Shown: piece after piece, positions 1 to 64,000 of the stretch | Position numbering within the stretch: the first letter of the stretch is position 1 | Layout of the letters: every line of letters begins with the position of its first letter | DNA from: Histomonas meleagridis 2922-C6/04-290x | Lineage: Eukaryota; Protista; Parabasalia | Assembly: GCA_020184695.1 (NCBI GenBank) | Contig: JAANOX010000113.1 | Span: forward strand, 1 to 64,000 | Length of the DNA: 64,000 nucleotides | Direction of reading: 5' to 3' | Translations under genes and position numbers: made by a program | The notes under the pieces: generated by a model | The model's input: the letters and a program-made list of their open reading frames with translations, nothing else | The model's database searches: none | Told to the model about the DNA's origin: nothing

Positions 1-59
1 AGTGACTTTCGTTTCAGTTACTCTTTATTATCAGTTATTATGTGGAAATTAATCAGAAT

Positions 60-1029
60 TTATTTAATTATTTCTGTATGACCATTAAAAGATGCTAACA
101 TAAGTGCTGTTTCATATAATTTAAATAATTTTCAAATATTATTTTAAAATTTTACATTATTAAAATATATTTTAAACAAAACAAATAAATATTTTTAGCA
201 TTAATATCAATTCCTTTTTGTTCAAGAAATTTAACTATTTCTGATTTAGATGCTATCATAAGTGCTGTTTGAAATAATTTAAATAATTTCCAAATATTAT
301 TTTGAAATATAAAATTACTAAAATAAATTTTAAATAAAACAAATAAATATTTTTAGCATTAACATCAATTCCTTTTTGTTCAAGAAGTGATTTAACTATT
401 TCTGTATGACCATTTGAAGATGCCCAAATAAGTGCTGTTTCAGATAATTTAAATAAATTCCATATATTATTTCAAAATATAAAATTATTTAAATAAATTT
501 TAAATAAAACAAATAAAATATTTTTAGCATTAATATCAATTCCTTTTTGTTCAAGAAGTAATTCAACTATTTCAAAATGTTCATTTTCTAATGCACGTAA
601 AAGTGCTGTTTCAAATAATTTAAATAATTCCCAAATATTATTTTGAAATATAAAATTACTAAAATAAATTTTAAATAAAACAAATAAATATTTTTAGCAT
701 TAACATCAATTCCTTTTTGTTCAAGAAGTGATTTAACTATTTCTGTATGACCATTTGAAGATGCCCAAATAAGTGCTGTTTCAGATAATTTAAATAAATT
801 CCATATATTATTTCAAAATATAAAATTATTTAAATAAATTTTAAATAAAACAAATAAATATTTTTAGCATTAATATCAATTCCTTCTTGTTCAAGAAGTA
901 ATTTAACTATTTCTGTATGACCATTTGAAGATGCAAACATAAGTGCTGTTTCATATAATTTAAATAATTTTCAAATATTATTTTAAAATTTTACATTATT
1001 AAAATATATTTTAAATAAAACAAATAAAT
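60..1029 (-). repeat. Ankyrin cassette array 1: six ankyrin-coding segments separated by 77/78-nt spacers, about 170-bp period; continuation of the 991-2034 gene
   Basis: Minus-strand segments translate as ETALMFASSNGHTEIVKLLLEQEGIDINAKN-like units (93 nt; one 81 nt). Spacers at 114-190, 272-348, 442-519, 613-689, 783-859 and 953-1029. The last segment ends in TAA at 60-62. Confidence 0.9.
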
Positions 1030-2034
1030 ATTTTTAGCATTAATATCAATTCCTTTTTGTTTTAAAATATATTTAACAAGTTCCTTGTTTCCTGATCCTG
1101 CTGAAAATACCAATATATCATGCGGATTTGAATGCTCTTTAAGAAAATATTCAACTAAAAAAATATTTCCAATCATTGCTGCTTCATCAATAATATCATC
1201 ATTGATTTTCATTCCTTCTTTAAGTAAAAATGAAAATATTTCATAATTATGATATAAAATACAATGTCTTCCTAATTCTTCTAAATTATTAATTTCTTTT
1301 AATTTAAAATCACAAAGATATTTAAAGATATCATTTCGATGAAACAAAATTGCTGTTTCATATGCATATTCAAATGACGAATGATTTTGTTCACATAAAT
1401 GAATAATTTCTTCATTTCCACCTGCAACAGCATATTTACCTGTGTTTTCTACATTTGCACCATTTACAAGTAAATATTTAAAACATTTAATAGATCCAAA
1501 AAATGCAGCATAATCAATTAATGAAACTTTTTTCTTGTTAATAAAAGAACATCTTTCATAAAGTGATGGCTCAATATATTGATCGAAATCAAAATTTGTT
1601 TGTGATGATATTTCTTGAAGTTTTTCTATTTTATCATTTCGAATTATTTTCGAAATTTCATTCGGATTATGTCCTTCACTAATTAATTTCTTATGTAATT
1701 CCCAATCATTCTTTGAAAGTTCTTCATAATTTACAAAATCATTTTCCCTTAAATAGATTGCTAATTTATCTTTAGACATATAATGCACAAAATAAGCACT
1801 CTGGTTGTTTTTTACAATATTTGGTTCAAGAAAATTATGTTCAATCATAGCTTCAAGAAGATAAGATGATTCATTTGTATTAATATCATTAAGAAATCGC
1901 CCAAACACACCAAATATATTTGATTTGATTTTATTACTATCTTCAAATATTCTTATTTCTTTAATAATATTCAAAAATAAATCTGCGTTATTATTTTTAA
2001 TCACAAAGGAATAATATATCATTTGAATATTCAT
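991..2034 (-). CDS. DUF3447-type ankyrin-repeat protein, N-terminal part; the last ~13 codons of the ORF are read-through into the first spacer
   Basis: Motifs NDWELHKKLISEGHNPNEISKIIRND, LIDYAAFFGSIKCFKYL and YAVAGGNEEIIHLCEQ, then ankyrin repeats ending GIDINAKN-IYLFYLKYILIM*. Confidence 0.85.
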   Translation of the reverse strand: MNIQMIYYSFVIKNNNADLFLNIIKEIRIFEDSNKIKSNIFGVFGRFLNDINTNESSYLLEAMIEHNFLEPNIVKNNQSAYFVHYMSKDKLAIYLRENDFVNYEELSKNDWELHKKLISEGHNPNEISKIIRNDKIEKLQEISSQTNFDFDQYIEPSLYERCSFINKKKVSLIDYAAFFGSIKCFKYLLVNGANVENTGKYAVAGGNEEIIHLCEQNHSSFEYAYETAILFHRNDIFKYLCDFKLKEINNLEELGRHCILYHNYEIFSFLLKEGMKINDDIIDEAAMIGNIFLVEYFLKEHSNPHDILVFSAGSGNKELVKYILKQKGIDINAKNIYLFYLKYILIM

Positions 2035-2478
2035 GAAATCATAAGATAAAGGATGGATTTCATCAAATTTGTTGATTATTTAACCCAAAGATTTTGAGAA
2101 ATTCTCTTCATTCAAACCAAAAATTGCTTGGCTTATTGATAGAAGTGTTCCCCAGTCGCAATGTTCATTTGGTCTCATGTGGAAATTGACAATTTCAATT
2201 CTTAACGATTTTTAGGAAAAAAGAACCGATATATCAATTCAAATTTGAATTAAACAAAGCATTTAATCGTTTTATTCCCCGTCACTTTTTTCAATCTTGG
2301 TCAATTTACGTTAAGTCAAAGTGATAAACCTGAGATGACATTTTATTTATGTATAAATTTGTGAAGTATATTGATAATAAATAAAAATATATAACAAAAA
2401 GAATTCAATTGAACAATACTATAAATAATTAAATAATATTTCACAAATTTGCAGGAAGGCTTTTATTTATTAAAGTGT

Positions 2479-5004
2479 TTAAAGTTTATCGAGGTAGTGG
2501 TCGAGTGATGGGATATTTTCAGAGAGACCCTTCCTCTTACGGACAGCCTTAATTGTAGCGCTGAGTTGGTTTCCATCTTCGAATGCGTCACCTTGGAGAT
2601 TCTCCCAGTGGTCGAAGATCATTTGTGGGAATGCCTGACCTGATGTAGCTGATCTGAGATCTTTATCGAAGCCGAATGATTCCATAACAGGAAGATAAGC
2701 CTTGATGACCATCAATGGTGTACCTTCACGTTGTTGTTGATCGAATGCCTTTCCACGACGCTTGGACAAAACGCCGTGAACACCACCGCATACGGTCAAT
2801 GGTGCTGTGATTTCTGCTAAGTAGACTGGCTCGATCAATGTTGGCTCAGCTGTGTACTCTGAGGCGTAAAGGACGCGACGGCCGCATGGGACAATTTGGC
2901 CTCCGTTACGGTGTGATGCATCAGAGTGAAGATATACTTCGACGACGTTGAAGCGAACACCACGTAATGGCTCTTCGCAAAGGACACCGATTCTTGTAGC
3001 GTTTTGGAAGGCTGAGACAAGGTGCTCCTTAATTTCTTGTAAGTATTCTGCAGATTTGGTGGTATCGACGAGCAAGTTTGGACCTGTTGTGTCTGGGCCG
3101 AATGACCAAACACGACGTGCGTCTGTTTGCTCCCATCCGTACTTGTTGACAAGTTCCTTGGCGCGTGTCTTGTTATCCATACGGGATGTGATTTCGTTGG
3201 ATTCGACGGCCTTAAGCAAGTCGTCGCCTAATGGTTGTGCTTGCATCATGACACGGTTGAGCTTGTTGGCGGACTTGGCCATGCAGACAACTGATGATGT
3301 TTGTGTGACTGTTTCGCGGAAAGAAACGACTGGTGGTGAGCGCTTGATTGGAACACCTGCGTAATCTTCTTCGAGATCCTTGAGACAGATTTCAAGATGT
3401 AATTCACCTGCACCTGCAATGATATGTTCTCCTGTTTCTTCATGGGAGACTTGGATACATGGGTCGGACTTGGCGAGACGGTTCAAACCTTCGATAAGCT
3501 TTGGTAAGTCGGATGCTACCTTAGTTTCGACGGCGACACGAACGACTGGTGCGACAGAGAACTTCATAGCCTTGAGTGGGTATGCGACTTCTGATGTGGT
3601 GATAGTACCGGACTTAACGAGGTATTGATCGATACCGACTAATGAGATTGTGTTACCGCATGGGCAGTTTTGGATGTTTTCGACCTTACGACCCATCATA
3701 AGGATTGTACGTTGGATGTTGGTTACGTGTAAATCTTCTTTACTGCCTGGGACATAGTTAGCGCCCATAACACGGACACGTTGGCCTGTTGCAACTGTAC
3801 CTGAGAAGACACGTCCGAATGCATAGAAACGTCCACGTTCTGTTGTTGGAACCATCTTAGAGACGTAGAGCATTAATGGACCGTTTGGATCGCAGTCGCG
3901 GATAGCAATGGCGCATTCATCGTCCATTGGACCTGTGTAGAGTGTTTCGCAACGATACTTTTGGGCAACTGCTGGTGATGGTAAGTGAAGGACAATCATT
4001 TCGAGAAGTGCTTCAGCAGCTGGTAACCAACGGCGGTAGACAGCGGAAAGAAGTTCACGGCCTTCCATTGATTCTTCATCTTCCCTAAGCTTGATGCCGA
4101 GCTTCTTGAACATTTCCATGTACTTAGCCTTCTCGCCGGCCATGATAGCACGTGATAATGTGACGATTGGCTTAAGAACAAATTGGCAGAAGGTACGTTC
4201 GAGCATTTGGCCTTTGTCGTTTGTGCACTTGTGGAGGAATTTCTTGGATGATGCATCCCAGTAACGTTCACCCCAAAGTTGTGGCATGAATTTGGATTGT
4301 TGGACACCGAATTTGGCGGAATACATCTTGGCGAATTTGGTAAGTGTGAAGCCAAAGCCGTGGAGACCAGAGCCGAAGCAAACTGTACCCTTGGCTGGTG
4401 AAACTGTGAGATTACCCATTGGACCTTCTTCATCAGTATATGTGGCAATGATAACGTTGACATTATCAACGGATTTGGAGAATGTTTGGTACATTTCTTC
4501 TGGGTCAGAGTTTAATTCTAAAAGGCAACGATCAATCTTGTTAACAATAACGACTGGTTTGATACGCTCAGAAAGGGCTTGACGTAAAACAGTTTCTGTT
4601 TGTACGCAAACACCTTCGATACAATCGACAACAACAAGTGCACCATCTGTAACACGAAGAGCTGCTGTAACTTCAGCGGAGAAATCGATGTGTCCCGGAG
4701 AATCGATAAGGTTGATTAAGAAACCATTGCCTTCAGAATCTGCTGGAACTTCATCATCTGGCATTGTGTAGTAAAGAGAAACACCGGTGGATTTGATTGT
4801 GATACCACGTTCTTGTTCATCAACACGTGTATCTGTGTAACGCATTTCACCTGCTGCATCGTTAGAAATAATACCAGCACGGGATATAAGAGAATCGGTA
4901 AGTGTTGATTTACCGTGATCAACGTGGGCGATAACGGACATGTTACGGATGTTCCTCTTCTTGTCCATAACTGCACGAAGTTGTTCGATCGTGAAGTTAA
5001 CCAT
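2479..5004 (-). CDS. EEF2: Translation elongation factor 2
   Basis: [10 protein letters not shown] start, [11 protein letters not shown]1 motif, [13 protein letters not shown], diphthamide loop [12 protein letters not shown]-terminal HYLDKL. Confidence 0.99.
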
Positions 5005-5011
5005 GAATCAA

Positions 5012-5016
5012 AGTGA
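5012..5016 (-). promoter_or_regulatory. Initiator (Inr)-like TCACT upstream of the EF2 ATG
   Basis: Minus strand ATTCACTTTGATTCATG matches the parabasalid Inr TCA(C/T)(T/A) close to the start codon. Confidence 0.6.
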
Positions 5017-5666
5017 ATCTGACACCTCTCAATTCCACGACCACGGCCACCAGCAATAACCGTTCGGAGAAAAAGTGGATGTAAAGTAATCAAATGTTGG
5101 TGCTCAAAAGTCCAAATTCTTGATAAAATCCAAGTTTTTCATTAATGCTTATATATTATTATTTAAAATTTGTAATAGAAATTTAAATAATGAGTCTCAT
5201 CATAATAAATTTTTTGATAATTTGATCTAATTTTGGAGTAAAATTCTTCTATCCAGAAATCGAGAGCGAACGTTAACGTAAATTTGTAGCTAAAGATTTT
5301 CTAAAATTTATGAATTTATTTATATGTTTGATTTAGGAAAGTATGTATAATGTTTAATTAAAAGTCATATTGATATAATTATGTCTAAGACACATTTGAT
5401 CAATTATAAATAAAAACAAATTATAGAACTTTGTATCCAGTATACCGGTGAAACAAAATGAAATTAAGTCTTCAAGGCCATAACTTCCATTTTGGAAACA
5501 TAATGACAACTGAAACAGAAAATTATTATGTTTCTTTAATTTTATTTATACTAATCAGCAATTAAATTTCCTTAAAAATGTAATTACATAAATAATTTAA
5601 ATTTTATTTATTACATAAGATCGAAATGTTTAATACCACTTAAAGTGTTGATAAACATTAAATATA

Positions 5667-7184
5667 TTATATAAAAGAAAACAACAGTGGGAATAATCCG
5701 CAGCTATTCAGCTCTTCGATTTCCATTTTTTCATTTTCTTTTTCTACGTTTTTGAAGACGATGTTTTTCGATGTCATTTCCATGTTCACTGTTTTCTGTT
5801 CGTTCATGTACAACTTAAAGTTCACATTTTGTATTTTGAACTCAGTTTTTATATCATTTTTCATATGAACAATTGTTACATTATTAATTTTCCCTTTTGC
5901 TTGTGTACCATTAAATTTCTTCTCTGATAATTCTTTCATCTTTTTCTTTAAATTATTATATTCAGAAATTGTCGTGTCAATTGTTATAATTCCTGGTATG
6001 TTAAATATGGAACAATTCGTTTCTGCTTTGGAATTCATATGATTCTCAATCGATATCGAGAACCCATTTGGATTTAAATAACTTCGTTTGATGGGATCAT
6101 TAGTTGGAATAGATAATGACATTATTTCGCCATCTTTTGATGATATAAATTCTTCGCCATTAATAAAGAATTGGATATTTGGTATTGTGATAAATGCTTT
6201 CGAAATAGATGGACAATCACTAAAATTATTACTGGTAATAGAAAGTCCGGAGTTCACAATTAAATCAATCATTATCTCTTCGATTTGATGATGTAATAAT
6301 ATGGAGCCTTTGACGGTGACCGTTAAGCGTGATGGGAACGATAGCATCGATGGCAAGTGATTGCAGACTTGGAGATTACGCCTGGTGACATCCCATGATT
6401 TATATGAGTCCGAAACAAGCTGCTTGATTACTGTTATGGCTTCCATAAGCTCAGGACTGAAATTTAAAGAAAGATCCTTGTGCAGAAATATATCTAACTC
6501 TGATTGATTGAATGGAAGATTCATCCGTTTCTTGATTGTAGTTCGGGCTGTGATAGGAAGAGATTCAATTATCATTCCAAGAAATTGATCAAAATTATGT
6601 TTATGCTCAACAATATAAAAACTTTCAAGATTAAGCTTAACTTCTTTGTGCACAAGTCCTGTTTGCGAAATAAGTTGACGAAGAGCCATAGAAGTGTCAA
6701 TAAGAAAATTCTCATTTGTGGCATACTGAACAAGCCCTGAAAACGATAAACAAACTGTGTAAGAATCCGTGACATTAAGATTGACTTTCAAGTTTTTGAC
6801 TTTGGTATATGATACGTCAAGTTCAGATTGAATTGAATCTGCTGGATATCCAAGAGATGGTATAGTATCAAGGTCATACTCCATTGCTGTGTCTTCCCCT
6901 GTTATTAAATCAACGTTTACTACAATTTGATCACAACTAATTCTGATGGGTGTTGTATCTGAATTGATGACTGATTTCTTTATGGAAAGTTTCGAAACAG
7001 AACCGCTGGTTAGTTTGAAAGGTCCAAAAGCGGATAGAAAAAACGAGAGATTTTTCGGATGAAGTTGAAGATTTTGCATCTTTAAATGTGCTTTCATCGT
7101 AGTTTTTGCATTGGCAGGATTATAGTTTGAGAACAAGAACGAAAATTGTGGGTGGACAAGTCTTGAAAACACAATGTTGCTCAT
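5667..7184 (-). CDS. Hypothetical protein with possible Chorein_N (VPS13/ATG2/BLTP-like) N-terminus
   Basis: First in-frame ATG gives MSNIVFSRL. The segment MQNLQLHPKNL...KLTSGSVSKLSIK...TTPIRISCDQIVVNV resembles the Chorein_N pattern, judged by eye only. Confidence 0.45.
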   Translation of the reverse strand: MSNIVFSRLVHPQFSFLFSNYNPANAKTTMKAHLKMQNLQLHPKNLSFFLSAFGPFKLTSGSVSKLSIKKSVINSDTTPIRISCDQIVVNVDLITGEDTAMEYDLDTIPSLGYPADSIQSELDVSYTKVKNLKVNLNVTDSYTVCLSFSGLVQYATNENFLIDTSMALRQLISQTGLVHKEVKLNLESFYIVEHKHNFDQFLGMIIESLPITARTTIKKRMNLPFNQSELDIFLHKDLSLNFSPELMEAITVIKQLVSDSYKSWDVTRRNLQVCNHLPSMLSFPSRLTVTVKGSILLHHQIEEIMIDLIVNSGLSITSNNFSDCPSISKAFITIPNIQFFINGEEFISSKDGEIMSLSIPTNDPIKRSYLNPNGFSISIENHMNSKAETNCSIFNIPGIITIDTTISEYNNLKKKMKELSEKKFNGTQAKGKINNVTIVHMKNDIKTEFKIQNVNFKLYMNEQKTVNMEMTSKNIVFKNVEKENEKMEIEELNSCGLFPLLFSFI

Positions 7185-7765
7185 TTGATAGTTGCTGCTT
7201 GCTTCTTGATATGAAATGATTAAAATTAATTCAATTTTTTTGAGAGTAAATTTCAGTTGTTTAAAAGACGTTTTTTGGCTGTTCAATCAACCTACCGATC
7301 AAAAAATATAGAATAAATGCGGTTATTATTGTGAAAAACCGGTTGGTTTCATCTAAAACAACTCTTTAAATAAACAACATTAAGAACAAAAACTTTTTGA
7401 AAAATAATTCTGTATTGTTAAGCGAAATTAAAACCTGTATTATGGTTATATTATTGCTAGAATAAAAATAACATGTAATTTTATTATCCAATCCACTTGG
7501 ATTCCAATCAATAATAAACTTAAAAACGAAGACTCAACAATCCTGCATCAAGAGTTTACAATCTTTATAGAAACATATAAATAAAAATAATTTTGTGTGA
7601 ATAATTTCGAAATATATAAATTTTTGAGAAATTTCATTTAAAAATACTATATTTATTAATTAATGATATATAAAAAATATGTCATGAAAATGTATAAGAA
7701 AACGCATTTTATTCCAAAGATATTTTTATTTGAAAAAATTTTATAACTGGTCGGACCTCTAATTA

Positions 7766-8920
7766 ATGGAAACCCCATCTTCGACGGAAATAAGAAAATT
7801 CTCGGACCCAAAATACTGTCATTCGATTAAACAAGTTGTATTCAACTTAGACTCCAATAACATTCATTTAACTGTTCATGAAACAATGGAATTATTTGAT
7901 GAAAATTTTCCAAATCATGTCAATACCATCATTTGTCATTGTATTTATTCTTCTTTTCTTGTACAAAGGAAAGATCCAAATATATATTTTATATATTTAA
8001 AAGCACTCCATGATGCTGAAGAAGAAATTATCCAACGTGATCCACAAGTAATAACCATATTTCTTCGATTTATTCTAACTAAAAAAACAAATGAATCTAA
8101 ATACCTTCTTTATTTTATGTATGAAAACAATCTTATTTCTCTTGATTTAATTCCTTATCGTAAAAACATTTATTTTTTACATCTGATGACAGAAAGCGAA
8201 ATTAAAATTTTCAATCTTCCATCAATATTTAAACTTGAAGATCTTTGTAAAAATAATTGGGAACTTCATCGGAAATATATTTTAGAAGGAAATCCATCAG
8301 AAATATCCAAAATCATTCGCGAAGATGATGTTGAAAAACTTCAAAATATTATATCACAAACAAACTTTAACATTAATCAAAAAATCATTAAATCGCCATA
8401 TGAAAGATATACACTGATAAATAATGATGATGTAACACTCATTGATTATGCTGCATTTTATGGGTCCATTAAATGTTTTAAATTATTGTTATTAAATGAG
8501 GCAGAGATTAATTGTGTTAACACAGGTAAATATGCAGTCGCTGGTGGTAATCTCGAAATATTTCAAATCTGTGAACAAAATAAAGTAATTTTCGATGGAT
8601 CATTTGAAACTGCAATCCAATTCCATCGAAACGATATCTTTCGTTATCTTTTCGAAAATAATTACGTATGGAAAAAAGAAACAAAAGATACGAATGCTGA
8701 ATTCGATCATAGAACAGCCAGATTTTTAAATGTTGTCCCTCCAAATAAAAACGAAGTAACTAAAAGAATGAAATTAATTTCTACATATGGGATAATGTGT
8801 ATTAAATATAATAATTACGAGATCTTGTCCTTTTTAGAGGAAAATGGTTTAAATGTTAATGGATTGTTAGGTCGTCCAAGTAGAACTGTAAAAAAGGGTT
8901 ATGTACCATGGGAAGAGTAA
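7766..8920 (+). CDS. DUF3447-type ankyrin-related protein
   Basis: NNWELHRKYILEGNPSEISKIIREDD, LIDYAAFYGSIKCFK, YAVAGGNLEIFQICEQ; paralogous to 991-2034. Confidence 0.8.
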   Translation: METPSSTEIRKFSDPKYCHSIKQVVFNLDSNNIHLTVHETMELFDENFPNHVNTIICHCIYSSFLVQRKDPNIYFIYLKALHDAEEEIIQRDPQVITIFLRFILTKKTNESKYLLYFMYENNLISLDLIPYRKNIYFLHLMTESEIKIFNLPSIFKLEDLCKNNWELHRKYILEGNPSEISKIIREDDVEKLQNIISQTNFNINQKIIKSPYERYTLINNDDVTLIDYAAFYGSIKCFKLLLLNEAEINCVNTGKYAVAGGNLEIFQICEQNKVIFDGSFETAIQFHRNDIFRYLFENNYVWKKETKDTNAEFDHRTARFLNVVPPNKNEVTKRMKLISTYGIMCIKYNNYEILSFLEENGLNVNGLLGRPSRTVKKGYVPWEE

Positions 8921-9904
8921 AATGTGTTTTATTAATATTTTAAGTTTTACGTATGCATTTAATTTTTGCTAGATAAAAAATATTTTTATTTTTAAATGTT
9001 TCAAATTATCTGTAATTTATCTTTTACTATTTCTAAATAAACTGAAGATATATTTGTATTTATAAATGTTTTGAATAATTTATTTAATATTTTCAAAATG
9101 TCATATTATAAAAAATGTGATTCTAAAACATTCACGAATTTAAAACATAGATGACACTCTCATAAAATGAAAATATTTTCTCTTGTTCTAGAAATATTTG
9201 GGAATAAGAAAAAATAAATTAATTTTAAATCCTTGTTCAATAGCGACAATAAATTTTCATTATCAATGGAATTAAATTATACAAAAAATCAATCTTCGAA
9301 AAAAATAAAATCTTTGATTTTATGGAAAAACATGATTTCAATTATTTGTCACATGAAATTTTGACTATGGCCATAGAAGGAACTTCCCTATTTTTTTTAA
9401 ATCATTTTGAAAGATAAGAAATAATTTACAGAATATATAAAAAATGATTAATTATGAAAAATGTTTAAGATTGGCTAAAATGACTATAATAAAATATTTA
9501 TGAGTGTATTCATATTTTGACTTAAAACCGATTAATCAACTGTTAATGAAAGAAAGTGGTAGAATTCTCTTTTGAATATTTCGATATTGTCTATTAAATT
9601 TTCCTTTAACCTTTGCACAAATGTATGGCTTAACTTACACATACAGAGAGCGGAATGGCCGTATAGTGGATTGAATGGCCGTATAGTGGATTTGTGATAG
9701 CACATAGAATTCATATCATCATGTGAACAGTTATGTAGAAAAAGTGGGTTTCCGATAGAAACGATACAATAATTGAGAGGAAAATGTGAATTAATACATT
9801 CAATTTCACTATACGGCCAATTGAGTAAAAACGTTATGTTTTGTATACTTTACATTTGATTTTTTGATAGAATTGATAACAGTTCGATAGAATTATTTTT
9901 AAGA

Positions 9905-11982
9905 ATGAAATGCCATCTTTCTTACAATGTCAGGGCAAAAAATTTTGCTCTGCAAGCTCCTCTTAGTACAAGTAATAATAATACAAGTTTTATTCCAGAT
10001 CTTGGGAAAAGATCTGGAAATGATCAAAATTATTTTTCAAGTTCGCAACCTCAAAATATCACAGTACAAGCTCCTCTTAGCACACATAATAATAACACAA
10101 GTTTTATTCCAGATCTTGGGAAAAGATCTGGAAATGATCAAAATTATTTTTCAAGTTCGCAACCTCAAAATATCACAGTACAAGCTCCTCTTAGCACACA
10201 TAATAATGATAGAAGTTTTATTTCAGATATTAATAAATGCATCCTTTCTCAACATCCAAATCTTGCCCAATTTGTGAATCCAAATCCTGTTTCTAATAAT
10301 GTTTCTTCTAATAAGGTAACAGAAAATAGGCAAGAGAAGAGAACGAAAATGTTTGCCCTGCTAAATAGCTTTATAATAAATAATCCTCAGTGTGCAACCG
10401 ATTTAATACAGGAGTTGATAAATGCATCGACTAACGAATCTACTCTTTCTACGAAACAGGTAATGATTTACATGGAAAAACTTACTGGAAAGACCTTCGC
10501 ACAAATAAGAGAGAAGCATAAATTATGTGGTGATAAAGTTGTTGGACGAATATTATTGAGAACAGCTTGTGGGAAATATTGGGACAAAAACTTAAAGGGA
10601 GGTGGGGAGCCAATCCTTTCTGATTTGGATATGAAGAAGTTCATAGATATAGTTCATGAAAGAGAAAATGATATAAATTGTTTGTCAACATGTGAGGCAA
10701 TGAAAATAGCAACAACTCTCATAAAAGAGAGAGCTGAAAAAGCCATGAAACTATTTCAAATATGCAACTGCAAAAAAATATTAACGAGAGTGAGAGAAAT
10801 ACATCCTGATGTAACTTGGCTTCAAAAAATGGCTAAAGCAAATAATCTAAGTGTGGTTCCTGCTGCTGAATTGGAAACATTAAGAAGAATTGCTTGTGAT
10901 AAAGTTGCAATAGAAGACTTTTTTTCCAAGCATTCTCATATATCTAAAAGGGATCCTGTATTAATTTTCAACATGGATGAAACTATGGTTTCATCAAAAA
11001 AGAAATATAAGGTATTGGTAACTCAAGGCAAAATCCCACTTACAGAATCATCTCCAGTATTTCCACACATCACTGCTTGTATAACGGTATCTGCAAGTGG
11101 ATATGTTATGAAACCATTGTTTATCCTAAAGGATAAAAAAACATTAAGTGGGCTTGAAGAAGTCAAAGAACTTGTACATTTTGCAACATCACCAACAGGT
11201 TGGATCAACAAAAAACTATTTACTTACTGGGCATATACATTCTTAGCTGAAATTCAAATTTATAGACTTCAGCTTAAACCAGAACTGAGAAAACAGAGGA
11301 TTCTATTGCTGGTTGATGGACATAAAAGTAGGGCCAATTATAATGTTGCAAGATTATTTGAGATGTTTGGGATTGATATATTAGTATTTCCTGGGCATAC
11401 TTCTCATTTATTACAGCCTTTTGATGTTGCTATAGCTTCACCATTGAAAACAATATATATAAGAAAAAGTTATTGCAATATGAGCTAAGTAAATTTGGTG
11501 GTACTGATAGAACTCAGAGGAATCTCAAAGCTATAAGAATTATGATGATAAAATGTCTGGTATCTGCATTATCAGAAGCTGCTTCAAATAAATTTCAAGT
11601 TGATAATATTCAAAGCGGGTTTAGAGCCTTAGGATTATATTTATTAAATCCAAAAATTCCTTTATCTAGTCAATATGCAATAAACACTTCTCTAAGAACC
11701 AAATTTCCTGAATTATATGACAAAATTCAAAATGGAAATTTGGTAAATAATCACCATTTGAATGGAAGCCTGGAAAACTTGAAATTTGTTTATGAAGTAG
11801 AAAATAATAGGAGTTTGACGACCATTGAACCAGTTTATTCTCTAGAAAAAATGAAGTGTGATATCAAATTTTTCTATGCATATACTGTAAAAATGGGGGG
11901 AATTTTGACACCTGTTCCAGATCTGATCATAGAAAATACCAATGGAATCAAAAGAATCCACTTGGACGAAAAATATTGCTAA
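9905..11982 (+). pseudogene. DDE_1 (DD35D) transposase, frameshifted near 11455-11488
   Basis: FNMDET, LLVDGHKS and HTSHLLQPFDVA, with 35 residues between the second and third Asp. Split into ORFs 9905-11488 and 11473-11982 at an (AT)4 run. Confidence 0.88.
9953..10225 (+). repeat. 114-bp (38-aa) tandem repeat, about 2.4 copies, in the transposase N-terminus
   Basis: CAAGCTCCTCTTAG starts at 9953, 10067 and 10181; encodes QAPLSTxNNNTSFIPDLGKRSGNDQNYFSSSQPQNITV. Confidence 0.95.
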
Positions 11983-12577
11983 ATAAACAATTAGCATATA
12001 ATATTCTATTGTTATATATGTTAAAAATGAATGAAACATTTTACCATGAACAATGTTGAGTCTGTTGAATCTATTTAGTTCAGTTAGACAATTTTGTTGG
12101 TTTGAAAAATGATAAAATATAAGCTAATAATCTCATTTTGTAAGAAGGAAGTAAAATCAGTCAAAATATGTTTATAATTTATTTCTAAAATTTACTCTTA
12201 TGGTGTTCAATATCTTTGATATTTTAGTCAGTAAATTCTAAATATTTGACGAGATATTTTTGTTTTTATTTTTTTATTCAATTTTGAATAGCATTTTTTC
12301 TATGGTTTACATCAATAAAGGTGAAGTGATAATAAATTTGAATAGTTTATACGACTTCATATGACCAAATAGTAATTCAAAAAACCGTGATGTATCCAAA
12401 TCCACTATACGGCCAATTCAATGACTACCGGTTCATTCCGCTCTCTGTATGTAACCCAAAAAAGCATCGGTCTATTTGAAGTTTGACTTATTTTGACACT
12501 TTTGACACACAAAAATCAATTGAAAAAGTGAATTTGTACGGTTTCTGTAAAACAACTTCTGGCATTTTTCGTTTCGA

Positions 12578-14473
12578 ATGGCCGTAGTAAACTACGCGTA
12601 TAAAAAAGACATAAAAGGATGGGATTCGGACAAAACAGTTAGATCACTTGATCTGCTTTCAACACCAATCGAAAAAGTCAATATCAGTGGTTGGGATAAT
12701 TTAAGAAGGATTAGAATATCTCAATGTCATCGAATCAAAACAATCACAATCAAAAATATGCCTCACCTTGAAGCAGCTGATTTTCTTTATGATTCTAGTC
12801 TTCAAAAGGTTGAATTTAAGAACTGTCCAAAACTCAAAGCTCTTGAAATCTCATTCAACACAAGCTTAACGTCAGTTACTGGTGTTGATTCGCTTTTATT
12901 TTTATCAGCTTATAAAACACCATTACAAAATCTTCCAAAAATGCCAAATCTTCTTTTTATTGATATTGGCCCAACTAACTTCAAACTTGCTCAAATTCTT
13001 GAGCTTTCCAAAAATCTTGAAGTTGTTAAAATTCAATCAGCAAATACAGATGATTTAATCAAAATGTCCCAAGTTACATCTCATCCAAGCTTAAGAGTTC
13101 TTGAGCCATATGCAGTTAAGCTTGAGCTTGATTCAGTTTCACCCAACACCAAACTTGAATACTTATCATTAATAAATTCAATTGAACTCAACACCCCGAA
13201 CCGTGGTATTCTTAAGAACATATACACCATCATGAAGAGTGGCCTAACCAACGATTATGAATTCACCAAACCATTTGAACCATTTCAATATGTTGCAGCT
13301 CAACATCTTCTCTATGGTCCATGGGGCGTACCTTCTGTTGATCTTAAGCCACCTGTTCAAGTTGAACCCATCATTCATCCACCAGCTAATGTTGATAAAT
13401 TACAAGCAGCCGAATTTATACTCGGGTCCATCTTTTGCTCAGCAGCATTTGACATGATTGGCGTTGGCGTGGAGTTCCTTTCCAAGAGCAAGGCAGGAAT
13501 GTACCTCCACAAGCCGTTCGACATCACTTGGTCCCACCCCAGAATGTCACCTCACACCTTCCGCTTTTTGAAAGGAACCCCCACGGACGATACGTCACAA
13601 ATGGTTCTCATTATGAGGTCAATTGTCGATAACAATTCACAACGTCCTGAGATTAACAATGTTTCTACATTTGATGTTAATGGCGTCTGTATTAATGTTG
13701 CAGATTTTGCATACAAATTAGTCGATTGGGCATACCATGGACATCCAGAACATAATCATCCAGGAGGTTTAGGACTTGGCCATTCAACGCATTTAGTTAT
13801 CTCTCAGTCTGATTTCAAGACAGACCCTATTAAAGCAGCAAACACTGTATGGGAATCAAGTGAAAAGAAAATGGCACCAAATGGATCAGTAATGCGTATT
13901 GCTTCATCAGGTGCTTTTGCGTTTTGGGATGAAACAGTTGTCAAAGCAGTTGCCGAAAAATATGGAAAGGCAACGCACGCGGATCCAAGATGCGTCTTTT
14001 GTACTGTTGCGGCAGCATTACTTATTGCAAGATACATCCAAAAGAATACTGGTCTAAGAGATGAAGTAGACATTGACCAAACTATACAAGAAGCATTAGA
14101 ATATGCAAATGTTGACCAACAGTATATGGAAGATATCAATAGATATACACAAGCAAAAACATTGGACGAAATCGAATTGGATGAATTCGACAAAATTGGT
14201 TATTGCTTAAAGGCTTTCGGCTCTGCTGTATGGGCATTAAAATATTGTCGATCAATTGAAGATGCTTTAGTAGCTATAATCCCTGAAGCTGGTGACTCTG
14301 ATACTAACGGCGCTGTGGTAGGCGCAATATTAGGTGCGAAATATGGGTTCAAAACAATTCCATGGAATTGTATTAAATATATGTACACTGGGCAATGGCT
14401 ATGGAGAGAGGTTATTCCATATCTAAAGTTAATTGACATAGAATGCCCAGAACCATATCATTGGAACATATAA
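12578..14473 (+). CDS. Leucine-rich-repeat / ADP-ribosylglycohydrolase (ARH/DraG family) fusion protein
   Basis: N-terminal LRR-like units (LRRIRISQCHRIKTITIKNMPHLEAADF; CPKLKALEISFN). C-terminal ARH motifs GTPTDDTSQM, NGSVMR, THADPRC and GDSDTNGAVVGAILGA. Confidence 0.85.
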   Translation: MAVVNYAYKKDIKGWDSDKTVRSLDLLSTPIEKVNISGWDNLRRIRISQCHRIKTITIKNMPHLEAADFLYDSSLQKVEFKNCPKLKALEISFNTSLTSVTGVDSLLFLSAYKTPLQNLPKMPNLLFIDIGPTNFKLAQILELSKNLEVVKIQSANTDDLIKMSQVTSHPSLRVLEPYAVKLELDSVSPNTKLEYLSLINSIELNTPNRGILKNIYTIMKSGLTNDYEFTKPFEPFQYVAAQHLLYGPWGVPSVDLKPPVQVEPIIHPPANVDKLQAAEFILGSIFCSAAFDMIGVGVEFLSKSKAGMYLHKPFDITWSHPRMSPHTFRFLKGTPTDDTSQMVLIMRSIVDNNSQRPEINNVSTFDVNGVCINVADFAYKLVDWAYHGHPEHNHPGGLGLGHSTHLVISQSDFKTDPIKAANTVWESSEKKMAPNGSVMRIASSGAFAFWDETVVKAVAEKYGKATHADPRCVFCTVAAALLIARYIQKNTGLRDEVDIDQTIQEALEYANVDQQYMEDINRYTQAKTLDEIELDEFDKIGYCLKAFGSAVWALKYCRSIEDALVAIIPEAGDSDTNGAVVGAILGAKYGFKTIPWNCIKYMYTGQWLWREVIPYLKLIDIECPEPYHWNI

Positions 14474-14657
14474 CCTTTCGAATAAAAAAATATTATTTGA
14501 CTTCTATAATCAGCTAAACTTAGTGAATTGTTTTGAAGTGAGATGATTACTGATTGAAATTAATTCAAATTGTAATCGTTTCAATTTTGCCACCACTATT
14601 TTTCAGGGGTTTTGTAAACTATTTAATTGGTTTCAAAAAAGACCTGCAGCAGAAAAA

Positions 14658-16253
14658 ATGCTTTCTTTTCTAACAGACCAAGACCCTTTATTCGAATATA
14701 TTTATTACGTGGAAGAAGGTTCTGACAGTGAGCCTGTTTCAATTTACCAAAAAACAGAAGAAGTCCCTGAATCTATCTCAAAAAATCTTAAAACATTTTG
14801 CTTTCCCTTTAATGATAACGATCGAATCGGAAACAACGAGCAACAATTTACATTCGCTTTTACAGATGCTGATCGCAAATTGCTTTTCACCTTTGTTCAT
14901 TATCATATCGCAGATGATAACAAAATTCATGCGTATTGCTTAATCTCACCAAAATATCATCCCGAACTTTACACTGAAATTATTAGTAATATTTCTGGGT
15001 TAAAAGGAAACGAACAAAAAGATTATATCTCAGAAGTTCTTAATCTGAAAATCAATGTAAGTCCACACGATAATGTTTTAGATTCTACAGCTGCTTCTCT
15101 TGTTAACATTAAGAGTATTGACCATCTAAGTCCTTCAAGCGAACTTATGAAAATTTATTCTTATCTTCTTTCCAAGTTCATTATCAGTGATCTTCTTCAC
15201 TGTATAATTGCCATTCTTTTTGATTATAGAATTCTTGTTATTTCTTCATCTCCCAAAGTTCTAGGTGAAACAGCATTTTCGCTTCTTGGGCTTGTTTATC
15301 CACTTTCATGGCCAGGCTCTTTTATCCCTATTCTTCCCACAGCCATTCAAACAGCGCTTGAAGCCCCATTTGCCTTCATCATCGGACTTCACTCATCTCT
15401 ATCGTTGAACCTCCTCAGTGATAACCGTTACTTTGTACTCAATGCCGATGTCCGATACACCTGTCCTGTTGGGATCGAAGATTTACCACAGAACTTACAT
15501 GATCTTATCGACAGGACATCTGAAAGTATTCGTAAGACTCTTAAAAAGTATATGCCCATACTTCCCTTTAAGAAAGTTCAACGTAAGTTCCATAAATTCA
15601 TAGTTAACTTCATGGGCGAAGTATATTCTGTTGATCCGAAACAACCACAACAAATTTATAATAGCTTTAACACGTGGAAATCCAAAAATACTAATGATCT
15701 TCCATCCATCCTCAGCCAAACCCAATTTATTGATCAATTCATGCGACTTTGTTTTATCGAGAAAGATCAAGTTCTTTATGATACATTTTTCGGAGTTACT
15801 AACACGTCAACAACTAAACAACCAACGAATCCAACAACAGCTAATCAAGCAGTGACATTTGAGAAGCCGCCATTACCACATGATAGACATCATGATTCAT
15901 TCGATGGAAAAAGTTTCTCAATTGATCGATTAAATATTCCGATTCAACGAAGAACAAAATCGATTATCGAAATGTCCGCGCCACCACTTGTCGCAGAAAG
16001 AAAAAGAAAACGTAAACATCATACATCAACATCGACAACTGATGGCTCTGCTGAAACGCCAATAAGACATCATCGAAAACATCATAAAAGAAGCAGCTTG
16101 TCGATGGAACAAGGAATCGAAGTGGCAGAACAAGTGAACCTGCATCTGCGATCAAGAAACTTAAGCATGTGCTCTGGTATGACGCCAACGAAAGGACTGT
16201 TAGAAAGTAATAACGATTCGCCTGTGGCACATGAGGAACAACAGATATCATAA
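14658..16253 (+). CDS. DENN-domain protein (putative Rab GEF)
   Basis: FCFP...QQFTFAFTDADRKLLF (uDENN), ILVISSSPKVLGETAFSLLGLVYPLSWPGSFIPILP and LEAPFAFIIG (cDENN), QTQFIDQF (dDENN). Confidence 0.9.
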   Translation: MLSFLTDQDPLFEYIYYVEEGSDSEPVSIYQKTEEVPESISKNLKTFCFPFNDNDRIGNNEQQFTFAFTDADRKLLFTFVHYHIADDNKIHAYCLISPKYHPELYTEIISNISGLKGNEQKDYISEVLNLKINVSPHDNVLDSTAASLVNIKSIDHLSPSSELMKIYSYLLSKFIISDLLHCIIAILFDYRILVISSSPKVLGETAFSLLGLVYPLSWPGSFIPILPTAIQTALEAPFAFIIGLHSSLSLNLLSDNRYFVLNADVRYTCPVGIEDLPQNLHDLIDRTSESIRKTLKKYMPILPFKKVQRKFHKFIVNFMGEVYSVDPKQPQQIYNSFNTWKSKNTNDLPSILSQTQFIDQFMRLCFIEKDQVLYDTFFGVTNTSTTKQPTNPTTANQAVTFEKPPLPHDRHHDSFDGKSFSIDRLNIPIQRRTKSIIEMSAPPLVAERKRKRKHHTSTSTTDGSAETPIRHHRKHHKRSSLSMEQGIEVAEQVNLHLRSRNLSMCSGMTPTKGLLESNNDSPVAHEEQQIS

Positions 16254-16836
16254 AGCTTTGTGAGTGAACCGATGTTTCTGATGCGATTACATGTGATATG
16301 AAATAGTAAAAGTCTAAACGAAATATATTATATTCGAGTTATTTATTGGAACGAAAAAGAGATAACAAAATTTGTAAACACGTTTAATATTGTTAGTGAT
16401 TAAACTGTAGAAATGAATTTGAACATATAATGAAAATGATCATTTTAGACGATGCCCATTTGGGAAAGTATCAAATAACGATCTTCTCATGGCATGTTTT
16501 TTCTTATGTTTTTGAGTGTTATTTTTTTTTCCTGATTTTTAATTTATTCAATGATATAAATATCTTATTTTATTAATCAAAATTAAAAATTCTAATGATT
16601 CATTGTTTTTTAAAAATCAAATTAAATCATCATGTTTTACATCCCCCACGATACTTTATTCTACGCTTAACTTTTATATAAATTCATAACTATTTCTCAA
16701 TGAGTTAATTATAAAACTTCTTTTTGTTTGCGGGGCAAAGCTAAGCGCATTCTTGTTATTAAACTCATCTCTAATAAAATATATATTTAAAATATATATA
16801 ATTATAGCCTATTTATACAAATTTTGTTAGCTGTTG

Positions 16837-17451
16837 TTAACAACACCATCTATTTCCATCAGCTCCGTTCTCTGTTGAGCTTGGTTGGAGAACTAATTGT
16901 TGTGCATTAATTTTGAAGTTTCCTTTGATTTCGCCTTTGTTAACTTTTTGGAAAATGATTTTTGCTAATTTAATGAACGTTTCATCAATGTTTCTGTTGT
17001 CTAGAGCAGACGTTTCGATGTATTCAATGTTATGTCTTTCGGAAAAATGTAAAGCCTCAGAATTACTGACGGTGCGATTATCTTCAAGATCAATTTTATT
17101 TCCTACAACAATGATGACAGCATTTGGAGCGGCTAATGAATGAAGATCATTCAACCAACTATCGAGATCATCGAATGATTGTTTATCAGTAATTGAAAAA
17201 ACTAAAACAGCCCCAACTGCATTTCGAAAATATGATTTTGATATAGACCTAAACTTCTCTTGGCCTGCAGTATCCCATATGTTTAATTTTATAGTGTCAT
17301 CTCCAAATGTTGTTTGGAAGCATTTAAATTCGACACCTATTGTTGGCTGCTTTTTATCTGGAAATGTTTTATCAATGAGCCGTTCTACCATTGATGTTTT
17401 CCCGACACCTGATGAACCTACAACAACGACTTTATATGTGTCTAGAGACAT
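16837..17451 (-). CDS. Rab family GTPase (Rab2/4/11/14-like group)
   Basis: GSSGVGKT, TIGVEF, WDTAGQE, NKID, ETSA, C-terminal CC. Confidence 0.95.
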   Translation of the reverse strand: MSLDTYKVVVVGSSGVGKTSMVERLIDKTFPDKKQPTIGVEFKCFQTTFGDDTIKLNIWDTAGQEKFRSISKSYFRNAVGAVLVFSITDKQSFDDLDSWLNDLHSLAAPNAVIIVVGNKIDLEDNRTVSNSEALHFSERHNIEYIETSALDNRNIDETFIKLAKIIFQKVNKGEIKGNFKINAQQLVLQPSSTENGADGNRWCC

Positions 17452-17762
17452 TTAGAAAAAATTTGGTTGATTATTTCCGGTGTAAAAAAAGTGACTTTTT
17501 GACTATCAACATTTTTTTTCGTTTTTCTCATTAAAGAAATATACGTCAGTAATTACAACTAATGCACCAGGTATAAATTGCAAAACAAAAGACAAAAAAC
17601 TTTTATAAGCAATTGACTCAAAAGGAATTGTTTAAAAAAATTATTGAAAATTTTCATTTTCAAATACCTTAAAAATATGTTAACACATAGAATAAACCAA
17701 ACACACTTCCAAAATAAATGTTTATCAAAGAATTGTTATGATAGTACTATTCGTAGATTTGC

Positions 17763-18353
17763 TTAGCAGCAAGTATTCCCAGGTTTACCTTGTTGATCTA
17801 GTGGAACTTTTGATTCGTCTGGGTTATTCGCCGTTTTGTTGTTTGAGTATACGGTATTTATGCATTCATTAAATGCATTTTCAACATTTTCGCCAGTAAG
17901 AGCAGAAGTCTCGAAGAACATGATTCCATTTCTGTCAGCCAACTCTTGACCTTGAGAAGTTGGAACTGCTCTTTGGGAAGCAAGATCTAATTTATTTCCA
18001 AAAAGTACTATTAAACAATCTGGCGGTGCTAAATTGCGTACATCACGAATCCATTCTTCAACTTTATTAAAAGAAGTAGCATCTGTGATATCGTAAACAA
18101 TTATTGCACAAGCACTATCACGATAATAACTTCTTGTAATAGATCTGAAGATTTCTTGACCTGCCGTGTCCCAAACTTGAACTTTAATGCTTTGACCACC
18201 AATTTTAATCATTTTGATTGAAAATGTAACACCAACTGTAACGTCGTGAATAGGTTGGAATCGTCCTTCATCAAAGCGAAGAAGAAGGCACGATTTCCCA
18301 ACCGCAGAATTTCCAACGATGATAAACTTGAATGTGATTGGGTTCTCGCTCAT
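17763..18353 (-). CDS. Rab family GTPase, Rab2-like
   Basis: First ATG gives MSENPITF; GNSAVGKS, FQPIHDVTVGVTF, WDTAGQE, NKLD, C-terminal CC. Confidence 0.93.
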   Translation of the reverse strand: MSENPITFKFIIVGNSAVGKSCLLLRFDEGRFQPIHDVTVGVTFSIKMIKIGGQSIKVQVWDTAGQEIFRSITRSYYRDSACAIIVYDITDATSFNKVEEWIRDVRNLAPPDCLIVLFGNKLDLASQRAVPTSQGQELADRNGIMFFETSALTGENVENAFNECINTVYSNNKTANNPDESKVPLDQQGKPGNTCC

Positions 18354-18899
18354 TTTCCGAAGTCTGAAAAAAAGTGTTGAAAGTAAACACAAACTTTTTG
18401 AATAGTTTGATAAAACTCATAGAATAAACCGGCTTATTCCGGTATAACTGATCCAGATTTGATCCGTTTCAATTCAATTAGCCACCGAAGTTACATTGAA
18501 ATCAAAAATAACCGATTTACAAATCTTTATCTATGCAAGATGTTGGTTAAAATAATAATCAAGAAGTTTCAACTAAAAAAGAAATAATTCTCAAGTGTAA
18601 AACTGATATAAAATCCATGAAAAGACATATTAAATATTTAAAGGTGTCGGAGTTAAAGAATCACTTATAATTATTCAATTTAAGGATCCCTCCTGTTTTT
18701 TAAAAAACATTAACAAGCTTATCAGAGAAAAGGCGCTAGCTTGAAAAAGCAAAAATAAATTTTGTAATAATACAAAAATATTATATATACGCACAATTAA
18801 AATTGATGAAACTCCGAAAAATGCAACAAGACCCTTCATCATTAAACTCTATGTAAGTGAGATGAACAAACTATAAGTTATTCTTTCAGATTTATTTAT

Positions 18900-19244
18900 C
18901 TACTTTTTACCTCCTTTCTTGGCCTGTGCAACACGCCTCTTTACAACTGTGGTAGCAATTTTGGCATTTGCGTCAACCGAAACACCAGCATATCCGCGTG
19001 AAACTTTCTTTGATCTTTGTACACGTCCCTTCTTTTCAACTTGATCTGTGTTAGATTTTTTGTGGTCAAATCTATAATGCTCAGTCCAACTGATCTTTCT
19101 TGGATTTCTCTTTCGTTGCCACATGCGGAATGTTTTTCGTGATTCAAAAGCCATCATATGCTTATCTTCACGGATATAAATAATACCGTGTCCTGGATGT
19201 ATTTGATGACCTGAGAAGCCATCAATCTCAGTTCTGTGAGACAT
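18900..19244 (-). CDS. RPL24: 60S ribosomal protein L24 (eL24)
   Basis: FSGHQIHPGHG, RNPRKISWTEHYRFDHKK; basic C-terminus. Confidence 0.93.
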   Translation of the reverse strand: MSHRTEIDGFSGHQIHPGHGIIYIREDKHMMAFESRKTFRMWQRKRNPRKISWTEHYRFDHKKSNTDQVEKKGRVQRSKKVSRGYAGVSVDANAKIATTVVKRRVAQAKKGGKK

Positions 19245-19347
19245 TTTTGGAAAAGAGCGGCCAAAAACCGATAGCCACTTTTTGTGTTTCGTTTGAACAT
19301 TTAACGAAATGTGATGTAAAAAATATGTTTTGATTTACTTATTCGGC

Positions 19348-19986
19348 TTAGCAAGAACAGAACCCAGTTCCACCATTATCATTTTGTTCGGTGATATCAA
19401 TAAACGAATCTTTGTTTTCTTTATCTGCGTACCGTGTTTCGATATTAACTTTTCCATCTAAATATTTCTTATATACAGCATGCGCCGTTTCAATAAAAGT
19501 ATCGTCTATCCTCTCTCCAGAAAGAGCAGACGTTTCAAAGTATGTAAGTCCATTTTGTTGTGCAAAATCCGAGGCCTCTGCCGTGGAAACAGCGCGTTGT
19601 GAAACTAAATCTGTTTTGTTTCCCACCAACACTTTAATTGAGTTTGATGGGGAAAGAAGCATTGCATCGTCCGTCCAAAATCCAAGATGTGAAAATGATT
19701 CTCGATTTGTAACATCAAATACCAAAAAAACTGCAGTTGAGCCTCTAAAGTAAGCTCTAGTAATTGAGCGAAACTTTTCTTGCCCAGCTGTGTCCCATAT
19801 TTGAAGTTTGATTTTTGTGGACTCAATATCAATGTTTCTCACACCAAAATCAAGGCCAATCGTTTGTGGTTGATTGTCATCAAAGCTTTTCTCGCAAAAC
19901 ATTTTGCACATAGATGTCTTTCCAACAGCTGAGTCACCAACAAGAACAAATTTGAAACAAAGGGATTCCGTCTCTTCTCCAGACAT
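19348..19986 (-). CDS. Rab family GTPase (Rab4/14-like)
   Basis: First ATG gives MSGEETES; GDSAVGKT, QTIGLDFG, WDTAGQE, NKTD, C-terminal CSC. Confidence 0.93.
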   Translation of the reverse strand: MSGEETESLCFKFVLVGDSAVGKTSMCKMFCEKSFDDNQPQTIGLDFGVRNIDIESTKIKLQIWDTAGQEKFRSITRAYFRGSTAVFLVFDVTNRESFSHLGFWTDDAMLLSPSNSIKVLVGNKTDLVSQRAVSTAEASDFAQQNGLTYFETSALSGERIDDTFIETAHAVYKKYLDGKVNIETRYADKENKDSFIDITEQNDNGGTGFCSC

Positions 19987-20232
19987 TAAAATTGATTCAA
20001 ACAGACATATTGAATTATTCAATACAATTTCCTATCGTTCATGTTGTGGAAATATTTTCAATTGATCAGATTTGTGGATATGTATGAACCAACACTATTA
20101 GAATTTTTAAAAAATAAAACTTTATCATTATAAATTATATTTTGTCTTTATAGCAGTTGAATTAGAATGTAATTACATTCTTTACTTCGTATCATAAAAT
20201 ATATATATAAATTATAATTTTTGTTGATGTCT

Positions 20233-20304
20233 GGGTGTGTAGCTCAGTGGTAGAGCGCTACATTTGCATTGTAGAGGCCTGGGGTTCGATCCCCCACACA
20301 TCCA
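20233..20304 (+). tRNA. tRNA-Ala (anticodon UGC)
   Basis: Acceptor stem GGGTGTG/CACATCC with the G3:U70 Ala identity pair; D arm AGCTCAGTGGTAGAGC; anticodon arm CTACA-TTTGCAT-TGTAG; T arm GGGG-TTCGAT-CCCC; oligo-T terminator follows. Confidence 0.97.
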
Positions 20305-20697
20305 TTTTTTTAATTTTTTGGATTTTTAAATAGTATTAAACGGTTTTATGGTCTAAAAAATTTGGTGAGAAAATTTTATCCAAGAATAACTATATATTTT
20401 TAACTTATAGAATCTATAAAATCATTGGTGTTAATGATGTTGGTGATTCAAATCTTTAAGATATTAAAGGAATATGGTGCACTTGCAGAAGTCATTATAA
20501 AAAAGAAATATGATAAATAAGTCATGATAAAGAAGTCATTATAATAAAGTAAACTATAAACAATCAATTATTAACAACTGATTACTAACAACTAATCATC
20601 AACAAACAAACGATTCACAAATCAATCTTTATAGGTATTAATGAATTTCTTCATTCGTTTAGGTGTTATATAAACAACACACACACAGGTATATTCT

Positions 20698-20741
20698 CCC
20701 CCATATGGGGGTGCCCCCCACGCGCTTCGCATATGCGAAGC
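20698..20741. other. Cluster of GC-rich perfect palindromes
   Basis: CCCCCATATGGGGG (20698-20711), overlapping GGGGGTGCCCCC (20707-20718; 5-bp arms, 2-nt centre) and GCTTCGCATATGCGAAGC (20724-20741). Confidence 0.9.
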
Positions 20742-20938
20742 TATTATTTAATTTTCACACAATTAATCGTGTAAAAAATAGAAGCTCAAAAAAGTCTCAA
20801 AACGACCATTTTGATCAAAAACCCTAATTTCATCTTGCAATCTTGCAAGATCTAAAATCATTATTAAAATAACATAAATCACCGTAACAATTAACTTATT
20901 AAAAATCACTATGATTAATATAAAATCATCAAGGTTAT

Positions 20939-21723
20939 TTACATAATCGGTTTCTTATTTTTAAAATATTCTCTATCTGAATTACTTATAATTTGAGGAA
21001 TATTTCCACGTAAATAACTTGCTGAAATGATATCTTTATAATATTTTTTAACAGGAATTTTATATAATACAGTATATTTGTTAATTCTCTTATTATAATT
21101 AAGTATATTGTTTTATTTTCGGAAAACATCTATTGTAGTATTATCTATTATAGCGCAGTTATTTTTCCAATAATCATGCTGTTTATTTCTGTTGTTAATA
21201 CAGTATCATCATTTAAAATACTACCATCATATAATATTATATCACCTATATCATAATTACTACTATCATCAACTTTGAAATAATGATCACCATGAGTTGT
21301 AAAATCTATAGTATTTTGATTAATACTTATATCTAGTTAATAGTATCACCAATTTAATAGGATGATATTTATTAATAAATTGCTTTAATAAAAACAATGA
21401 TTTCTTTAGCAGTCTTATTTTTAAAGGATATGCAACATCGTATCTATTGTTAGTTCCAATAAATATATGCTAGTATCGAGGATCTCTTCCTTTCGTATTA
21501 TCATACAAATCATGAAACCAAGTATTAGGACTGTTAGAAAAGATCTTTATATAATATTTTTTCAAAGTCTTCTTATTAATAAATTTATCTATTACACGAC
21601 GTTTCTAACTTCTTTTATTTTCTTATTACTTGCATTAGGTATAGCTTTCTTAATATGACGTTCTACATGGGAATAAGATTAAAAATGTGTTTCATCTATA
21701 ATATCATTATATTCATTATCCAT
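20939..21723 (-). pseudogene. Retroviral-type (rve) integrase remnant
   Basis: Hand translation across frameshifts: ...YYIKIFSNSPNTWFHDLYDNTKGRDPRY*HIFIGTNNRYDVAYPLK/NKTAKEI...KQFINKYHPIKL, matching the Maverick-type pattern W-x-x-D-L...AVPLKNKT...P-x-K-L. The later catalytic D/E were not found. Confidence 0.65.
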
Positions 21724-21741
21724 AGTTTTATTACTATTAAA

Positions 21742-22085
21742 ATGGGTTTAGGATAGACATTTGGAGGTTTTCGAAAGCTAGTTCAAGGAGGAGGTCGTCT
21801 AGTTGAAAAAGTGATTGATAAAGGTAGAAAAATTTATGGTAAAATATCACCACTAGTTAAAAAAGGGAGTGAAATAATCAGTAAAATACCAGGTGCTATA
21901 GATGCATATAGAGGAAAAAAAGATAAAGTAGAGGTATTAATCAAATAGTTGATATGGTGCCAGATCCCAAATTTAAAGATAAGATTAAAGGAGCAGTATA
22001 TCGAGTAAAACAAATAGTAGATAGAGTTGTTGATAGAGTCCAAGAAGTCTCTGATAAAGCACAACCTAATATAAGAGCTGGTTAA
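21742..22085 (+). pseudogene. Small Gly-rich, amphipathic MG-start protein remnant
   Basis: MGLG*TFGGFRKLVQGGGRLVEKVIDKGRKIYGKISPLVKKGSEIISKIPG...; one in-frame stop and one frameshift. Confidence 0.55.
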
Positions 22086-22868
22086 AAAATTTATAATAAA
22101 ATAAATCAAACACATACAAAACCAATACTAAATAAAGAAGGAATTCAAAATATAGTTAGTTCTTATCAATTTAAAGATGCTTTTAATAAAATAAAATCAT
22201 TATTATAAACTAATTACTATTTTTTATGATAGTTGAATGACTGAGATGAAAGTAGATCTCGTAATTATTGATAACAATGAAAATCAATATGATAATGAAA
22301 CGACTAATAAAAATATTAATAATGATAATACAGTCATCGCGAAGAAACCAATTAAAAACTTTATCAAAGAAGAAAAAGATATTATTATAAATAATGCTAA
22401 ACAAGGTATTGATAATTAGTATTATGATGTAGTATTCAATAAGAATGGCTATTCAAGAATAGTATCAAAGAAATTATATAATAAAGAAATAAGTAAAGAA
22501 ATTAATAATAATAAAAACTAATTTTACTAATGATCAATTTTTGATAGAACATTTATTCAGACTTGAAAATAAAATATCTAAATTAAAAAGTAAACAAAAG
22601 AAATTAAAACGAAAATATAGTAAAGTCAGATTCGATATTTATGAAGAAGACGATGACAGTGTTATGATGATAAATGAAAATGAAATTAATGAAAATAATA
22701 ATAATGTAAATAATAACAAAAATAATAATACTAATAAAAATCGAATTAACGAAAATCAAAATAATCAAAACCAATCTTATAAAAGATTCACTATACAGCC
22801 AAGAGGTTGGTAAGCTTGTATTAGATTCAAAAACTATTTATAAATGCCTTTATTTTATTTATTATCAA

Positions 22869-23740
22869 ATGCCTAAATCACGTATCAAAAGATCATTACG
22901 TAAAGTTCGTGTAAAGAGAATCAATTAAAAGATTAATTTTATAAGTTTACGAACTATAAATAAACCTAATTCAGCTAGAAATGAAATAATTGGTTTAAGA
23001 GGAACTGTTCCACCTATACCAGTAGCTACTTCTCATAACGTTAATTGGGATAATGATAATAGGATGAGAAATGCTAATGAAATCAAACAACAAGAATTGA
23101 ATGATATCAGAACAAAAGAACAAAGTCTTAATGCTCAATGAAATGAATTTGAAAAGCAGATTACACAAGCAAAAAATGAAGTTTTATTTCAAAAACAGAA
23201 TCATGAAAAAAACAAGCTATTAAGACAGCTAAAGAAGAAGAAGAATCCCGTAAATTATTAGAACAATATAGACAAAAGACTAGAATTCAATGGTTGAAAA
23301 AATCGATATGATTAAAATGAACTCAAAAATAACAGAGATATTTTTATGGCATCTACTGATGAAATGGAAATGAATATACAGAACCAACGAGTTGCTGACT
23401 AACAGAATGATATTTTAAGACAAATTAATGAATTAAAATTAAAAAATTTAGAATTAGATAATAAAAAGAAAGAATTACAAATATCAAAGTAAGGATGTGT
23501 TGGTGAAACAGGATTATCTCAATTGATTAAAGTTAGACATCAGAATAATTTGAAAATAAATAGCAATAGATAGAATGCAAAAAAGAAGTGAACTATTAAA
23601 AGAAAATTATGAATAATAATTAGAGTATCAATCAGCATTATCAACAGATGATATAAATAAAATTGATGAAGAAGAAGAAAATAGATTACGAGGGATTATT
23701 AAAGAAAATGCTGGCTTAAAAAAAGAAAATTAAATATCTT
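22869..23740 (+). pseudogene. Basic N-terminus plus coiled-coil protein remnant
   Basis: MPKSRIKRSLRKVRVKRIN* ... EIKQQELNDIRTKEQSLNAQ*NEFEKQITQAK...; multiple stops and frameshifts. Confidence 0.5.
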
Positions 23741-23945
23741 AATGCTGATTATAGTGTTTATGCAGAACAAAAAAATATTAAATATGATAAAAAACGAAAA
23801 AATGTTTTTTTTCAGCCTTAACATTTTTAATGGTAATATATTTAGAATCGATCCGAAATTGAAATATTAATCAAATTTTACCATTATATAAATCACATTT
23901 ATTATTAATTAATATTTATGATATTCTAATCGGTCAATAATATTA

Positions 23946-26359
<2,414 letters not shown>

Positions 26360-26996
26360 ACTTTAAGAGTAAATAATACTATGAATAATAATTAATTTTT
26401 TGTTGTTATGAATTTTTCATCATTTTTTTCACAAAAATTTTCATCAAATTATATGAAAATCATACAATGAAATATGATATAAAATATTCTATTTATCAAA
26501 TTTAATGCGTTAATTATAATATATGAAAACAAACTGAATTTAGGAAATGTTTATTTCAATATTTAAATATTTCCTCTTTTATCCTTGTGAATCTTTTCAT
26601 TTTATTAAGTCGTCACTTTTATGATGTTGAATTTTGTCTTCAAATAATCGTATAATTTCTACATTTTTCTTTTCTGATGCTATCATAAGCGCTGTTTTAT
26701 ATGTTTATAAGTAATTCCAAATGTTTATATGAAATTTCATATTTTTTAAAAATATTTTAAATAAAACAAAGAAATATTTTTAACATCGATATCAATATTC
26801 TCTTGTTCAAGAAGTAATTTAACTATTTCTGTATGACCATTTTCAGATGCAATCATAAGTGCTGTCCAAAATAATTTAAATAATTTCCAAATATTATTTT
26901 GAATTCTCATCAAGCCATATTTTGAAATGAAAAAATTAAAAAAATAATTTCGTTCACAATTTTCAATTCAATTTAAAATTGCAATAATTTTATCGT

Positions 26997-27871
26997 TTAT
27001 ATAGAAAGTGCCTCTGAAATTTCCATACCAGCTCTGCTCATGTCTACTGAAACATATCGAGTATATGCAGAACTTTTCCACCTTCCATGGGCTTTTATGA
27101 TACAATCATTAACATTTTTTAGTGAGGCATAATATGCTGCTCCTATACGAGAACTATGAAATCCATAATTTTGATATTTTTCAACTCCAATAGTCCTAAG
27201 TACATAAAGAAGATGAGCTCTGAGTGTGGATTGAGTTCGAGATTCTATGTGATCATTACTAGAAATTAAGTTCAAATGATTTATAAATCGGAATGGGCTA
27301 TAATCTGTCTTATTATCATTAATATATGTAAACGTATTATTCCCGAACTGATCTGTTTTAGAAGTCTGTATGTTTAGTTTTATTAAGTTTTCGCCTTCAA
27401 TTACAATATCGCTTTTTTTAGAGTTTAGCGCTTCACTTATTCTGAGAAATGCTGCAAACATTAACGATATCAAGAATATAAACTTCAAATTATCAATATT
27501 TGTTGGTGGAAATTTTTCAATTATTTTCGAAAACCATTTTGGATCAAACGGTAACTTTGCATTTGGACAAAAACCTGAATATAGTGACCTTTTTATTCCA
27601 CTCTTAAATATTTTGAATTTTAATGAATGTGTTAATATTTCCAAGTCATTTTGTTGAAAATAATGTGTAAAACTATTAATGTAAGCTAGTAACGTACAAC
27701 ATTTCATATTCTGATTCTTTTTAAATATAATAAATGCAACCATTTTGTTATGAGTAATAGGAAATGGTTCTTCGTGTATTAGATTTATCATCACTTTGGC
27801 ATAAGCATGAATCAGCCTATCATATGTACTTTTCGTTCCTGCTGAAAAAAGTGTCGATGAGAATTACACAT
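26997..27871 (-). CDS. Tyrosine recombinase (phage_integrase fold); probable 1-nt frameshift near the 5' end
   Basis: Catalytic R (FLRISE), K (SKTDQFG), HxxR (FHSSR), H/W (HGRW) and Y (AYTRY). The frame extends upstream of the track's GTG start (SAGTKSTYDRLIHAY) to a TAA. An ATG at 27869-27871 is out of frame by one base across a T6 run. Confidence 0.88.
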
Positions 27872-27934
27872 AATAAAGGCAACTTTTTAAGACGATGACC
27901 AAAGTTCATCGTCTTAAAAAGTTGCCTTTATTAT
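27870..27934. repeat. Perfect 29-bp inverted repeat with 7-bp centre
   Basis: ATAATAAAGGCAACTTTTTAAGACGATGA (27870-27898), centre CCAAAGT, TCATCGTCTTAAAAAGTTGCCTTTATTAT (27906-27934). Confidence 0.97.
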
Positions 27935-28399
27935 TTGTGAAATATCAAATGATTAAAATAAACATAAAATAAAACAAATAAATATTTTTAGCATTAATAT
28001 CGATTCCTTCATGTTCAAGAAGTAATTTCACTATTTCTATATAACCATTTTCAGATGCTAATATAAGTGCTGAATAAAATAATTTAAATAATTTTCAAAT
28101 ATTATTTTGAAATATCAAATTATTAAAATAAATTCTAAATAAAACAAATGAATATCTTTAGCATTAATATCAATTCCTTTTTGTTTAAGAAGAACTTTTG
28201 TAACTTCAGAATGACCTTTGCGTGTTGCCCAATGAAGTGCTGTTTCATTAATTTTATATAAATTCCAAAAAAAAAAAATATTAAACGTTAAATCTTCATG
28301 ATAAATATATTTACCATTAATATCAAATATTTTCTGTTCGATTTGCCATTCAATAAATGATGCAAATTCTTTTTGGTGCTGAGAAAGCATCTGGTTTTA

Positions 28400-29130
28400 A
28401 ATATATTTGTCACAATTATATTTGGGATTTTTTATTGACATTTTTTATTGGCATTTTTTTGCTTCGATAGTTGGATCCAACCATGATCATTTGCAGATCT
28501 TAACCAACTGAATCGCATCGAAAATTTTTTTCGAATAAACCACAGAATGTTAGTTTCAATAACGGCCATGGTGATGTCACAAAATTGAATGCATATTGTC
28601 ACTTTTTTATCAGTGCTATCGGCATAGATGTCGATAAAACCGTTTATTATATCGATACCCATCCTTAGTAGCAATGTTGTTGTATAAGTAACGGCCATGG
28701 ATTTTGCGACGTCGCTATGAACCAAATCTTTACTATAAATCATTAAGCCTATATTAAAACATTGTACTCAGACTTGCTTTATTGATGGTAAAAGATTTTA
28801 TACACTATATTTTATTTACAAAATGTTATTAACAACCTAAAATATGTTCATTCTCATTTTTTTTCCTTTTACTGCTGAATTTGGTGTACCTGTCTTTTTC
28901 TAACATTTTATTTGCATTTGACACAATGTTTTTTGTGGCTGCCATTTTTTTTTTGCAATTTAGCATTACACAAGTACTTTTTGTCAGAAAAAATTGCTTC
29001 GGTAAAACCATTCCCAACAGACATGGGCAATGTTGAAAATGGAATTAATGATGAAAATGAACAAGTTTGGTCAACCGTAAATTGACAAAAATTGAAAAAA
29101 GTGACAGAACATAATATTGAAACGTTCACA
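28400..29130 (-). pseudogene. Possible decayed DNA-transposon fragment (BED-finger/hAT-like?)
   Basis: Fragmented ORFs including KYLCNAKLQKKNGSHKKHCVKC, loosely like a BED finger. It abuts the truncated 5' end of ankyrin array 2. Confidence 0.25.
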
Positions 29131-29157
29131 AATTTTAAACGTATATATCAAATGTAA

Positions 29158-30273
29158 ATGGAATTAGAATATCATCTGAATGAAATTCTGAGGACACTTG
29201 AAGATGAAACTACTTATGATGTTGATAAATGGAGAAAATTATGTTTCAAACAAATGACTAGAATAAATGAATCTGAATTTATTCATGTACAAACAATATC
29301 GGAATTCAATTCAAAAATAGCACAATTAAAACAAGAGCTGAATGAAATTAAAGCATCTCTTCAAAAGCATATTGAAGAAAATCAACAATTTGAAACAATT
29401 ATTCAAAATTTAAAGAAACAAGAAAATCGACTTAATTTGGATTTTTCTAATGCTAAAAATGAATTTGAAAAAGAAACCAGTATTAAGCATTTACTTCAAT
29501 ATGCACCTATTTTTTTTCAAGAGCAATACCAAGCATATCAAATAAAATATAAAAAATTCACGTTACAAATGAAAAACATTGATTCTTTACTTACCAAATT
29601 AAACAAAAGGATTGAAACATTAAATGACAAAATTCGAAATCTAATCAAAAAATTTCAACGAAATGAATTTAATTACAAACAAAATTTAATTCAGAGAGAA
29701 CGTTTAGAAAAAGAAATTGAATTCATTCAAAATTCAATTGACGATAAACAGCTTCCACAATTTTCAAAGGAAATTTCGGTTTTGCAAAACAAGTTCGAAA
29801 ACTCAACAGAAGCAGCTTTACGTCTTCATGCTATAGATTCCGCGATAGAAACTATTCAAGAGAAAATGAAATCGGTTAAATTAGATCCAAGGGTTAGTGA
29901 TTGTTCTACTCTTGAAGAACTGATCAAAACTGAGAAAATTAATCAAGAAAAATATTTACAAAATTTAATTGAACAATATAACACCAATGAATTAGACAAT
30001 GAAATATCACAAATAAGATCTCGAATAACAGAAAAAGAAACCGAATTAAACACATTAAAAGAAAAATCAGAAATCGAAATCAAAAACATCCAAAAAACAT
30101 TTGAAATTGAATCTAATGAACTTAAAACCAAAATTAATGCAAATGAGCAAACAATTTCTATTCTACAAGAACAAATTAACACATTAAAACAACAACGCTT
30201 TGTTAATTTACAACACGAAACACTTAAAAACGTCGAAACGCAAACGATATTTGTTGTTCCATCATTTTTTTAA
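29158..30273 (+). CDS. Coiled-coil hypothetical protein
   Basis: 371-aa open frame, E/K/Q/L-rich heptad composition. Confidence 0.75.
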   Translation: MELEYHLNEILRTLEDETTYDVDKWRKLCFKQMTRINESEFIHVQTISEFNSKIAQLKQELNEIKASLQKHIEENQQFETIIQNLKKQENRLNLDFSNAKNEFEKETSIKHLLQYAPIFFQEQYQAYQIKYKKFTLQMKNIDSLLTKLNKRIETLNDKIRNLIKKFQRNEFNYKQNLIQRERLEKEIEFIQNSIDDKQLPQFSKEISVLQNKFENSTEAALRLHAIDSAIETIQEKMKSVKLDPRVSDCSTLEELIKTEKINQEKYLQNLIEQYNTNELDNEISQIRSRITEKETELNTLKEKSEIEIKNIQKTFEIESNELKTKINANEQTISILQEQINTLKQQRFVNLQHETLKNVETQTIFVVPSFF

Positions 30274-30510
30274 ATAAAAATATTTTTTATTTTTTAAGTT
30301 CGTCGTTTAAATCATGGTGAATGCAATTTATTAAACCATTGAAATTATTGATAAAACTTTTATTAAATTCTTTTTAAATTCATTTTTAAAATTAGAAACT
30401 TTAAAAAAATGAATTTTGTTTTAAAACTTTGAAATATTTGTTCATGCTTACTGGGAAACATCTGGGGTTTTGTGTTTTTTTGATTAATATATATTTGTTT
30501 TTTAGGAATG

Positions 30511-30621
30511 AAATTATTTAAATTATTTAGTACAGCACTTATATTAGCATCTAGAAATGGTCATACAGAAATAGTTAAATTACTTCATGGACAAAAGGGA
30601 ATTAATACTAAAGACATTTAT
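30511..30621 (+). pseudogene. Orphan single ankyrin cassette with both spacer ends
   Basis: AAATTATTTAAATTATTT (spacer 3' end), then STALILASRNGHTEIVKLLHGQKGINTKD, then ATTTATTT (spacer 5' end). Confidence 0.8.
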
Positions 30622-31057
30622 TTTTTTTTAACCAATCGACTGCTATTGTGTCTGAAGCTAAGAATATTTAATATGGTTTGAATGCATAGAATTCGCTAAT
30701 TGAATTAAAAGAAAAGAATTCGAGATGATAATGTGTTTTGGCTGCCATAATATGAAAAAATTTTGTTTTTATTACCGCTTTTTGATAGGTATTTATACCT
30801 TTCTGGCGCTGTAATATTTATATGATTTTCTTGGTTATTTTTGTTGATTTTTTTTAAAATATTTCATTTCAAGAAAAATAAAGGTGAATATATTCATTCT
30901 TTTATGATTAGAGGTTAATTTTATTTAACTGAATAGTTATGCTTTTTTTATTTAATGGGTGTAACGCTTTGGTTTCGAAACATTGTCTTTTAAAAAATGT
31001 TCAGTAACAACATAAAAAACAATTATTTATGAAGAATTAATATTTCAAACATAATGT

Positions 31058-31651
31058 TTACAATTCATCCCGATTTTTGAATATTATATTTCCTAATTTT
31101 CTGTGAGGACTTTCATAGCCATAAGGGTGACAAAGTCCTATAGAATCACACACATCATTTGGCTTTTTTACATTCTTGATTCCATTCAAAAATGTCCACT
31201 TTCTTCCTTCGTCGAGGAGTGAACAAAAATCAGCAAAGGTCACACGAGAAGAGGAGCAAATATTACTTAGGTATAACTCGCGTTCTTCTGGTGAAAATGG
31301 CATTAAATGTGCTGATAATATACGACATGGATAACAATGTGTCCCGTTCCTTTTCTGTGACGTGCGTTCAACACATGGTCCAATAGCTGAACATGGGTTT
31401 TTTGGAGGATTTTCTGTGTTATTGTATATTTTTTGAACAGCTTTAGTAACATTTTCGATGAACATACAATAGACATTTTCTTCTGGTACTTCTGCGCACT
31501 CTGAACCTTCGAGTGGAAATGAACGTATATTTTCCTTAGATAAGCGAGCAATCTTTTTACAAAGATAACAAGCATCAAGAAGAGACTGTTCTGTATCAAA
31601 GATTTCCCATTGGATAATACAGCTAGACATAAAAGCAAAAATCCAAAACAT
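31058..31651 (-). CDS. Secreted saposin-like protein (two SapB-type domains)
   Basis: Hydrophobic N-terminus; two six-Cys sets (CxxC...C...C...C.....C), e.g. CYLCKKI...CSAIGPC and CYPCRIL...CDSIGLC. Confidence 0.75.
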   Translation of the reverse strand: MFWIFAFMSSCIIQWEIFDTEQSLLDACYLCKKIARLSKENIRSFPLEGSECAEVPEENVYCMFIENVTKAVQKIYNNTENPPKNPCSAIGPCVERTSQKRNGTHCYPCRILSAHLMPFSPEERELYLSNICSSSRVTFADFCSLLDEGRKWTFLNGIKNVKKPNDVCDSIGLCHPYGYESPHRKLGNIIFKNRDEL

Positions 31652-31748
31652 TTGAAGAAATGAGCTTATTCTTTGAAATTAAACGGTCACCAATAGAGAT
31701 GAAACCTAAATAAAGTATTGAAAAAGTGGATAAAATCGGGCCGCAATC

Positions 31749-32333
31749 ATGATTGCGAACAAAAATAATTCTTTTAATTGTCGTGTTGTTTTAATTGGAG
31801 ACACTTCAGTAGGAAAGACATGCCTTTTAGGTCAACTTATTGATAATAAATTTGATCCTGCTGAACAAAGTACAGTTGGAGCAAATTATCAAATTTTTAA
31901 TGAAGAAATTGATGGTTACAAGGTTGAAGTGCAAATATGGGACACAGCTGGACAAGAGAAGTTTAAATCACTTGGTCCAATATATTTTAGAAATGCACTT
32001 GGAGCTCTTGCTGTTTATGACATCACAAACAAAAATACATTTGAACACTTAGAAGATTGGATAAAATCATTTACTGACATTGCTGGAAATGAATCCACAG
32101 TTTTCATTGTTGCAAATAAATCTGATTTGGTTCAAGAACAAGAAGTTGAATTCACGGATGCAAAAAATTATGCGAACCAAAGAGGATACAAGGCATTTGA
32201 AACATCTGCAAAAACTGGTCAAGGAGTTCAAGAACTTTTTTCTGATTTAGCAAAAACTATTCTACTTACGCACCGAGTGACAAAAGAGCCAAGGCAAGAA
32301 CTGAAGCCTGCAGAAAGCAAATGCAACTGTTAG
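31749..32333 (+). CDS. Rab family GTPase (Rab5-like group)
   Basis: GDTSVGKT, STVGANY, WDTAGQEKFKSLGPIYFR, NKSD, ETSAKTG, C-terminal CNC. Confidence 0.95.
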   Translation: MIANKNNSFNCRVVLIGDTSVGKTCLLGQLIDNKFDPAEQSTVGANYQIFNEEIDGYKVEVQIWDTAGQEKFKSLGPIYFRNALGALAVYDITNKNTFEHLEDWIKSFTDIAGNESTVFIVANKSDLVQEQEVEFTDAKNYANQRGYKAFETSAKTGQGVQELFSDLAKTILLTHRVTKEPRQELKPAESKCNC

Positions 32334-32417
32334 TGTCATTCTTCATAAACATGTTGTAGCGTTTTTGATCTTTGTTTTCTTATGAGTGACCGTTAAAATG
32401 AGATACAAAAATACTTC

Positions 32418-35400
32418 ATGAATATAAAAAACCTACCAATTCCCAAGACATTCACGAAAATGGTCGAAGCTTATGAACTATATTACGAAAAATTTTATCT
32501 TGAAGTTGTTCGAATGAGTAATGTTAGTTTGAACGAGTATATACATTCATACATATCTTTACTTACAGAACTTTCAAAATATGATTTAAATTCAGATGAC
32601 GCAATCAGATCAGCTATGGGTATTGTTGCGCTAAATTCAATTGGTTATGATAATTTTTCTGAATTAACACAAATATTTGATCGCTTACTTCCACAAACAA
32701 GTATGGAGCGTATCAAATTCACAAGTTGGTGTGTAGGCGAATTAATTCATCATCCTAATTCAGAACAATCACGTTATGTTTCTCATTTATTCGAACGACT
32801 TGTGAAATGGACACGCTCTTATGGCCGACGTGCTCGCCTCCATGCTGCATCTCGAATGTTAAGTGTATTATCAGCTAATGCAGGAAGTGAAGTTGTCACA
32901 TTTTATTCTTCATTTCAATCAATTCTTTGGAATATTATATCACATTCATCAATAGCTATAATCAAAGCTACTGTTGATGCTATTTCCATGTTTACACGTG
33001 CCATGATTCGATATCGTCGAAGTGATCTATCAGAATATCTTTCATTTACAACCAACTTATCATCAAAACTTCTTACATATGATGATCCTATTAATGAATA
33101 TGCAGGAATAATGATACTTAACACATTAATACAAAGCAAACCTGATTTTTTCACATCAAGATTTGACATACTCTGTTCGGAATTTATACCTAAACTTTCA
33201 CCAGATCGAAAATTAATTGTAAGAAGTATATCATATGTTGCGATAACATCATTAGCCTTAGTTGATTCTAAACAATTTACAGATTCTATTGCACAAATCT
33301 TATTTAAGCCAATTGAAGGTGAATCTTCATATACAAACGCACTTATAACAGAATTTCCAAAAGAAATATCAAAGTCAATAATTTTATTAATTAAGACAAT
33401 TCCTAATTTTTTTAAAGACAAACTTGAAATGATTGTTAATTATATTGTCATATTATATAATATTGAACCTGATTGTGCTTTTGATATGCTTTTTAACTTT
33501 ATTAAAACTTATGATGAAATTGTTTTCCCATTAATTTCAGATTTAGTTATAAATTTACTTAAATGCGATATGACTAAAGGATATTGTAGATTTATATTAG
33601 AAATAACAAAATTTGAGAAACATATTACAGATGAATTTAGGGAACAATTAACAAATTATTTATTAAAACAATTTGAAAATCAAAAAATTACAATTCATGT
33701 CTTAAAAATGATATCGAAATTACCACGTTATTCTATAAATCGACATAATGAATTATTTGAAGAATTAAAAGATTTAAGTTTATCAAAAGATGAACAAATA
33801 CGAATACATCTTCCGTATAGTATATTTAACATTGTACAATATTTAGATGATTCTGTGCCAAAAGAAGAAATTCGAAGTTTATTTTTTAGAATTGCTGTAT
33901 TTGATAATTGTATAGCAGTACGTAAATCCGTTTTAATTATATTAAGAGATCATAATCCTTCTTTTTTAGGTATACCTGAATATATGAAATATTTACAAAT
34001 CGTTGCAAATGATGATGCAATGTCAATACGTAAATTATCATTTCAAATCTTAGAAAATGTTTATGATATTAATCCAATATTTGTATCTTCTATTAATCGA
34101 ACTGCTTTACTTGATTCATTCTTTATATTAAGATATGTTTCTAGTATTCGACAAAGAGGTCGAATAGTACGAGTTTTACCAAAAGTAATTAAATCCTCTT
34201 CAAATATGATTACTGCTTATTCTAATGAAATAATTAAAATTTTCTTGAATGTATTAAAAGAATATAAAACATCGAATATGAAATTTTCGAATTTCTTAGA
34301 GATAAAAGCTTATTATAAATTTTTTAAAGGAATGATAAAAACGATGTCTTTATTAGCACCATTAGATCCAGAACAAGTATCAAAACATACTGATGAAATA
34401 ATTCCATGTTTATGTTCATTATTAAACAATGAACAAGAACGAAAAGTTGTTTTATCAGTACTTAAATTACTTCATGTATTATTAAGTGCACCAGCTTCAA
34501 CAATCTTATATAGAGCTAAAGGACCTTTAATTTTAGCCTCATGTTCTAGATTTTTAGAAATTACACATTCTAGAAAAGTAAGAATGGCTTTATTACGAGT
34601 AATTGGTTCTTTAGGTGTTATTGATATACATCAAAAAAGTACAATTAAATATTGTAGAACACCTGAAAATATTGATCAAGATCTTGCACGTAAATTTTTT
34701 CATCCATCAAGAGAAATCGATGGAGTTATTGATGAAACTTTATTATTTAAGAATGATACAACTGAACATTATTTTATAGATGTAGCTGCATCTTCTTTAC
34801 TTGATATTTTTTATGATAATAAATTAAAAGAATTTTATATAATGACCGTACAAGCTTTAGTAATAATATTATCAAATCCTAAAATGCATATGCTTTCACA
34901 TTTCGATTCTTTTATAGTTCGTTTATTATCTGTAATGGAAAATTCAACAAATTTGGAATTAAAAACTTATTTACCATTATATTCTCAATTAATTATGAAT
35001 TCCACACATAATACATTACCATTTGTTTCGAGAAGTTTGAAACTTGTAAAAGATAAATTTTGTGTTGAATTAGCAATTGAAATTCTTGATTTAATTTTAG
35101 CATTTTTAAAGACAATTAAAGATGGATTTACTAAATATGCATCTGAAACAATTTGTTTATTAATTGGTTGTTTAGATGATTCTAAAACTTCGAATGTAAT
35201 GATATCTCATCATGTATTAAAAGCATTTTCTATGCTTGGATTATATGTACAAGATTTATTATATTTAATAGTACCACAAATTTGTGATGCTATCGAATGT
35301 GAACATTCATTAAAAGAAGTGAAAGTTTATGCATTTTATTCATTAAGAGATCTTTCACATGCTGTAAACTTAACACATTATTTTGGCCCTATAATGAGAG

Positions 35401-38400
35401 CTTTAACTTCTGGTTTATATAGTGATGATAATAAAACTTTTGAAGCTGCTTTAGACTTCCTTTATTCTTTATTAGAAACTCATCGAAAAGATATATTAAA
35501 TGATATCGAAATGATTTTAATTCAACCAGAAGCAAAACATTTTATTACACCAGAATTAAAATTAATTATTAAAAATATAAAAGAGAACAAACCATTTAAA
35601 TTAAATCACCAACAAAATGATCCAAAAATAAATATTAAAAAAGAAATTACACAACCAAAATTCACTTTCTCACAAGATTCAATTGTATTAAGAGCTATTA
35701 CACCTAATTTAAGTTTAAGTTGTAACTTAGAAAAATGGTTACATTCATTTGTTTTAGCTATAATTTCTAATTCTCCTTCGGATTCTATTCGAGCTTGTTC
35801 AGTATTAGCTTCTAATTATTATCCATTATCAATGAAGTTATTTAAACCAGCATTTTTAAGTTGTTGGTTAAAATTATCAGAACAAAATAAAGAACAAATT
35901 GCATTATCATTTAAAGATTTATTAAACTCAAAAGAAAATGATAAAACTATAGCACATGAAATCATAAATTTATTAGCTTTTATGAATCAAATCGAAAAAC
36001 CTATTGGTATACCATTAAATGAATTAGTTAATGAAGCTTTAGATAATGGATCTATAGCATTTGCATTAAAGATTCAAACAGAAATTATTAATCAATCAGA
36101 GAAATCGAATTCTATTAAAGATAATGAAATATTAAAATTAATTGATATATATTTACGACTTGGAGATCATAGTGATGCTGTTGGAGTCTGGAAACATTTC
36201 AAAATGAAATCGACAACATTAAATAATCCAGATATATTAGCTAAGTTACGTATGTGGGATAAAGTTGAACCAATTTTTGAAGAACGATATAAAAAGGACA
36301 AAAGTTTTAAGACGTTTTTAAGTTTAATAAAATCAATGTCAGCATTAGCAGAATGGAATCAAATTATACCATTAATGAAAGACTTTAATAATTTACCATT
36401 ATTTCAAAAGCAATCAATTGCATCATATTTTGCAGAATCATTATTTTATACTGGAGATTGGGAACAATTAAAAAACATATTAAAATATTGTTCTGATGAT
36501 TCTTCACGTTGTAATGTATTAAATGCATTATGTGCATTACATGATAAAGATTATGATAAAGTTGATGAATGTATTACAAAAGGATTTTCTTTATTAGCTT
36601 CTAAACCTATAACATTTCGTTCTTCTGATAATCAAAGAATTCAAACAGATATAATTCTTGCATGTCAAGAATTAATAGAAATTAGTGAAATGAAAGATTG
36701 GTTAAAAGGTTATAATCGAAAAGAAATCGAAGAAGTATGGGATAATAGACTTTTAACATCTCCACGTGTATTTGATTTATGGTTTGAAATAATATCAAAT
36801 CGAATTGTTATCACAGGAATTCGAAATGAAAAATTAGTGAAGTTTTTCACACTTAAAAGTCCTGCGTTAGGTACACAAATACATAAAAATGCACTTCGAA
36901 TGATATTTCCAATGATGGAAAAAGAATCATTGAAAGAACCAGAATTATTTAATGTTTGTTTAGCTGTCGAACATTGGATTACTGGTGAAAAAGATAAAGC
37001 TCTAAATGAAATGAAGAAACTTACTGAAATCATAAGTGGTAACTTACGAATTAGTTGTCAATTTTTATATTCGAAATGGATTTTATCCACAAATGAATCT
37101 ATTGAAGAATTAAAAATTGCTTATGATCATTTGAAAGGTATTATTTCGGAGCATAATTATGATCAAAAGTTATATAATATATTAATGAAGAATCAAAAAG
37201 GTAATTACTTCTTACCAAATGATATCTATAGTGAATTAACAGGTAGTTCATTAAATGTTGATATATTACGGAAATGGTGTAATGTAAACGTAGCATTAAT
37301 ATCTTTAGATAAAGAAGAAAATATTGTAACACATGTAAAGAATGCTATCGATGCATTAACTAAATGTGTTTTAACTACACAAAGTTTTCCTGATTTAGTA
37401 CAATTATTAAATTTGTTCTTTAAATATGCCGATCACAAAGAAATGTTTAATTCTACAGCACATTCATCAATCGAAAAATTACCTGCGAAACAATTGTTAC
37501 AAGTATCGCATCAATTACTTGTACAATTAAGTCATTCCACACCAGAAGTTGCAGAATATGTACATAAAATTATATATAATTTATTAAGGGAACATTATCA
37601 TGAATTAATATTTATGTTGTTCGTATTAAAGAAATCCATCTGTAAAGAAAGAGCTGATTCTGCTAAAATGATTCTCGAAGAATTTCGTCTTGAAAAACCC
37701 GAAATTTATAACGAAGTAGTTTTAATACGTAAAAGTTTATTACGTGCAACTGTGACTTGGCCTGAAAGAGTTTCTCAATATATTTTAGATGCTTCCGAAT
37801 TTTATCACAAACAATCATATGAAAAAATGAAGAACTCACTCGTCTCCATTATAAATCTTGTGAAAACTCCGAAGTGTCAAATGCATTATCGATTTTTGGA
37901 TACTTTCGGTAATTACATTAAAACGTTAGAAGGAATGTTGCCTTATTTTAACGCAAGAAATAAATTCCAAAACTCAATAAATAGAGTTATAGCTTGGTGT
38001 AAAAGTGTACAAGCTGCTTTAGATGAAGAACTGAAACAAATTCATACAATTGAGCTTTCCGCAATTTCGAAAGAATTGAGTGAAAAAACTGATTTTCATT
38101 TGGCGGTTCCCGGAACTTATAAACCGGGGCACCCTACAATAACGATACAATATTTTGTGGGACAATTGTCGGTTTATATGTCAAAACAGTTACCGAAAGA
38201 TGTAATAGTGAAAGGTTCTGATGGTAATTATTATCAATACTTATTGAAAGGTCATGAAGATATGCGTTTAGATGAACGGATAATGCAGTTCTTTAGGTTA
38301 ATTAATTCACTTTTAATGAAAGAAACATTTTTCAATCAAAGATTTATCCAAATTATTAGTGTAATACCATTGTCTATAGGACATGGCTTAGTTCAATGGG

Positions 38401-39224
38401 TACCAGGAACTGAAACATTACGAAAAGTTGTCGAAAAAATTCGAACCGTTCATGATGTGGATCAAATGAAAGAATTTGATTTACTTATGCAATATTCTAA
38501 TGAAATCTTTGACAATCTTTTACCCATCCAAAAGCTTCAAGTTTTTGAGCGCATATGTAATGAAGTTCCAGATACAGATATTGCCGATTTCTTTTGGCTT
38601 AAATCGGAAACATCTGAGTCATGGGTTAAAAAGACATTAACATTTTCTATCTCATGTGCAGTTAATTCTGTCGTCGGTTATATCATAGGATTAGGAGATC
38701 GACATCCATCCAACTTATTGATCGATTCTAACACTGGCAGAGTTGTCCACATCGATTTTGGTGATTGTTTTGAGAAGGCAGCAAATCGCGATTTCTTACC
38801 GGAAGTTGTACCATTCCGTTTAACGAGGCAAATGGTAAGAGCTATGGGCCCTGCCGGTGTTGATGGTGTATTTAATAACGCATTTGTGAGTATGTCGAAT
38901 ATTTTGAGAGAAAATTGTGATGTGCTTGTGACTGTTTTAGCTATTTTTGTGCAAGAGCCTCTTGTAAATCCGGATAGACCACAAAAAACGAAGAGGTTAT
39001 ATTCGAGTGAGAAATTAGGCAGCGTTGCAGTGAAAGCTGAGAGACAAAGGAAAACGAATTCGAGTGTGCAAATGAGAAAAAGAGTGCATCAAAAGTTAAC
39101 GGGAATGGATTTCGGTAATGATGTGCCAATGTCTGTTGAGGAGCAAACGAATAGATTAATAGAAAACGCTACAAGTCCAATGAACTTGTGCAGAATGTAC
39201 TCGGGATGGTGCCCGTTCTGGTGA
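32418..39224 (+). CDS. TOR: TOR-like PIKK kinase (paralogue A)
   Basis: HEAT/FAT region, LAVPGTY, KGHEDMRLDERIMQF, GLGDRHPSN, HIDFGDCFE, PEVVPFRLTR, FATC LCRMYSGWCPFW. Confidence 0.95.
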   Translation: MNIKNLPIPKTFTKMVEAYELYYEKFYLEVVRMSNVSLNEYIHSYISLLTELSKYDLNSDDAIRSAMGIVALNSIGYDNFSELTQIFDRLLPQTSMERIKFTSWCVGELIHHPNSEQSRYVSHLFERLVKWTRSYGRRARLHAASRMLSVLSANAGSEVVTFYSSFQSILWNIISHSSIAIIKATVDAISMFTRAMIRYRRSDLSEYLSFTTNLSSKLLTYDDPINEYAGIMILNTLIQSKPDFFTSRFDILCSEFIPKLSPDRKLIVRSISYVAITSLALVDSKQFTDSIAQILFKPIEGESSYTNALITEFPKEISKSIILLIKTIPNFFKDKLEMIVNYIVILYNIEPDCAFDMLFNFIKTYDEIVFPLISDLVINLLKCDMTKGYCRFILEITKFEKHITDEFREQLTNYLLKQFENQKITIHVLKMISKLPRYSINRHNELFEELKDLSLSKDEQIRIHLPYSIFNIVQYLDDSVPKEEIRSLFFRIAVFDNCIAVRKSVLIILRDHNPSFLGIPEYMKYLQIVANDDAMSIRKLSFQILENVYDINPIFVSSINRTALLDSFFILRYVSSIRQRGRIVRVLPKVIKSSSNMITAYSNEIIKIFLNVLKEYKTSNMKFSNFLEIKAYYKFFKGMIKTMSLLAPLDPEQVSKHTDEIIPCLCSLLNNEQERKVVLSVLKLLHVLLSAPASTILYRAKGPLILASCSRFLEITHSRKVRMALLRVIGSLGVIDIHQKSTIKYCRTPENIDQDLARKFFHPSREIDGVIDETLLFKNDTTEHYFIDVAASSLLDIFYDNKLKEFYIMTVQALVIILSNPKMHMLSHFDSFIVRLLSVMENSTNLELKTYLPLYSQLIMNSTHNTLPFVSRSLKLVKDKFCVELAIEILDLILAFLKTIKDGFTKYASETICLLIGCLDDSKTSNVMISHHVLKAFSMLGLYVQDLLYLIVPQICDAIECEHSLKEVKVYAFYSLRDLSHAVNLTHYFGPIMRALTSGLYSDDNKTFEAALDFLYSLLETHRKDILNDIEMILIQPEAKHFITPELKLIIKNIKENKPFKLNHQQNDPKINIKKEITQPKFTFSQDSIVLRAITPNLSLSCNLEKWLHSFVLAIISNSPSDSIRACSVLASNYYPLSMKLFKPAFLSCWLKLSEQNKEQIALSFKDLLNSKENDKTIAHEIINLLAFMNQIEKPIGIPLNELVNEALDNGSIAFALKIQTEIINQSEKSNSIKDNEILKLIDIYLRLGDHSDAVGVWKHFKMKSTTLNNPDILAKLRMWDKVEPIFEERYKKDKSFKTFLSLIKSMSALAEWNQIIPLMKDFNNLPLFQKQSIASYFAESLFYTGDWEQLKNILKYCSDDSSRCNVLNALCALHDKDYDKVDECITKGFSLLASKPITFRSSDNQRIQTDIILACQELIEISEMKDWLKGYNRKEIEEVWDNRLLTSPRVFDLWFEIISNRIVITGIRNEKLVKFFTLKSPALGTQIHKNALRMIFPMMEKESLKEPELFNVCLAVEHWITGEKDKALNEMKKLTEIISGNLRISCQFLYSKWILSTNESIEELKIAYDHLKGIISEHNYDQKLYNILMKNQKGNYFLPNDIYSELTGSSLNVDILRKWCNVNVALISLDKEENIVTHVKNAIDALTKCVLTTQSFPDLVQLLNLFFKYADHKEMFNSTAHSSIEKLPAKQLLQVSHQLLVQLSHSTPEVAEYVHKIIYNLLREHYHELIFMLFVLKKSICKERADSAKMILEEFRLEKPEIYNEVVLIRKSLLRATVTWPERVSQYILDASEFYHKQSYEKMKNSLVSIINLVKTPKCQMHYRFLDTFGNYIKTLEGMLPYFNARNKFQNSINRVIAWCKSVQAALDEELKQIHTIELSAISKELSEKTDFHLAVPGTYKPGHPTITIQYFVGQLSVYMSKQLPKDVIVKGSDGNYYQYLLKGHEDMRLDERIMQFFRLINSLLMKETFFNQRFIQIISVIPLSIGHGLVQWVPGTETLRKVVEKIRTVHDVDQMKEFDLLMQYSNEIFDNLLPIQKLQVFERICNEVPDTDIADFFWLKSETSESWVKKTLTFSISCAVNSVVGYIIGLGDRHPSNLLIDSNTGRVVHIDFGDCFEKAANRDFLPEVVPFRLTRQMVRAMGPAGVDGVFNNAFVSMSNILRENCDVLVTVLAIFVQEPLVNPDRPQKTKRLYSSEKLGSVAVKAERQRKTNSSVQMRKRVHQKLTGMDFGNDVPMSVEEQTNRLIENATSPMNLCRMYSGWCPFW

Positions 39225-39966
39225 TTAAATATGTGATAAACAAAGATAACAAAAATTTAGTTTAATCTATATAATAAATACATTGTATGGTTTATTTTAT
39301 TTCAAAAAAAAGGTGGCTTTTTGAATACTTATGATCGGTAAGTGAGCTTAAACAAACACAAATATCTTGGACAAAAATCGGATTTCAAAAATAAAACATT
39401 GTTTTTTACTATAATTAAAGCGAATTTGAGAAGATAATTAGAATTTCTTGAAATTACTTGATACTCATCTTGGAAAACATCATCTCCAACACAATGGCTA
39501 ACCAAATCCCCTTGCTTAGTATTGGTATAAATAAAATGTAAATTATCGATATATTTAATATCTTTTATTTCAAGAAATAGATCTCAAAATTATTATCATA
39601 TTAATTTTGGTTTTATTTTTTCAGTGTTTTAGTGATGTGATGTAATCTCATAAAGGCAGTTATTAATAACATAATATTCATATTCATTTCAAATGGGCGA
39701 TTGACTCTTTCAACATGCCGATAAGCATTCAATCTGTTTCATTTTTCTTGCTGTCAACCACCTGTCACTTTTATTGGTGTTTCTGATAAAAATTTCCTAC
39801 AAATTCTGAAAGGAGAAAAAAAAGATAAACGAACTTAATCTTATTGAATAAGCTCAGAATTTTGTGCGCATTAAAATTTTTGGGTATCTGAAATTGAAAT
39901 ATTTTTGAAATTTCAATTTGAATTCTGTAAACCAATGTAAAAGAGCTTCTAAAATAACTCACTCAA

Positions 39967-40581
39967 TTGGAAGAAGATATCAAAATTGTTCTTTTAGGAG
40001 ATCATCCTGTTGGAAAAACGACCATTGAAAGGTTGGGATTTGAACACATGGAAGATCCTGAAGGAATCCAGCCGACAATAGGAACAAGTTTTAAAGCTCA
40101 AATCTTTGATTTCGGCCAAAAATCTTATCATGTAAAAGTTTACGACACATCAGGGGAAGAAAGATTTTCAAGTTTGTTGTCAATGTATGTTCATGGATCT
40201 GATATTGTTGTTTTTGTTTATGATCGTAATAACAAGGCAACTTTTATTAATCTACCGAATCGCATTGAATTTGTTCGAAATATTATGGAGGGTACTCAGT
40301 ATACTAAAGTTTTGATATCAAATGAAATTCGAAATTCTTCGAGACAAGTATTGGAAGATGAAGGAATGAAAAAGGCAAAAGAAATAGGGGCGATGTTTGT
40401 AGAGGTAAGTTGCGTTACAAGAAGTGGAATAGATGATCTTTTCGAAAATATTGTTAAATTCCATTTGACACAATCCCATTCATCCAGTCCTCCAAATAGC
40501 TTGATATCTAAATCTTCTAATGAAAATAATAGTACTTCTAACAATGATACTGAAAGAAAGGAAGTTTGCTTCATACAATAA
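39967..40581 (+). CDS. Divergent Rab/Ras-like GTPase lacking an ATG start; possible pseudogene
   Basis: GDHPVGKT, PTIG, DTSGEERF, NKxD replaced by NEIR, C-terminal CFIQ. Starts at TTG, with an in-frame TAA at 39955-39957. Confidence 0.6.
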   Translation: MEEDIKIVLLGDHPVGKTTIERLGFEHMEDPEGIQPTIGTSFKAQIFDFGQKSYHVKVYDTSGEERFSSLLSMYVHGSDIVVFVYDRNNKATFINLPNRIEFVRNIMEGTQYTKVLISNEIRNSSRQVLEDEGMKKAKEIGAMFVEVSCVTRSGIDDLFENIVKFHLTQSHSSSPPNSLISKSSNENNSTSNNDTERKEVCFIQ

Positions 40582-40806
40582 ATAAAAATTATATTTTTTC
40601 CTTCATCATAAAATAAAATCTATTATAATTCATTTCATTTGGAAAAAACAGTATCAACAGTCATCTTTTAAAATTTGAAAATATTTCCAATTGATTTTGA
40701 TGATAAATTTATTTTGATATTGATAACATGAAATTTATTCTACCAGAAACGAGTGCTTGAAAACGATCGAATTACTTTATTATGTAAGTTATGAATGAAG
40801 AATTTT

Positions 40807-41100
40807 ACCTGTTTTATTTACGTTTGAGTTATTCATATTCAAATATTTAAAACATTTAACTGATCCAAAAAATGCAGCATAATCAATTAATGTAACACAA
40901 TATTTGAGATTAATATATGAACATTTTTCATAAATTGATGGTTCAAATGTTTGATTAAAATTAAAATCACTTTGTGTTGATATTTCTTGAAGTTTTTCTA
41001 TTTCATCATTTCGAATTATTTTCGCAATTTCATTCGGATTATATCCTTCTTTAATATGTTTCTTATGGAGCTCCCAATTATTCTTTGAAAGTTCTTCATA
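40807..41100 (-). pseudogene. DUF3447-ankyrin gene fragment
   Basis: YEELSKNNWELHKKHIKEGYNPNEIAKIIRNDEIEKLQE...LIDYAAFFGSVKCFKYL; no start codon and no downstream repeats. Confidence 0.8.
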
Positions 41101-41349
41101 ATGATCTAAAGTATTTTTCTAGAAAAAATTAGCACGAAGACAAAAATCGAAAAAATACTCCAAGCATTCGACAAATTTTATGGTATTTGTGGGTGGTACT
41201 TGTGTTTCATAATGTTGATAATTAAAGTAAAATTAACAAATGAATTTTTCACTAATTAATTAAAACAGTGGGTTGTTTCTAGAAACAAGAGAAAATGAAA
41301 TCATATTCAGCACAAAACTTTTTTGAAAAATTATCTAAACGATATTTTA

Positions 41350-44300
41350 CTAATTTCTTTTGAATTGCTGAAGTGTCATAGCAAGTTTTGATAGTACATC
41401 TTGCGATATACTTACGTCTGGTTTTTTAATAATCATATTACATTTATAGCTTTGTATTGTTGTAGTTTTTCCATCACATTGTAAGAAACTTTCCACAGCA
41501 TCTATTTCGCCATAAGCCACTGGTAATATAGTCTTTAACAGGTTTCTTAGTTGGGTTGATTTTTGTCTTCTTTCTTCACTTTTTAAGCCTCCATTCAAAA
41601 TTGACAGCAAAATTTTACCTGTCTCAATTAACTTTTCAATTATTTTGACTGCGTTTTTGTGGAACTTTGTTTGAATCAAAATGTCAATTGTAAACACTCT
41701 AAAGCAATCACTTAATTTCTGTTTATCATTATCATTCATTTTATCATCGTTATTTTTAATAGATTGATCTATTTGATTTTCGGTATTTCTAATCCAATTA
41801 CATCTTTGTTTTTCTGATAACGATTCCAACGCTAATAAAGACAAAATAATTTTTGTATCTTCAGAAGAAGATAATAATAATTTAATTACATAATGAACAA
41901 CATCAGTTTTAATGTTTAAAAATGAGAACAAATTTTGGTTTTGTGCAATTATTTTAATTGCTTCATTTAAAGGTTCTGCAAATTTTTTATATGCATCTAA
42001 AACATCATTATTATTATTCACGTTATTATCCAAAAATGCTTCGATAAACAAATTATAAAATGTTGAAGCTCTAAAACTTAATGAATTACTTAATGATTCA
42101 TATATAGTATTATTCATTGCTAACAAAAGAAAAGAAGCATCTTTAGATATATGATATAAATTAATTATTTCGTTTAAATCTTTAGGGAATTCAGGTACAA
42201 CTTTAAATCGTGGCGAAAATGTTTTAATTAATGAAGAAATCGGTGATATTTGGAATCGTGTTAAGTTATATAATTGATCAACGCAATTAATAATTGATGA
42301 TATTTCTATTCTTGAAACATGTGGTAAAGTCAAAAGTTTTTGTCTTAATGAATTATCATTTTGTATTTTCTTAGTAATTTGTTTTAATTCTGTCGATAAA
42401 CTATACGCTAAGATAATATCGAAAGTTATTAACTTTGGAAGTTTATCTATAATTGGCTTTAATACATTTACTTCGATATTTGCATCAATGAAAGATTTAG
42501 CAATACATATTGAACAACATAATAATGATAAAAGTATCGATTCATTTAATCTTAATAAAGGAATTGATTCGAAATATTTTGCTGAAAACACTTCAAACAA
42601 AATTGTGCTTAAAGGTAAATTCACATCCTTCATTAAGAATTGATAAGAAAGTAATAAACTTGATAACATTGGATCGATTGAAGAAGCTTGTGTTAAGAAA
42701 TCAACATCTTTCCATTCTTGTAAAGCGAATTGTAATACTATTGAACGGATATAATTAATTGTAGCAAATCCATCTAATGGTGATAATTCTTCATTAAATA
42801 ATAACACTAAGCTTATCGATACATATGAAATACAATCAATTAATGAATTATATGAATTATCAATATAATTATCAATGACTTTCTGTATGAGTTTTGACTT
42901 ATGTAATGAGTTCTTAATAAATGTTCGGACTTCATATGTCGGATTAATACTTTCTTGTGTAATAATTCGTTGGATTAAATTACATCCGTTTTGTATCATA
43001 TCTGAATCTAATACATATTCATGTTTTTCAGGTGTTATAAATGAATTTATGTTTGAATTTGTTGTATCAATAAAATCGGAATTAATTTCTTCATTAAGTG
43101 CAAACATTGATGATAAATCAACTTCTGTAACTATTTGTTGTTTTGGAGCTTCGATTTTATTTAAAATTATTTTCTCCGATTCAATCGGTGCTGTTGTTGA
43201 TATCATTATTGATGATAAATCTGATGTTTCATTTAATATTGGCGATCGACTCATAAGTAGATTTGAAATTGATGTACATTTCGATAATTTGGAATGTACA
43301 TGATGTGAATGTGTTACAACTTTTCCTTTTTTCTCTTTCTCAAGTCGATGTTTTTTAATAGCATTAGCTAACGATGTAAAATGTTCTAATATTTGGACAT
43401 TAAACTTAGAATTAATATCTAATTCAATAACTTGAATTTTCTTTTCTTTCGGTTTGCTGTTTAATGTGAATCGTAATATTTCATTTGAAATTTGTTTATA
43501 TTTCATAACACATTCGAGATTGATTTCAAATTCGACGTCGTACGTATTCGGCTTGGTTAAATATATCTTCTTTTCAGTAAATATTAAGGAATGTTCTGAT
43601 GTTGTTTCATTTCCTGGTATTTTACAATTAACTGGAAATTGTAATGAGCCGAAAAATGGATTCTTCATACATGTGCTAATAAATAACTTTTTAAGCTCTG
43701 TTTGAGTTTTGTTTTTGTAGTTTTTAAGTGAAGAAAGAATTTTCTTCTTTAATTTCTTGGATTTGTCATTGATGACATATTTGGGAAAAAATGCTTCTCC
43801 TTTCCCTTTGCTTTTCTTAATGACCGATTTAACAGCTTCTTTGGTCTTATATTCAACCATTAAAGCTATGGCAATCAGATCACAGACGTCAAAATATTTG
43901 TATAAGAAATGCTTGTCATAAACAATTTTTTTGGCTTGGATGTAATTAAAATGAATGTCGGATTCTCTTGTAAGGTTATTGACAGATTCAAGCCAAAATC
44001 GTCGTATGATATATAAATTTTCCATACAGGGATCTACTTCAATAATGGACTTATTTTGTGGAATAGGATCTATAAGAAGCTTCTTGGGTGGGTACATACT
44101 GTAACAAAGAGAATCTTCGAGATGATAAGATTCATTACAAACTTTTTCAATGATTTTTGATGTGGGTAGATTGCTGGGAAATTCAACACTTATAAAGCTT
44201 TCGTCTGGAGAATAGATTTTGACACAGAGCGTGGGTGGATATAAAATAATCTCAAAAGATTTAAAATGTGATATATATTTGGATATTTTCATTCCGCTTT

Positions 44301-44508
44301 CCATTATTTTATATAATCTTAAGTTTGTGTTTGGAATTGGAAAACTTAAAAGAACAAGGTAATTATCTGGAATTTTCATCTTTTGTGAATACATTAAATA
44401 ACTTATAATTTCTGCACTAGTTGATGTAGGCGGGATTTTAGTTTCGACTATAGGTTGATTAGTTTTAAATACTGAAGCTTTGATATCGAGCGTTTCTTTG
44501 CCGCTCAT
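41350..44508 (-). CDS. Large hypothetical protein, possible FERM-like head plus helical rod (talin-like layout)
   Basis: 1052-aa ORF. IHFNYIQAK, KKLFISTCMKNPFFGSLQF and LIFTEKKIYL resemble FERM central/PH lobes; C-terminal half looks alpha-helical. Judged by eye. Confidence 0.45.
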   Translation of the reverse strand: MSGKETLDIKASVFKTNQPIVETKIPPTSTSAEIISYLMYSQKMKIPDNYLVLLSFPIPNTNLRLYKIMESGMKISKYISHFKSFEIILYPPTLCVKIYSPDESFISVEFPSNLPTSKIIEKVCNESYHLEDSLCYSMYPPKKLLIDPIPQNKSIIEVDPCMENLYIIRRFWLESVNNLTRESDIHFNYIQAKKIVYDKHFLYKYFDVCDLIAIALMVEYKTKEAVKSVIKKSKGKGEAFFPKYVINDKSKKLKKKILSSLKNYKNKTQTELKKLFISTCMKNPFFGSLQFPVNCKIPGNETTSEHSLIFTEKKIYLTKPNTYDVEFEINLECVMKYKQISNEILRFTLNSKPKEKKIQVIELDINSKFNVQILEHFTSLANAIKKHRLEKEKKGKVVTHSHHVHSKLSKCTSISNLLMSRSPILNETSDLSSIMISTTAPIESEKIILNKIEAPKQQIVTEVDLSSMFALNEEINSDFIDTTNSNINSFITPEKHEYVLDSDMIQNGCNLIQRIITQESINPTYEVRTFIKNSLHKSKLIQKVIDNYIDNSYNSLIDCISYVSISLVLLFNEELSPLDGFATINYIRSIVLQFALQEWKDVDFLTQASSIDPMLSSLLLSYQFLMKDVNLPLSTILFEVFSAKYFESIPLLRLNESILLSLLCCSICIAKSFIDANIEVNVLKPIIDKLPKLITFDIILAYSLSTELKQITKKIQNDNSLRQKLLTLPHVSRIEISSIINCVDQLYNLTRFQISPISSLIKTFSPRFKVVPEFPKDLNEIINLYHISKDASFLLLAMNNTIYESLSNSLSFRASTFYNLFIEAFLDNNVNNNNDVLDAYKKFAEPLNEAIKIIAQNQNLFSFLNIKTDVVHYVIKLLLSSSEDTKIILSLLALESLSEKQRCNWIRNTENQIDQSIKNNDDKMNDNDKQKLSDCFRVFTIDILIQTKFHKNAVKIIEKLIETGKILLSILNGGLKSEERRQKSTQLRNLLKTILPVAYGEIDAVESFLQCDGKTTTIQSYKCNMIIKKPDVSISQDVLSKLAMTLQQFKRN

Positions 44509-45367
44509 TAATCAACAGATACAATTGTATGAAAACCGAAAAACATAATCAAAATTGAATGAAGGAAGATTCACACCATTTTTAGGTAAAAAATTGTTTC
44601 ATTCATGTTTGATCTTAAAAATTCAACAATATTTACAACAATGACTATTTTAAAACTTTAAACCTCGGAATAATTATTCATTAAAATTTTAATGACACAT
44701 CTCAATAATTTTAATATTATGATTTGAAGAAGGAAAATCATACTTTTAGCTTTAATAATTTAAGGTTTGTTATATTAATATGTTAAAAAATTAATAGAAA
44801 TTTTAATTAAAATCATGATCATGAATTTTTTTTTATAATAATGTAAGCCGTAATTAAATATGTTAACCCCATTCATGCAAATGATTTCTGTATATTTAGA
44901 AGTTGCTAATCTTAAATATTGGTATTATGATCTTTAATTTCTTTATTATTGAAAAGGTTTTGAAGAACAAAAGAATAAAATATTATCTAAGAATGGTAGA
45001 GACATTTCTTTCTTTACGGATTTGTTTTTATTTATCATAAAAATGATACAATGAATATTGATGAGCAAAAAAAATGCATCATTCTTTACAAAATTATTAT
45101 TTTAGAAGAACGTATTTGCCGACGTATTATGTACATTTTGGAGAAACTTGAGTTTTTTATTTGAGTATATAAAAATTTGATTCTGGGCTACTTCCACAGT
45201 TTTTATTTCAATGTGAAACGATAATTTTTTTCAATGAAACTTTTCACAACAAGGTTTACGATACATGACTTTCTTTCAAAATTGAAGCATTTTGACTGGG
45301 TGGTTAGCATACAAAAAGTGACTTTTTTTTGGGTAAAACAAACGGATTTCATTTTAGTCTTTTCCAA

Positions 45368-48034
45368 ATGTCCGAAGGAAATACCGCTGATCCAGCATCT
45401 TATGATAATCTATCAGATACAGAAATCGATCCTGAAGATCTTTTTAAAGCAGATCCGTTAACTGTTTATCCTGACCTCATTATGGAGAACTTAAAGAAAA
45501 CAAGAAGGAGGGTAGGCGATGTATCACTGGCAAGAATGAATAGAAGAAAGCACAAAGATGAAGTTGATGCCAAGAATAGACACTCTCAACAAGTATCTGC
45601 TCCTCCAATAATTCCAGAAAAGAAACCAGCTCGTGTTCCAATGCCTGGTATGATGCCAATGCCTGGAATGGTTCCCATGCCTGGAATGGGTGCTAGACCT
45701 CCACTTAAAAAGATTCCAGGAATGGCACCAATGCCAGGAATGGGTGGAATGGATTTAAGCAACAACCCTCTTTTCAAGAAAAGAATGGCAAAGAAAGCAG
45801 AAACAGAAGGCGAATCCGAAGAAGCTAAGAAGAAAGCTGAAGAGGAAGAAGCTAAGAAGAAAGCTGAAGAAGAAGAAGCTAAGAAGAAAGCTGAAGAGGA
45901 AGAAGCTAAGAAGAAAGCTGAAGAGGAAGAAGCTAAGAAGAAAGCTGAAGAAGAAGAAGCTAAGAAGAAAGCTGAAGAGGAAGAAGCTAAGAAGAAAGCT
46001 GAAGAAGAAGCCAGACTTAAGGCAGAAGAAGAAGCCAGACTTAAGGCAGAAGAAGAAGCCAGACTTAAGGCAGAAGAAGAAGCCAGACTTAAGGCAGAAG
46101 AAGAAGCACGTCTCAAAGCTGAAGAAGAAGCAAGACTTAAGGCAGAAGAAGAAGCAAGACTTAAGGCAGAAGAAGAAGCACGTCTCAAAGCTGAAGAAGA
46201 AGCAAGACTTAAGGCAGAAGAAGAAGCCAGACTTAAGGCAGAAGAAGAAGCACGTCTCAAAGCTGAAGAAGAAGCAAGACTTAAGGCAGAAGAAGAAGCC
46301 AGACTTAAGGCAGAAGAAGAAGCACGTCTCAAAGCTGAAGAAGAAGCAAGACTTAAGGCAGAAGAAGAAGCAAGACTTAAGGCAGAAGAAGAAGCTAGAC
46401 TTAAGGCAGAAGAAGAAGCTAGACTTAAGGCAGAAGAAGAAGCTAGACTTAAGGCAGAAGAAGAAGCTAGACTTAAGGCAGAAGAAGAAGCAAGACTTAA
46501 GGCAGAAGAAGAAGCACGTCTCAAAGCTGAAGAAGAAGCTAGACTTAAGGCAGAAGAAGAAGCACGTCTCAAAGCTGAAGAAGAAGCAAGACTTAAGGCA
46601 GAAGAAGAAGCTAGACTTAAGGCAGAAGAAGAAGCTAGACTTAAGGCAGAAGAAGAAGCTAGACTTAAGGCAGAAGAAGAAGCTAGACTTAAGGCAGAAG
46701 AAGAAGCAAGACTTAAGGCAGAAGAAGAAGCACGTCTCAAAGCTGAAGAAGAAGCTAGACTTAAGGCAGAAGAAGAAGCACGTCTCAAAGCTGAAGAAGA
46801 AGCAAGACTTAAGGCAGAAGAAGAAGCAAGACTTAAGGCAGAAGAAGAAGCTAGACTTAAGGCAGAAGAAGAAGCCAGAAAGAAGGCTGAGGAAGAAAGA
46901 CTCAAAGCTGAAGAAGAAGCAAGACTCAAAGCTGAAGAAGAAGCAAGACTCAAAGCTGAAGAAGAAGCAAGACTCAAAGCTGAAGAAGAAGCAAGAAAGA
47001 AGGCTGAGGAAGAAAGACTCAAAGCTGAAGAAGAAGCCAGAAAGAAGGCTGAAGAAGAAGCAAGACTCAAAGCTGAAGAAGAAGCCAGAAAGAAGGCTGA
47101 GGAAGAAAGACTCAAAGCTGAAGAAGAAGCAAGAAAGAAGGCTGAAGAAGAAGCAAGACTCAAAGCTGAAGAAGAAGCCAGAAAGAAGGCTGAGGAAGAA
47201 AGACTCAAAGCTGAAGAAGAAGCCAGAAAGAAGGCTGAGGAAGAAAGACTCAAAGCTGAAGAAGAAGCAAGAAAGAAAGCTGAGGAAGAAGAAAGACAAA
47301 GAGAAGAAGAAAGAAGAAGAGCTGAAGAAGAAAGACAAAGAGCAGAAGAAGAGCGCAAAGCCATTGAAGAATCCAGAATCAAAGAGGCAGAAGACGAAGT
47401 CGAAAGAATTAGAAGGGAAGAACAAGAACAACTCACAAGAATCAGCGAAGAAGGTCAAATTGATACCAAATTTATTATTGTTGGCGATTCCAATGTTGGC
47501 AAGACCTCACTCACATCTCGTTTCATCAGCAACAGCTTCACCAAAGCCAGCAACACAGCAGCCTTTGATGTATCAGAGAGGACCATTCTCCATAATGACC
47601 GTCGCGTCAAAGTCAGTGTATGGGACACTGCAGGCCAAGAGTCCTATCAATCACTTGTTCCGAAGTATTATCGTGGTGCGAATGTAGCTATCATTGTGTT
47701 TTCATTTGACCAACGATCATCACTTGAAAATGTACAAAATTGGTACAATGCAATTGTTGAGCAAACGCAAAACCCAATTATCTGTCTCTGTGGTAACAAG
47801 AAGGATATTCCAGAAGATAAGCGCCAAGTGACATCCGATGAAGGAATTGCATTAGCGCAAAGACTTGGAATTGAATATTATGAAACAAGCGCATTCAAAT
47901 GCATTGGAATTGATCCAATGTTTAGATTACTTGCTGGTAAATATGCAGATATGTCTCCACTGGAAAAGACAGAAAAGCAGCCAACGCCAATAGAACCAGT
48001 GCCACAACCACCTCGATCATGGTGCTCCTGCTAA
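45368..48034 (+). CDS. Giant Rab-like GTPase: Pro/Met/Gly-rich segment, long E/K/R repeat helix, C-terminal Rab domain
   Basis: First ATG gives MSEGNTAD; (KAEEEARL)n; [24 protein letters not shown]-terminal CSC. Confidence 0.9.
45824..47290 (+). repeat. Coding minisatellite: 27-bp (AKKKAEEEE) x6, then about 36 24-bp (KAEEEARL) units, then mixed 21/24-bp units
   Basis: Direct inspection of GAAGAAGAAGC(C/A/T)AGACTTAAGGCA and GCACGTCTCAAAGCT variants. Confidence 0.97.
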
Positions 48035-48242
48035 AAGCATGTTTCTCAATTCGTTTTTGATATATTTGTGCTGTTTTCGTTTGTTTTTGTAACACAAGTT
48101 AAAGGACAAATTGCATTGGATAATATGAAATTTAAAATAACTGCGAAACAGAAAATGATGGCGCGCATTGGAGTCGAAATTCTTTGTGTTTTCTCAATAA
48201 GAGCTTTAGAGAGGATGAAATTGGAGGCAATTAATTGAATGT

Positions 48243-48620
48243 TTACTTTTTAATGTATGGAGCCAAAAGTTCATCGATTTGGTTACGAACATCATCTTGT
48301 TGGCCAAGAATATAAATTCCTGTCTTCTTAATAAGAAGAATTTTTTCGTCGCATTTTCCTAAGTCCGTTCTGAGCTTTTCAAGTGTTGTTGGAACAGAAT
48401 CAAGTAAAAATGCTTTACCTACAGAAGAGTATACTGGAACATCCTTGGGAAGTTTTGCTATTTCTTGACGAGTGATGTATTTTGATCTTCTATTTCTTAA
48501 TTCTGTATCAAGTTGAACTGTAGCTCTGTTGATATTTTCAATGCACCGCTCTTCCTCTTGGCGGAACTTGATATATTGATTCATTTGGTCTTCAGGAAGA
48601 CGTATTTGCTGTTCGGCCAT
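48243..48620 (-). CDS. Prefoldin beta-type subunit (subunit 1-like)
   Basis: 125 aa, coiled coil / VYSSVGKAFL hairpin / coiled coil. Confidence 0.8.
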   Translation of the reverse strand: MAEQQIRLPEDQMNQYIKFRQEEERCIENINRATVQLDTELRNRRSKYITRQEIAKLPKDVPVYSSVGKAFLLDSVPTTLEKLRTDLGKCDEKILLIKKTGIYILGQQDDVRNQIDELLAPYIKK

Positions 48621-48681
48621 TTGTATGATATGAGACCGTTAAAAAGGACTTATAAAACCGTTGAAAACAGTATTTTTCATT

Positions 48682-48690
48682 TCACTTTTT
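48682..48690 (+). promoter_or_regulatory. Inr-like TCACTTTTT in a 71-bp divergent intergenic region
   Basis: TCACTTTTT 1 nt before the ATG at 48692; the prefoldin ATG is on the opposite strand at 48620. Confidence 0.65.
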
Positions 48691-48691
48691 A

Positions 48692-49570
48692 ATGAGCTGC
48701 AGCGGAGATTGCGCGAATTGTCCGATGCGAGAAGCATGTGGCACAGGTGGTGTACCTGATGCAATGCGTGAGGCTTTAAAAGATGTTAAGGATTCTATGG
48801 AAAGTGTCCAATATAAGATTTTGGTTTTAAGTGGAAAGGGTGGCGTAGGAAAATCAACTGTTGCTTACCTTGTATCAAAGTTCCTTTCAACTCAATTCTG
48901 TGTTGGAGTAATTGATGCAGATTTGTGTGGCCCATCATTACCAATTTTATTTAACACAACAAATGAAACGCTATGTCAAACTGCGTATGGAATTCAACCA
49001 TGTGCTATAGATGGTAGTAACATTGAACTAATTTCCACTCAATTCTTTTTGAGTAATCGAGATGATGCAATTATCGCAAGAGGTCCAATGAAAAACAGCT
49101 TTATTCTACAATTTCTACGTGATGTCAACTGGGGTGATGCTCAACTCATTGTTGTTGACACTCCACCAGGAACAAGTGATGAACATTTGTCAGTTGTTAG
49201 CTTCATGAGTGAAGCTGGCATTGATGGAGCAATCATTGTAACAACACCTGAAGAAGTTGCAATTGCTGATGTACGTCGTGAGATCCAATTTTGTAAGAAA
49301 TCTGGTGTGAAGATAATCGGCGTCATTGAAAACATGTCAAGTTTCACATGTCCAAAGTGCAACAAAGAAAGCTCAATATATCCAAATACCACTGGAGGAG
49401 CTGAGAAGCTATGCCAGGACGAAAATCTCGTTCTCCTTGGAAAGATACCGATTGATCCATCAATGATAGCTGGTTTGGTTGGTGAGAAGTATCAAATCTC
49501 AAAACCTGTTGCTGACTCAATGAGTGTCATTTGTCAGAAACTTATTGAAGGCTTACCAAAGAAGCAGTGA
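48692..49570 (+). CDS. NBP35: Cytosolic Fe-S cluster assembly ATPase, Nbp35/NUBP1 family
   Basis: N-terminal CSGDCANCPMREAC ferredoxin-like motif, SGKGGVGKST, DADLCGPS, DTPPGTSDEH, ENMSSFTCPKC. Confidence 0.92.
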   Translation: MSCSGDCANCPMREACGTGGVPDAMREALKDVKDSMESVQYKILVLSGKGGVGKSTVAYLVSKFLSTQFCVGVIDADLCGPSLPILFNTTNETLCQTAYGIQPCAIDGSNIELISTQFFLSNRDDAIIARGPMKNSFILQFLRDVNWGDAQLIVVDTPPGTSDEHLSVVSFMSEAGIDGAIIVTTPEEVAIADVRREIQFCKKSGVKIIGVIENMSSFTCPKCNKESSIYPNTTGGAEKLCQDENLVLLGKIPIDPSMIAGLVGEKYQISKPVADSMSVICQKLIEGLPKKQ

Positions 49571-49725
49571 CTTATTTTGTTGAAAATAAACTAAATCATC
49601 TAAATAATGATTTATGCTTCTTTATGTTGATATTTTTGAAATTATTTTTGTATAACTTTTATAGTAAATTTCTGTTTTTGGTGCTTTGGAATTGGACGGT
49701 TTTTAAACGTCAGCCAAGAAAATCA

Positions 49726-51177
49726 ATGGGTTTACTTTTCATCATTTTTTGTAGAAGTGGGGTTTCATTTAAATCATTTGTAGGAAATTGGTCATTCATA
49801 TCCAATAATTTTACAACAAGTTTATCTTATTTCCAAATGGATATACTCTCAAATGATGAAATGAAAGAAATTCTTGGTGAAAACATATCAGACAAATTAA
49901 TAGGTGTCAGAGCTAAATTTAAAGACTCAGCACAGATCAGATTTAGTTTTGATACAATTATTTTTCGTGGTTTTTGCTATAATAATTCATGCTTTGTATA
50001 CACATATTCAAATTATAGCTCCACAACAGAGAAATTGATACAAACTCTTCTGTCTAATTTTACTGTTCCTTATTCTTCCCTTAATACTCATACATTACAT
50101 AAATTAATATTATCATTATTCCCTCCTAATGATCATAAGACGAGACTTTATTCCTTTGGATTTAAGGTATCGCACCGCAATGTTTCCTTCAATGAATATT
50201 ACAGTGGCCGACGAACGTTTAAAGGCACAGCAATACTCAATAACATATATGCGTATGAAATTGTTGGCACAGAATTTGATGTCAATGGGTACAAAACCAA
50301 CACCAAAATCTTTGGTGTATTTTCAGCCATCTGTTTTCTCGCTACATTTTATGGATGGATGTTTCTAATTGGAGGCACCACTCAATCGCAACTTCATAAG
50401 TTGTCAGTTGATTCATTTCTTATGCACATGTCCTTTGATTTCATTTATAGTTTATTCATTATGGAAGTTTCGCTTAAATATGGGATATCGCAAAACGTAA
50501 TTTTAATTTTGTCGATCACAATGATTGGGTTTTATTTCATTGTTCAAATTAATTTCACAACATTTATTTGGAGGTCATCAATTGCTAACGTAGACATCGA
50601 ATTTAATGAAATGCGTGCGCAATTTTTGAACTTCTTGTTTAAGATGGTTTTTGTGTTAATGGCAACACAAATATGTTTCACTTTAATATTTAATTACCCA
50701 TTTATTGTTTTGTTAATTTTATATTCTGGGTATATCCCTCAAATTATACATTCAGCAATAAAGAACACTACGAAATCAATCGATCCAAGATTCGTTATGT
50801 TTACGATGTGGCAGAAATTGTTGATTCTGTTTTACTACTTCATAAACAACGTAAATATTTCTGATACGTACGATGTAACTGCCGGTTTAGTGGTGTTCTT
50901 TTATTACATGTTACAGATTATTATAATGCTCCTTCAAAACGTATTTGGAGGTGCGTTCTTCATTCCGATGAAAGAAAGGCCTGGATACTTCGATTATACA
51001 AGCGGAGTGGTCGAGCCTGGAACAATTTGCTCGATATGCTTGGAGCCAATACAGATGGGCGATAAAACTATGGTAACACCATGCGAACATGCGTTCCATG
51101 AAGAATGCTTACAGAGGTGGATGAACGAGGAGCTGATTTGTCCTGTTTGTAGAGCTACACTACCCGAATTACCATAA
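49726..51177 (+). CDS. Multi-pass membrane RING-H2 E3 ubiquitin ligase (Tul1/DSC-like)
   Basis: First plausible ATG gives MGLLFIIF; several TM segments, YIPQIIHSA, C-terminal CSIC...TPCEHAFHEECL...CPVCR. Confidence 0.85.
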   Translation: MGLLFIIFCRSGVSFKSFVGNWSFISNNFTTSLSYFQMDILSNDEMKEILGENISDKLIGVRAKFKDSAQIRFSFDTIIFRGFCYNNSCFVYTYSNYSSTTEKLIQTLLSNFTVPYSSLNTHTLHKLILSLFPPNDHKTRLYSFGFKVSHRNVSFNEYYSGRRTFKGTAILNNIYAYEIVGTEFDVNGYKTNTKIFGVFSAICFLATFYGWMFLIGGTTQSQLHKLSVDSFLMHMSFDFIYSLFIMEVSLKYGISQNVILILSITMIGFYFIVQINFTTFIWRSSIANVDIEFNEMRAQFLNFLFKMVFVLMATQICFTLIFNYPFIVLLILYSGYIPQIIHSAIKNTTKSIDPRFVMFTMWQKLLILFYYFINNVNISDTYDVTAGLVVFFYYMLQIIIMLLQNVFGGAFFIPMKERPGYFDYTSGVVEPGTICSICLEPIQMGDKTMVTPCEHAFHEECLQRWMNEELICPVCRATLPELP

Positions 51178-52061
51178 TTGGATTCGGATATGAAATATAA
51201 ATGTCGATAATAAAAATAATTGTTATAAACATATTCATTTCTACTTTCTTCTCTTTTTATGTCGACTCTAATTCCAATTTGATGAGTATTGTATTTTGGG
51301 GAAGAACTTGATGTTAATTTATGTACAGTTAAAAAAAACTTTAATAGGGTTACCAAAATTAGTGGAATCGTTACATAGTGGTTTTAATTATTGATTAAGA
51401 AAAATAGCAAGAAAAATCAAAATAATGAAATACATTTGAATATATGTAATTCAATGTGATCACTTTCATTTTGATGCTATGTTTTTAATTGTATTCCACG
51501 TATAAATAAAGAATCTATAGTAAATAAAAATATTAAATTTTTTCTAATACATTTAAAATAATATTATTACACATAGGGCATTATTATTAAAAATATATTT
51601 TATTATTATGATGAATATCTATCTTAAATTGTTATGTTTACTTATCACATATTTTTTCTCGATGTATCGAAGTAGATGACATTATAATTATTATTATTAG
51701 AAATTTTGACACCGAATCAAAAATATTTCACTCTGTGTAGGTAAACTTTTATTAAGTTCCTATTCTCCCATTATCAGTTATATATCATTACTTTGCCATT
51801 TATCACATAATGATTCTATATTGGTTGCTTCTTGCTTAACGGCTAATATTTTGATTTGCCTTAATATACAACAATTTTACAGACATAGAATATTTTATCT
51901 TGAATGTGATGGATTTTATTCAATTCAAATTGTCTTCAAATGTAAAGAACGATATTTCTTTCATTACGACGGTTTAAATGAGTCGGAAATATTGTGCGTA
52001 AGAAAATTGAATTAATCGTTTTAAGACAAACCGCTTTTAAAGTCAGATTCATTTCGTTGAT

Positions 52062-53174
52062 ATGCTTGGCAAGAAAGCAATCATCCTTCAAGATCCTCTC
52101 CAGTCTCTTTCACTCTACATGCTTAGTGCCTTAGGTGATGAGTCTTCAAATGTTGTTGTTTCACCCTATTCTGCATTTGCAACGCTTTTGATGGTTGCCT
52201 CAATTTCCAAAGATTCTACAAGAAAACAAGTTCTTGATACACTTAAGATGGGAGGGGATATTAGTGTTGAAAATTTACTAACATCTCTTCGCAATTTGAT
52301 GCAAACTATTGAAAAAGAAACACCTAATGGAATTGTCCAAGGTGCTAATTCACTTTGGCCCAACAAGAATCTATGTGTTGACATGAGTGTTTATTCACCT
52401 TTGATTGAACATTTGGGCATTGAAATAGTTCCCGTTGAGTTTCCTCAACCTGGATGCGATATAATCAATCAACGTATTGAAGAAATCACGCATGGCCTTA
52501 TCCAAAGGATACTCAATCCTAGTGATATGTCTCAAGATACAGAAACCATTATTACCAATGCCATCTATTTCAACGCCAAATGGAGGAAGCCATTCCAAAG
52601 TAGGAACACGCACGACAACACATTTACACTTCTTAATGGCACTCATAAGACCACCAAATTTATGTTTCAAAAATCGAAATTTTTCTATTGCGAAGATTCC
52701 TCGGCACAAGTTTTATCAATGGATTATGTCAACAACTTCTCCATGGTTGTTATTTTGCCCAAACAAAATGATGCAAATTCCATTCGTGCATTGAAGAGTT
52801 CATTAAGCAGTGGAAAATATCAAACATATGTTGACATGCTCGGTCCAAAAGAAGTTGAAGTTACATTTCCAAAGTTTAAGCACACTTGGGGAACAAAGTC
52901 ATTACGCGAAATGTTCCAAAAGATGGGAATTAACGATTTGTTCGATTCGAGAATTGAGGAAAGATACATTAGCGACATATTACAAAAGGCAGTGATTGAT
53001 GTTGACGAAGAAAGAACTGAAGCAGCCGCTGCAACAGTCGGAATTGTTGCTATGTCAATGTTTATCCCAGAACAGCCAACGCGATTCACGGCTGATCACC
53101 CATTTTTATACTTCGTAACACATAACAATGGAACAATATTGTTCGCTGGCGAATATATTGAACCAGAAGAATGA
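52062..53174 (+). CDS. Serpin
   Basis: NVVVSPYS, ITNAIYFNAKW, SMVVILP, VTFPKF, hinge/RCL EERTEAAAATVGIVAMSM, FTADHPFLYFV. Confidence 0.95.
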   Translation: MLGKKAIILQDPLQSLSLYMLSALGDESSNVVVSPYSAFATLLMVASISKDSTRKQVLDTLKMGGDISVENLLTSLRNLMQTIEKETPNGIVQGANSLWPNKNLCVDMSVYSPLIEHLGIEIVPVEFPQPGCDIINQRIEEITHGLIQRILNPSDMSQDTETIITNAIYFNAKWRKPFQSRNTHDNTFTLLNGTHKTTKFMFQKSKFFYCEDSSAQVLSMDYVNNFSMVVILPKQNDANSIRALKSSLSSGKYQTYVDMLGPKEVEVTFPKFKHTWGTKSLREMFQKMGINDLFDSRIEERYISDILQKAVIDVDEERTEAAAATVGIVAMSMFIPEQPTRFTADHPFLYFVTHNNGTILFAGEYIEPEE

Positions 53175-53731
53175 ATAAAAAAATAACAAAATTCTATTTA
53201 AATATTTATTTGTGTAACTAATGTTTGCTGTGTGTTTACTTTTTGGATTTGATTATGTTACATTGGATATGCTGTCTTTGCTTAGTGATTTAAAGACATT
53301 CATTATGAATTCTGGATGTGACAGAATTTCCACAATTTTTAATTTGGTCATAAACTCTGAGTTTTAATGAAGTGGAATTTTTGGGATTTGCTTTAATCGT
53401 TACACATTTGTAAGTTCATCCTTAATATAAGTTAAATCCTTTGTAGATACATTTTGATATGTTATAATAGAAATTGAAAGTGTCCTTGGTGTTTGTGATG
53501 TAGTCGAAGAAGGCTTAGGAGTGATTATAAATCAGGAGGCATGTCAAATCATTGATTTGAAAATGAGAGAGCTGTTGAACCTTTGCTTAGATTTGCTGCA
53601 TTTGTAAGTCCAGTAAAAACATAAAATCCTATTAATTAATCACTTATATAAATAATTTGTACCAAAAAAATATTATAGTTATGGATTATAATATTTAAAA
53701 ATGTAAACAGTATTTGTTTAAATTTTATTTA

Positions 53732-53736
<5 letters not shown>

Positions 53737-53762
<26 letters not shown>
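53737..53762. repeat. (TA)13 microsatellite
   Basis: 26-bp pure TA run. Confidence 0.95.
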
Positions 53763-54070
53763 GTTGATGTTTCACAAATATTTTAAAAGTTTTATTTACA
53801 TTATCTTTATGAGTTACCTTTAATTTGTTTATACAGTATTAACTTTTGGTAATTATTATTTAATCATTTGAATATAGATGCATTTTTATTTTTATCAAAG
53901 TTATGTCATAACAAATTGCACCTCAGTATGTATATCATTTATTTAGATTACTACCTTTATGCTTTAAATCGTGATTTTTTGTGAAGTCATTTGTCAAATT
54001 TTTCTTTTATGTTTTTTTGACATGATATCACATCACATGTCAGTTACGACGGTTTTAGAAGTTATTAAAA

Positions 54071-57000
54071 ATGATTGATAACGAAAACGTAGGAATAAAA
54101 GTCCGTCATTTTATCAATGAAGTCACAAACCAACTTTCTTCATATAACAAACTCGAATTTAAGATTTTGATGCACAAATTCGAAGTATTTATCGAACAAC
54201 AATATCTAATCAAAAAAGAGCAAAATACAGTCCAAGACTTCTTTACAGACGTTTTCGGAGAAATCAACAGAGAAGGTAATTCATGTACCAACATAATTCT
54301 TCTTAACTCATTAATTGGAATTGATTTAGGAAATAAAATCCAAAAAGCTAACCGTATAATTCATATATTAGAAAACACTCAACTAGTTACCACTAAGGTT
54401 TTCTGGCATTATTTAAATCGAGTTATTCTTTGGTTAAAACGAACAGTTCCGAAATCAATTGAAGGTGTTTTAGTACCTTTTATTGATGCAATTCAATTAT
54501 TTGCACAAAAAAAGAAAGAAGGTATTTCTCCAACTATAGCTTTTACATCTCTTACCATGTTATATAATCATTTTCCAACATATATAAATTCACTTGTATC
54601 AGATAAAACAATTTTAGCAGTATTTCAAGCAGGACTACAAGAGCCATCACCAGAAGTCTTAGAGTGTGGTTTAGAAGCTCTTAAGTGTGCACTTGATAAC
54701 ATCGATACTTGTCATTTCCCAATCAATATTTTATGTCAAAATCTCATGACATGTATCAACAGCAATAAGGCAGATTCGATTGAGATTGCTTGTAAGGCCA
54801 TCGAACTTATCATTGCATCTGATTCAAATAATATCAATTTTTTGAAATTTAATTCAGTTCCACTTAACTTCTTCTCATCTAAAGAACCTGCAGTTAAACT
54901 TGCTGGATATCAAATTCTTCCACTTTGTTATGTCTGTAATCCTGGACTTTTTACAGATGATATAAATGTTTCAATATTAAAAGCATTTACACCTCAAATC
55001 CGAAAAAAGGTTCAAAATCGCAATGAGGCATTGCTTAGCTTAGGTAATTATTTATTTGCACGTAAAGGAGTTGTATCTAAATCTGAAACTAAACGTCTTG
55101 ACAAATGTCGTAAAAGTGTTGAAGAATTAATTGATACTGACCAAGCAGCATATTGTTATACTGCTATTCTTACTACAAATGAAGAGTTATTTGGCAAACA
55201 CATCAACGTAGTCTTTAACGTTCCCCTATCGTCCCGGCTAATTGAAGGGCTTGTTAATTGCAAGAAAATTTTACCAACACATTCAGAATTTTTAGATCAA
55301 CGAGTTTTATCCATTGCTAATACGATATTGTTAGATGGTTCATCATCACCTACTTCAATTATTAATGCATTTGAATGTTTAGAAAAGATGGGAATTCCAG
55401 TTGAATCATATTCAGTTGAATTAGTCTTACAATATTCATTATTAATGACAAATAAGAATTTTAGTACACGAAAAGCAGCATCACGATTTGTCTTATGGTA
55501 TCAAAAGAAGAATCCAACAATTGAAGTAGTTCAACGAGTTTTAGCAGTTATTTCCACTGAAAGTAATAATGAACATCAACAATATTTAATGAAGAACTTA
55601 ATGAAACATCCATCAGATGAAAGCATATTACCATTTTTACAATCATTATTACATGATTTAACAGCAGAAATACGCTTAAAAGCATTAAAATATATTGCAA
55701 AGTTAACACATATTAAAGAAGCATCGGAATTATTAAATGATTTTCTTACTGAAAAAGTTCATGATTTAGAACATTCGAATGTTATTTATAAGGAACATAT
55801 TGAATGTTTCTTATATGTATCACATGCAGCATTTTCTGATCCTAAAAAGATCTTTGCTGAACATGCAAAACAATTACTTGTACCATTTGCGCAATTTTTA
55901 ATTAATTATTTATTAAATTCTACACAACCATTATTTACAGCAGCGATACAATTATTAGCACAAATATTACCATTATCACCACAAGCAGTTAATATTGATA
56001 AGTTAGCAAATCATATTAATAATTGTTTATTAATTCATGCGTCACAAAAGAAAATTAATGCTGCACGAAACTTATTACAATCAGCATTAGATTATACTGA
56101 TTTAAAGTTTAGTATATATGGACCACAACGTGATTTAATTATTCGATTATTTGATTTATCAAGTGTACAAACTAATGAAGAATCACGAGTTAAATTCCTT
56201 AAGTTATTAAGTTCGATTGGACCTTTATCACCACGAATTGTATCTGATTTACATACACAAACACAAACTGATTCAGAAACTCCTTCATTAAATACGCCTA
56301 ATATTTATTTAACTAAATATACACCAGATGAAGCAATTGAAGCATTAACAATGGCTTCAGTAGGTGTAGCATCATTAAATTTATTAGATATATTATTAGA
56401 AGATAATTTATCTTCATTACATTCGATAGCAATTGAATCATTTTTAAATATATTACGTGCACATAGATTTATGATTACTGAAGAACTTGAAGCAGAAATC
56501 TTAAAACGAATTACATTTATGATTACATCTAATAATGCTTCAACTATTTCTGTCTTAATTAAAAACATGTCAACATTAATAACAGTTTTAGGTGAACGAT
56601 TTACACCATTAGTACCACATGCAGTTGATTTAATATGTAATAATTGGACTAAATTAGATCAATCACTTTTAACACGTATTTCTAATTGGATGATGTTATA
56701 TTTACCTGATGCATATATTCCACATTTACCACGTATTGCAAGTTTATTTGTTAAATATTTAACACATTCTGATATTAAATATGTTACAACAATATTATTA
56801 GCAGTATATTCATTTGGTTTAGCAGTACAAACAGTTGATCATATATTATATCCACCTTTATTAAGTTGGATATCTAATCATGCTAAAGAATCAATTGGTG
56901 ATATGTTATCCACATTAAAAGATATATTAGTAAATGGTGGAGCACAAAAGTTTTCATCACAAGTATTACGAACTATGATTCATATAGTTCAAATGAATCC

Positions 57001-60000
57001 TACATTACATGATAAAGCTTTAAACATAGTATTTGTAGTTGGTATTCATTTAGAACAACAATTTTTATTATATATACCACATTTAACATCTGTTTTTAAT
57101 TTTTATAATAATACTAATTTAAAGGCTTATATATTATGTTTAGAAGCTGGTGAAAAACCACCCGATTATATCATTAATCCATTTCAACCGAATTTACCTT
57201 CATCACATGATCGTACTAAATCATCTAAAAATATGTCATTAAATAATGATATACCTAAAATTGATTTCCCTAAACCACAAGCAGATTTTGATGAAAGTCA
57301 ATGGATTAAATGGTGTGATGAATTGTTTTCATTATTAGTACGATATTCTTCATCACGTGCAATATCTGCATGTGATACAATCATTGAAAAACATTCTGGT
57401 ATACGTGAAGCTTTATATCCTATAGCATTTGCATTATTTTATTTCCAATTAAAATCAGTGAATAATGATTCATTAGATGTAATATTAAATCAATTCTTTC
57501 ATTGTAATGGTACACCTCGTAATGTAGTTCGACATTTTTTAGATGTAATTGAAATAATTGAAGTTATTGGAGGTCAAAGTTTAATTAAAAATGAAATAAT
57601 TACTGAGAAAGCTCAAGCTGCTGATAGAATTGCTCAAGCGTTAAGAGCTTCTGAAGAATTATTTGATATTTGTGATAATTCACAAACAGAGAAATTAATT
57701 GTATTTAATCAACAATTAGGTTTACCTTTAGCTGCTAATGGTATTTTACGAATTACTAAACAAAGAGGTTTCCCTACTAAAGCAATATTATCAGAAAGTT
57801 TAGGATTATGGGATGAAGCATTAACATTATATAGTAATGACTTAGAGAAATCACCTAAGAATGAACAATTATATAAAGGTAAACTTAATTGTTTAAGAGC
57901 ATTATCGAAATATTCTGAATTAAAGAAAGCATCGAATGGTAAAAATTGGATATTATATAAAGCAGCAGCAGAATGGCGATTATTTGAACGTGATGAATTC
58001 TTAAGTTCTACGAAACAATTAAATAGTAATGATACTTTAGATGGATTATATTATCGAAGTTTATATCATACTATTAAAGGAGAATATGATCAAGCAGAGA
58101 AATTAATTAATCAAATGAGAATTAAATATTCCGATTTAATATTCCCAATGATTTCTGAAGATTATGAACGTGTTTATAATAATTTTTCTAAAGTTTCTTA
58201 TGGAACTGAAATCGAAGAAGTTATACGTTATTTGAAGATTAAAAAACAATTAGAAAATGCCGTATATGAAGAACGTATTAATTTAGAAGAAGAATTAAAA
58301 CGTATTATTCATACATGGCAATTACGATTTTCGCATTTACCTAATGATCCTGAGATAATGCATGAAACTTTATGTATTCGATCATTAGCATTAAATATTA
58401 CTGATTTAAATAATGAATTTAAGAAATTCTTAAAATGTTCAATTAAACAAGGAAAATATGACTTAGCTAATGATACATTAAATTATCTTAAAAATAATAA
58501 TAAAAATTATGAAAATTCGATTTTCCAATTAATGGAATGTCGATTATTATGGGCATTAAATAAGAAAGAAGAAGCAATCGAAAAAATACCATTAAATAAT
58601 GAAATGTCTCATTTAATTATTGGTAAATGGCGAATGGAAATGAATCAATTAAATGAATCATATGAACAATTTAAATATATAATTACAAACAAGAATAACA
58701 TTACATCTGATATATGGTCATTATGGTCACAAGTTAATTTACAATTATATGAAGAAACTAAAGAAAATTCTTATTTAACAGAATCATTATGTGGTTTATT
58801 AAATGGTTTATCATTAAATCAATCAGATCCATTACCATTTACTTTACGAATTTTATCCATATTATTTAGAAGAGGTAACATTGAATTATATAAGAAGTTT
58901 AATGATAATATTTCATCTTTACCTGTATCAGTATGGATTGATGTCTTACCACAAATTATCGCAAGATCAAATTCGACTGATTCTAATTTACGGAAATTAA
59001 TTCAAGAATTAATTAGTATTATTGGCTTACAACAACCTCATGTAGTATTATATTCATTAATGGTCCCAATTAAAGATGATACATTAAGTGATCGTAAAAG
59101 AATTGCTACTTCTATCTTTAATCGATTACGAATTCGTTATCCAACAATTGTTAAACAAATATTAACATTAGCTAATGAATTAATCCGTACAGCAGTTTCA
59201 TGGTGGGAAATGTGGTATTCGATATTAGATGAAGCTTCACGTGCTTATATCACACGTAAAGATAATGAAGAAATGATAAATTTATTATTACCTTATCATA
59301 AACTTATTACAAATAAACCCGAAACATTTTATGAGATAATATTTGAACGACAATTTGGACAAATATTATCAATATCAGAATCATGGATTAAGAAATATAA
59401 AGAATTAAATACTGACGAATGTTTATTCCAAGCATGGGGGAATTATATTAATGTATTCCATAAACTTAAGCCCATAATTAATGACTTAACAATAATATCA
59501 CTTAAAGATGCTTCACCTTTATTATATAATCTTAAAGATACTCAACTTGTAGTACCTGGTACATATAAATTTAATCGACCATTAATTAACTTAACTTATG
59601 TAGATCCGACAATGACTGTCATGAAAAGTAAACAAAGGCCTCGACGAATGGCATTAATTGGTAGTGATGGAATTAAATATACATTTTTATTAAAGGCGCA
59701 TGAAGATACTCGATTAGATGAACGTGTAATGCAATTCTTTACTTTAGTTAACTCATTTGTATTACATTCGACAATGCCATTAAAGAATAAATTAGGTATT
59801 ACTACTTATAAAGTTATACCATTAACTAATGAAGTAGGTTTAATAGGTTGGGTACCTGAATGTAATACTTTATATGATCTTGTTAAGAGTTATCGTGAAA
59901 AACATAATGTACCATTAGAAATAGAATATCAATCGACTTATAAAATGTGTCCGAAGTTCGAATCGTTACCATTTTGTAATGAGAAATTAAACGCGTTCCG

Positions 60001-60643
60001 TAAAGGATTAAAAGTACAAAAAGGTAACGACTTGAAACATATGATATTCGCTTTAGCTGATGATTCCAATCATTGGATCGAACGTCGAACAACTTATACA
60101 ACTTCATTAGCAATGACTTCGATGGCTGGTTACATATTAGGTTTAGGTGATCGACATATGTGTAACATAATGATCAAGAAAAGAAGCGCGAAATTGGTGC
60201 ACATCGACTTCGGCGATTGTTTCGAAGTCGCTATGCATAGAGATAAGTTCCCCGAAGTTGTTCCATTTAGGTTAACGAGAATGTTACAAAACGCTTTGGA
60301 AGTAAGTCGTATCGAAGGAACGTTTAGGAGCTGTTGTCAAAACGTTATGGAATTGTTGAGGAAAAACGGTAACACAATCATCGGATTGTTGGAAGTGTTC
60401 ATTTATGACCCGCTGAGACAATGGATATGTGAGAACAAAGAAGTGGAAGTGAATGATAATAATAACCAAGAAAGTTCCTCCGCAATTTTGATCATGAATA
60501 GGATTAAGGATAAGTTAAACGGAGGAGATTTCGAGCCTGGCGTACTGTTAAGTGTGAATGATCAAGTCGACAAATTAATCGCTCAAGCGTCAAGTGTAAG
60601 GAATTTATGTATGATGTTTAGAGGGTGGTTCCCCTGGTGGTAA
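54071..60643 (+). CDS. TOR: TOR-like PIKK kinase (paralogue B)
   Basis: FRB WWEMWYSILDEASRAY, LVVPGTY, MKSKQRPRR, KAHEDTRLDERVMQF, GLGDRH, HIDFGDCFE, FATC LCMMFRGWFPWW. Confidence 0.96.
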   Translation: MIDNENVGIKVRHFINEVTNQLSSYNKLEFKILMHKFEVFIEQQYLIKKEQNTVQDFFTDVFGEINREGNSCTNIILLNSLIGIDLGNKIQKANRIIHILENTQLVTTKVFWHYLNRVILWLKRTVPKSIEGVLVPFIDAIQLFAQKKKEGISPTIAFTSLTMLYNHFPTYINSLVSDKTILAVFQAGLQEPSPEVLECGLEALKCALDNIDTCHFPINILCQNLMTCINSNKADSIEIACKAIELIIASDSNNINFLKFNSVPLNFFSSKEPAVKLAGYQILPLCYVCNPGLFTDDINVSILKAFTPQIRKKVQNRNEALLSLGNYLFARKGVVSKSETKRLDKCRKSVEELIDTDQAAYCYTAILTTNEELFGKHINVVFNVPLSSRLIEGLVNCKKILPTHSEFLDQRVLSIANTILLDGSSSPTSIINAFECLEKMGIPVESYSVELVLQYSLLMTNKNFSTRKAASRFVLWYQKKNPTIEVVQRVLAVISTESNNEHQQYLMKNLMKHPSDESILPFLQSLLHDLTAEIRLKALKYIAKLTHIKEASELLNDFLTEKVHDLEHSNVIYKEHIECFLYVSHAAFSDPKKIFAEHAKQLLVPFAQFLINYLLNSTQPLFTAAIQLLAQILPLSPQAVNIDKLANHINNCLLIHASQKKINAARNLLQSALDYTDLKFSIYGPQRDLIIRLFDLSSVQTNEESRVKFLKLLSSIGPLSPRIVSDLHTQTQTDSETPSLNTPNIYLTKYTPDEAIEALTMASVGVASLNLLDILLEDNLSSLHSIAIESFLNILRAHRFMITEELEAEILKRITFMITSNNASTISVLIKNMSTLITVLGERFTPLVPHAVDLICNNWTKLDQSLLTRISNWMMLYLPDAYIPHLPRIASLFVKYLTHSDIKYVTTILLAVYSFGLAVQTVDHILYPPLLSWISNHAKESIGDMLSTLKDILVNGGAQKFSSQVLRTMIHIVQMNPTLHDKALNIVFVVGIHLEQQFLLYIPHLTSVFNFYNNTNLKAYILCLEAGEKPPDYIINPFQPNLPSSHDRTKSSKNMSLNNDIPKIDFPKPQADFDESQWIKWCDELFSLLVRYSSSRAISACDTIIEKHSGIREALYPIAFALFYFQLKSVNNDSLDVILNQFFHCNGTPRNVVRHFLDVIEIIEVIGGQSLIKNEIITEKAQAADRIAQALRASEELFDICDNSQTEKLIVFNQQLGLPLAANGILRITKQRGFPTKAILSESLGLWDEALTLYSNDLEKSPKNEQLYKGKLNCLRALSKYSELKKASNGKNWILYKAAAEWRLFERDEFLSSTKQLNSNDTLDGLYYRSLYHTIKGEYDQAEKLINQMRIKYSDLIFPMISEDYERVYNNFSKVSYGTEIEEVIRYLKIKKQLENAVYEERINLEEELKRIIHTWQLRFSHLPNDPEIMHETLCIRSLALNITDLNNEFKKFLKCSIKQGKYDLANDTLNYLKNNNKNYENSIFQLMECRLLWALNKKEEAIEKIPLNNEMSHLIIGKWRMEMNQLNESYEQFKYIITNKNNITSDIWSLWSQVNLQLYEETKENSYLTESLCGLLNGLSLNQSDPLPFTLRILSILFRRGNIELYKKFNDNISSLPVSVWIDVLPQIIARSNSTDSNLRKLIQELISIIGLQQPHVVLYSLMVPIKDDTLSDRKRIATSIFNRLRIRYPTIVKQILTLANELIRTAVSWWEMWYSILDEASRAYITRKDNEEMINLLLPYHKLITNKPETFYEIIFERQFGQILSISESWIKKYKELNTDECLFQAWGNYINVFHKLKPIINDLTIISLKDASPLLYNLKDTQLVVPGTYKFNRPLINLTYVDPTMTVMKSKQRPRRMALIGSDGIKYTFLLKAHEDTRLDERVMQFFTLVNSFVLHSTMPLKNKLGITTYKVIPLTNEVGLIGWVPECNTLYDLVKSYREKHNVPLEIEYQSTYKMCPKFESLPFCNEKLNAFRKGLKVQKGNDLKHMIFALADDSNHWIERRTTYTTSLAMTSMAGYILGLGDRHMCNIMIKKRSAKLVHIDFGDCFEVAMHRDKFPEVVPFRLTRMLQNALEVSRIEGTFRSCCQNVMELLRKNGNTIIGLLEVFIYDPLRQWICENKEVEVNDNNNQESSSAILIMNRIKDKLNGGDFEPGVLLSVNDQVDKLIAQASSVRNLCMMFRGWFPWW

Positions 60644-60675
60644 ATTTTCTAAAAAGGAGTTTTTAAATTTTTTTT

Positions 60676-60972
60676 TTAATATTCACATTGTTTTTTGAGT
60701 TCCAAATATCGATCATAAAGTTTGTTGTTCTCTTCAATTTGTTGTGCTAACTCATTCTCAACATTAGATAAACGAGCAACCTCTTTTTCGAGCTCTGAAT
60801 TCATTCGATTGGTTTCTTCAAGTGCATTTTCAAGATATTGTATCTGTTGTTCTAAATTCCATTGCTCAGTATACTCTTCTTCCGTGAGCTCAGGTTGAGA
60901 TTGAACTTGTGGTTTGACGTCAGTGATTTGCTTTGCATTCGCAACTTTTGGTGCTAAGGGAACGCGGCTCAT
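60676..60972 (-). CDS. Small coiled-coil hypothetical protein
   Basis: 98-aa ATG-started ORF, E/Q/L-rich heptads. Confidence 0.65.
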   Translation of the reverse strand: MSRVPLAPKVANAKQITDVKPQVQSQPELTEEEYTEQWNLEQQIQYLENALEETNRMNSELEKEVARLSNVENELAQQIEENNKLYDRYLELKKQCEY

Positions 60973-61419
60973 TTACTGTGGCGCCAAATCAATCTGTCAC
61001 TTTTTGTTTGATGTAGAACGTCACTTTTTTGTTAAACTAAATTCAAATTTTGTCAAAAATTTTATAAGTGGTTTCGACCAAATATTGATTGAAAAATAAA
61101 CTATGTAAAGTTATGAAATGAAGTGAATGAGAATATTACCAACTTTTTATCGAAACAGATAATATCAATTTTAATTTATCTACTGTTTAAAGCTTGACGA
61201 CACTTCTGCGTATATTTATTTATGGGAAATTTTCCGAAAGTTTTAACTTTTTTTAAAAAACATACATAATGCTCATATGAATATAGACAATATAATTTTA
61301 TTTTTTTTCTTTTTGATATTTTATGTGTCTATGCAAGAAAAAGTGACTACAAAATTTCTCATTGGACGTCTCCAATTCGGATCCACTCTTTTTATACCTA
61401 AAAAAAATTATAAATTTTA

Positions 61420-63408
61420 TTATTTAGTGTGTTGATTTATGTATTGTTCAAAAAATTCAATTGTTTCATCGCAACAATAAGATTTTGCTAAATCAAACGC
61501 TGTTTCAAATAATTTTATTATATTCCAAATGTTATTAAGAATCATCAAATTGTTAAAATAAATATTAAATAAAATATTTTAATATTTTTGGGATTTACAT
61601 CAATTCCATCTTGTTCAAGTAATAGTTTAACAATATCAACGTTATTATACTCAGAAGCAAACATAAGTGATGTATAATATGATGTTAATAATTTCCAAAT
61701 ATTAGATTTGAAACCCAATATTATGAGTATAAATATCGAATTAATTAAGTAAACATTTTTATAATTAATATCAGTTTCTTTTCGTTTAAGAAGAATTTCA
61801 ACAATTTCAATGTTACCATTCCGAGATGCTTTCATAAGTGCAATAGTATATACTATATTAGTAATATATAAATTACTATATTAAAATATATATTTTAAAT
61901 TAACACCAAAAAATATTATGAAACATCAAATTATTGAAATAAGTTTTAAACAAAACATATAAATATCTTTAGCATTAATATCAATTCCTTCCTGCAAAAG
62001 AAGCAATTTAACTATTTTTGTTTTACCATATTTAGATGCAAACATAAGTGCTGTTTGGAATAATATAAATAATTTCCAAATATTTTTTATAAATATTAAA
62101 AAATTGAATAAAATCTTGAATAAAACAAATAAGCATCTTTAGTATTAACATCAATTCCTTTATGTTTAAAAAGTAATTTAACTATTTTTGTATGACCTTT
62201 TTTAGATGCAGTCATAAGAATTGTTTCAAATAGCTTAAATAAAATCCAAATATTATTTTGATATATTAAATTATTAAAATTAATTTTAAATAAAGCATAT
62301 AAATATCTTTTGCATTTACATCAATTCCATAGTTAATAAATAAATTTACTATTTCTGAAAAATTATTTGCACATGCAATCATAAATGCCGTATTAAATAA
62401 TATAAATGATTTCCAAATATTTTTTTGAAATATCAAATTGTTATAATATACATCAAATAGAACAACCAAATATCTTCAATATTAGTGTCGATTTCTTCTT
62501 GTTCTAGAAGTAATTTTACGACTTCAACATTATTTTTTTCAGTTGCTAATGTAAGTGCTGTTTTATGATTTTATATTTAACATCAAAATTTGGTTATAAA
62601 TTTCAAAAATATAAAATAAACATCAAAAAAATGAAATAAAAATTTTGATCATTAAGATTAAAACATTTTTTTCCAATAAATAATTTAACGATATCTAAAT
62701 TTCCATTAGCACATGAATCATAAATGCATTCCAACATTATTTATTCTAACATTATATTTCATTTTGAAATTTCAAATAACAAAAATTATTATCAAGCAAA
62801 ACAAAGAAAAATCCAATGCATTAATTTCAATTCCTTTATAATCAATAAGATGTTTATCTGTTTCAAAATGATCATTTTGAGTAGCTAACATAAGTGCTGT
62901 TTCATTTGGAAAGACTCCAATAAATATAAAGAAATTTTAAATTATTCATACAAAAATTCAATTTAATATAAAAATATTTGCAATATTTACTTTAATATTC
63001 TTTTGATTAAGTAGTAATTTAACAACTTCAATATGACCATTATATGATGCATCCATAAGTGGCGTCCAAAACAATTCAATTAAATTCCAAGTATTAATAA
63101 TAAATATTAATTCATTAAAACAAAAATTTTATTATATAAAAAAGTATTTTCATTATTAATATTAATTTTATCATGTTTAAGCATTAACTCTACTATTTCA
63201 ACATGACCATAATGTGAAGCTAAAGAAAGTGCTGTATCAAATATATTTAATAAATTCCAAATAAATTATTGAAGTTCGAAATAGTTAAAGTTAATTTTAA
63301 CTTTTGTAAAGAAATATTTTTATCATTGAGTTGAATATTTTTTTGTGCAAGAAACAATTTTGCAATTTCTAAAAACCCATTTTCACATGCAGCAATTAAA
63401 GGAGTATC
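61420..63408 (-). repeat. Ankyrin cassette array 3: 12 diverged ankyrin segments and 11 spacers
   Basis: Segments mostly 93 nt; spacers from left to right 77, 78, 117, 77, 77, 77, 77, 77, 72, 77, 77 nt. The terminal segment ETAFDLAKSYCCDETIEFFEQYINQHTK* ends at 61420-61422. Confidence 0.88.
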
Positions 63409-63432
63409 AAAAAATTATGATAAATTTTATTT

Positions 63433-64000
63433 AACGGTATGAAAAATTAGATATATAAAATAAACTTTAATAAATAAACTAGTTCCAAAAAATGGAAAGC
63501 ACGATAGAGAACGATAGAAATCAGATGGAAAGCTGGTCGTTGTTAGGATTTTATCTAGAAGATCCAATAAAAGCCAATATTGCTCAAAAAACATACCCAG
63601 GAGTAATGCATGATGAAAATAAAAATCAAGCGATTATAAGAATCAGAAGTTTCGGATTTACATATCGCGATATTGAACATTGTCTAAATACATCACAAAA
63701 GCATATTACATTAGTACTTAAAGAATATCAGCTAAGCGGAGAAGTTTCTTGTAAAAAGAGGGGAAGACCTCTAAAAATTGATAATAATGATAAAGCAAAA
63801 ATTGATGAAATAACCATCTCATCACCAAGGTCAACTTGCAAGCATATTTCACAACAAATAAGCAGTCCAGAAAAATCAATCAAAAAATCAACTATTGCAA
63901 AAATCAGACATGAATTACATTTTTTTTTCAAACCACCCAAAAGGAGACCTCAAATGACTCAAGCATGCTTGGATAGAAGACTTACTTTCGCTTATTCTAT
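63433..64000 (+). mobile_element. Tc1-like DNA transposon, 5' part; left boundary approximate, runs off the window
   Basis: The ankyrin spacer pattern stops at about 63433 and a transposase ORF follows. Confidence 0.65.
63492..64000 (+). CDS. Tc1-family transposase N-terminal region (partial; absent from the ORF track because there is no stop in the window)
   Basis: Hand translation: HTH-like GFTYRDIEHCLNTSQKHITLVLK, KRGRPLK, KSTIAKIRHELHF, KPPKRRPQMTQACLDRRLTFA. Confidence 0.8.
   Translation, partial: MESTIENDRNQMESWSLLGFYLEDPIKANIAQKTYPGVMHDENKNQAIIRIRSFGFTYRDIEHCLNTSQKHITLVLKEYQLSGEVSCKKRGRPLKIDNNDKAKIDEITISSPRSTCKHISQQISSPEKSIKKSTIAKIRHELHFFFKPPKRRPQMTQACLDRRLTFAYS

Follow-up and report, generated by a model that had tools for sequence, protein, structure and literature searches.

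Spacers that interrupt a trichomonad-type ankyrin gene probably consist of four 17-nt mini-introns around three single-codon micro-exons

How could a continuous protein be made from an ankyrin gene in which every repeat is broken, always at the same point, by an AT-rich spacer that destroys the reading frame? The question is raised by positions 60-1029 and their 5' part (locus 1) of the window, by which we mean the whole 64,000-nt stretch of DNA analysed here (G+C 29.6%). On the minus strand of locus 1, 93-nt ankyrin cassettes alternate with the spacers in a tandem array with a period of 170 nt and 6.0 copies (span 55-1061, Tandem Repeats Finder), and two sister arrays, loci 2 and 3, share this architecture. 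The features are listed below, with mini-introns and kept codons placed as the model developed in this paper would predict.

1030-2034, minus strand: ORF encoding an N-terminal DUF3447-type domain followed by ankyrin cassette 1; its 335 codons run from ATG 2034 through Asn codon 1030-1032 (Pfam matches: DUF3447, Ank_2, Ank; 48-62% identity to Histomonas meleagridis proteins)
953-1029, minus strand: spacer 1, 77 nt; predicted mini-introns 1013-1029, 993-1009, 973-989 and 953-969; predicted kept codons 1010-1012 AAA, 990-992 AAA and 970-972 GAA (K-K-E)
860-952, minus strand: ankyrin cassette 2, 93 nt, ETALMFASSNGHTEIVKLLLEQEGIDINAKN
783-859, minus strand: spacer 2, 77 nt; predicted mini-introns 843-859, 823-839, 803-819 and 783-799; predicted kept codons 840-842 AAA, 820-822 TAT and 800-802 GGA (K-Y-G)
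690-782, minus strand: ankyrin cassette 3, 93 nt
613-689, minus strand: spacer 3, 77 nt; predicted mini-introns 673-689, 653-669, 633-649 and 613-629; predicted kept codons 670-672 AAA, 650-652 TAT and 630-632 GGG (K-Y-G)
520-612, minus strand: ankyrin cassette 4, 93 nt
442-519, minus strand: spacer 4, 78 nt; predicted mini-introns 502-519 (18 nt), 482-498, 462-478 and 442-458; predicted kept codons 499-501 AAA, 479-481 TAT and 459-461 GGA (K-Y-G)
349-441, minus strand: ankyrin cassette 5, 93 nt
272-348, minus strand: spacer 5, 77 nt; predicted mini-introns 332-348, 312-328, 292-308 and 272-288; predicted kept codons 329-331 AAA, 309-311 TAT and 289-291 GGA (K-Y-G)
191-271, minus strand: ankyrin cassette 6, 81 nt, four residues shorter
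114-190, minus strand: spacer 6, 77 nt; predicted mini-introns 174-190, 154-170, 134-150 and 114-130; predicted kept codons 171-173 AAA, 151-153 AAA and 131-133 GAA (K-K-E)
60-113, minus strand: last, truncated cassette with stop TAA at 60-62
26699-28390, minus strand: locus 2, sister array with 77-nt spacers at 28077-28153 and 26699-26775 and one spacer split by an element (~26892-27941)
61420-63493, minus strand: locus 3, sister array of 12 cassettes and 11 spacers, to which RNA contigs lacking the spacers were aligned

The coordinates bear out much of what the initial annotation had read from this array. Each of the six locus 1 spacers lies 3' of the hairpin Asn codon, and five measure 77 nt and the sixth 78 nt; the spacer sequences confirm that the interruption always follows the Asn/Asp codon and carries neither GT-AG borders nor ACTAAC. 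All cassettes are open (93 nt, except one of 81 nt and the final 54-nt stub) and the array ends in a proper stop, while unprocessed read-through gives the tail that had been described: the ORF at 991-2034 (minus strand) runs from ATG 2034 into spacer 1 and stops 12 codons past the Asn codon, ending ...NAKNIYLFYLKYILIM. The earlier window-wide tally of 77-nt spacers, 16 of 21, came close to our count, which depends on how the cassette ends are drawn: among 20 complete spacers, 14 measure 77 nt, two 78 nt, and one each 76, 72, 117 and 63 nt. Locus 3 is damaged: one of its junctions breaks the frame, another retains units, the N-terminal domain is absent, and unrelated sequence sets in near 63500. 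In locus 2, the element at ~26892-27941, which holds a tyrosine-recombinase-like ORF and a terminal inverted repeat, interrupts the third 17-nt unit of a spacer, between ATTTCA and CAAAATAATATTT, and is flanked on both sides by similar short sequences (CAAATAAT / CAAAATAAT). Elsewhere in the window, a tRNA gene at 20233-20304 (plus strand) is the sole Rfam match, and 45818-47350 (plus strand) holds about 55 copies of 24- and 27-nt coding repeats, rich in Glu, Ala, Lys and Arg, within a 901-residue ORF.

At the protein level, the cassettes are ankyrin repeats with a defined gap. The ORF at 994-2034 matches DUF3447 (PF11929, E=4e-10), with the ankyrin array downstream, and the 31-residue cassette matches Pfam Ank (PF00023 / PF12796) at positions 3-32 of 33 (E=4e-9 to 2e-12), which leaves each repeat short of exactly three residues, among them the conserved hairpin Gly of model position 2, which the cassettes lack. 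Sixteen cassettes, amounting to 496 codons, contain zero stops in a genome of 30% G+C, which is far beyond chance, and their variability is 0.22 at codon position 2 vs 0.41 and 0.36 at positions 1 and 3. A dN/dS of about 1 had been named beforehand as a sign of pseudogenes; pairwise values among these old paralogous cassettes are about 0.8, which alone does not prove purifying selection.

Aligning RNA to the arrays had been proposed as a check, and it was made at locus 3, where contigs from RNA-library runs (four runs of one study, the RNA label being the tool's guess) were aligned to 60801-64000. RNA-labelled runs of the same organism contain 36% of the sampled locus 3 31-mers, approximately the share expected from cassette-internal words only. 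The contigs consist of cassette-sized pieces in genomic order, without mismatch, from which the spacers are absent; for example, a 716-nt contig comprises six cassettes (63315-63493, 63145-63238, 62975-63068, 62811-62918, 62642-62734 and 62472-62566). Between consecutive pieces lie 8 unplaced contig letters, or at some junctions 5, 7 or 9, and the genomic gap minus the unplaced letters equals 68 nt at six of eight junctions, with a net loss of 69 nt at a 78-nt spacer and of 51 nt at a 72-nt spacer whose last piece has 12 nt. Intergenic bins have zero depth in this alignment, and one unspliced contig is present (62745-62840), as would be expected of RNA mixed with a little precursor. At locus 3, the spacers are thus removed at the RNA level, with a net loss of 68 nt and nine letters left behind, and this array is transcribed and processed despite its damage (frame shifted at 62734-62811, units retained at 61848-61964). 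The initial annotation's suggestion of an unconventional removal with a net loss of 68 nt, giving 34-residue repeats, is therefore upheld by the locus 3 contigs, in contrast to the simple form of a single 68-nt intron, considered below. Very highly expressed paralogues elsewhere in the genome (contig depth in the thousands) have the same cassette ends, with the hairpins NRG, EYE, VYG, NEE and DLG in between.

The ends of the RNA pieces indicate where the nine letters come from. RNA collinearity ends 0-1 nt past the Asn/Asp codon and restarts with the opening codon of the next cassette, even though the aligner can extend into spacers on matching letters (paralogue contigs enter a spacer by 6 nt at 61959). 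Because the pieces stop at the cassette ends even so, the nine kept letters are not spacer letters contiguous with the flanks, and the earlier suggestion that the opening codon pair of the spacer (IY, VY or similar) is exonic must be abandoned. In the model that we consider probable for this trichomonad-type DUF3447-ankyrin gene, from alignment end coordinates, counts and comparative sequence, a 77-nt spacer would comprise four 17-nt mini-introns at spacer positions 1-17, 21-37, 41-57 and 61-77, and three 3-nt micro-exons at positions 18-20, 38-40 and 58-60, each kept as a single codon. The mini-introns would follow an approximate consensus 5'-[A/G]TTT-N9-ATTT-3', starting AT or GT and ending TT. 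The arithmetic agrees (77 = 4x17 + 3x3; 68 = 4x17): excision of four pieces (68 nt) would leave three codons (9 nt) and yield 34-residue repeats with a normal hairpin, e.g. NAKN-KYG-ETAL, the three beta-hairpin residues of each repeat (Pfam Ank positions 33, 1 and 2) being encoded by one separate 3-nt micro-exon each. Triplet 58-60 supplies the missing hairpin Gly only if this model holds.

The fit at locus 3 is exact at all eight junctions, both for the chance run-on of pieces into matching letters and for the number of unplaced letters. The nine predicted letters are, for example, AAACGAGGA at 63239-63315 and GATGATGGA at 62395-62471, and the full predicted set for the eight junctions reads AAACGAGGA, AATAATGGA, AATAAA(+GGA...), GATGAAAAT(+TGGAATGC), GATGAAGAT, GATGATGGA, GATTGGGGA and AATGATGGA. 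When the start of the kept letters is scanned over positions 3-60, position 18 alone fits all eight upstream piece ends, the next best fitting six. Individual irregularities follow the same rule. Junction 62566 has two extra matching letters, the last codon being GAT and the spacer ending AT, and junction 62472 has nine unplaced letters, the first kept codon starting with G where the spacer starts with A. In the 76-nt spacer (62734-62811) the last piece has 16 nt by homology, and the RNA fits a 17-nt cut ending in T, which consumes one cassette letter and breaks the frame. The 12-nt last segment of the 72-nt spacer stays in the RNA, the exon starting exactly at GGA. For the 117-nt spacer (61848-61964) the piece start at 61888 was predicted by hand, and its fifth and sixth units, which start with TT, are retained. 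An 18-nt unit in the 78-nt spacer 61677-61754 is tolerated. These coordinates show that the first kept letter is spacer position 18 and that the last kept block ends at position 60. The position of the middle codon at 38-40 we infer from periodicity, composition and one exclusion: a contiguous block at 18-23 fails at the 72-nt spacer.

The periodicity and composition come from a position matrix of 34 distinct 77-nt spacers from the window, Histomonas and metagenome relatives. The matrix has a 20-nt period, with RTTT at positions 1, 21, 41 and 61 and ATTT at 14-17, 34-37, 54-57 and 74-77, interleaved with G/C-enriched, codon-like triplets at 18-20 (AAA or AAT), 38-40 (NAT or GAA) and 58-60 (G, G/A, N); position 58 is G in 32 of the 34, and G/C positions recur at lags of 20 and 40. 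In 42 distinct 77-nt spacers from the same sources, the kept triplets are stop-free without exception, against up to 41 stops in neighbouring phases, and their G+C is 0.30 vs about 0.1 in the rest of the spacer. Of the 42 spacers, 33 have K, N or D as residue 1; residue 2 is D, N, Y, K, E or H; and at residue 3, G stands in 28 spacers and E or D in 11. This series corresponds to the consensus ankyrin hairpin and to the three residues that the cassettes lack by comparison with Pfam Ank. The 168 mini-introns so delimited start with AT (88) or GT (49), and 128 of them end in TT. Length variants point the same way: spacers of 20, 23, 60, 80, 97, 117 and 137 nt parse as 17n+3m, the 20- and 23-nt spacers being one unit, and the 97-, 117- and 137-nt spacers five, six and seven. 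The 60-nt spacers lack one 17-nt unit (the first, second, third or fourth) and have the adjacent codons fused, as in one (L002) where AAA directly follows the Asn codon, and the 80-nt spacers have one extra codon, giving a 6-nt middle exon. Presence or absence of single units is the pattern expected of independent intron loss and gain.

Among other ways of dividing the spacer, the one that survives best, though we hold it to be improbable, likewise removes RNA but keeps an 8-nt micro-exon at the conserved motif ATTTGGAA, or two blocks in place of three. No part of the spacer is more strongly conserved than this motif, and an 8-mer ending 16 nt before the cassette satisfies the end constraints at seven junctions. 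This partition, however, would demand other donor rules at 62472, does not fit the 72-nt spacer, whose exon starts exactly at GGA after 5 foreign letters, disagrees with the scan in which only start position 18 matches all upstream ends, and leaves introns of 52 and 16 nt with the periodic codon-like triplets unexplained. Candidate 8-nt micro-exons at ATTTGGAA, TATTTGGA or the mid-spacer ATTTCAAA each fitted part of the end constraints and were rejected: either 62472 and the 72-nt spacer contradict them, or hidden ties must be assumed. Bracketing the kept letters by stop codons was also tried, but too many stop-free T-rich windows remain for it to discriminate.

A single non-canonical 68-nt intron per spacer, with the nine kept letters contiguous with the flanks (6+3, 8+1 or 4+5), would give the same net loss, and we regard it as very unlikely. 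The first spacer codons do resemble hydrophobic hairpin residues, and a spacer-less junction in a metagenome relative reads V-M-F, like a spacer start. Against this, the RNA pieces stop 0-1 nt after Asn/Asp and restart at the cassette despite an aligner that enters spacers elsewhere, and every division into p letters on the left and q (9-p) on the right meets a stop in some spacer: codon 2 of a Histomonas spacer is TAA, while a relative's spacer needs q <=4. Nor does one intron account for the 20-nt periodicity or the 17n+3m lengths.

It is just as improbable that the junctions are artefacts, produced by reverse-transcriptase template switching or by de Bruijn assembly jumps between the 20-nt repeats. 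The spacers are internally repetitive and AT-rich, contig depth at locus 3 is low (2-75), and the runs come from one study, all of which would favour such errors; yet four runs agree on the junction structure, which recurs at every junction, the products keep the frame and rebuild the consensus hairpin, different genera conserve the kept triplets as codons, and genomic DNA contains variants that differ precisely by the presence or absence of 17 nt.

We give still less credence to spacer-less DNA copies, from somatic excision or a second gene copy, as the source of the RNA. The letters between cassettes do look replaced and not simply cut. The contigs, however, begin in locus 3's own degenerate, spacer-like 5' flank (179 nt without mismatch), an unspliced contig of the same locus exists, the kept letters would all be templated within the spacer under the 4x17 model, and the intron-loss variants seen in genomes differ by single 17-nt units and not by whole spacers; DNA-level excision, one of the routes first suggested, is unlikely. 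Least credible of all are unprocessed pseudogene repeats or ribosomes that skip the spacers, for which the upstream in-frame TAA and one 78-nt spacer of locus 1 and the frame-breaking junction and unremoved segment of locus 3 might be cited: the RNA at locus 3 lacks the spacers, which rules out translational bypass there, the cassettes are stop-free, and in Histomonas the architecture is conserved and links two long ORFs.

The last point emerges from the relatives. The window comes from a parabasalid of the Histomonas/Dientamoeba/Tritrichomonas group. The nearest named homologues are in Histomonas meleagridis (48-62% identity), then in Tritrichomonas foetus and T. musculus and in many metagenome proteins, and nearly all homologous gene models stop a few residues after '...INAK[ND]', in the read-through of the first spacer. 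In H. meleagridis WSYJ01000186.1 (L003:4001-7614), five ankyrin cassettes and four 77-nt spacers link a 506-residue model to a 505-residue ORF; most likely the two are one gene. Such an arrangement is sensible only with the spacers taken out, and it speaks for a functional gene dependent on this processing. The second ORF of the pair has a long Ser/Thr/Pro-rich repeat region. T. foetus (L004:4134-4610) and T. musculus (L005:4065-5400) have the same hairpin position interrupted, by spacers of 46-49 nt and of about 350-367 nt, respectively, the latter without 20-nt periodicity; one T. foetus spacer parses as 17+9+17+3, and the spacers of these two species as sets give no convincing parse by the 17n+3m rule. 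Searches of protein databases turned up no spliced product from the window organism or from Histomonas, but only read-through truncations. Spacer-less junctions are rare in relatives: one reads AAT GTC ATG TTT GAG = N-VMF-E (L001:1853-1862), its VMF hairpin resembling the first nine spacer letters and not the K/N-x-G hairpins, and another reads ...R-KV-R... (L006:13438). At L006:11190-11260, the Histomonas gene for P0019 is truncated by an insert with G/C-rich terminal sequence, followed by a transposase-like ORF.

For locus 1, we infer that the spacers at 60-1029 are processed as at locus 3. The 4x17 model would then give the hairpins K-K-E, K-Y-G (four times) and K-K-E, in repeats such as ...GIDINAKN-KYG-ETAL.... 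An in-frame TAA at 2080-2082 (minus strand) lies upstream of ATG 2034, in a part that aligns to the conserved N-terminus of homologues, which read ...FGLNEENIE.SVQ... at this position; either the gene starts at ATG 2034 or it is a pseudogene. Because of this TAA and of the 18-nt first unit of spacer 4, the locus 1 copy may be decaying.

What performs the excision is a separate question, and known splice signals were sought in the spacers. There is no frame-keeping GT...AG pair in the window spacers, no ACTAAC or CTAAC in any spacer and no AG rule at the 3' ends of the 168 mini-introns, and U12-type motifs (5' ATATCCTT, branch TCCTTAAC, AC or AG end) are absent from the position matrix. No stable fold that would bring intron ends together is predicted: seven flanked spacers folded no better than shuffles (z -0.1 to +1.8), and stem or bulge-helix-bulge structures were discarded on this ground. 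Other candidates were likewise rejected. A lone GT...AG pair, from GT at spacer position 9 to AG in the ACAG of the next cassette, would remove 76 nt and lose the frame, and the RNA retains that cassette start; a 23-nt GT-AG piece occurs in two units only and is not general; and ciliate-type TA...TA excision would leave boundaries that are not conserved. Compared with canonical trichomonad introns, the spacers share absence from RNA at locus 3, but not GT/AG borders, ACTAAC or a length of 23-196 nt.

The unit measures 17 nt, with 16-18 tolerated, and site choice in the RNA follows suit: a 16-nt unit is cut at 17, an 18-nt unit is accepted, and one unit of 12 nt and two of 17 nt that begin with TT stay in place. 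This behaviour suggests that a U-rich 5' end is recognised together with a terminal U some 17 nt further on, more in the manner of a soft ruler than of a splice site rich in sequence signal. Our guess is that stepwise removal by the spliceosome is most likely: it would act successively on length-constrained, U-rich mini-introns, which would allow every 3-nt exon to be joined to a larger exon first. Against a spliceosome stand the missing AG, the missing branch motif and a size outside anything described, and a non-spliceosomal cut-and-join activity is possible. A more speculative proposal, which we put forward tentatively and think less likely to be right than wrong, is that the 17-nt pieces are no ordinary substrates of the spliceosome and that a length-measuring RNA excision-rejoining system, or a simplified recognition needing only RUUU...AUUU about 17 nt apart, would extend through the Histomonas/Dientamoeba/Tritrichomonas lineage and possibly to gene families besides the ankyrins; if it were true, genomes called intron-poor would hold thousands of unannotated introns and single-codon exons.

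Full-text searches for introns that are short or non-canonical in Histomonas, Dientamoeba, Tritrichomonas and parabasalids turned up no account of anything similar, and the mini-introns would form a new class of ultra-short introns that lack GT-AG ends. Confirmation would set new lower limits, of 17 nt for an intron without GT-AG ends and of 3 nt for a constitutive exon, with three in a row, and would provide a natural system for studying splice-site definition with almost no sequence signal. In Histomonas meleagridis, Tritrichomonas foetus, T. musculus and metagenome relatives, the models of this large ankyrin family end within a few residues of entering the first spacer. Confirmation would also mean that canonical-motif pipelines and published intron counts overlook an entire class, and that for these parasites of the veterinary and human gut, proteomes as well as analyses of gene families need revision.

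We know of no precedent for 17-nt introns without AG or for 3-nt exons in tandem, and comparison with known systems yields partial likenesses only. Translational bypass elements, known from phage T4 gene 60 and as mitochondrial 'byps' of Magnusiomyces, are likewise short, frame-breaking, AT-rich inserts absent from the protein, but there the gap stays in the mRNA, whereas the RNA described here lacks the spacers. The non-conventional introns of euglenids have non-GT-AG borders and an end-joining stem, and U12-type AT-AC introns carry ATATCCTT and an AC or AG end. The mini-introns resemble both in their non-GT-AG borders, some starting with AT, and differ in having no predicted fold, no ATATCCTT and no AC or AG end. 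The tiny introns of ciliates measure about 15-25 nt, those of Stentor 15 nt. Like the mini-introns, ciliate tiny introns (Paramecium and Nyctotherus, PMC5014332) are of fixed, extremely short length that avoids multiples of three; unlike the mini-introns, they keep GT-AG and are not set around single-codon exons.

The micro-exons recall those of animals and plants (3-27 nt; Ank3, PMC13046794), which are also multiples of 3 nt and encode surface-loop residues. By contrast, those exons have long canonical introns on both sides, are mostly spliced alternatively and depend on dedicated activators of splicing, while the spacer micro-exons would be constitutive, three in a row, with 17-nt pieces on either side. 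The closest setting is that of the parabasalids themselves. Trichomonad introns have 23-196 nt, GT-AG borders with a degenerate 5' motif GTWYWD, and an ACTAAC branch site fused to the 3' splice site, the short type B introns of Trichomonas vaginalis and T. stableri having 23-28 nt; studies of Trichomonas introns filter for canonical motifs and discard others (PMC12316389). The genome papers of H. meleagridis and T. musculus report few introns, in about 5% of genes and at most one per gene (PMC8529796, PMC11978803), and a paper on T. foetus regards predicted introns as unvalidated (PMC13735942). Like type B introns (PMC12316389), the mini-introns are removed from RNA, very short, T-rich, of narrow length and hosted by Parabasalia, and about 29% of them start with GTTT, compatible with GTWYWD. 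Unlike type B introns, they have no 3' AG (TT in 76%) and no CTAAC, half start with AT, and they measure 17 nt vs at least 23; and whereas trichomonad introns are reported at most one or two per gene, the mini-introns would stand up to seven in tandem, with 3-nt exons between them.

Follow-up and report, generated by a model that had tools for sequence, protein, structure and literature searches.

A probable Crypton-like tyrosine recombinase transposon in an ankyrin spacer of a parabasalid, with a predicted attachment site inside a palindrome

The ankyrin array and the insert that splits one spacer

The window analyzed in this work, a stretch of 64,000 nucleotides, contains a small ankyrin array read from the minus strand, in which an N-terminal ORF is followed by four cassettes, with interrupting segments of ~77 nt between them, and by a C-terminal tail. 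The array unit is 170 nt long and consists of a cassette and a 77-nt spacer, and the spacers are more uniform than the cassettes, including those of an old array at 61-63 kb. GT...AG borders are present in the first of the interrupting segments; the 77-nt spacers have ACAG at their end and no 5' GT, and RNA contigs of uncertain origin link the cassettes via 9-14 nt of canonical coding sequence. The flanks of the insertion described below are among the most repeated sequences of the genome, and its neighbors are a PH-BEACH/BEACH gene, ankyrin sequence and a coiled-coil ORF. Histomonas meleagridis is the source of the nearest named homologue of the BEACH protein (64% identity, with 40% of the query aligned), and the homologue from Tritrichomonas foetus is more distant; this supports a parabasalid host related to Histomonas.

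One of the 77-nt spacers is split, in the minus-strand reading, by an insert of 1,038 nt that carries a tyrosine recombinase (YR) gene (Table 1). Once the insert is removed the spacer is rejoined without gaps at 77 nt and has 94% identity to a consensus built from six empty spacers (each of the six matching it at 91-99%), and the insert-free unit gives a gapless alignment to ten other units of the window. A 22-nt target motif (GATATTTCAAAATAATATTTGG) has five further occurrences in the window with up to three mismatches, all of them within spacers, against a shuffle expectation of 0.02 matches at the same threshold. The precise insertion into the spacer is real, and a chance pattern is excluded. 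An earlier note on this DNA had proposed that halves of 35 and 42 nt add up to a complete spacer matching the consensus, and both the coordinates and the match were confirmed. The same note described the junctions as near-identical direct repeats. This is correct for the extended repeat, in which TATTATTTTGAA (26892-26903) and TATTATTTGTGAA (27929-27941) match imperfectly at 12 of 13 nt, but exact identity is limited to TGAA. Because TGAA is common to both junctions, element ends at 26900-27937 would be equally valid. In gene orientation the core reads TTCA and is also found at the junctions of L001-L009, contigs that carry close relatives of the element. The presence of TGAA at both ends, together with the exact restoration of the spacer upon removal of the insert, agrees with integration through a short core and with no true target-site duplication, as the earlier note stated for YR elements.

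Table 1. Coordinates of the insert, its parts and the host array in the window
Feature	Position	Strand	Basis or remark
Host ankyrin mini-array	26597..28390	-	Pfam Ank E=2e-8; stop at 26597-26599
35-nt spacer half, with att-like motif CAAAATAATATTTGGAAATT	26869..26903	-	spacer reconstruction, motif scan
TGAA microhomology, left junction	26900..26903	.	repeated at 27938-27941
Inserted element	26904..27941	-	excision rebuilds the 77-nt spacer; 75% DNA identity to the L001 element over the gene
Right subterminal inverted repeat A', terminal motif GATGAGAATT family-wide	26904..26990	-	comparison with relatives
Tyrosine recombinase frame	26997..27863	-	288 open codons; stop 26997-26999; first ATG 27791
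Remnant of left subterminal inverted repeat A, 21 nt, AATTCTCATCGACACTTTTTT	27845..27865	-	comparison with L001:429-584
Terminal palindrome B-loop-B', 33-7-33	27866..27938	.	97% complementary; DNA fold -32.3 kcal/mol
TGAA microhomology, right junction	27938..27941	.	copy of 26900-26903
42-nt spacer half	27942..27983	-	spacer reconstruction

The recombinase and the palindromic ends

The chance of an open minus-strand frame of this length at the base composition of the window is ~8e-11. Although a Pfam search with the window ORF alone gave no match at E<=1, the encoded protein has ~70 homologues, which form a well-conserved family of ~302 aa, and PF00589 was matched by 15 of the 17 family members. 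The family profile aligned to Cre with E=5.5e-11, the match covering the N-terminal domain and the beginning of the catalytic one, and the AlphaFold model of the full-length relative P0001 (pLDDT 89.1) shows a two-domain fold with a helical core-binding domain and a catalytic domain. Comparison of this model with the PDB returned Cre as the best match (E=1.6e-10, TM ~0.66). Cre and the Cre-derived Tre fill the first 32 places (TM 0.61-0.68); Xer and integron integrases come after them, with the integron integrase ranking far behind Cre. Identity of the family protein to Cre is only 15-17%. The catalytic R, K, H-x-x-R, W and Y of the window copy, within the motifs LRISE, SKTDQ, HSSRIG, GRWKS and AYTRY, lie at invariant family columns, and the family columns align to Cre R173, K201, H289, R292 and W315. 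Profile and model comparisons thus identify the window ORF as a Cre-like tyrosine recombinase of the PF00589 superfamily. The claim that the element encodes a YR with all catalytic residues is right as regards the residues, but the start of the gene and ~17 codons have been deleted, and the description of a YR-only element is accurate for its sole gene but leaves out the 33-7-33 palindrome and the subterminal inverted repeats, which are also part of it.

Comparison of the window copy with L001 gave a dN/dS of 0.086, with dS saturated, and so the recombinase lineage has evolved as a working protein; by this measure the recombinase is under strong purifying selection. A profile search of 1.84 billion representatives returned 129 clusters at E<=1e-30, which makes the family a large one, nearly all of it without annotation. 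Beyond the parabasalids, the closest named proteins come from a sponge, a tardigrade, a hemichordate and a bivalve and are all uncharacterised YRs; no relatives were found among IMG/VR viral contigs.

In gene orientation the element has the layout flank, B-loop-B', A-gene-A', flank. The B-loop-B' palindrome (73 nt) abuts the junction upstream of the gene, and across the family the terminal palindrome measures 60-77 nt. In L001 the repeats A (420-498) and A' (1455-1535) match over ~80 nt at 86% identity by blastn, with a 56-nt core at 95% identity. Counterpart hairpins are present in L001, L137, L138, L012 and L014, of which L014 has a tandem pair, and the layout is kept in subfamilies down to ~40% protein identity and in hosts of very different GC. 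The hairpin loops outside the window copy are C:G-closed GAA triloops, embedded in GCGAAGC in L012, L014 and L138 and in CCGAAGG in L001 and L137; the loop of the window copy is C-TTT-G, not GAA. A search of the hairpin against Rfam returned only sub-threshold matches resembling miRNA precursors (40 bits vs a gathering score of 105), so the hairpin falls into no known RNA family. The possibility that the hairpin is a P-nucleotide-like by-product of integration was ruled out, given that identical hairpins travel to different loci and their loops are conserved, and a hairpin-telomere or protelomerase model was ruled out by the confinement of the palindrome to the non-coding ends.

When the ends are joined as they would be in a circle, A'.B is a nearly exact complement of B'.A, and the joined ends of L001 give one hairpin with ~115-nt arms (a ~230-nt palindrome, predicted DNA fold -94.6 kcal/mol) that comprises the whole non-coding part of the element. 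The crossover follows directly on GA(G/C)AAT(T), the terminal motif found throughout the family, and is 33-35 nt away from the center of the palindrome. The arms are unequal, with a 2-nt bulge ~12 nt from the crossover that is conserved in the window copy, L001, L137 and L138, and with an asymmetry at the crossover (CACAAAT vs ACACAT) common to the window copy and L001. Nine stem pairs differ between these two copies, and in eight of them both sides have changed and pairing is kept; the changes are compensatory and the symmetry is therefore under selection. The earlier note had the junctions right; it overlooked the single long palindrome that the hairpin makes up together with the inverted repeats, and in which the crossover point lies.

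The window copy itself is damaged. Relative to L001 it has lost ~135 nt between CGACACTTTTT and the codons for SxxTKxTY, with a breakpoint at ~27844/27845, and the lost segment comprises most of inverted repeat A, the upstream region with an Inr-like TCATT, the ATG and ~17 codons. The TCATT is presumably a parabasalid initiator, and the promoter is lost with this segment. A' persists, its partner A being mostly gone. Full-length relatives start ~37 residues before the first ATG of the window frame, which extends 23 codons upstream of that ATG and then meets a stop beside the hairpin, and two near-invariant residues are altered (HSFRRG to HSSRIG). Along most of the gene the depth of RNA contigs is nil or close to it. 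With the promoter, the start, ~17 codons and most of A lost and RNA almost absent, the window copy could at best be moved in trans; we regard it as a decaying element that is probably immobile on its own. The depth of DNA contigs over the element is several-fold above that of the unique flanks, with pieces 1-9% diverged, and this coarse measure points to a multi-copy element in the source genome.

Relatives and their target sites

The nearest relative, P0001, has 75% protein identity to the window copy and occurs on 13 short metagenome contigs, ten of which (L001-L010) were examined. The segment common to these ten is 1,172 bp long and 99-100% identical (96.5% in L005), and the flanks differ; complete copies measure 1.17 kb, have defined ends and contain a single ORF. 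Since the elements are near-identical while their flanks are clearly different, these copies represent separate recent insertions, and spread by duplication of the array was ruled out for the same reason. The left flanks of L002, L005 and L006 end in ...TT(G/T)ATATTT|CAC, and the right flanks of L001, L005, L008 and L009 start with GAGAATT|CAAAATAATATTTG. These flanks are homologous spacer halves and end at the very nucleotide at which the spacer of the window copy is split; in L005, which has both flanks on one contig, excision gives a gapless 77-nt spacer.

The proposal that the spacer acts as an att site is borne out by these left flanks and by the right flanks of L001, L008 and L009. A site-specific YR element with a multi-copy spacer as its attachment site is thus supported for the window subfamily by comparison of flanks. 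The earlier note held that copies at unrelated sites would speak against its reading, and for the subfamily such a pattern is absent, the insertions being mostly in spacers, with the exception of the L001 left flank and the L004 right flank, which are non-ankyrin. In addition, one junction of L003 lies in an inverted spacer, and the sister element L137 (67% protein identity) resides in non-ankyrin DNA with the same core, ATTT|CAAAAT. L137 and the other exceptions therefore suggest that the recombinase reads a short core plus flanking att-like sequence. Recognition would involve a short core and roughly 30 nt of att-like sequence, of which the ankyrin spacers are by far the most abundant carriers. 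The search for further copies by tBLASTn and the inspection of their flanks, also proposed in that note, succeeded with the contigs of relatives, mostly at the same spacer nucleotide, but neither tblastn nor blastn found a second copy in the 64-kb window. Because the window has a single copy, site preference within the source genome is deduced from the relatives and the coarse depth measure.

T. foetus has a family member that is annotated only as the hypothetical protein TRFO_11718. Inverted repeats and the terminal ...AAAAAGTGGCCTGGTGAGAATT are preserved at this locus, which shares the ...GGTGAGAATT end with the family and has a degenerate hairpin. Of the loci L139 and L140, one is a pseudogene and the other a short contig that lacks the hairpin. 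L003 and L015 have rearranged junctions at the element ends.

Mechanism and relation to known systems

We consider it likely that the insert is an internally deleted copy of a ~1.17-kb DNA transposon that is site-specific, parabasalid-borne and Crypton-like in a broad sense. Cryptons were reportedly presented as DNA transposons by Goodwin in 2003. The model of their movement is conservative YR recombination through a presumed circular intermediate (PMC3212892, PMC13465315), and their flanking direct repeat of 4-6 bp represents microhomology with the target, not a duplication (Kojima & Jurka 2011, PMC3212892). The family described here resembles them in having a tyrosine recombinase as its sole mobility enzyme, with no reverse transcriptase (RT) and no DDE transposase in the 1.17-kb copies, and in showing TGAA microhomology at both ends with no target-site duplication. 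It differs in being much smaller (1.17 kb, intronless, ~302 aa) and in its strict, sequence-defined target. Furthermore, Cryptons are defined as lacking terminal inverted repeats, and the family has subterminal repeats of 56-81 nt and a terminal palindrome of 60-77 nt, long structures that contradict the textbook Crypton. We use the name in a functional sense, for the features that are shared, in an element with a new structural layout; it implies no clade placement.

In the model that we favor, the recombinase would pair both ends and excise the element conservatively, probably as a circle, in which the right end (A', ...GAGAATT) would be joined to the left end (B, CACAAATAAT...). The predicted circle joint is ...GATGAGAATT|CACAAATAAT..., and the junction expected in a circle or a tandem is ...GGCTTGATGAGAATT|CACAAATAATAAAGGC... 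The joint A'.B-loop-B'.A would constitute the near-perfect ~230-nt palindrome, with the attachment site in one arm. Re-entry would occur at a target that mimics this site, TTGATATTT|CAAAATAATATTTGGAAA: the attP formed by joining of the ends would recombine with the attB of a spacer, and the exchange would fall inside the shared TTCA, which would account for the lack of a target-site duplication. Such a site is present in each 77-nt spacer, and the 170-nt ankyrin units are repeated on a huge scale, so the spacers would be the main landing pads. The circle junction was present on none of the assembled contigs examined, and a scan of metagenome contigs with a 17-nt circle-junction pattern returned 120 loci, none of them encoding a recombinase, as the pattern is short and the matches are due to chance. 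The rise in copy number is not explained by conservative recombination. Overall, a double-stranded circle is the mechanism toward which we lean slightly.

It is also conceivable, though rather unlikely, that the recombination substrate is the folded hairpin itself, as single-stranded DNA or an extruded cruciform, in the manner of integron attC or CTX-phi attP(+). The recombinase would then bind the stem A'.B/B'.A, a single strand would be exchanged with the spacer and the process would be completed by replication, which would allow copy-out spread. Arms of ~115 nt far exceed the need of a protein-binding site, and the C:G-closed GAA triloop at the apex, with the GCGAAGC mini-hairpin motif in L012, L014 and L138, the conserved asymmetries of the arms and the compensatory stem changes all fit a folded substrate, as does an identity between the partners at the crossover of only 4 nt, as in single-strand-exchange systems. 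The likeness to attC and CTX-phi extends to an imperfect palindrome with conserved bulges around the crossover (the folds of the family being stable but predicted ones), to a site nearly intact at one end of the inserted unit and to the combination of minimal partner identity with targets that are many copies of a repeated site. Those systems, however, are bacterial, and their recombinases (IntI, XerCD) are encoded outside the cassette or phage. The family protein is nearer to Cre than to IntI, two inverted binding sites of one protein would co-vary too, the loop of the window copy departs from GAA, and no single-stranded form was observed. A double-stranded mechanism would give an identical integrated product, and the product therefore cannot tell the two models apart. 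Somewhat more doubtful still is a full eukaryotic counterpart of integron and CTX recombination, in which the bulges and a GNA triloop would set the strand and thousands of spacers would serve as sites for landing and for reshuffling of cassettes.

That the recombinase shuffles, deletes or duplicates ankyrin cassettes via the spacers, like an integron or shufflon, seems very improbable. Each spacer does contain an att-like site that resembles arm B over ~25 nt, and the greater uniformity of the spacers, which extends to the old array, and the rearranged ends of L003 and L015 could be read in the same way. But the copies act as a selfish multi-copy family, the sister subfamily of L137 has a different target, the window copy is decaying and almost devoid of RNA, no cassette exchange was observed, and tandem arrays homogenise without a recombinase. 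A fragment or non-autonomous derivative of a DIRS/Ngaro/PAT-type retroelement, mobilised through RNA, has a negligible probability. In DIRS-type elements a YR is accompanied by inverted terminal repeats and further complementary segments (PMC13465315), as in the window family, the YR of DIRS1-type elements belongs to the same broad eukaryotic group, and distant relatives of the protein are found in animals, where such elements abound. However, ORFs for RT, RNase H and methyltransferase are absent from the window flanks and from the family contigs examined, including those of 4-7 kb, the family is about four times smaller than DIRS1-type elements, and its complete copies measure 1.17 kb with sharp ends. 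Its extra segment is an external terminal hairpin, placed outside the inverted repeat, unlike the internal complementary region of DIRS1, and the split direct repeats of DIRS, Ngaro, PAT and VIPER elements have no equivalent in the layout B-loop-B'-A-gene-A'. The DIRS reading, named in the earlier note as what could overturn its interpretation, was ruled out by the absence of RT and the complete short copies with defined ends. A domain search of neighboring ORFs also found no RT, RNase H or transposase domain in the window flanks. In L012 an unrelated DDE-transposase ORF lies ~1 kb from the element, the sole exception among the family contigs examined.

The authors of the earlier note knew of no such element in parabasalids, and our full-text searches of the literature on Trichomonas, Tritrichomonas, Histomonas, Pentatrichomonas and parabasalids in general likewise returned no description of a YR or Crypton element; the 2026 T. 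foetus genome paper makes no mention of either. A transposon family of ~1.17 kb with its attachment site inside a hairpin-forming palindrome has apparently not been described so far. If confirmed, it would be among the smallest autonomous eukaryotic transposons; mariner-type elements are ~1.3 kb long. As a YR-only element it would further combine a compact protein (~300 aa) with an attachment site and a target that are both defined. Cryptons lack all three, and for this reason their mechanism is still untested. Since attP and attB can be specified and the protein models well on Cre, the family could offer a tractable system for eukaryotic YR transposition, and possibly a natural site-specific integrase for parabasalid genetics. 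The family may also serve to test if recombination at hairpins occurs in organisms other than bacteria, and it shows that the huge spacer family of the ankyrin arrays acts as a safe harbor for insertions.

A further close parallel among known systems is Cre/loxP. Cre is the best profile and structural match to the family protein, over both domains and with the same catalytic residues, and the two systems have in common a site with dyad symmetry and conservative recombination, the latter predicted for the window family. In phage P1 the loxP site has a 13-8-13 arrangement that is split by the crossover, whereas the crossover of the family lies ~33 nt off the palindrome center, and the hairpin is therefore found whole at one end of the integrated element.

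Ankyrin units and the interrupting segments of the host mini-array

The ankyrin units of 170 nt, each made up of a cassette and a 77-nt spacer, belong to the most highly repeated part of the source DNA, with a summed contig depth in the millions versus ~500 for unique DNA. The first segment that interrupts the minus-strand array hosting the element is a candidate intron with the borders AATG|GTAAAT...GAAACAG|CA. Its final ~30 nt show homology to the 77-nt spacers, which have CTAAAAAT at the place of its GTAAAT. In RNA contigs, cassettes are connected by joints of 9-14 nt that code for the canonical 'xxGxT' turn, and none of these joints was found among the matches listed for the DNA runs. On the plus strand, the ORFs for the PH-BEACH and BEACH domains probably form a single gene that is split by an intron or broken by a frameshift.

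Features of the window and of the Tritrichomonas foetus locus
Feature	Position	Strand	Remarks
PH-BEACH domain ORF	window 23946-24917	plus	~290 nt from BEACH ORF
BEACH domain ORF	window 25211-26359	plus	separate ORF
Candidate intron	window 28296-28221	minus	76 nt, GT...AG, phase 1
170-nt ankyrin units	window 55-1061, 26670-28198, 61486-63474
Solo ankyrin cassette	window 30511-30611
TRFO_11718	L141:3001-4230 (MLAK01001393.1)		annotated as hypothetical protein; member of the recombinase family

Hairpins and junctions at the element ends

Two terminal hairpins stand in tandem in a GC-richer subfamily of the elements (L014:65-187, and likewise contigs L015 and L016). Both have GAGCGAAGCGA as their cap, and the DNA mini-hairpin motif GCGAAGC lies within it. 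On another family contig (L003:112-153), a spacer half followed by hairpin arm B and the loop runs straight into a further spacer half in reverse complement, so that two ankyrin arrays lie head-to-head with half a hairpin between them. Either the DNA was rearranged at the apex of the hairpin, or the junction is an artefact of scaffolding. At L015:2110-2140, two elements meet by their right ends, that of the second, diverged element being inverted; this end-to-end junction, which reads ...GGACAATT GGG AATTGTCC..., suggests insertion into element ends or recombination between them.

Relatives in other species

The TRFO_11718 locus of T. foetus carries inverted repeats and the terminal motif as in the rest of the family, with a degenerate upstream hairpin, and the start of the annotated 362-aa protein looks to be placed too far upstream. 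Among the distant relatives of the recombinase are P0246 from Tegillarca granosa (1111 aa) and P0323 (679 aa); their recombinase module either occurs more than once or is joined to a long stretch of N-terminal sequence.

Follow-up and report, generated by a model that had tools for sequence, protein, structure and literature searches.

Spliceosomal introns of only 16–17 nt have been described in mikrocytids (PMC10245619), and a passage of PMC12316389 cites introns of 15–16 nt in Stentor and of 18–21 nt in the Bigelowiella nucleomorph. In Trichomonas (T. vaginalis and T. stableri, types A and B), 63 introns have been validated, all with GT/AG ends and all at least 23 nt long; those of type B measure 23–25 nt and have a T-rich middle, and the introns carry an extended 3′ motif, (A/T)CTAAC...AG (PMC12316389). 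The paper on the Histomonas genome gives a maximum of one intron per gene, and ankyrins go unmentioned in it (PMC8529796).

The locus described here is an ankyrin array in a 64,000-nt stretch of Histomonas meleagridis DNA (contig JAANOX010000113.1), hereafter the window, whose repeats are interrupted by removed segments of 17 nt. By length these segments fall in the ultrashort class of fixed length (15–21 nt, with a very narrow range), as do those of another Histomonas locus (L001) and of two metagenome relatives (L006 and L012). They share with ultrashort introns a length at the lower limit that varies little and is not a multiple of 3, as well as removal from the mRNA. Ultrashort introns, however, have GT...AG ends and conserved internal sequence and occur singly in many kinds of genes, whereas the segments here are mostly AT...TT, degenerate in sequence, arranged in tandem with 3-nt exons and, within the window, found only in ankyrin loops. 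Trichomonad introns come from the same phylum; the present segments are shorter and lack the extended motif. A scan of the window for the motif GTAYGT ... ACTAACACACAG returned 2 matches with 2 mismatches, none of them in the arrays, against 3.0 expected by chance. Intron pipelines that filter on motifs would discard these sites.

U12-type introns may begin with A or G followed by U, and their 3′ cut is placed largely by distance, with several terminal dinucleotides tolerated; they are not known to be this short or to stand in tandem, and the /RTATCCTT 5′ site and TCCTTAAC branch site that define them are absent here. The non-canonical introns of Fritillaria borealis and the nonconventional introns of euglenids are abundant in nuclear genes, lack GT–AG ends and are removed precisely. 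Both are longer than the segments here and variable in length, and the euglenid ones need pairing of their ends, whereas no structure is seen at this locus; to our knowledge, neither group has a fixed 17-nt length or single-codon exons. The 3-nt micro-exons of animals and plants are likewise single codons spliced in frame; they are rare and isolated, lie beside long canonical introns and need special enhancers, whereas here every repeat of a gene family has three to six of them consecutively, at 17-nt intervals. The tRNA introns and the IRE1-dependent HAC1/XBP1 introns (~20–26 nt in some species), which are spliced by endonuclease and ligase, are short and non-GT–AG and are excised from RNA, in some cases from mRNA; they need a bulge–helix–bulge or twin hairpins with CNGNNG loops. 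Conserved structure and such a motif are absent here.

Layout of the ankyrin array

On the minus strand, positions 61420–63408 comprise 12 ankyrin cassettes, labelled A–L, and 11 spacers. Measured from the last D/N codon of one cassette to the codon preceding T-A/P-L of the next, spacers 1–11 are 77, 77, 72, 77, 77, 77, 77, 77, 117, 78 and 77 nt long, a recount that bears out the eight spacers of exactly 77 nt reported in an earlier note on this DNA. The 93-nt cassettes cover positions 3–32 of the Ank profile and lack positions 1–2 (d, G); triplets within the spacers supply these missing positions as the ankyrin loop (K/N, D/N, Gly).

Starting from the 5′ end, cassette A (63316–63408; GAT plus 90 nt, D TPLIAACENG...NDKN) is placed by its translation, an HMM match and RNA contig X1 rec5. 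Behind it lie B (63146–63238, GAT plus 90 nt), C (62976–63068, TGG plus 90 nt) and D (62811–62903, GAA plus 90 nt), then E (62642–62733), which has 92 nt instead of 93, F (62472–62564, AAA plus 90 nt) and G (62305–62394), which is one codon shorter (AAT plus 87 nt). The series continues with H (62135–62227, GAA plus 90 nt), I (61965–62057, CAA plus 90 nt), J (61755–61847, ACT plus 90 nt) and K (61584–61676, TAT plus 90 nt). Five cassettes match Pfam Ank (PF00023) at 27–34 bits, above the curated cut-off of 21.1 (B, 29.5; C, 33.5; H, 27.2; I, 34.4; K, 31 bits), as repeat units of the trichomonad DUF3447–ankyrin family do, and the array-1 gene of the same window combines DUF3447 with Ank.

The last cassette, L (61420–61506 including the stop; GAA plus 81 nt, E TAFDLAKSYCC...HTK), codes from 61506 to 61423 and ends in TAA at 61422–61420. 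It is covered by an RNA piece at 61408–61506, and the 3′ UTR beyond it reaches at least 61408 in RNA. It had been taken for a typical C-terminal cap: it does end the frame and does start with T-A-x-x-L-A, but a Pfam search with this cassette gave no hit, so the label rests on its position.

The array is strongly diverged, as had been proposed. Nucleotide identity between cassettes is 64%, and the divergence is also evident from the removed segments, which are 61% identical within the same position class, 55% between classes and 44% when shuffled. The cassette pN/pS is 0.76, too weak and saturated a value to be informative.

Spacers are built of 17-mers and single codons

The 77-nt spacer is not one unit; it reads 17+3+17+3+17+3+17, a parse followed by 8 spacers with cut points that are mostly unambiguous. 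In spacer 1 (63239–63315), the 17-mers occupy 63315–63299, 63295–63279, 63275–63259 and 63255–63239, and the triplets between them are AAA, CGA and GGA. The corresponding triplets are AAT, AAT and GGA in spacer 2 (63069–63145), which is followed by TGG ACG CCA (G-W-T-P-L); GAT, GAA and AAT in spacer 4 (62734–62810); GAT, GAA and GAT in spacer 5 (62565–62641); GAT, GAT and GGA in spacer 6 (62395–62471); AAA, AAT and GGA in spacer 7 (62228–62304); AAG, AAT and GGA in spacer 8 (62058–62134); and AAT, GAT and GGA in spacer 11 (61507–61583). The first 77 nt of spacer 9 (61888–61964) parse as 17/AAA/17/GAT/17/GGT/17. Spacer 10 (61677–61754, 78 nt) has one segment of 18 nt and parses as 17/GAT/18/GGG/17/GGA/17. 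In spacer 3, only three segments are removed (62919–62975, 57 nt, 17/AAT/17/AAA/17), and the site of the fourth 17-mer holds GGA with a 12-nt in-frame remnant that reads G V F P N (62904–62918). The central TTTC...ATTTGGAA that the earlier note had seen in the spacers is real, and the GGA inside ATTTGGAA is the Gly codon between 17-mers 3 and 4. Nine of the 11 spacers of this locus encode Gly (GGA/GGT/GGG) at this third triplet, as do 12 members of a non-redundant set of 17 spacers drawn from four sources; the second triplet is mostly GAT or AAT.

The locus has 43 removed segments, 42 of 17 nt and one of 18 nt. They start with A/G-TTT, end with TTT and lack GT–AG ends. In a non-redundant set of 68 segments, the first dinucleotide is AT in 38, GT in 20 and another in 10 (GC in 2), and the last is TT in 51, AT in 11, TC in 4 and AG in none, so that the GT/GC...AG pattern of U2-type introns is not found. 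A purine opens 96% of the segments and T stands second in 90%, and the first and last letters are able to pair in 93%. T-T-T-A occupies positions 2–5, positions 14 (62%) and 10–11 (54–60%) are enriched for A, and C occurs almost nowhere (5%). A local 23-nt motif is insufficient to specify the sites: 31.9 kb of intact long ORFs contain 53 windows that score like weak true sites and 3 that score like median ones. RNAalifold on the 17 non-redundant spacers with their flanks gave an open chain at 0.0 kcal, and single-sequence folding of the spacers gave a mean MFE z-score of +0.18. GT–AG introns with shifted exon borders were rejected after a parse by hand, in which GT positions were inconsistent and AG was mostly absent.

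Upstream of cassette A lies a 17-mer-like segment, ATTTATCATAATTTTTT (63409–63425, minus strand), which is kept in RNA, the X1 rec5 piece at 63315–63448 being contiguous.

Removal from RNA

The DNA contains the 17-mers, whereas RNA lacks them and keeps the triplets. In public RNA contigs from this organism, which align to the locus at 0 mismatches, the 17-mers are skipped; unique cassettes are covered by five contig records, again at 0 mismatches, that come from three RNA runs. All 7 spacers that they cover (1, 2, 3, 4, 5, 10 and 11) have contig coordinates equal to those of the model, with predicted and observed positions agreeing at 344/451/654, 249/347, 125 and 77/159. Spacer 1 is removed in X1 rec5 and X2 rec11, and spacers 2–5 in X1 rec5. 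In that record, position 344 is 62918, as predicted for spacer 3, and the 108 nt between 62811 and 62566 equal 9+92+7 for spacer 4, cassette E and spacer 5. In X2 rec9 and X4 rec22, positions 61754 and 61676 are separated by 8 letters, corresponding to (G)AT GGG GGA of spacer 10, and X1 rec4 has 110 letters between 61754 and 61506, or 11+90+9 for spacers 10–11 and cassette K. The 18-nt variant is thus removed as well. The 12-nt remnant after spacer 3 is retained, in a contiguous piece at 62811–62918 with 0 mismatches, and RNA pieces also cover cassettes F (X1 rec5 and X4 rec23) and J (X1, X2 and X4). At spacer 8, an RNA joint from 62057 to 62135 skips 77 nt at a depth mixed with that of paralogues; at spacer 9, X1 rec4 starts with 3 unaligned letters and continues at 61888, a weak fit to the junction.

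Contig coordinates fix how many letters are removed and kept, not which ones; the 17/3 placement is based on protein logic, conservation and the junction letters of paralogues. Transcripts of these paralogues have 12–14 letters between cassettes, reading N-R-G-N and x-Y-G-N. The runs carry the guessed label ‘RNA?’, and the contigs have no strand information. Silent flanks at 61077–61260 and 63653–63836 have an RNA depth of 0, so the runs are without detectable DNA. The fraction of array 31-mers found is 0.98 and 0.93 in DNA runs from two samples and at most 0.35 in RNA runs, about the ceiling for cassette-only words. The segments are introns in the sense that they stand in genomic DNA and are absent from the mature RNA, with their flanks joined precisely. 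Because the 17-mers are absent and the triplets kept, the mature message consists of 90-nt helix–helix exons joined by 12-nt loops.

Conservation and selection

Within the window, the spacer-plus-codon gap is 80 nt in 14 of 18 cases. At the Histomonas locus L001, gaps are 80, 100 and 140 nt, and the metagenome relatives L006 and L012 have gaps of 80 or 81 nt and 17-mers of unrelated sequence. The layout n × (17+3), with n = 3, 4, 5 or 7, is shared by further loci of Histomonas and by these two relatives, with spacers of 57, 97 and 137 nt (3, 5 and 7 units) elsewhere, and a related layout is seen in Tritrichomonas foetus. A protein database search with the 96-aa read-through ORF at 61545–61835 found no transcript-derived protein, and a search with the array-1 N-terminal ORF returned genomic read-through models and no spliced proteins. 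Elsewhere in the window, no 17-nt elements lie where other ORFs are split into pairs (49.5 kb, 11.4 kb and 32.3 kb) or in the gap of the BEACH gene, and an Rfam scan of the window found one tRNA only. The literature searched on this system gave no description of it.

From the constant spacer length, the earlier note had argued for selection on spacer geometry and for a functional spacer system, a reading that an untranscribed locus with a neutral spacer indel rate would contradict. Neither is the case here, and the system is functional: the locus is transcribed, as RNA contigs cover it, and the spacers are processed. Spacer length is conserved despite the divergence, far beyond neutral expectation, but the target is not the 77-nt unit; selection acts on four separate removed 17-nt segments and on three retained in-frame codons.

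A decaying gene copy

The array at this locus is a decaying copy that is still transcribed at a low level and whose intact 17-mers are still excised. Cassette E has lost 1 nt, as its frames and its length in RNA indicate, which shifts the frame between WNAFMI and SCANGNLD; the RNA carries the break too, and the first in-frame stop is residue 153 of the conceptual transcript. The description of cassette E as the single frameshifted cassette stands as regards its length, on which the RNA agrees, but the lesion is not the sole one, because spacer 9 carries 40 extra retained nucleotides with stop codons. This insert (61848–61887), between spacer 9 and cassette J, reads ATT TTA ATA TAG... and therefore breaks the frame; it is kept in RNA, the piece at 61754–61888 being contiguous at 0 mismatches. 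No in-frame ATG was found upstream of cassette A, and no intact ORF spans the copy from start codon to last repeat. On its 5′ side, the array is adjoined by the N-terminal part of a Tc1/mariner-type transposase (63492–64000, plus strand; Pfam HTH_Tnp_Tc3_2, E = 1.4e-08), which continues past the window end and has an RNA depth of ~0. Because the array is not a well-kept gene, length conservation at this locus is largely inherited from a functional past.

Mechanism and alternative explanations

We consider it likely, at a probability of about 80%, that the array is one copy of a trichomonad ankyrin-repeat gene family in Histomonas meleagridis, in which every loop between repeats is interrupted by tandem ultrashort intervening sequences. 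Each spacer would comprise four U-rich 17-nt segments, with the consensus R-T-T-T-A...A-T-T-T, set between three micro-exons that are purine-rich codons. The 17-mers would be removed after transcription, by splicing through intron definition in which length serves as a ruler. Recognition of the 5′ end may rely on R-U-U-U, the A at position 14 (−4) or those at 10–11 are candidate branch points, and distance (17 nt, rarely 18), not an AG, would determine the 3′ cut. Tandem multiplication would account for the 17+3 units (3, 4, 5 and 7 per loop), and whole 170-nt repeat units would have multiplied with them. We regard a modified spliceosome as the most likely machine, with a chance somewhat short of even; a spliceosomal mechanism is far from assured, because the ends are not GT–AG and the trichomonad intron motif is absent.

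A dedicated non-spliceosomal machine is possible but doubtful. It could be an endonuclease with an RNA ligase that measures length or, with the same tentative standing, a trans-acting RNA or RNP that guides removal by recognising the conserved cassette ends and the periodic U-rich units. Such an excision–ligation system, so far unknown and present in Histomonas and its relatives, might measure out U-rich RNA, ~17 nt at a time, from one purine triplet to the next and need the tandem or ankyrin context. The degenerate ends (first letter A/G/U, last U/C), a length that is almost invariant where the sequence is not, and the insufficiency of the 23-nt motif for site choice all fit this explanation, as do the confinement of sites in the window to tandem clusters in ankyrin loops and the retention in RNA of an isolated 17-mer without an upstream cassette. 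The open chain and mean z of +0.18, however, show no bulge–helix–bulge or twin-hairpin fold, the purine-T starts (96% and 90%) resemble the R-U 5′ ends of spliceosomal introns, and the pairable first and last letters (93%) also speak against it. We know of no machine of that sort.

It is very improbable that the spacers are never removed and that the contigs derive from a spacer-free paralogue with identical cassettes. The RNA evidence at the locus consists of contigs, not reads, and the family is large, with paralogues that cross-map at 90% identity (huge depth at 61813–62364). Nevertheless, the contigs carry the private lesions of this copy at 0 mismatches (the cassette E deletion, the 12-nt remnant and the 40-nt insert) and include flanking non-coding DNA (63409–63448 and 61408–61422), and other loci and species keep the layout of in-frame triplets, for which a spacer that is never processed gives no reason. 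Equally slim is the chance that the 77-nt spacer is indivisible, either as a DNA-level recombination or attachment site (integron-like) or as one conventional intron. Its constant length would suit such a unit, as would the mobile elements within spacers (the Tc1/mariner beside 63409 and an element at 27866–27938 that has a 33-nt hairpin), but spacer lengths (57, 77, 97 and 137 nt) differ by multiples of 20 nt, and the spacer ends lack GT–AG. Because RNA keeps 9 letters of each spacer, the spacer is not removed whole, and other placements of these letters give hydrophobic loops unlike ankyrin (ISL and IYM from the 5′ end). Many apparent non-canonical introns in RNA-seq are artefacts of template switching (PMC6679479), and the sequence here is AU-rich and repetitive, but reverse-transcriptase template switching or de Bruijn assembly jumps are the least credible source of the removals, given that most cut points lack microhomology (shift ambiguity 0–1 nt), that the same removals occur in three to four independent RNA runs and restore the ankyrin frame exactly, and that the layout is conserved in evolution independently of the RNA data.

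Other candidates were tried and rejected. Programmed DNA elimination, as of ciliate IESs, is at odds with two DNA samples that keep the spacers (0.93–0.98) and with boundaries that are not TA...TA, and the organism is a parabasalid. Translational bypassing, as in T4 gene 60 or the yeast mitochondrial byps, would act on segments that are already absent from the RNA contigs. A ciliate code with IESs or a giant-virus origin does not agree with the long ORFs, which are eukaryotic housekeeping genes, or with EF2, by which the window belongs to Parabasalia.

Implications

Current annotation misses the 17-mer introns. Ankyrin gene models of Histomonas and Tritrichomonas (P0136 and P0159) end at the first 17-mer, so these animal parasites have their largest protein family mis-annotated. 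Parabasalids are textbook intron-poor eukaryotes, and here a large gene family has three to seven 17-nt introns per repeat, which could mean very many sites genome-wide. If tandem ultrashort splicing is the correct reading, Histomonas would add another lineage with extremely short introns beside Stentor and mikrocytids (15–17 nt), with the densest micro-exon arrangement that we know of. Precise RNA excision may run on length and the contrast between U and purines, not on GT–AG, and the question of the minimal information that a splicing machine needs would become testable. Under the excision–ligation system outside the spliceosome considered above, each codon of the target-binding loop would be a separate exon. 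Skipping a micro-exon drops 17+3+17 nt of primary transcript and only 3 nt of message; every combination is therefore in frame, and a single gene could give rise to combinatorial variation in the length and sequence of its ankyrin loops.

The ankyrin array and its spacers

The minus-strand array comprises 12 ankyrin cassettes (61420-63408), hereafter labelled A–L, separated by 11 spacers, of which 8 are exactly 77 nt long and the others 72, 117 and 78 nt. This parse bears out the earlier note, which had described an array with 77-nt spacers in 8 of 11 cases and a single frameshifted cassette (E, 62642-62733). The 93-nt cassettes exceed the Pfam Ank cut-off and cover profile positions 3–32. Tandem Repeats Finder gives a 170-nt period here and in two more arrays of the window, and 20-nt periods within the spacers.

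In a hand parse of the locus, no GT...AG frame fits the spacers. Every 77-nt spacer resolves as 17+3+17+3+17+3+17, with mostly unambiguous cut points: 17-nt segments (17-mers) missing from the RNA, and single codons (kept triplets) between them. The kept triplets are predicted to read, in order, K/N, D/N and Gly (for example KRG, NNG, DDG, KNG, KNG and NDG), and the third is followed by one codon and then by T-A/P-L. The second and third isolated triplets supply Ank profile positions 1–2 (d, G), which the cassettes lack. The shared motif ATTTGGAA, noticed in the earlier note, spans the last letters of the third 17-mer, the Gly codon GGA and the first letters of the fourth 17-mer. An alternative in which the 9 kept letters lie at either spacer end was rejected, as it gives hydrophobic triplets (ISL or IYM, for example), unfit for an ankyrin loop.

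The segments are absent from RNA

Four runs from this organism have the character of RNA; they cover the mTOR-like gene and the array, with depth 0 at the flanks (61077-61260 and 63653-63836). Contig records on unique cassettes show no mismatches and jump the spacers. A conceptual transcript was made from the locus by removing the 17/18-mers only, and its coordinates were compared with those of the contig records. In RNA run X1, record 5 places window positions 62918, 62811 and 62472 at 344, 451 and 654, and record 4 places 61506 and 61408 at 249 and 347; in run X2, record 9 places 61676 at 125, and record 11 places 63238 and 63156 at 77 and 159, each exactly as predicted. Record 22 of run X4 has 8 letters from 61754 to 61676, the number that the model gives (AT GGG GGA, between G and TAT). 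Contigs cover spacers 1, 2, 3, 4, 5, 10 and 11 (7 of 11), or 27 segments; their coordinates at the locus fix the positions, and the identity of the kept letters there is predicted. DNA runs from two samples contain 0.98 and 0.93 of the array 31-mers in a second search, and the RNA runs at most 0.35, approximately the ceiling for cassettes alone.

Highly expressed paralogues cross-map to cassettes H–I and carry 12–14 letters between cassettes, reading N-R-G-N or x-Y-G-N, so that a 90+12 structure holds for mature messages of the family. RNA word depth reaches 10^4–10^5 at 61813-62364, from paralogues at ≥90% identity, and the ankyrin family to which these cassettes belong ranks with the most abundant transcripts of the runs.

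Length conservation and lesions

Same-class 17-mers of the array share 61% identity, against 55% between classes and 44% for shuffled sequences, and are close to saturation outside the shared end motifs. The usual indel rate is 0.05–0.2 per substitution, so that at about one substitution per site most neutral 17-mers would be expected to have changed length; 42 of 43 removed segments are 17 nt long. An 18-nt variant segment in spacer 10 is also removed. Pieces changed further in length (12 nt, +40 nt) no longer are: the fourth segment of spacer 3 is a 12-nt in-frame remnant kept in RNA, giving G-V-F-P-N-E and then T-A-L, and the 40 extra nucleotides of spacer 9 (61848-61887) are kept and read into a TAG.

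The 1-nt deletion of cassette E is present in RNA too, and there is no in-frame ATG upstream of cassette A. With its remnant, insert, deletion and missing ATG, the locus is a decaying copy that is still transcribed, at contig depths of 3–75 versus 200–350 for the neighbouring mTOR-like gene in X1. Upstream of cassette A, a good-looking 17-mer (63425-63409) is not removed, and a Tc1/mariner transposase gene starts at 63492.

Segment features and mechanism

Among 68 non-redundant segments, 42 start with A, 23 with G and 3 with T, and letters 2–4 are T in 79–90% and letter 14 is A in 62%; 62 segments end in T and 5 in C, and none has AG at its 3′ end. The first and last letters are able to pair in 93%, and of the 5 segments with a final C, 4 begin with G, a weak hint of coupling between the two ends. 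The segments are 58% T and the kept triplets 76% purine. No conserved secondary structure was found, and neither segments nor spacers contain the trichomonad intron motif. The 23-nt motif by itself does not define a site: within intact long ORFs, 53 windows exceed the 10th percentile of true-site scores and 3 exceed the median. Context must therefore contribute to site choice.

The preferred explanation is intron-definition splicing on a modified spliceosome that works with a length ruler. The 5′ end would be R-U, a candidate branch A would be used, and the 3′ cut would be set by distance. A serious alternative to such splicing is that the segments are removed by a dedicated endonuclease-ligase or by a guided system. 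The present data contradict elimination from the DNA, ribosomal bypass, a paralogue free of spacers, and artefacts of reverse transcription or assembly.

The same layout at other loci

Cassette-to-cassette gaps in the window are 80 nt (77+3) in 14 of 18 cases, and the arrays at 63-1092 and 26642-28243 give the same spacer parse. An insert of approximately 1.04 kb (26892-27941), whose ORF (26997-27794) has no Pfam match, interrupts an ankyrin spacer within its third 17-mer and divides one array into 26642-26865 and 27984-28243; one of its ends bears a hairpin (27866-27938) with 33-nt arms that are 97% complementary. A solitary plus-strand cassette (30532-30609), with a fourth-type 17-mer before it and a first-type 17-mer after it, represents an orphaned piece of an array that was split.

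A further Histomonas locus comes from a virulent strain (L001, region 5516-6200): the public model of protein P0136 is truncated there by read-through into the first 17-mer, with four 77-nt spacers after it, and the next model (6097-7614) begins within the last ankyrin cassette. In a second array of L001 the gaps measure 140 and 100 nt, or seven and five 17+3 units, so that spacer length varies in 20-nt steps. The 4 × 17 layout recurs, with one 18-mer, in the metagenome contigs L006 and L012, whose 17-mers are unrelated in sequence to those of the 61420-63408 array; their proteins were not found in Histomonas assemblies. In Tritrichomonas foetus (L007, region 3635-4110), the model of TRFO_29908 (P0159) likewise ends at the first spacer, reading through into the first 17-mer, and further cassettes lie 42–49 nt apart with a central GGN. 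Judged from this sequence, each loop probably holds two segments of 18–20 nt.

Genomic setting

The window is AT-rich (22–35% GC) and carries long uninterrupted eukaryotic genes for two mTOR-like kinases, EF2, and FERM, DENN and BEACH proteins. The EF2 is 80% identical to that of Trichomonas gallinae and 75% to that of Tritrichomonas foetus. The Histomonas meleagridis contig JAANOX010000113.1 (GCA_020184695.1), whose first 64 kb make up the window, carries the exact EF2 protein at 2279-5204, and GCA_020186115.1 encodes it too. The mTOR-like PIKK paralogues, intronless and 15 kb apart (32418-39224 and 54071-60643, both plus strand), each have FAT, FRB, PI3_PI4_kinase and FATC domains. The BEACH-domain gene (23946-26359, plus strand) is broken, with an in-frame TAA replacing the conserved Tyr of its QYPVFPW motif near 25064 and a frame change near 25230, and is a pseudogene or an assembly error. 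Also on the plus strand are a long ORF (45329-48034) in which a 24-nt period (AEEEARLK-like) recurs about 55 times beside a 27-nt period, and whose predicted product is a charged single-helix-like stretch; a pogo-like DDE_1 transposase (9905-11982) that a frameshift near an A-run divides between two overlapping ORFs; and a tRNA gene (20233-20304), the sole Rfam match in the window.

Relation to known introns

The Histomonas genome paper describes introns as scarce, without an ankyrin analysis (PMC8529796), and a 2026 T. foetus genome paper regards every predicted intron as unvalidated and puts forward filtering by motif (PMC13735942). In Trichomonas, introns have GT/AG ends, are no shorter than 23 nt and amount to 63 per genome (PMC12316389). 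Full-text literature searches turned up no account of 17-nt introns lacking GT-AG or of tandem single-codon exons. Among the nearest known systems are the introns of mikrocytids, at 16–17 nt (PMC10245619), and of Stentor, at 15–16 nt, which differ in that they retain GT-AG and are singly scattered. The array segments would be classed with introns, a known kind, and the machinery that removes them has a real chance of being new.
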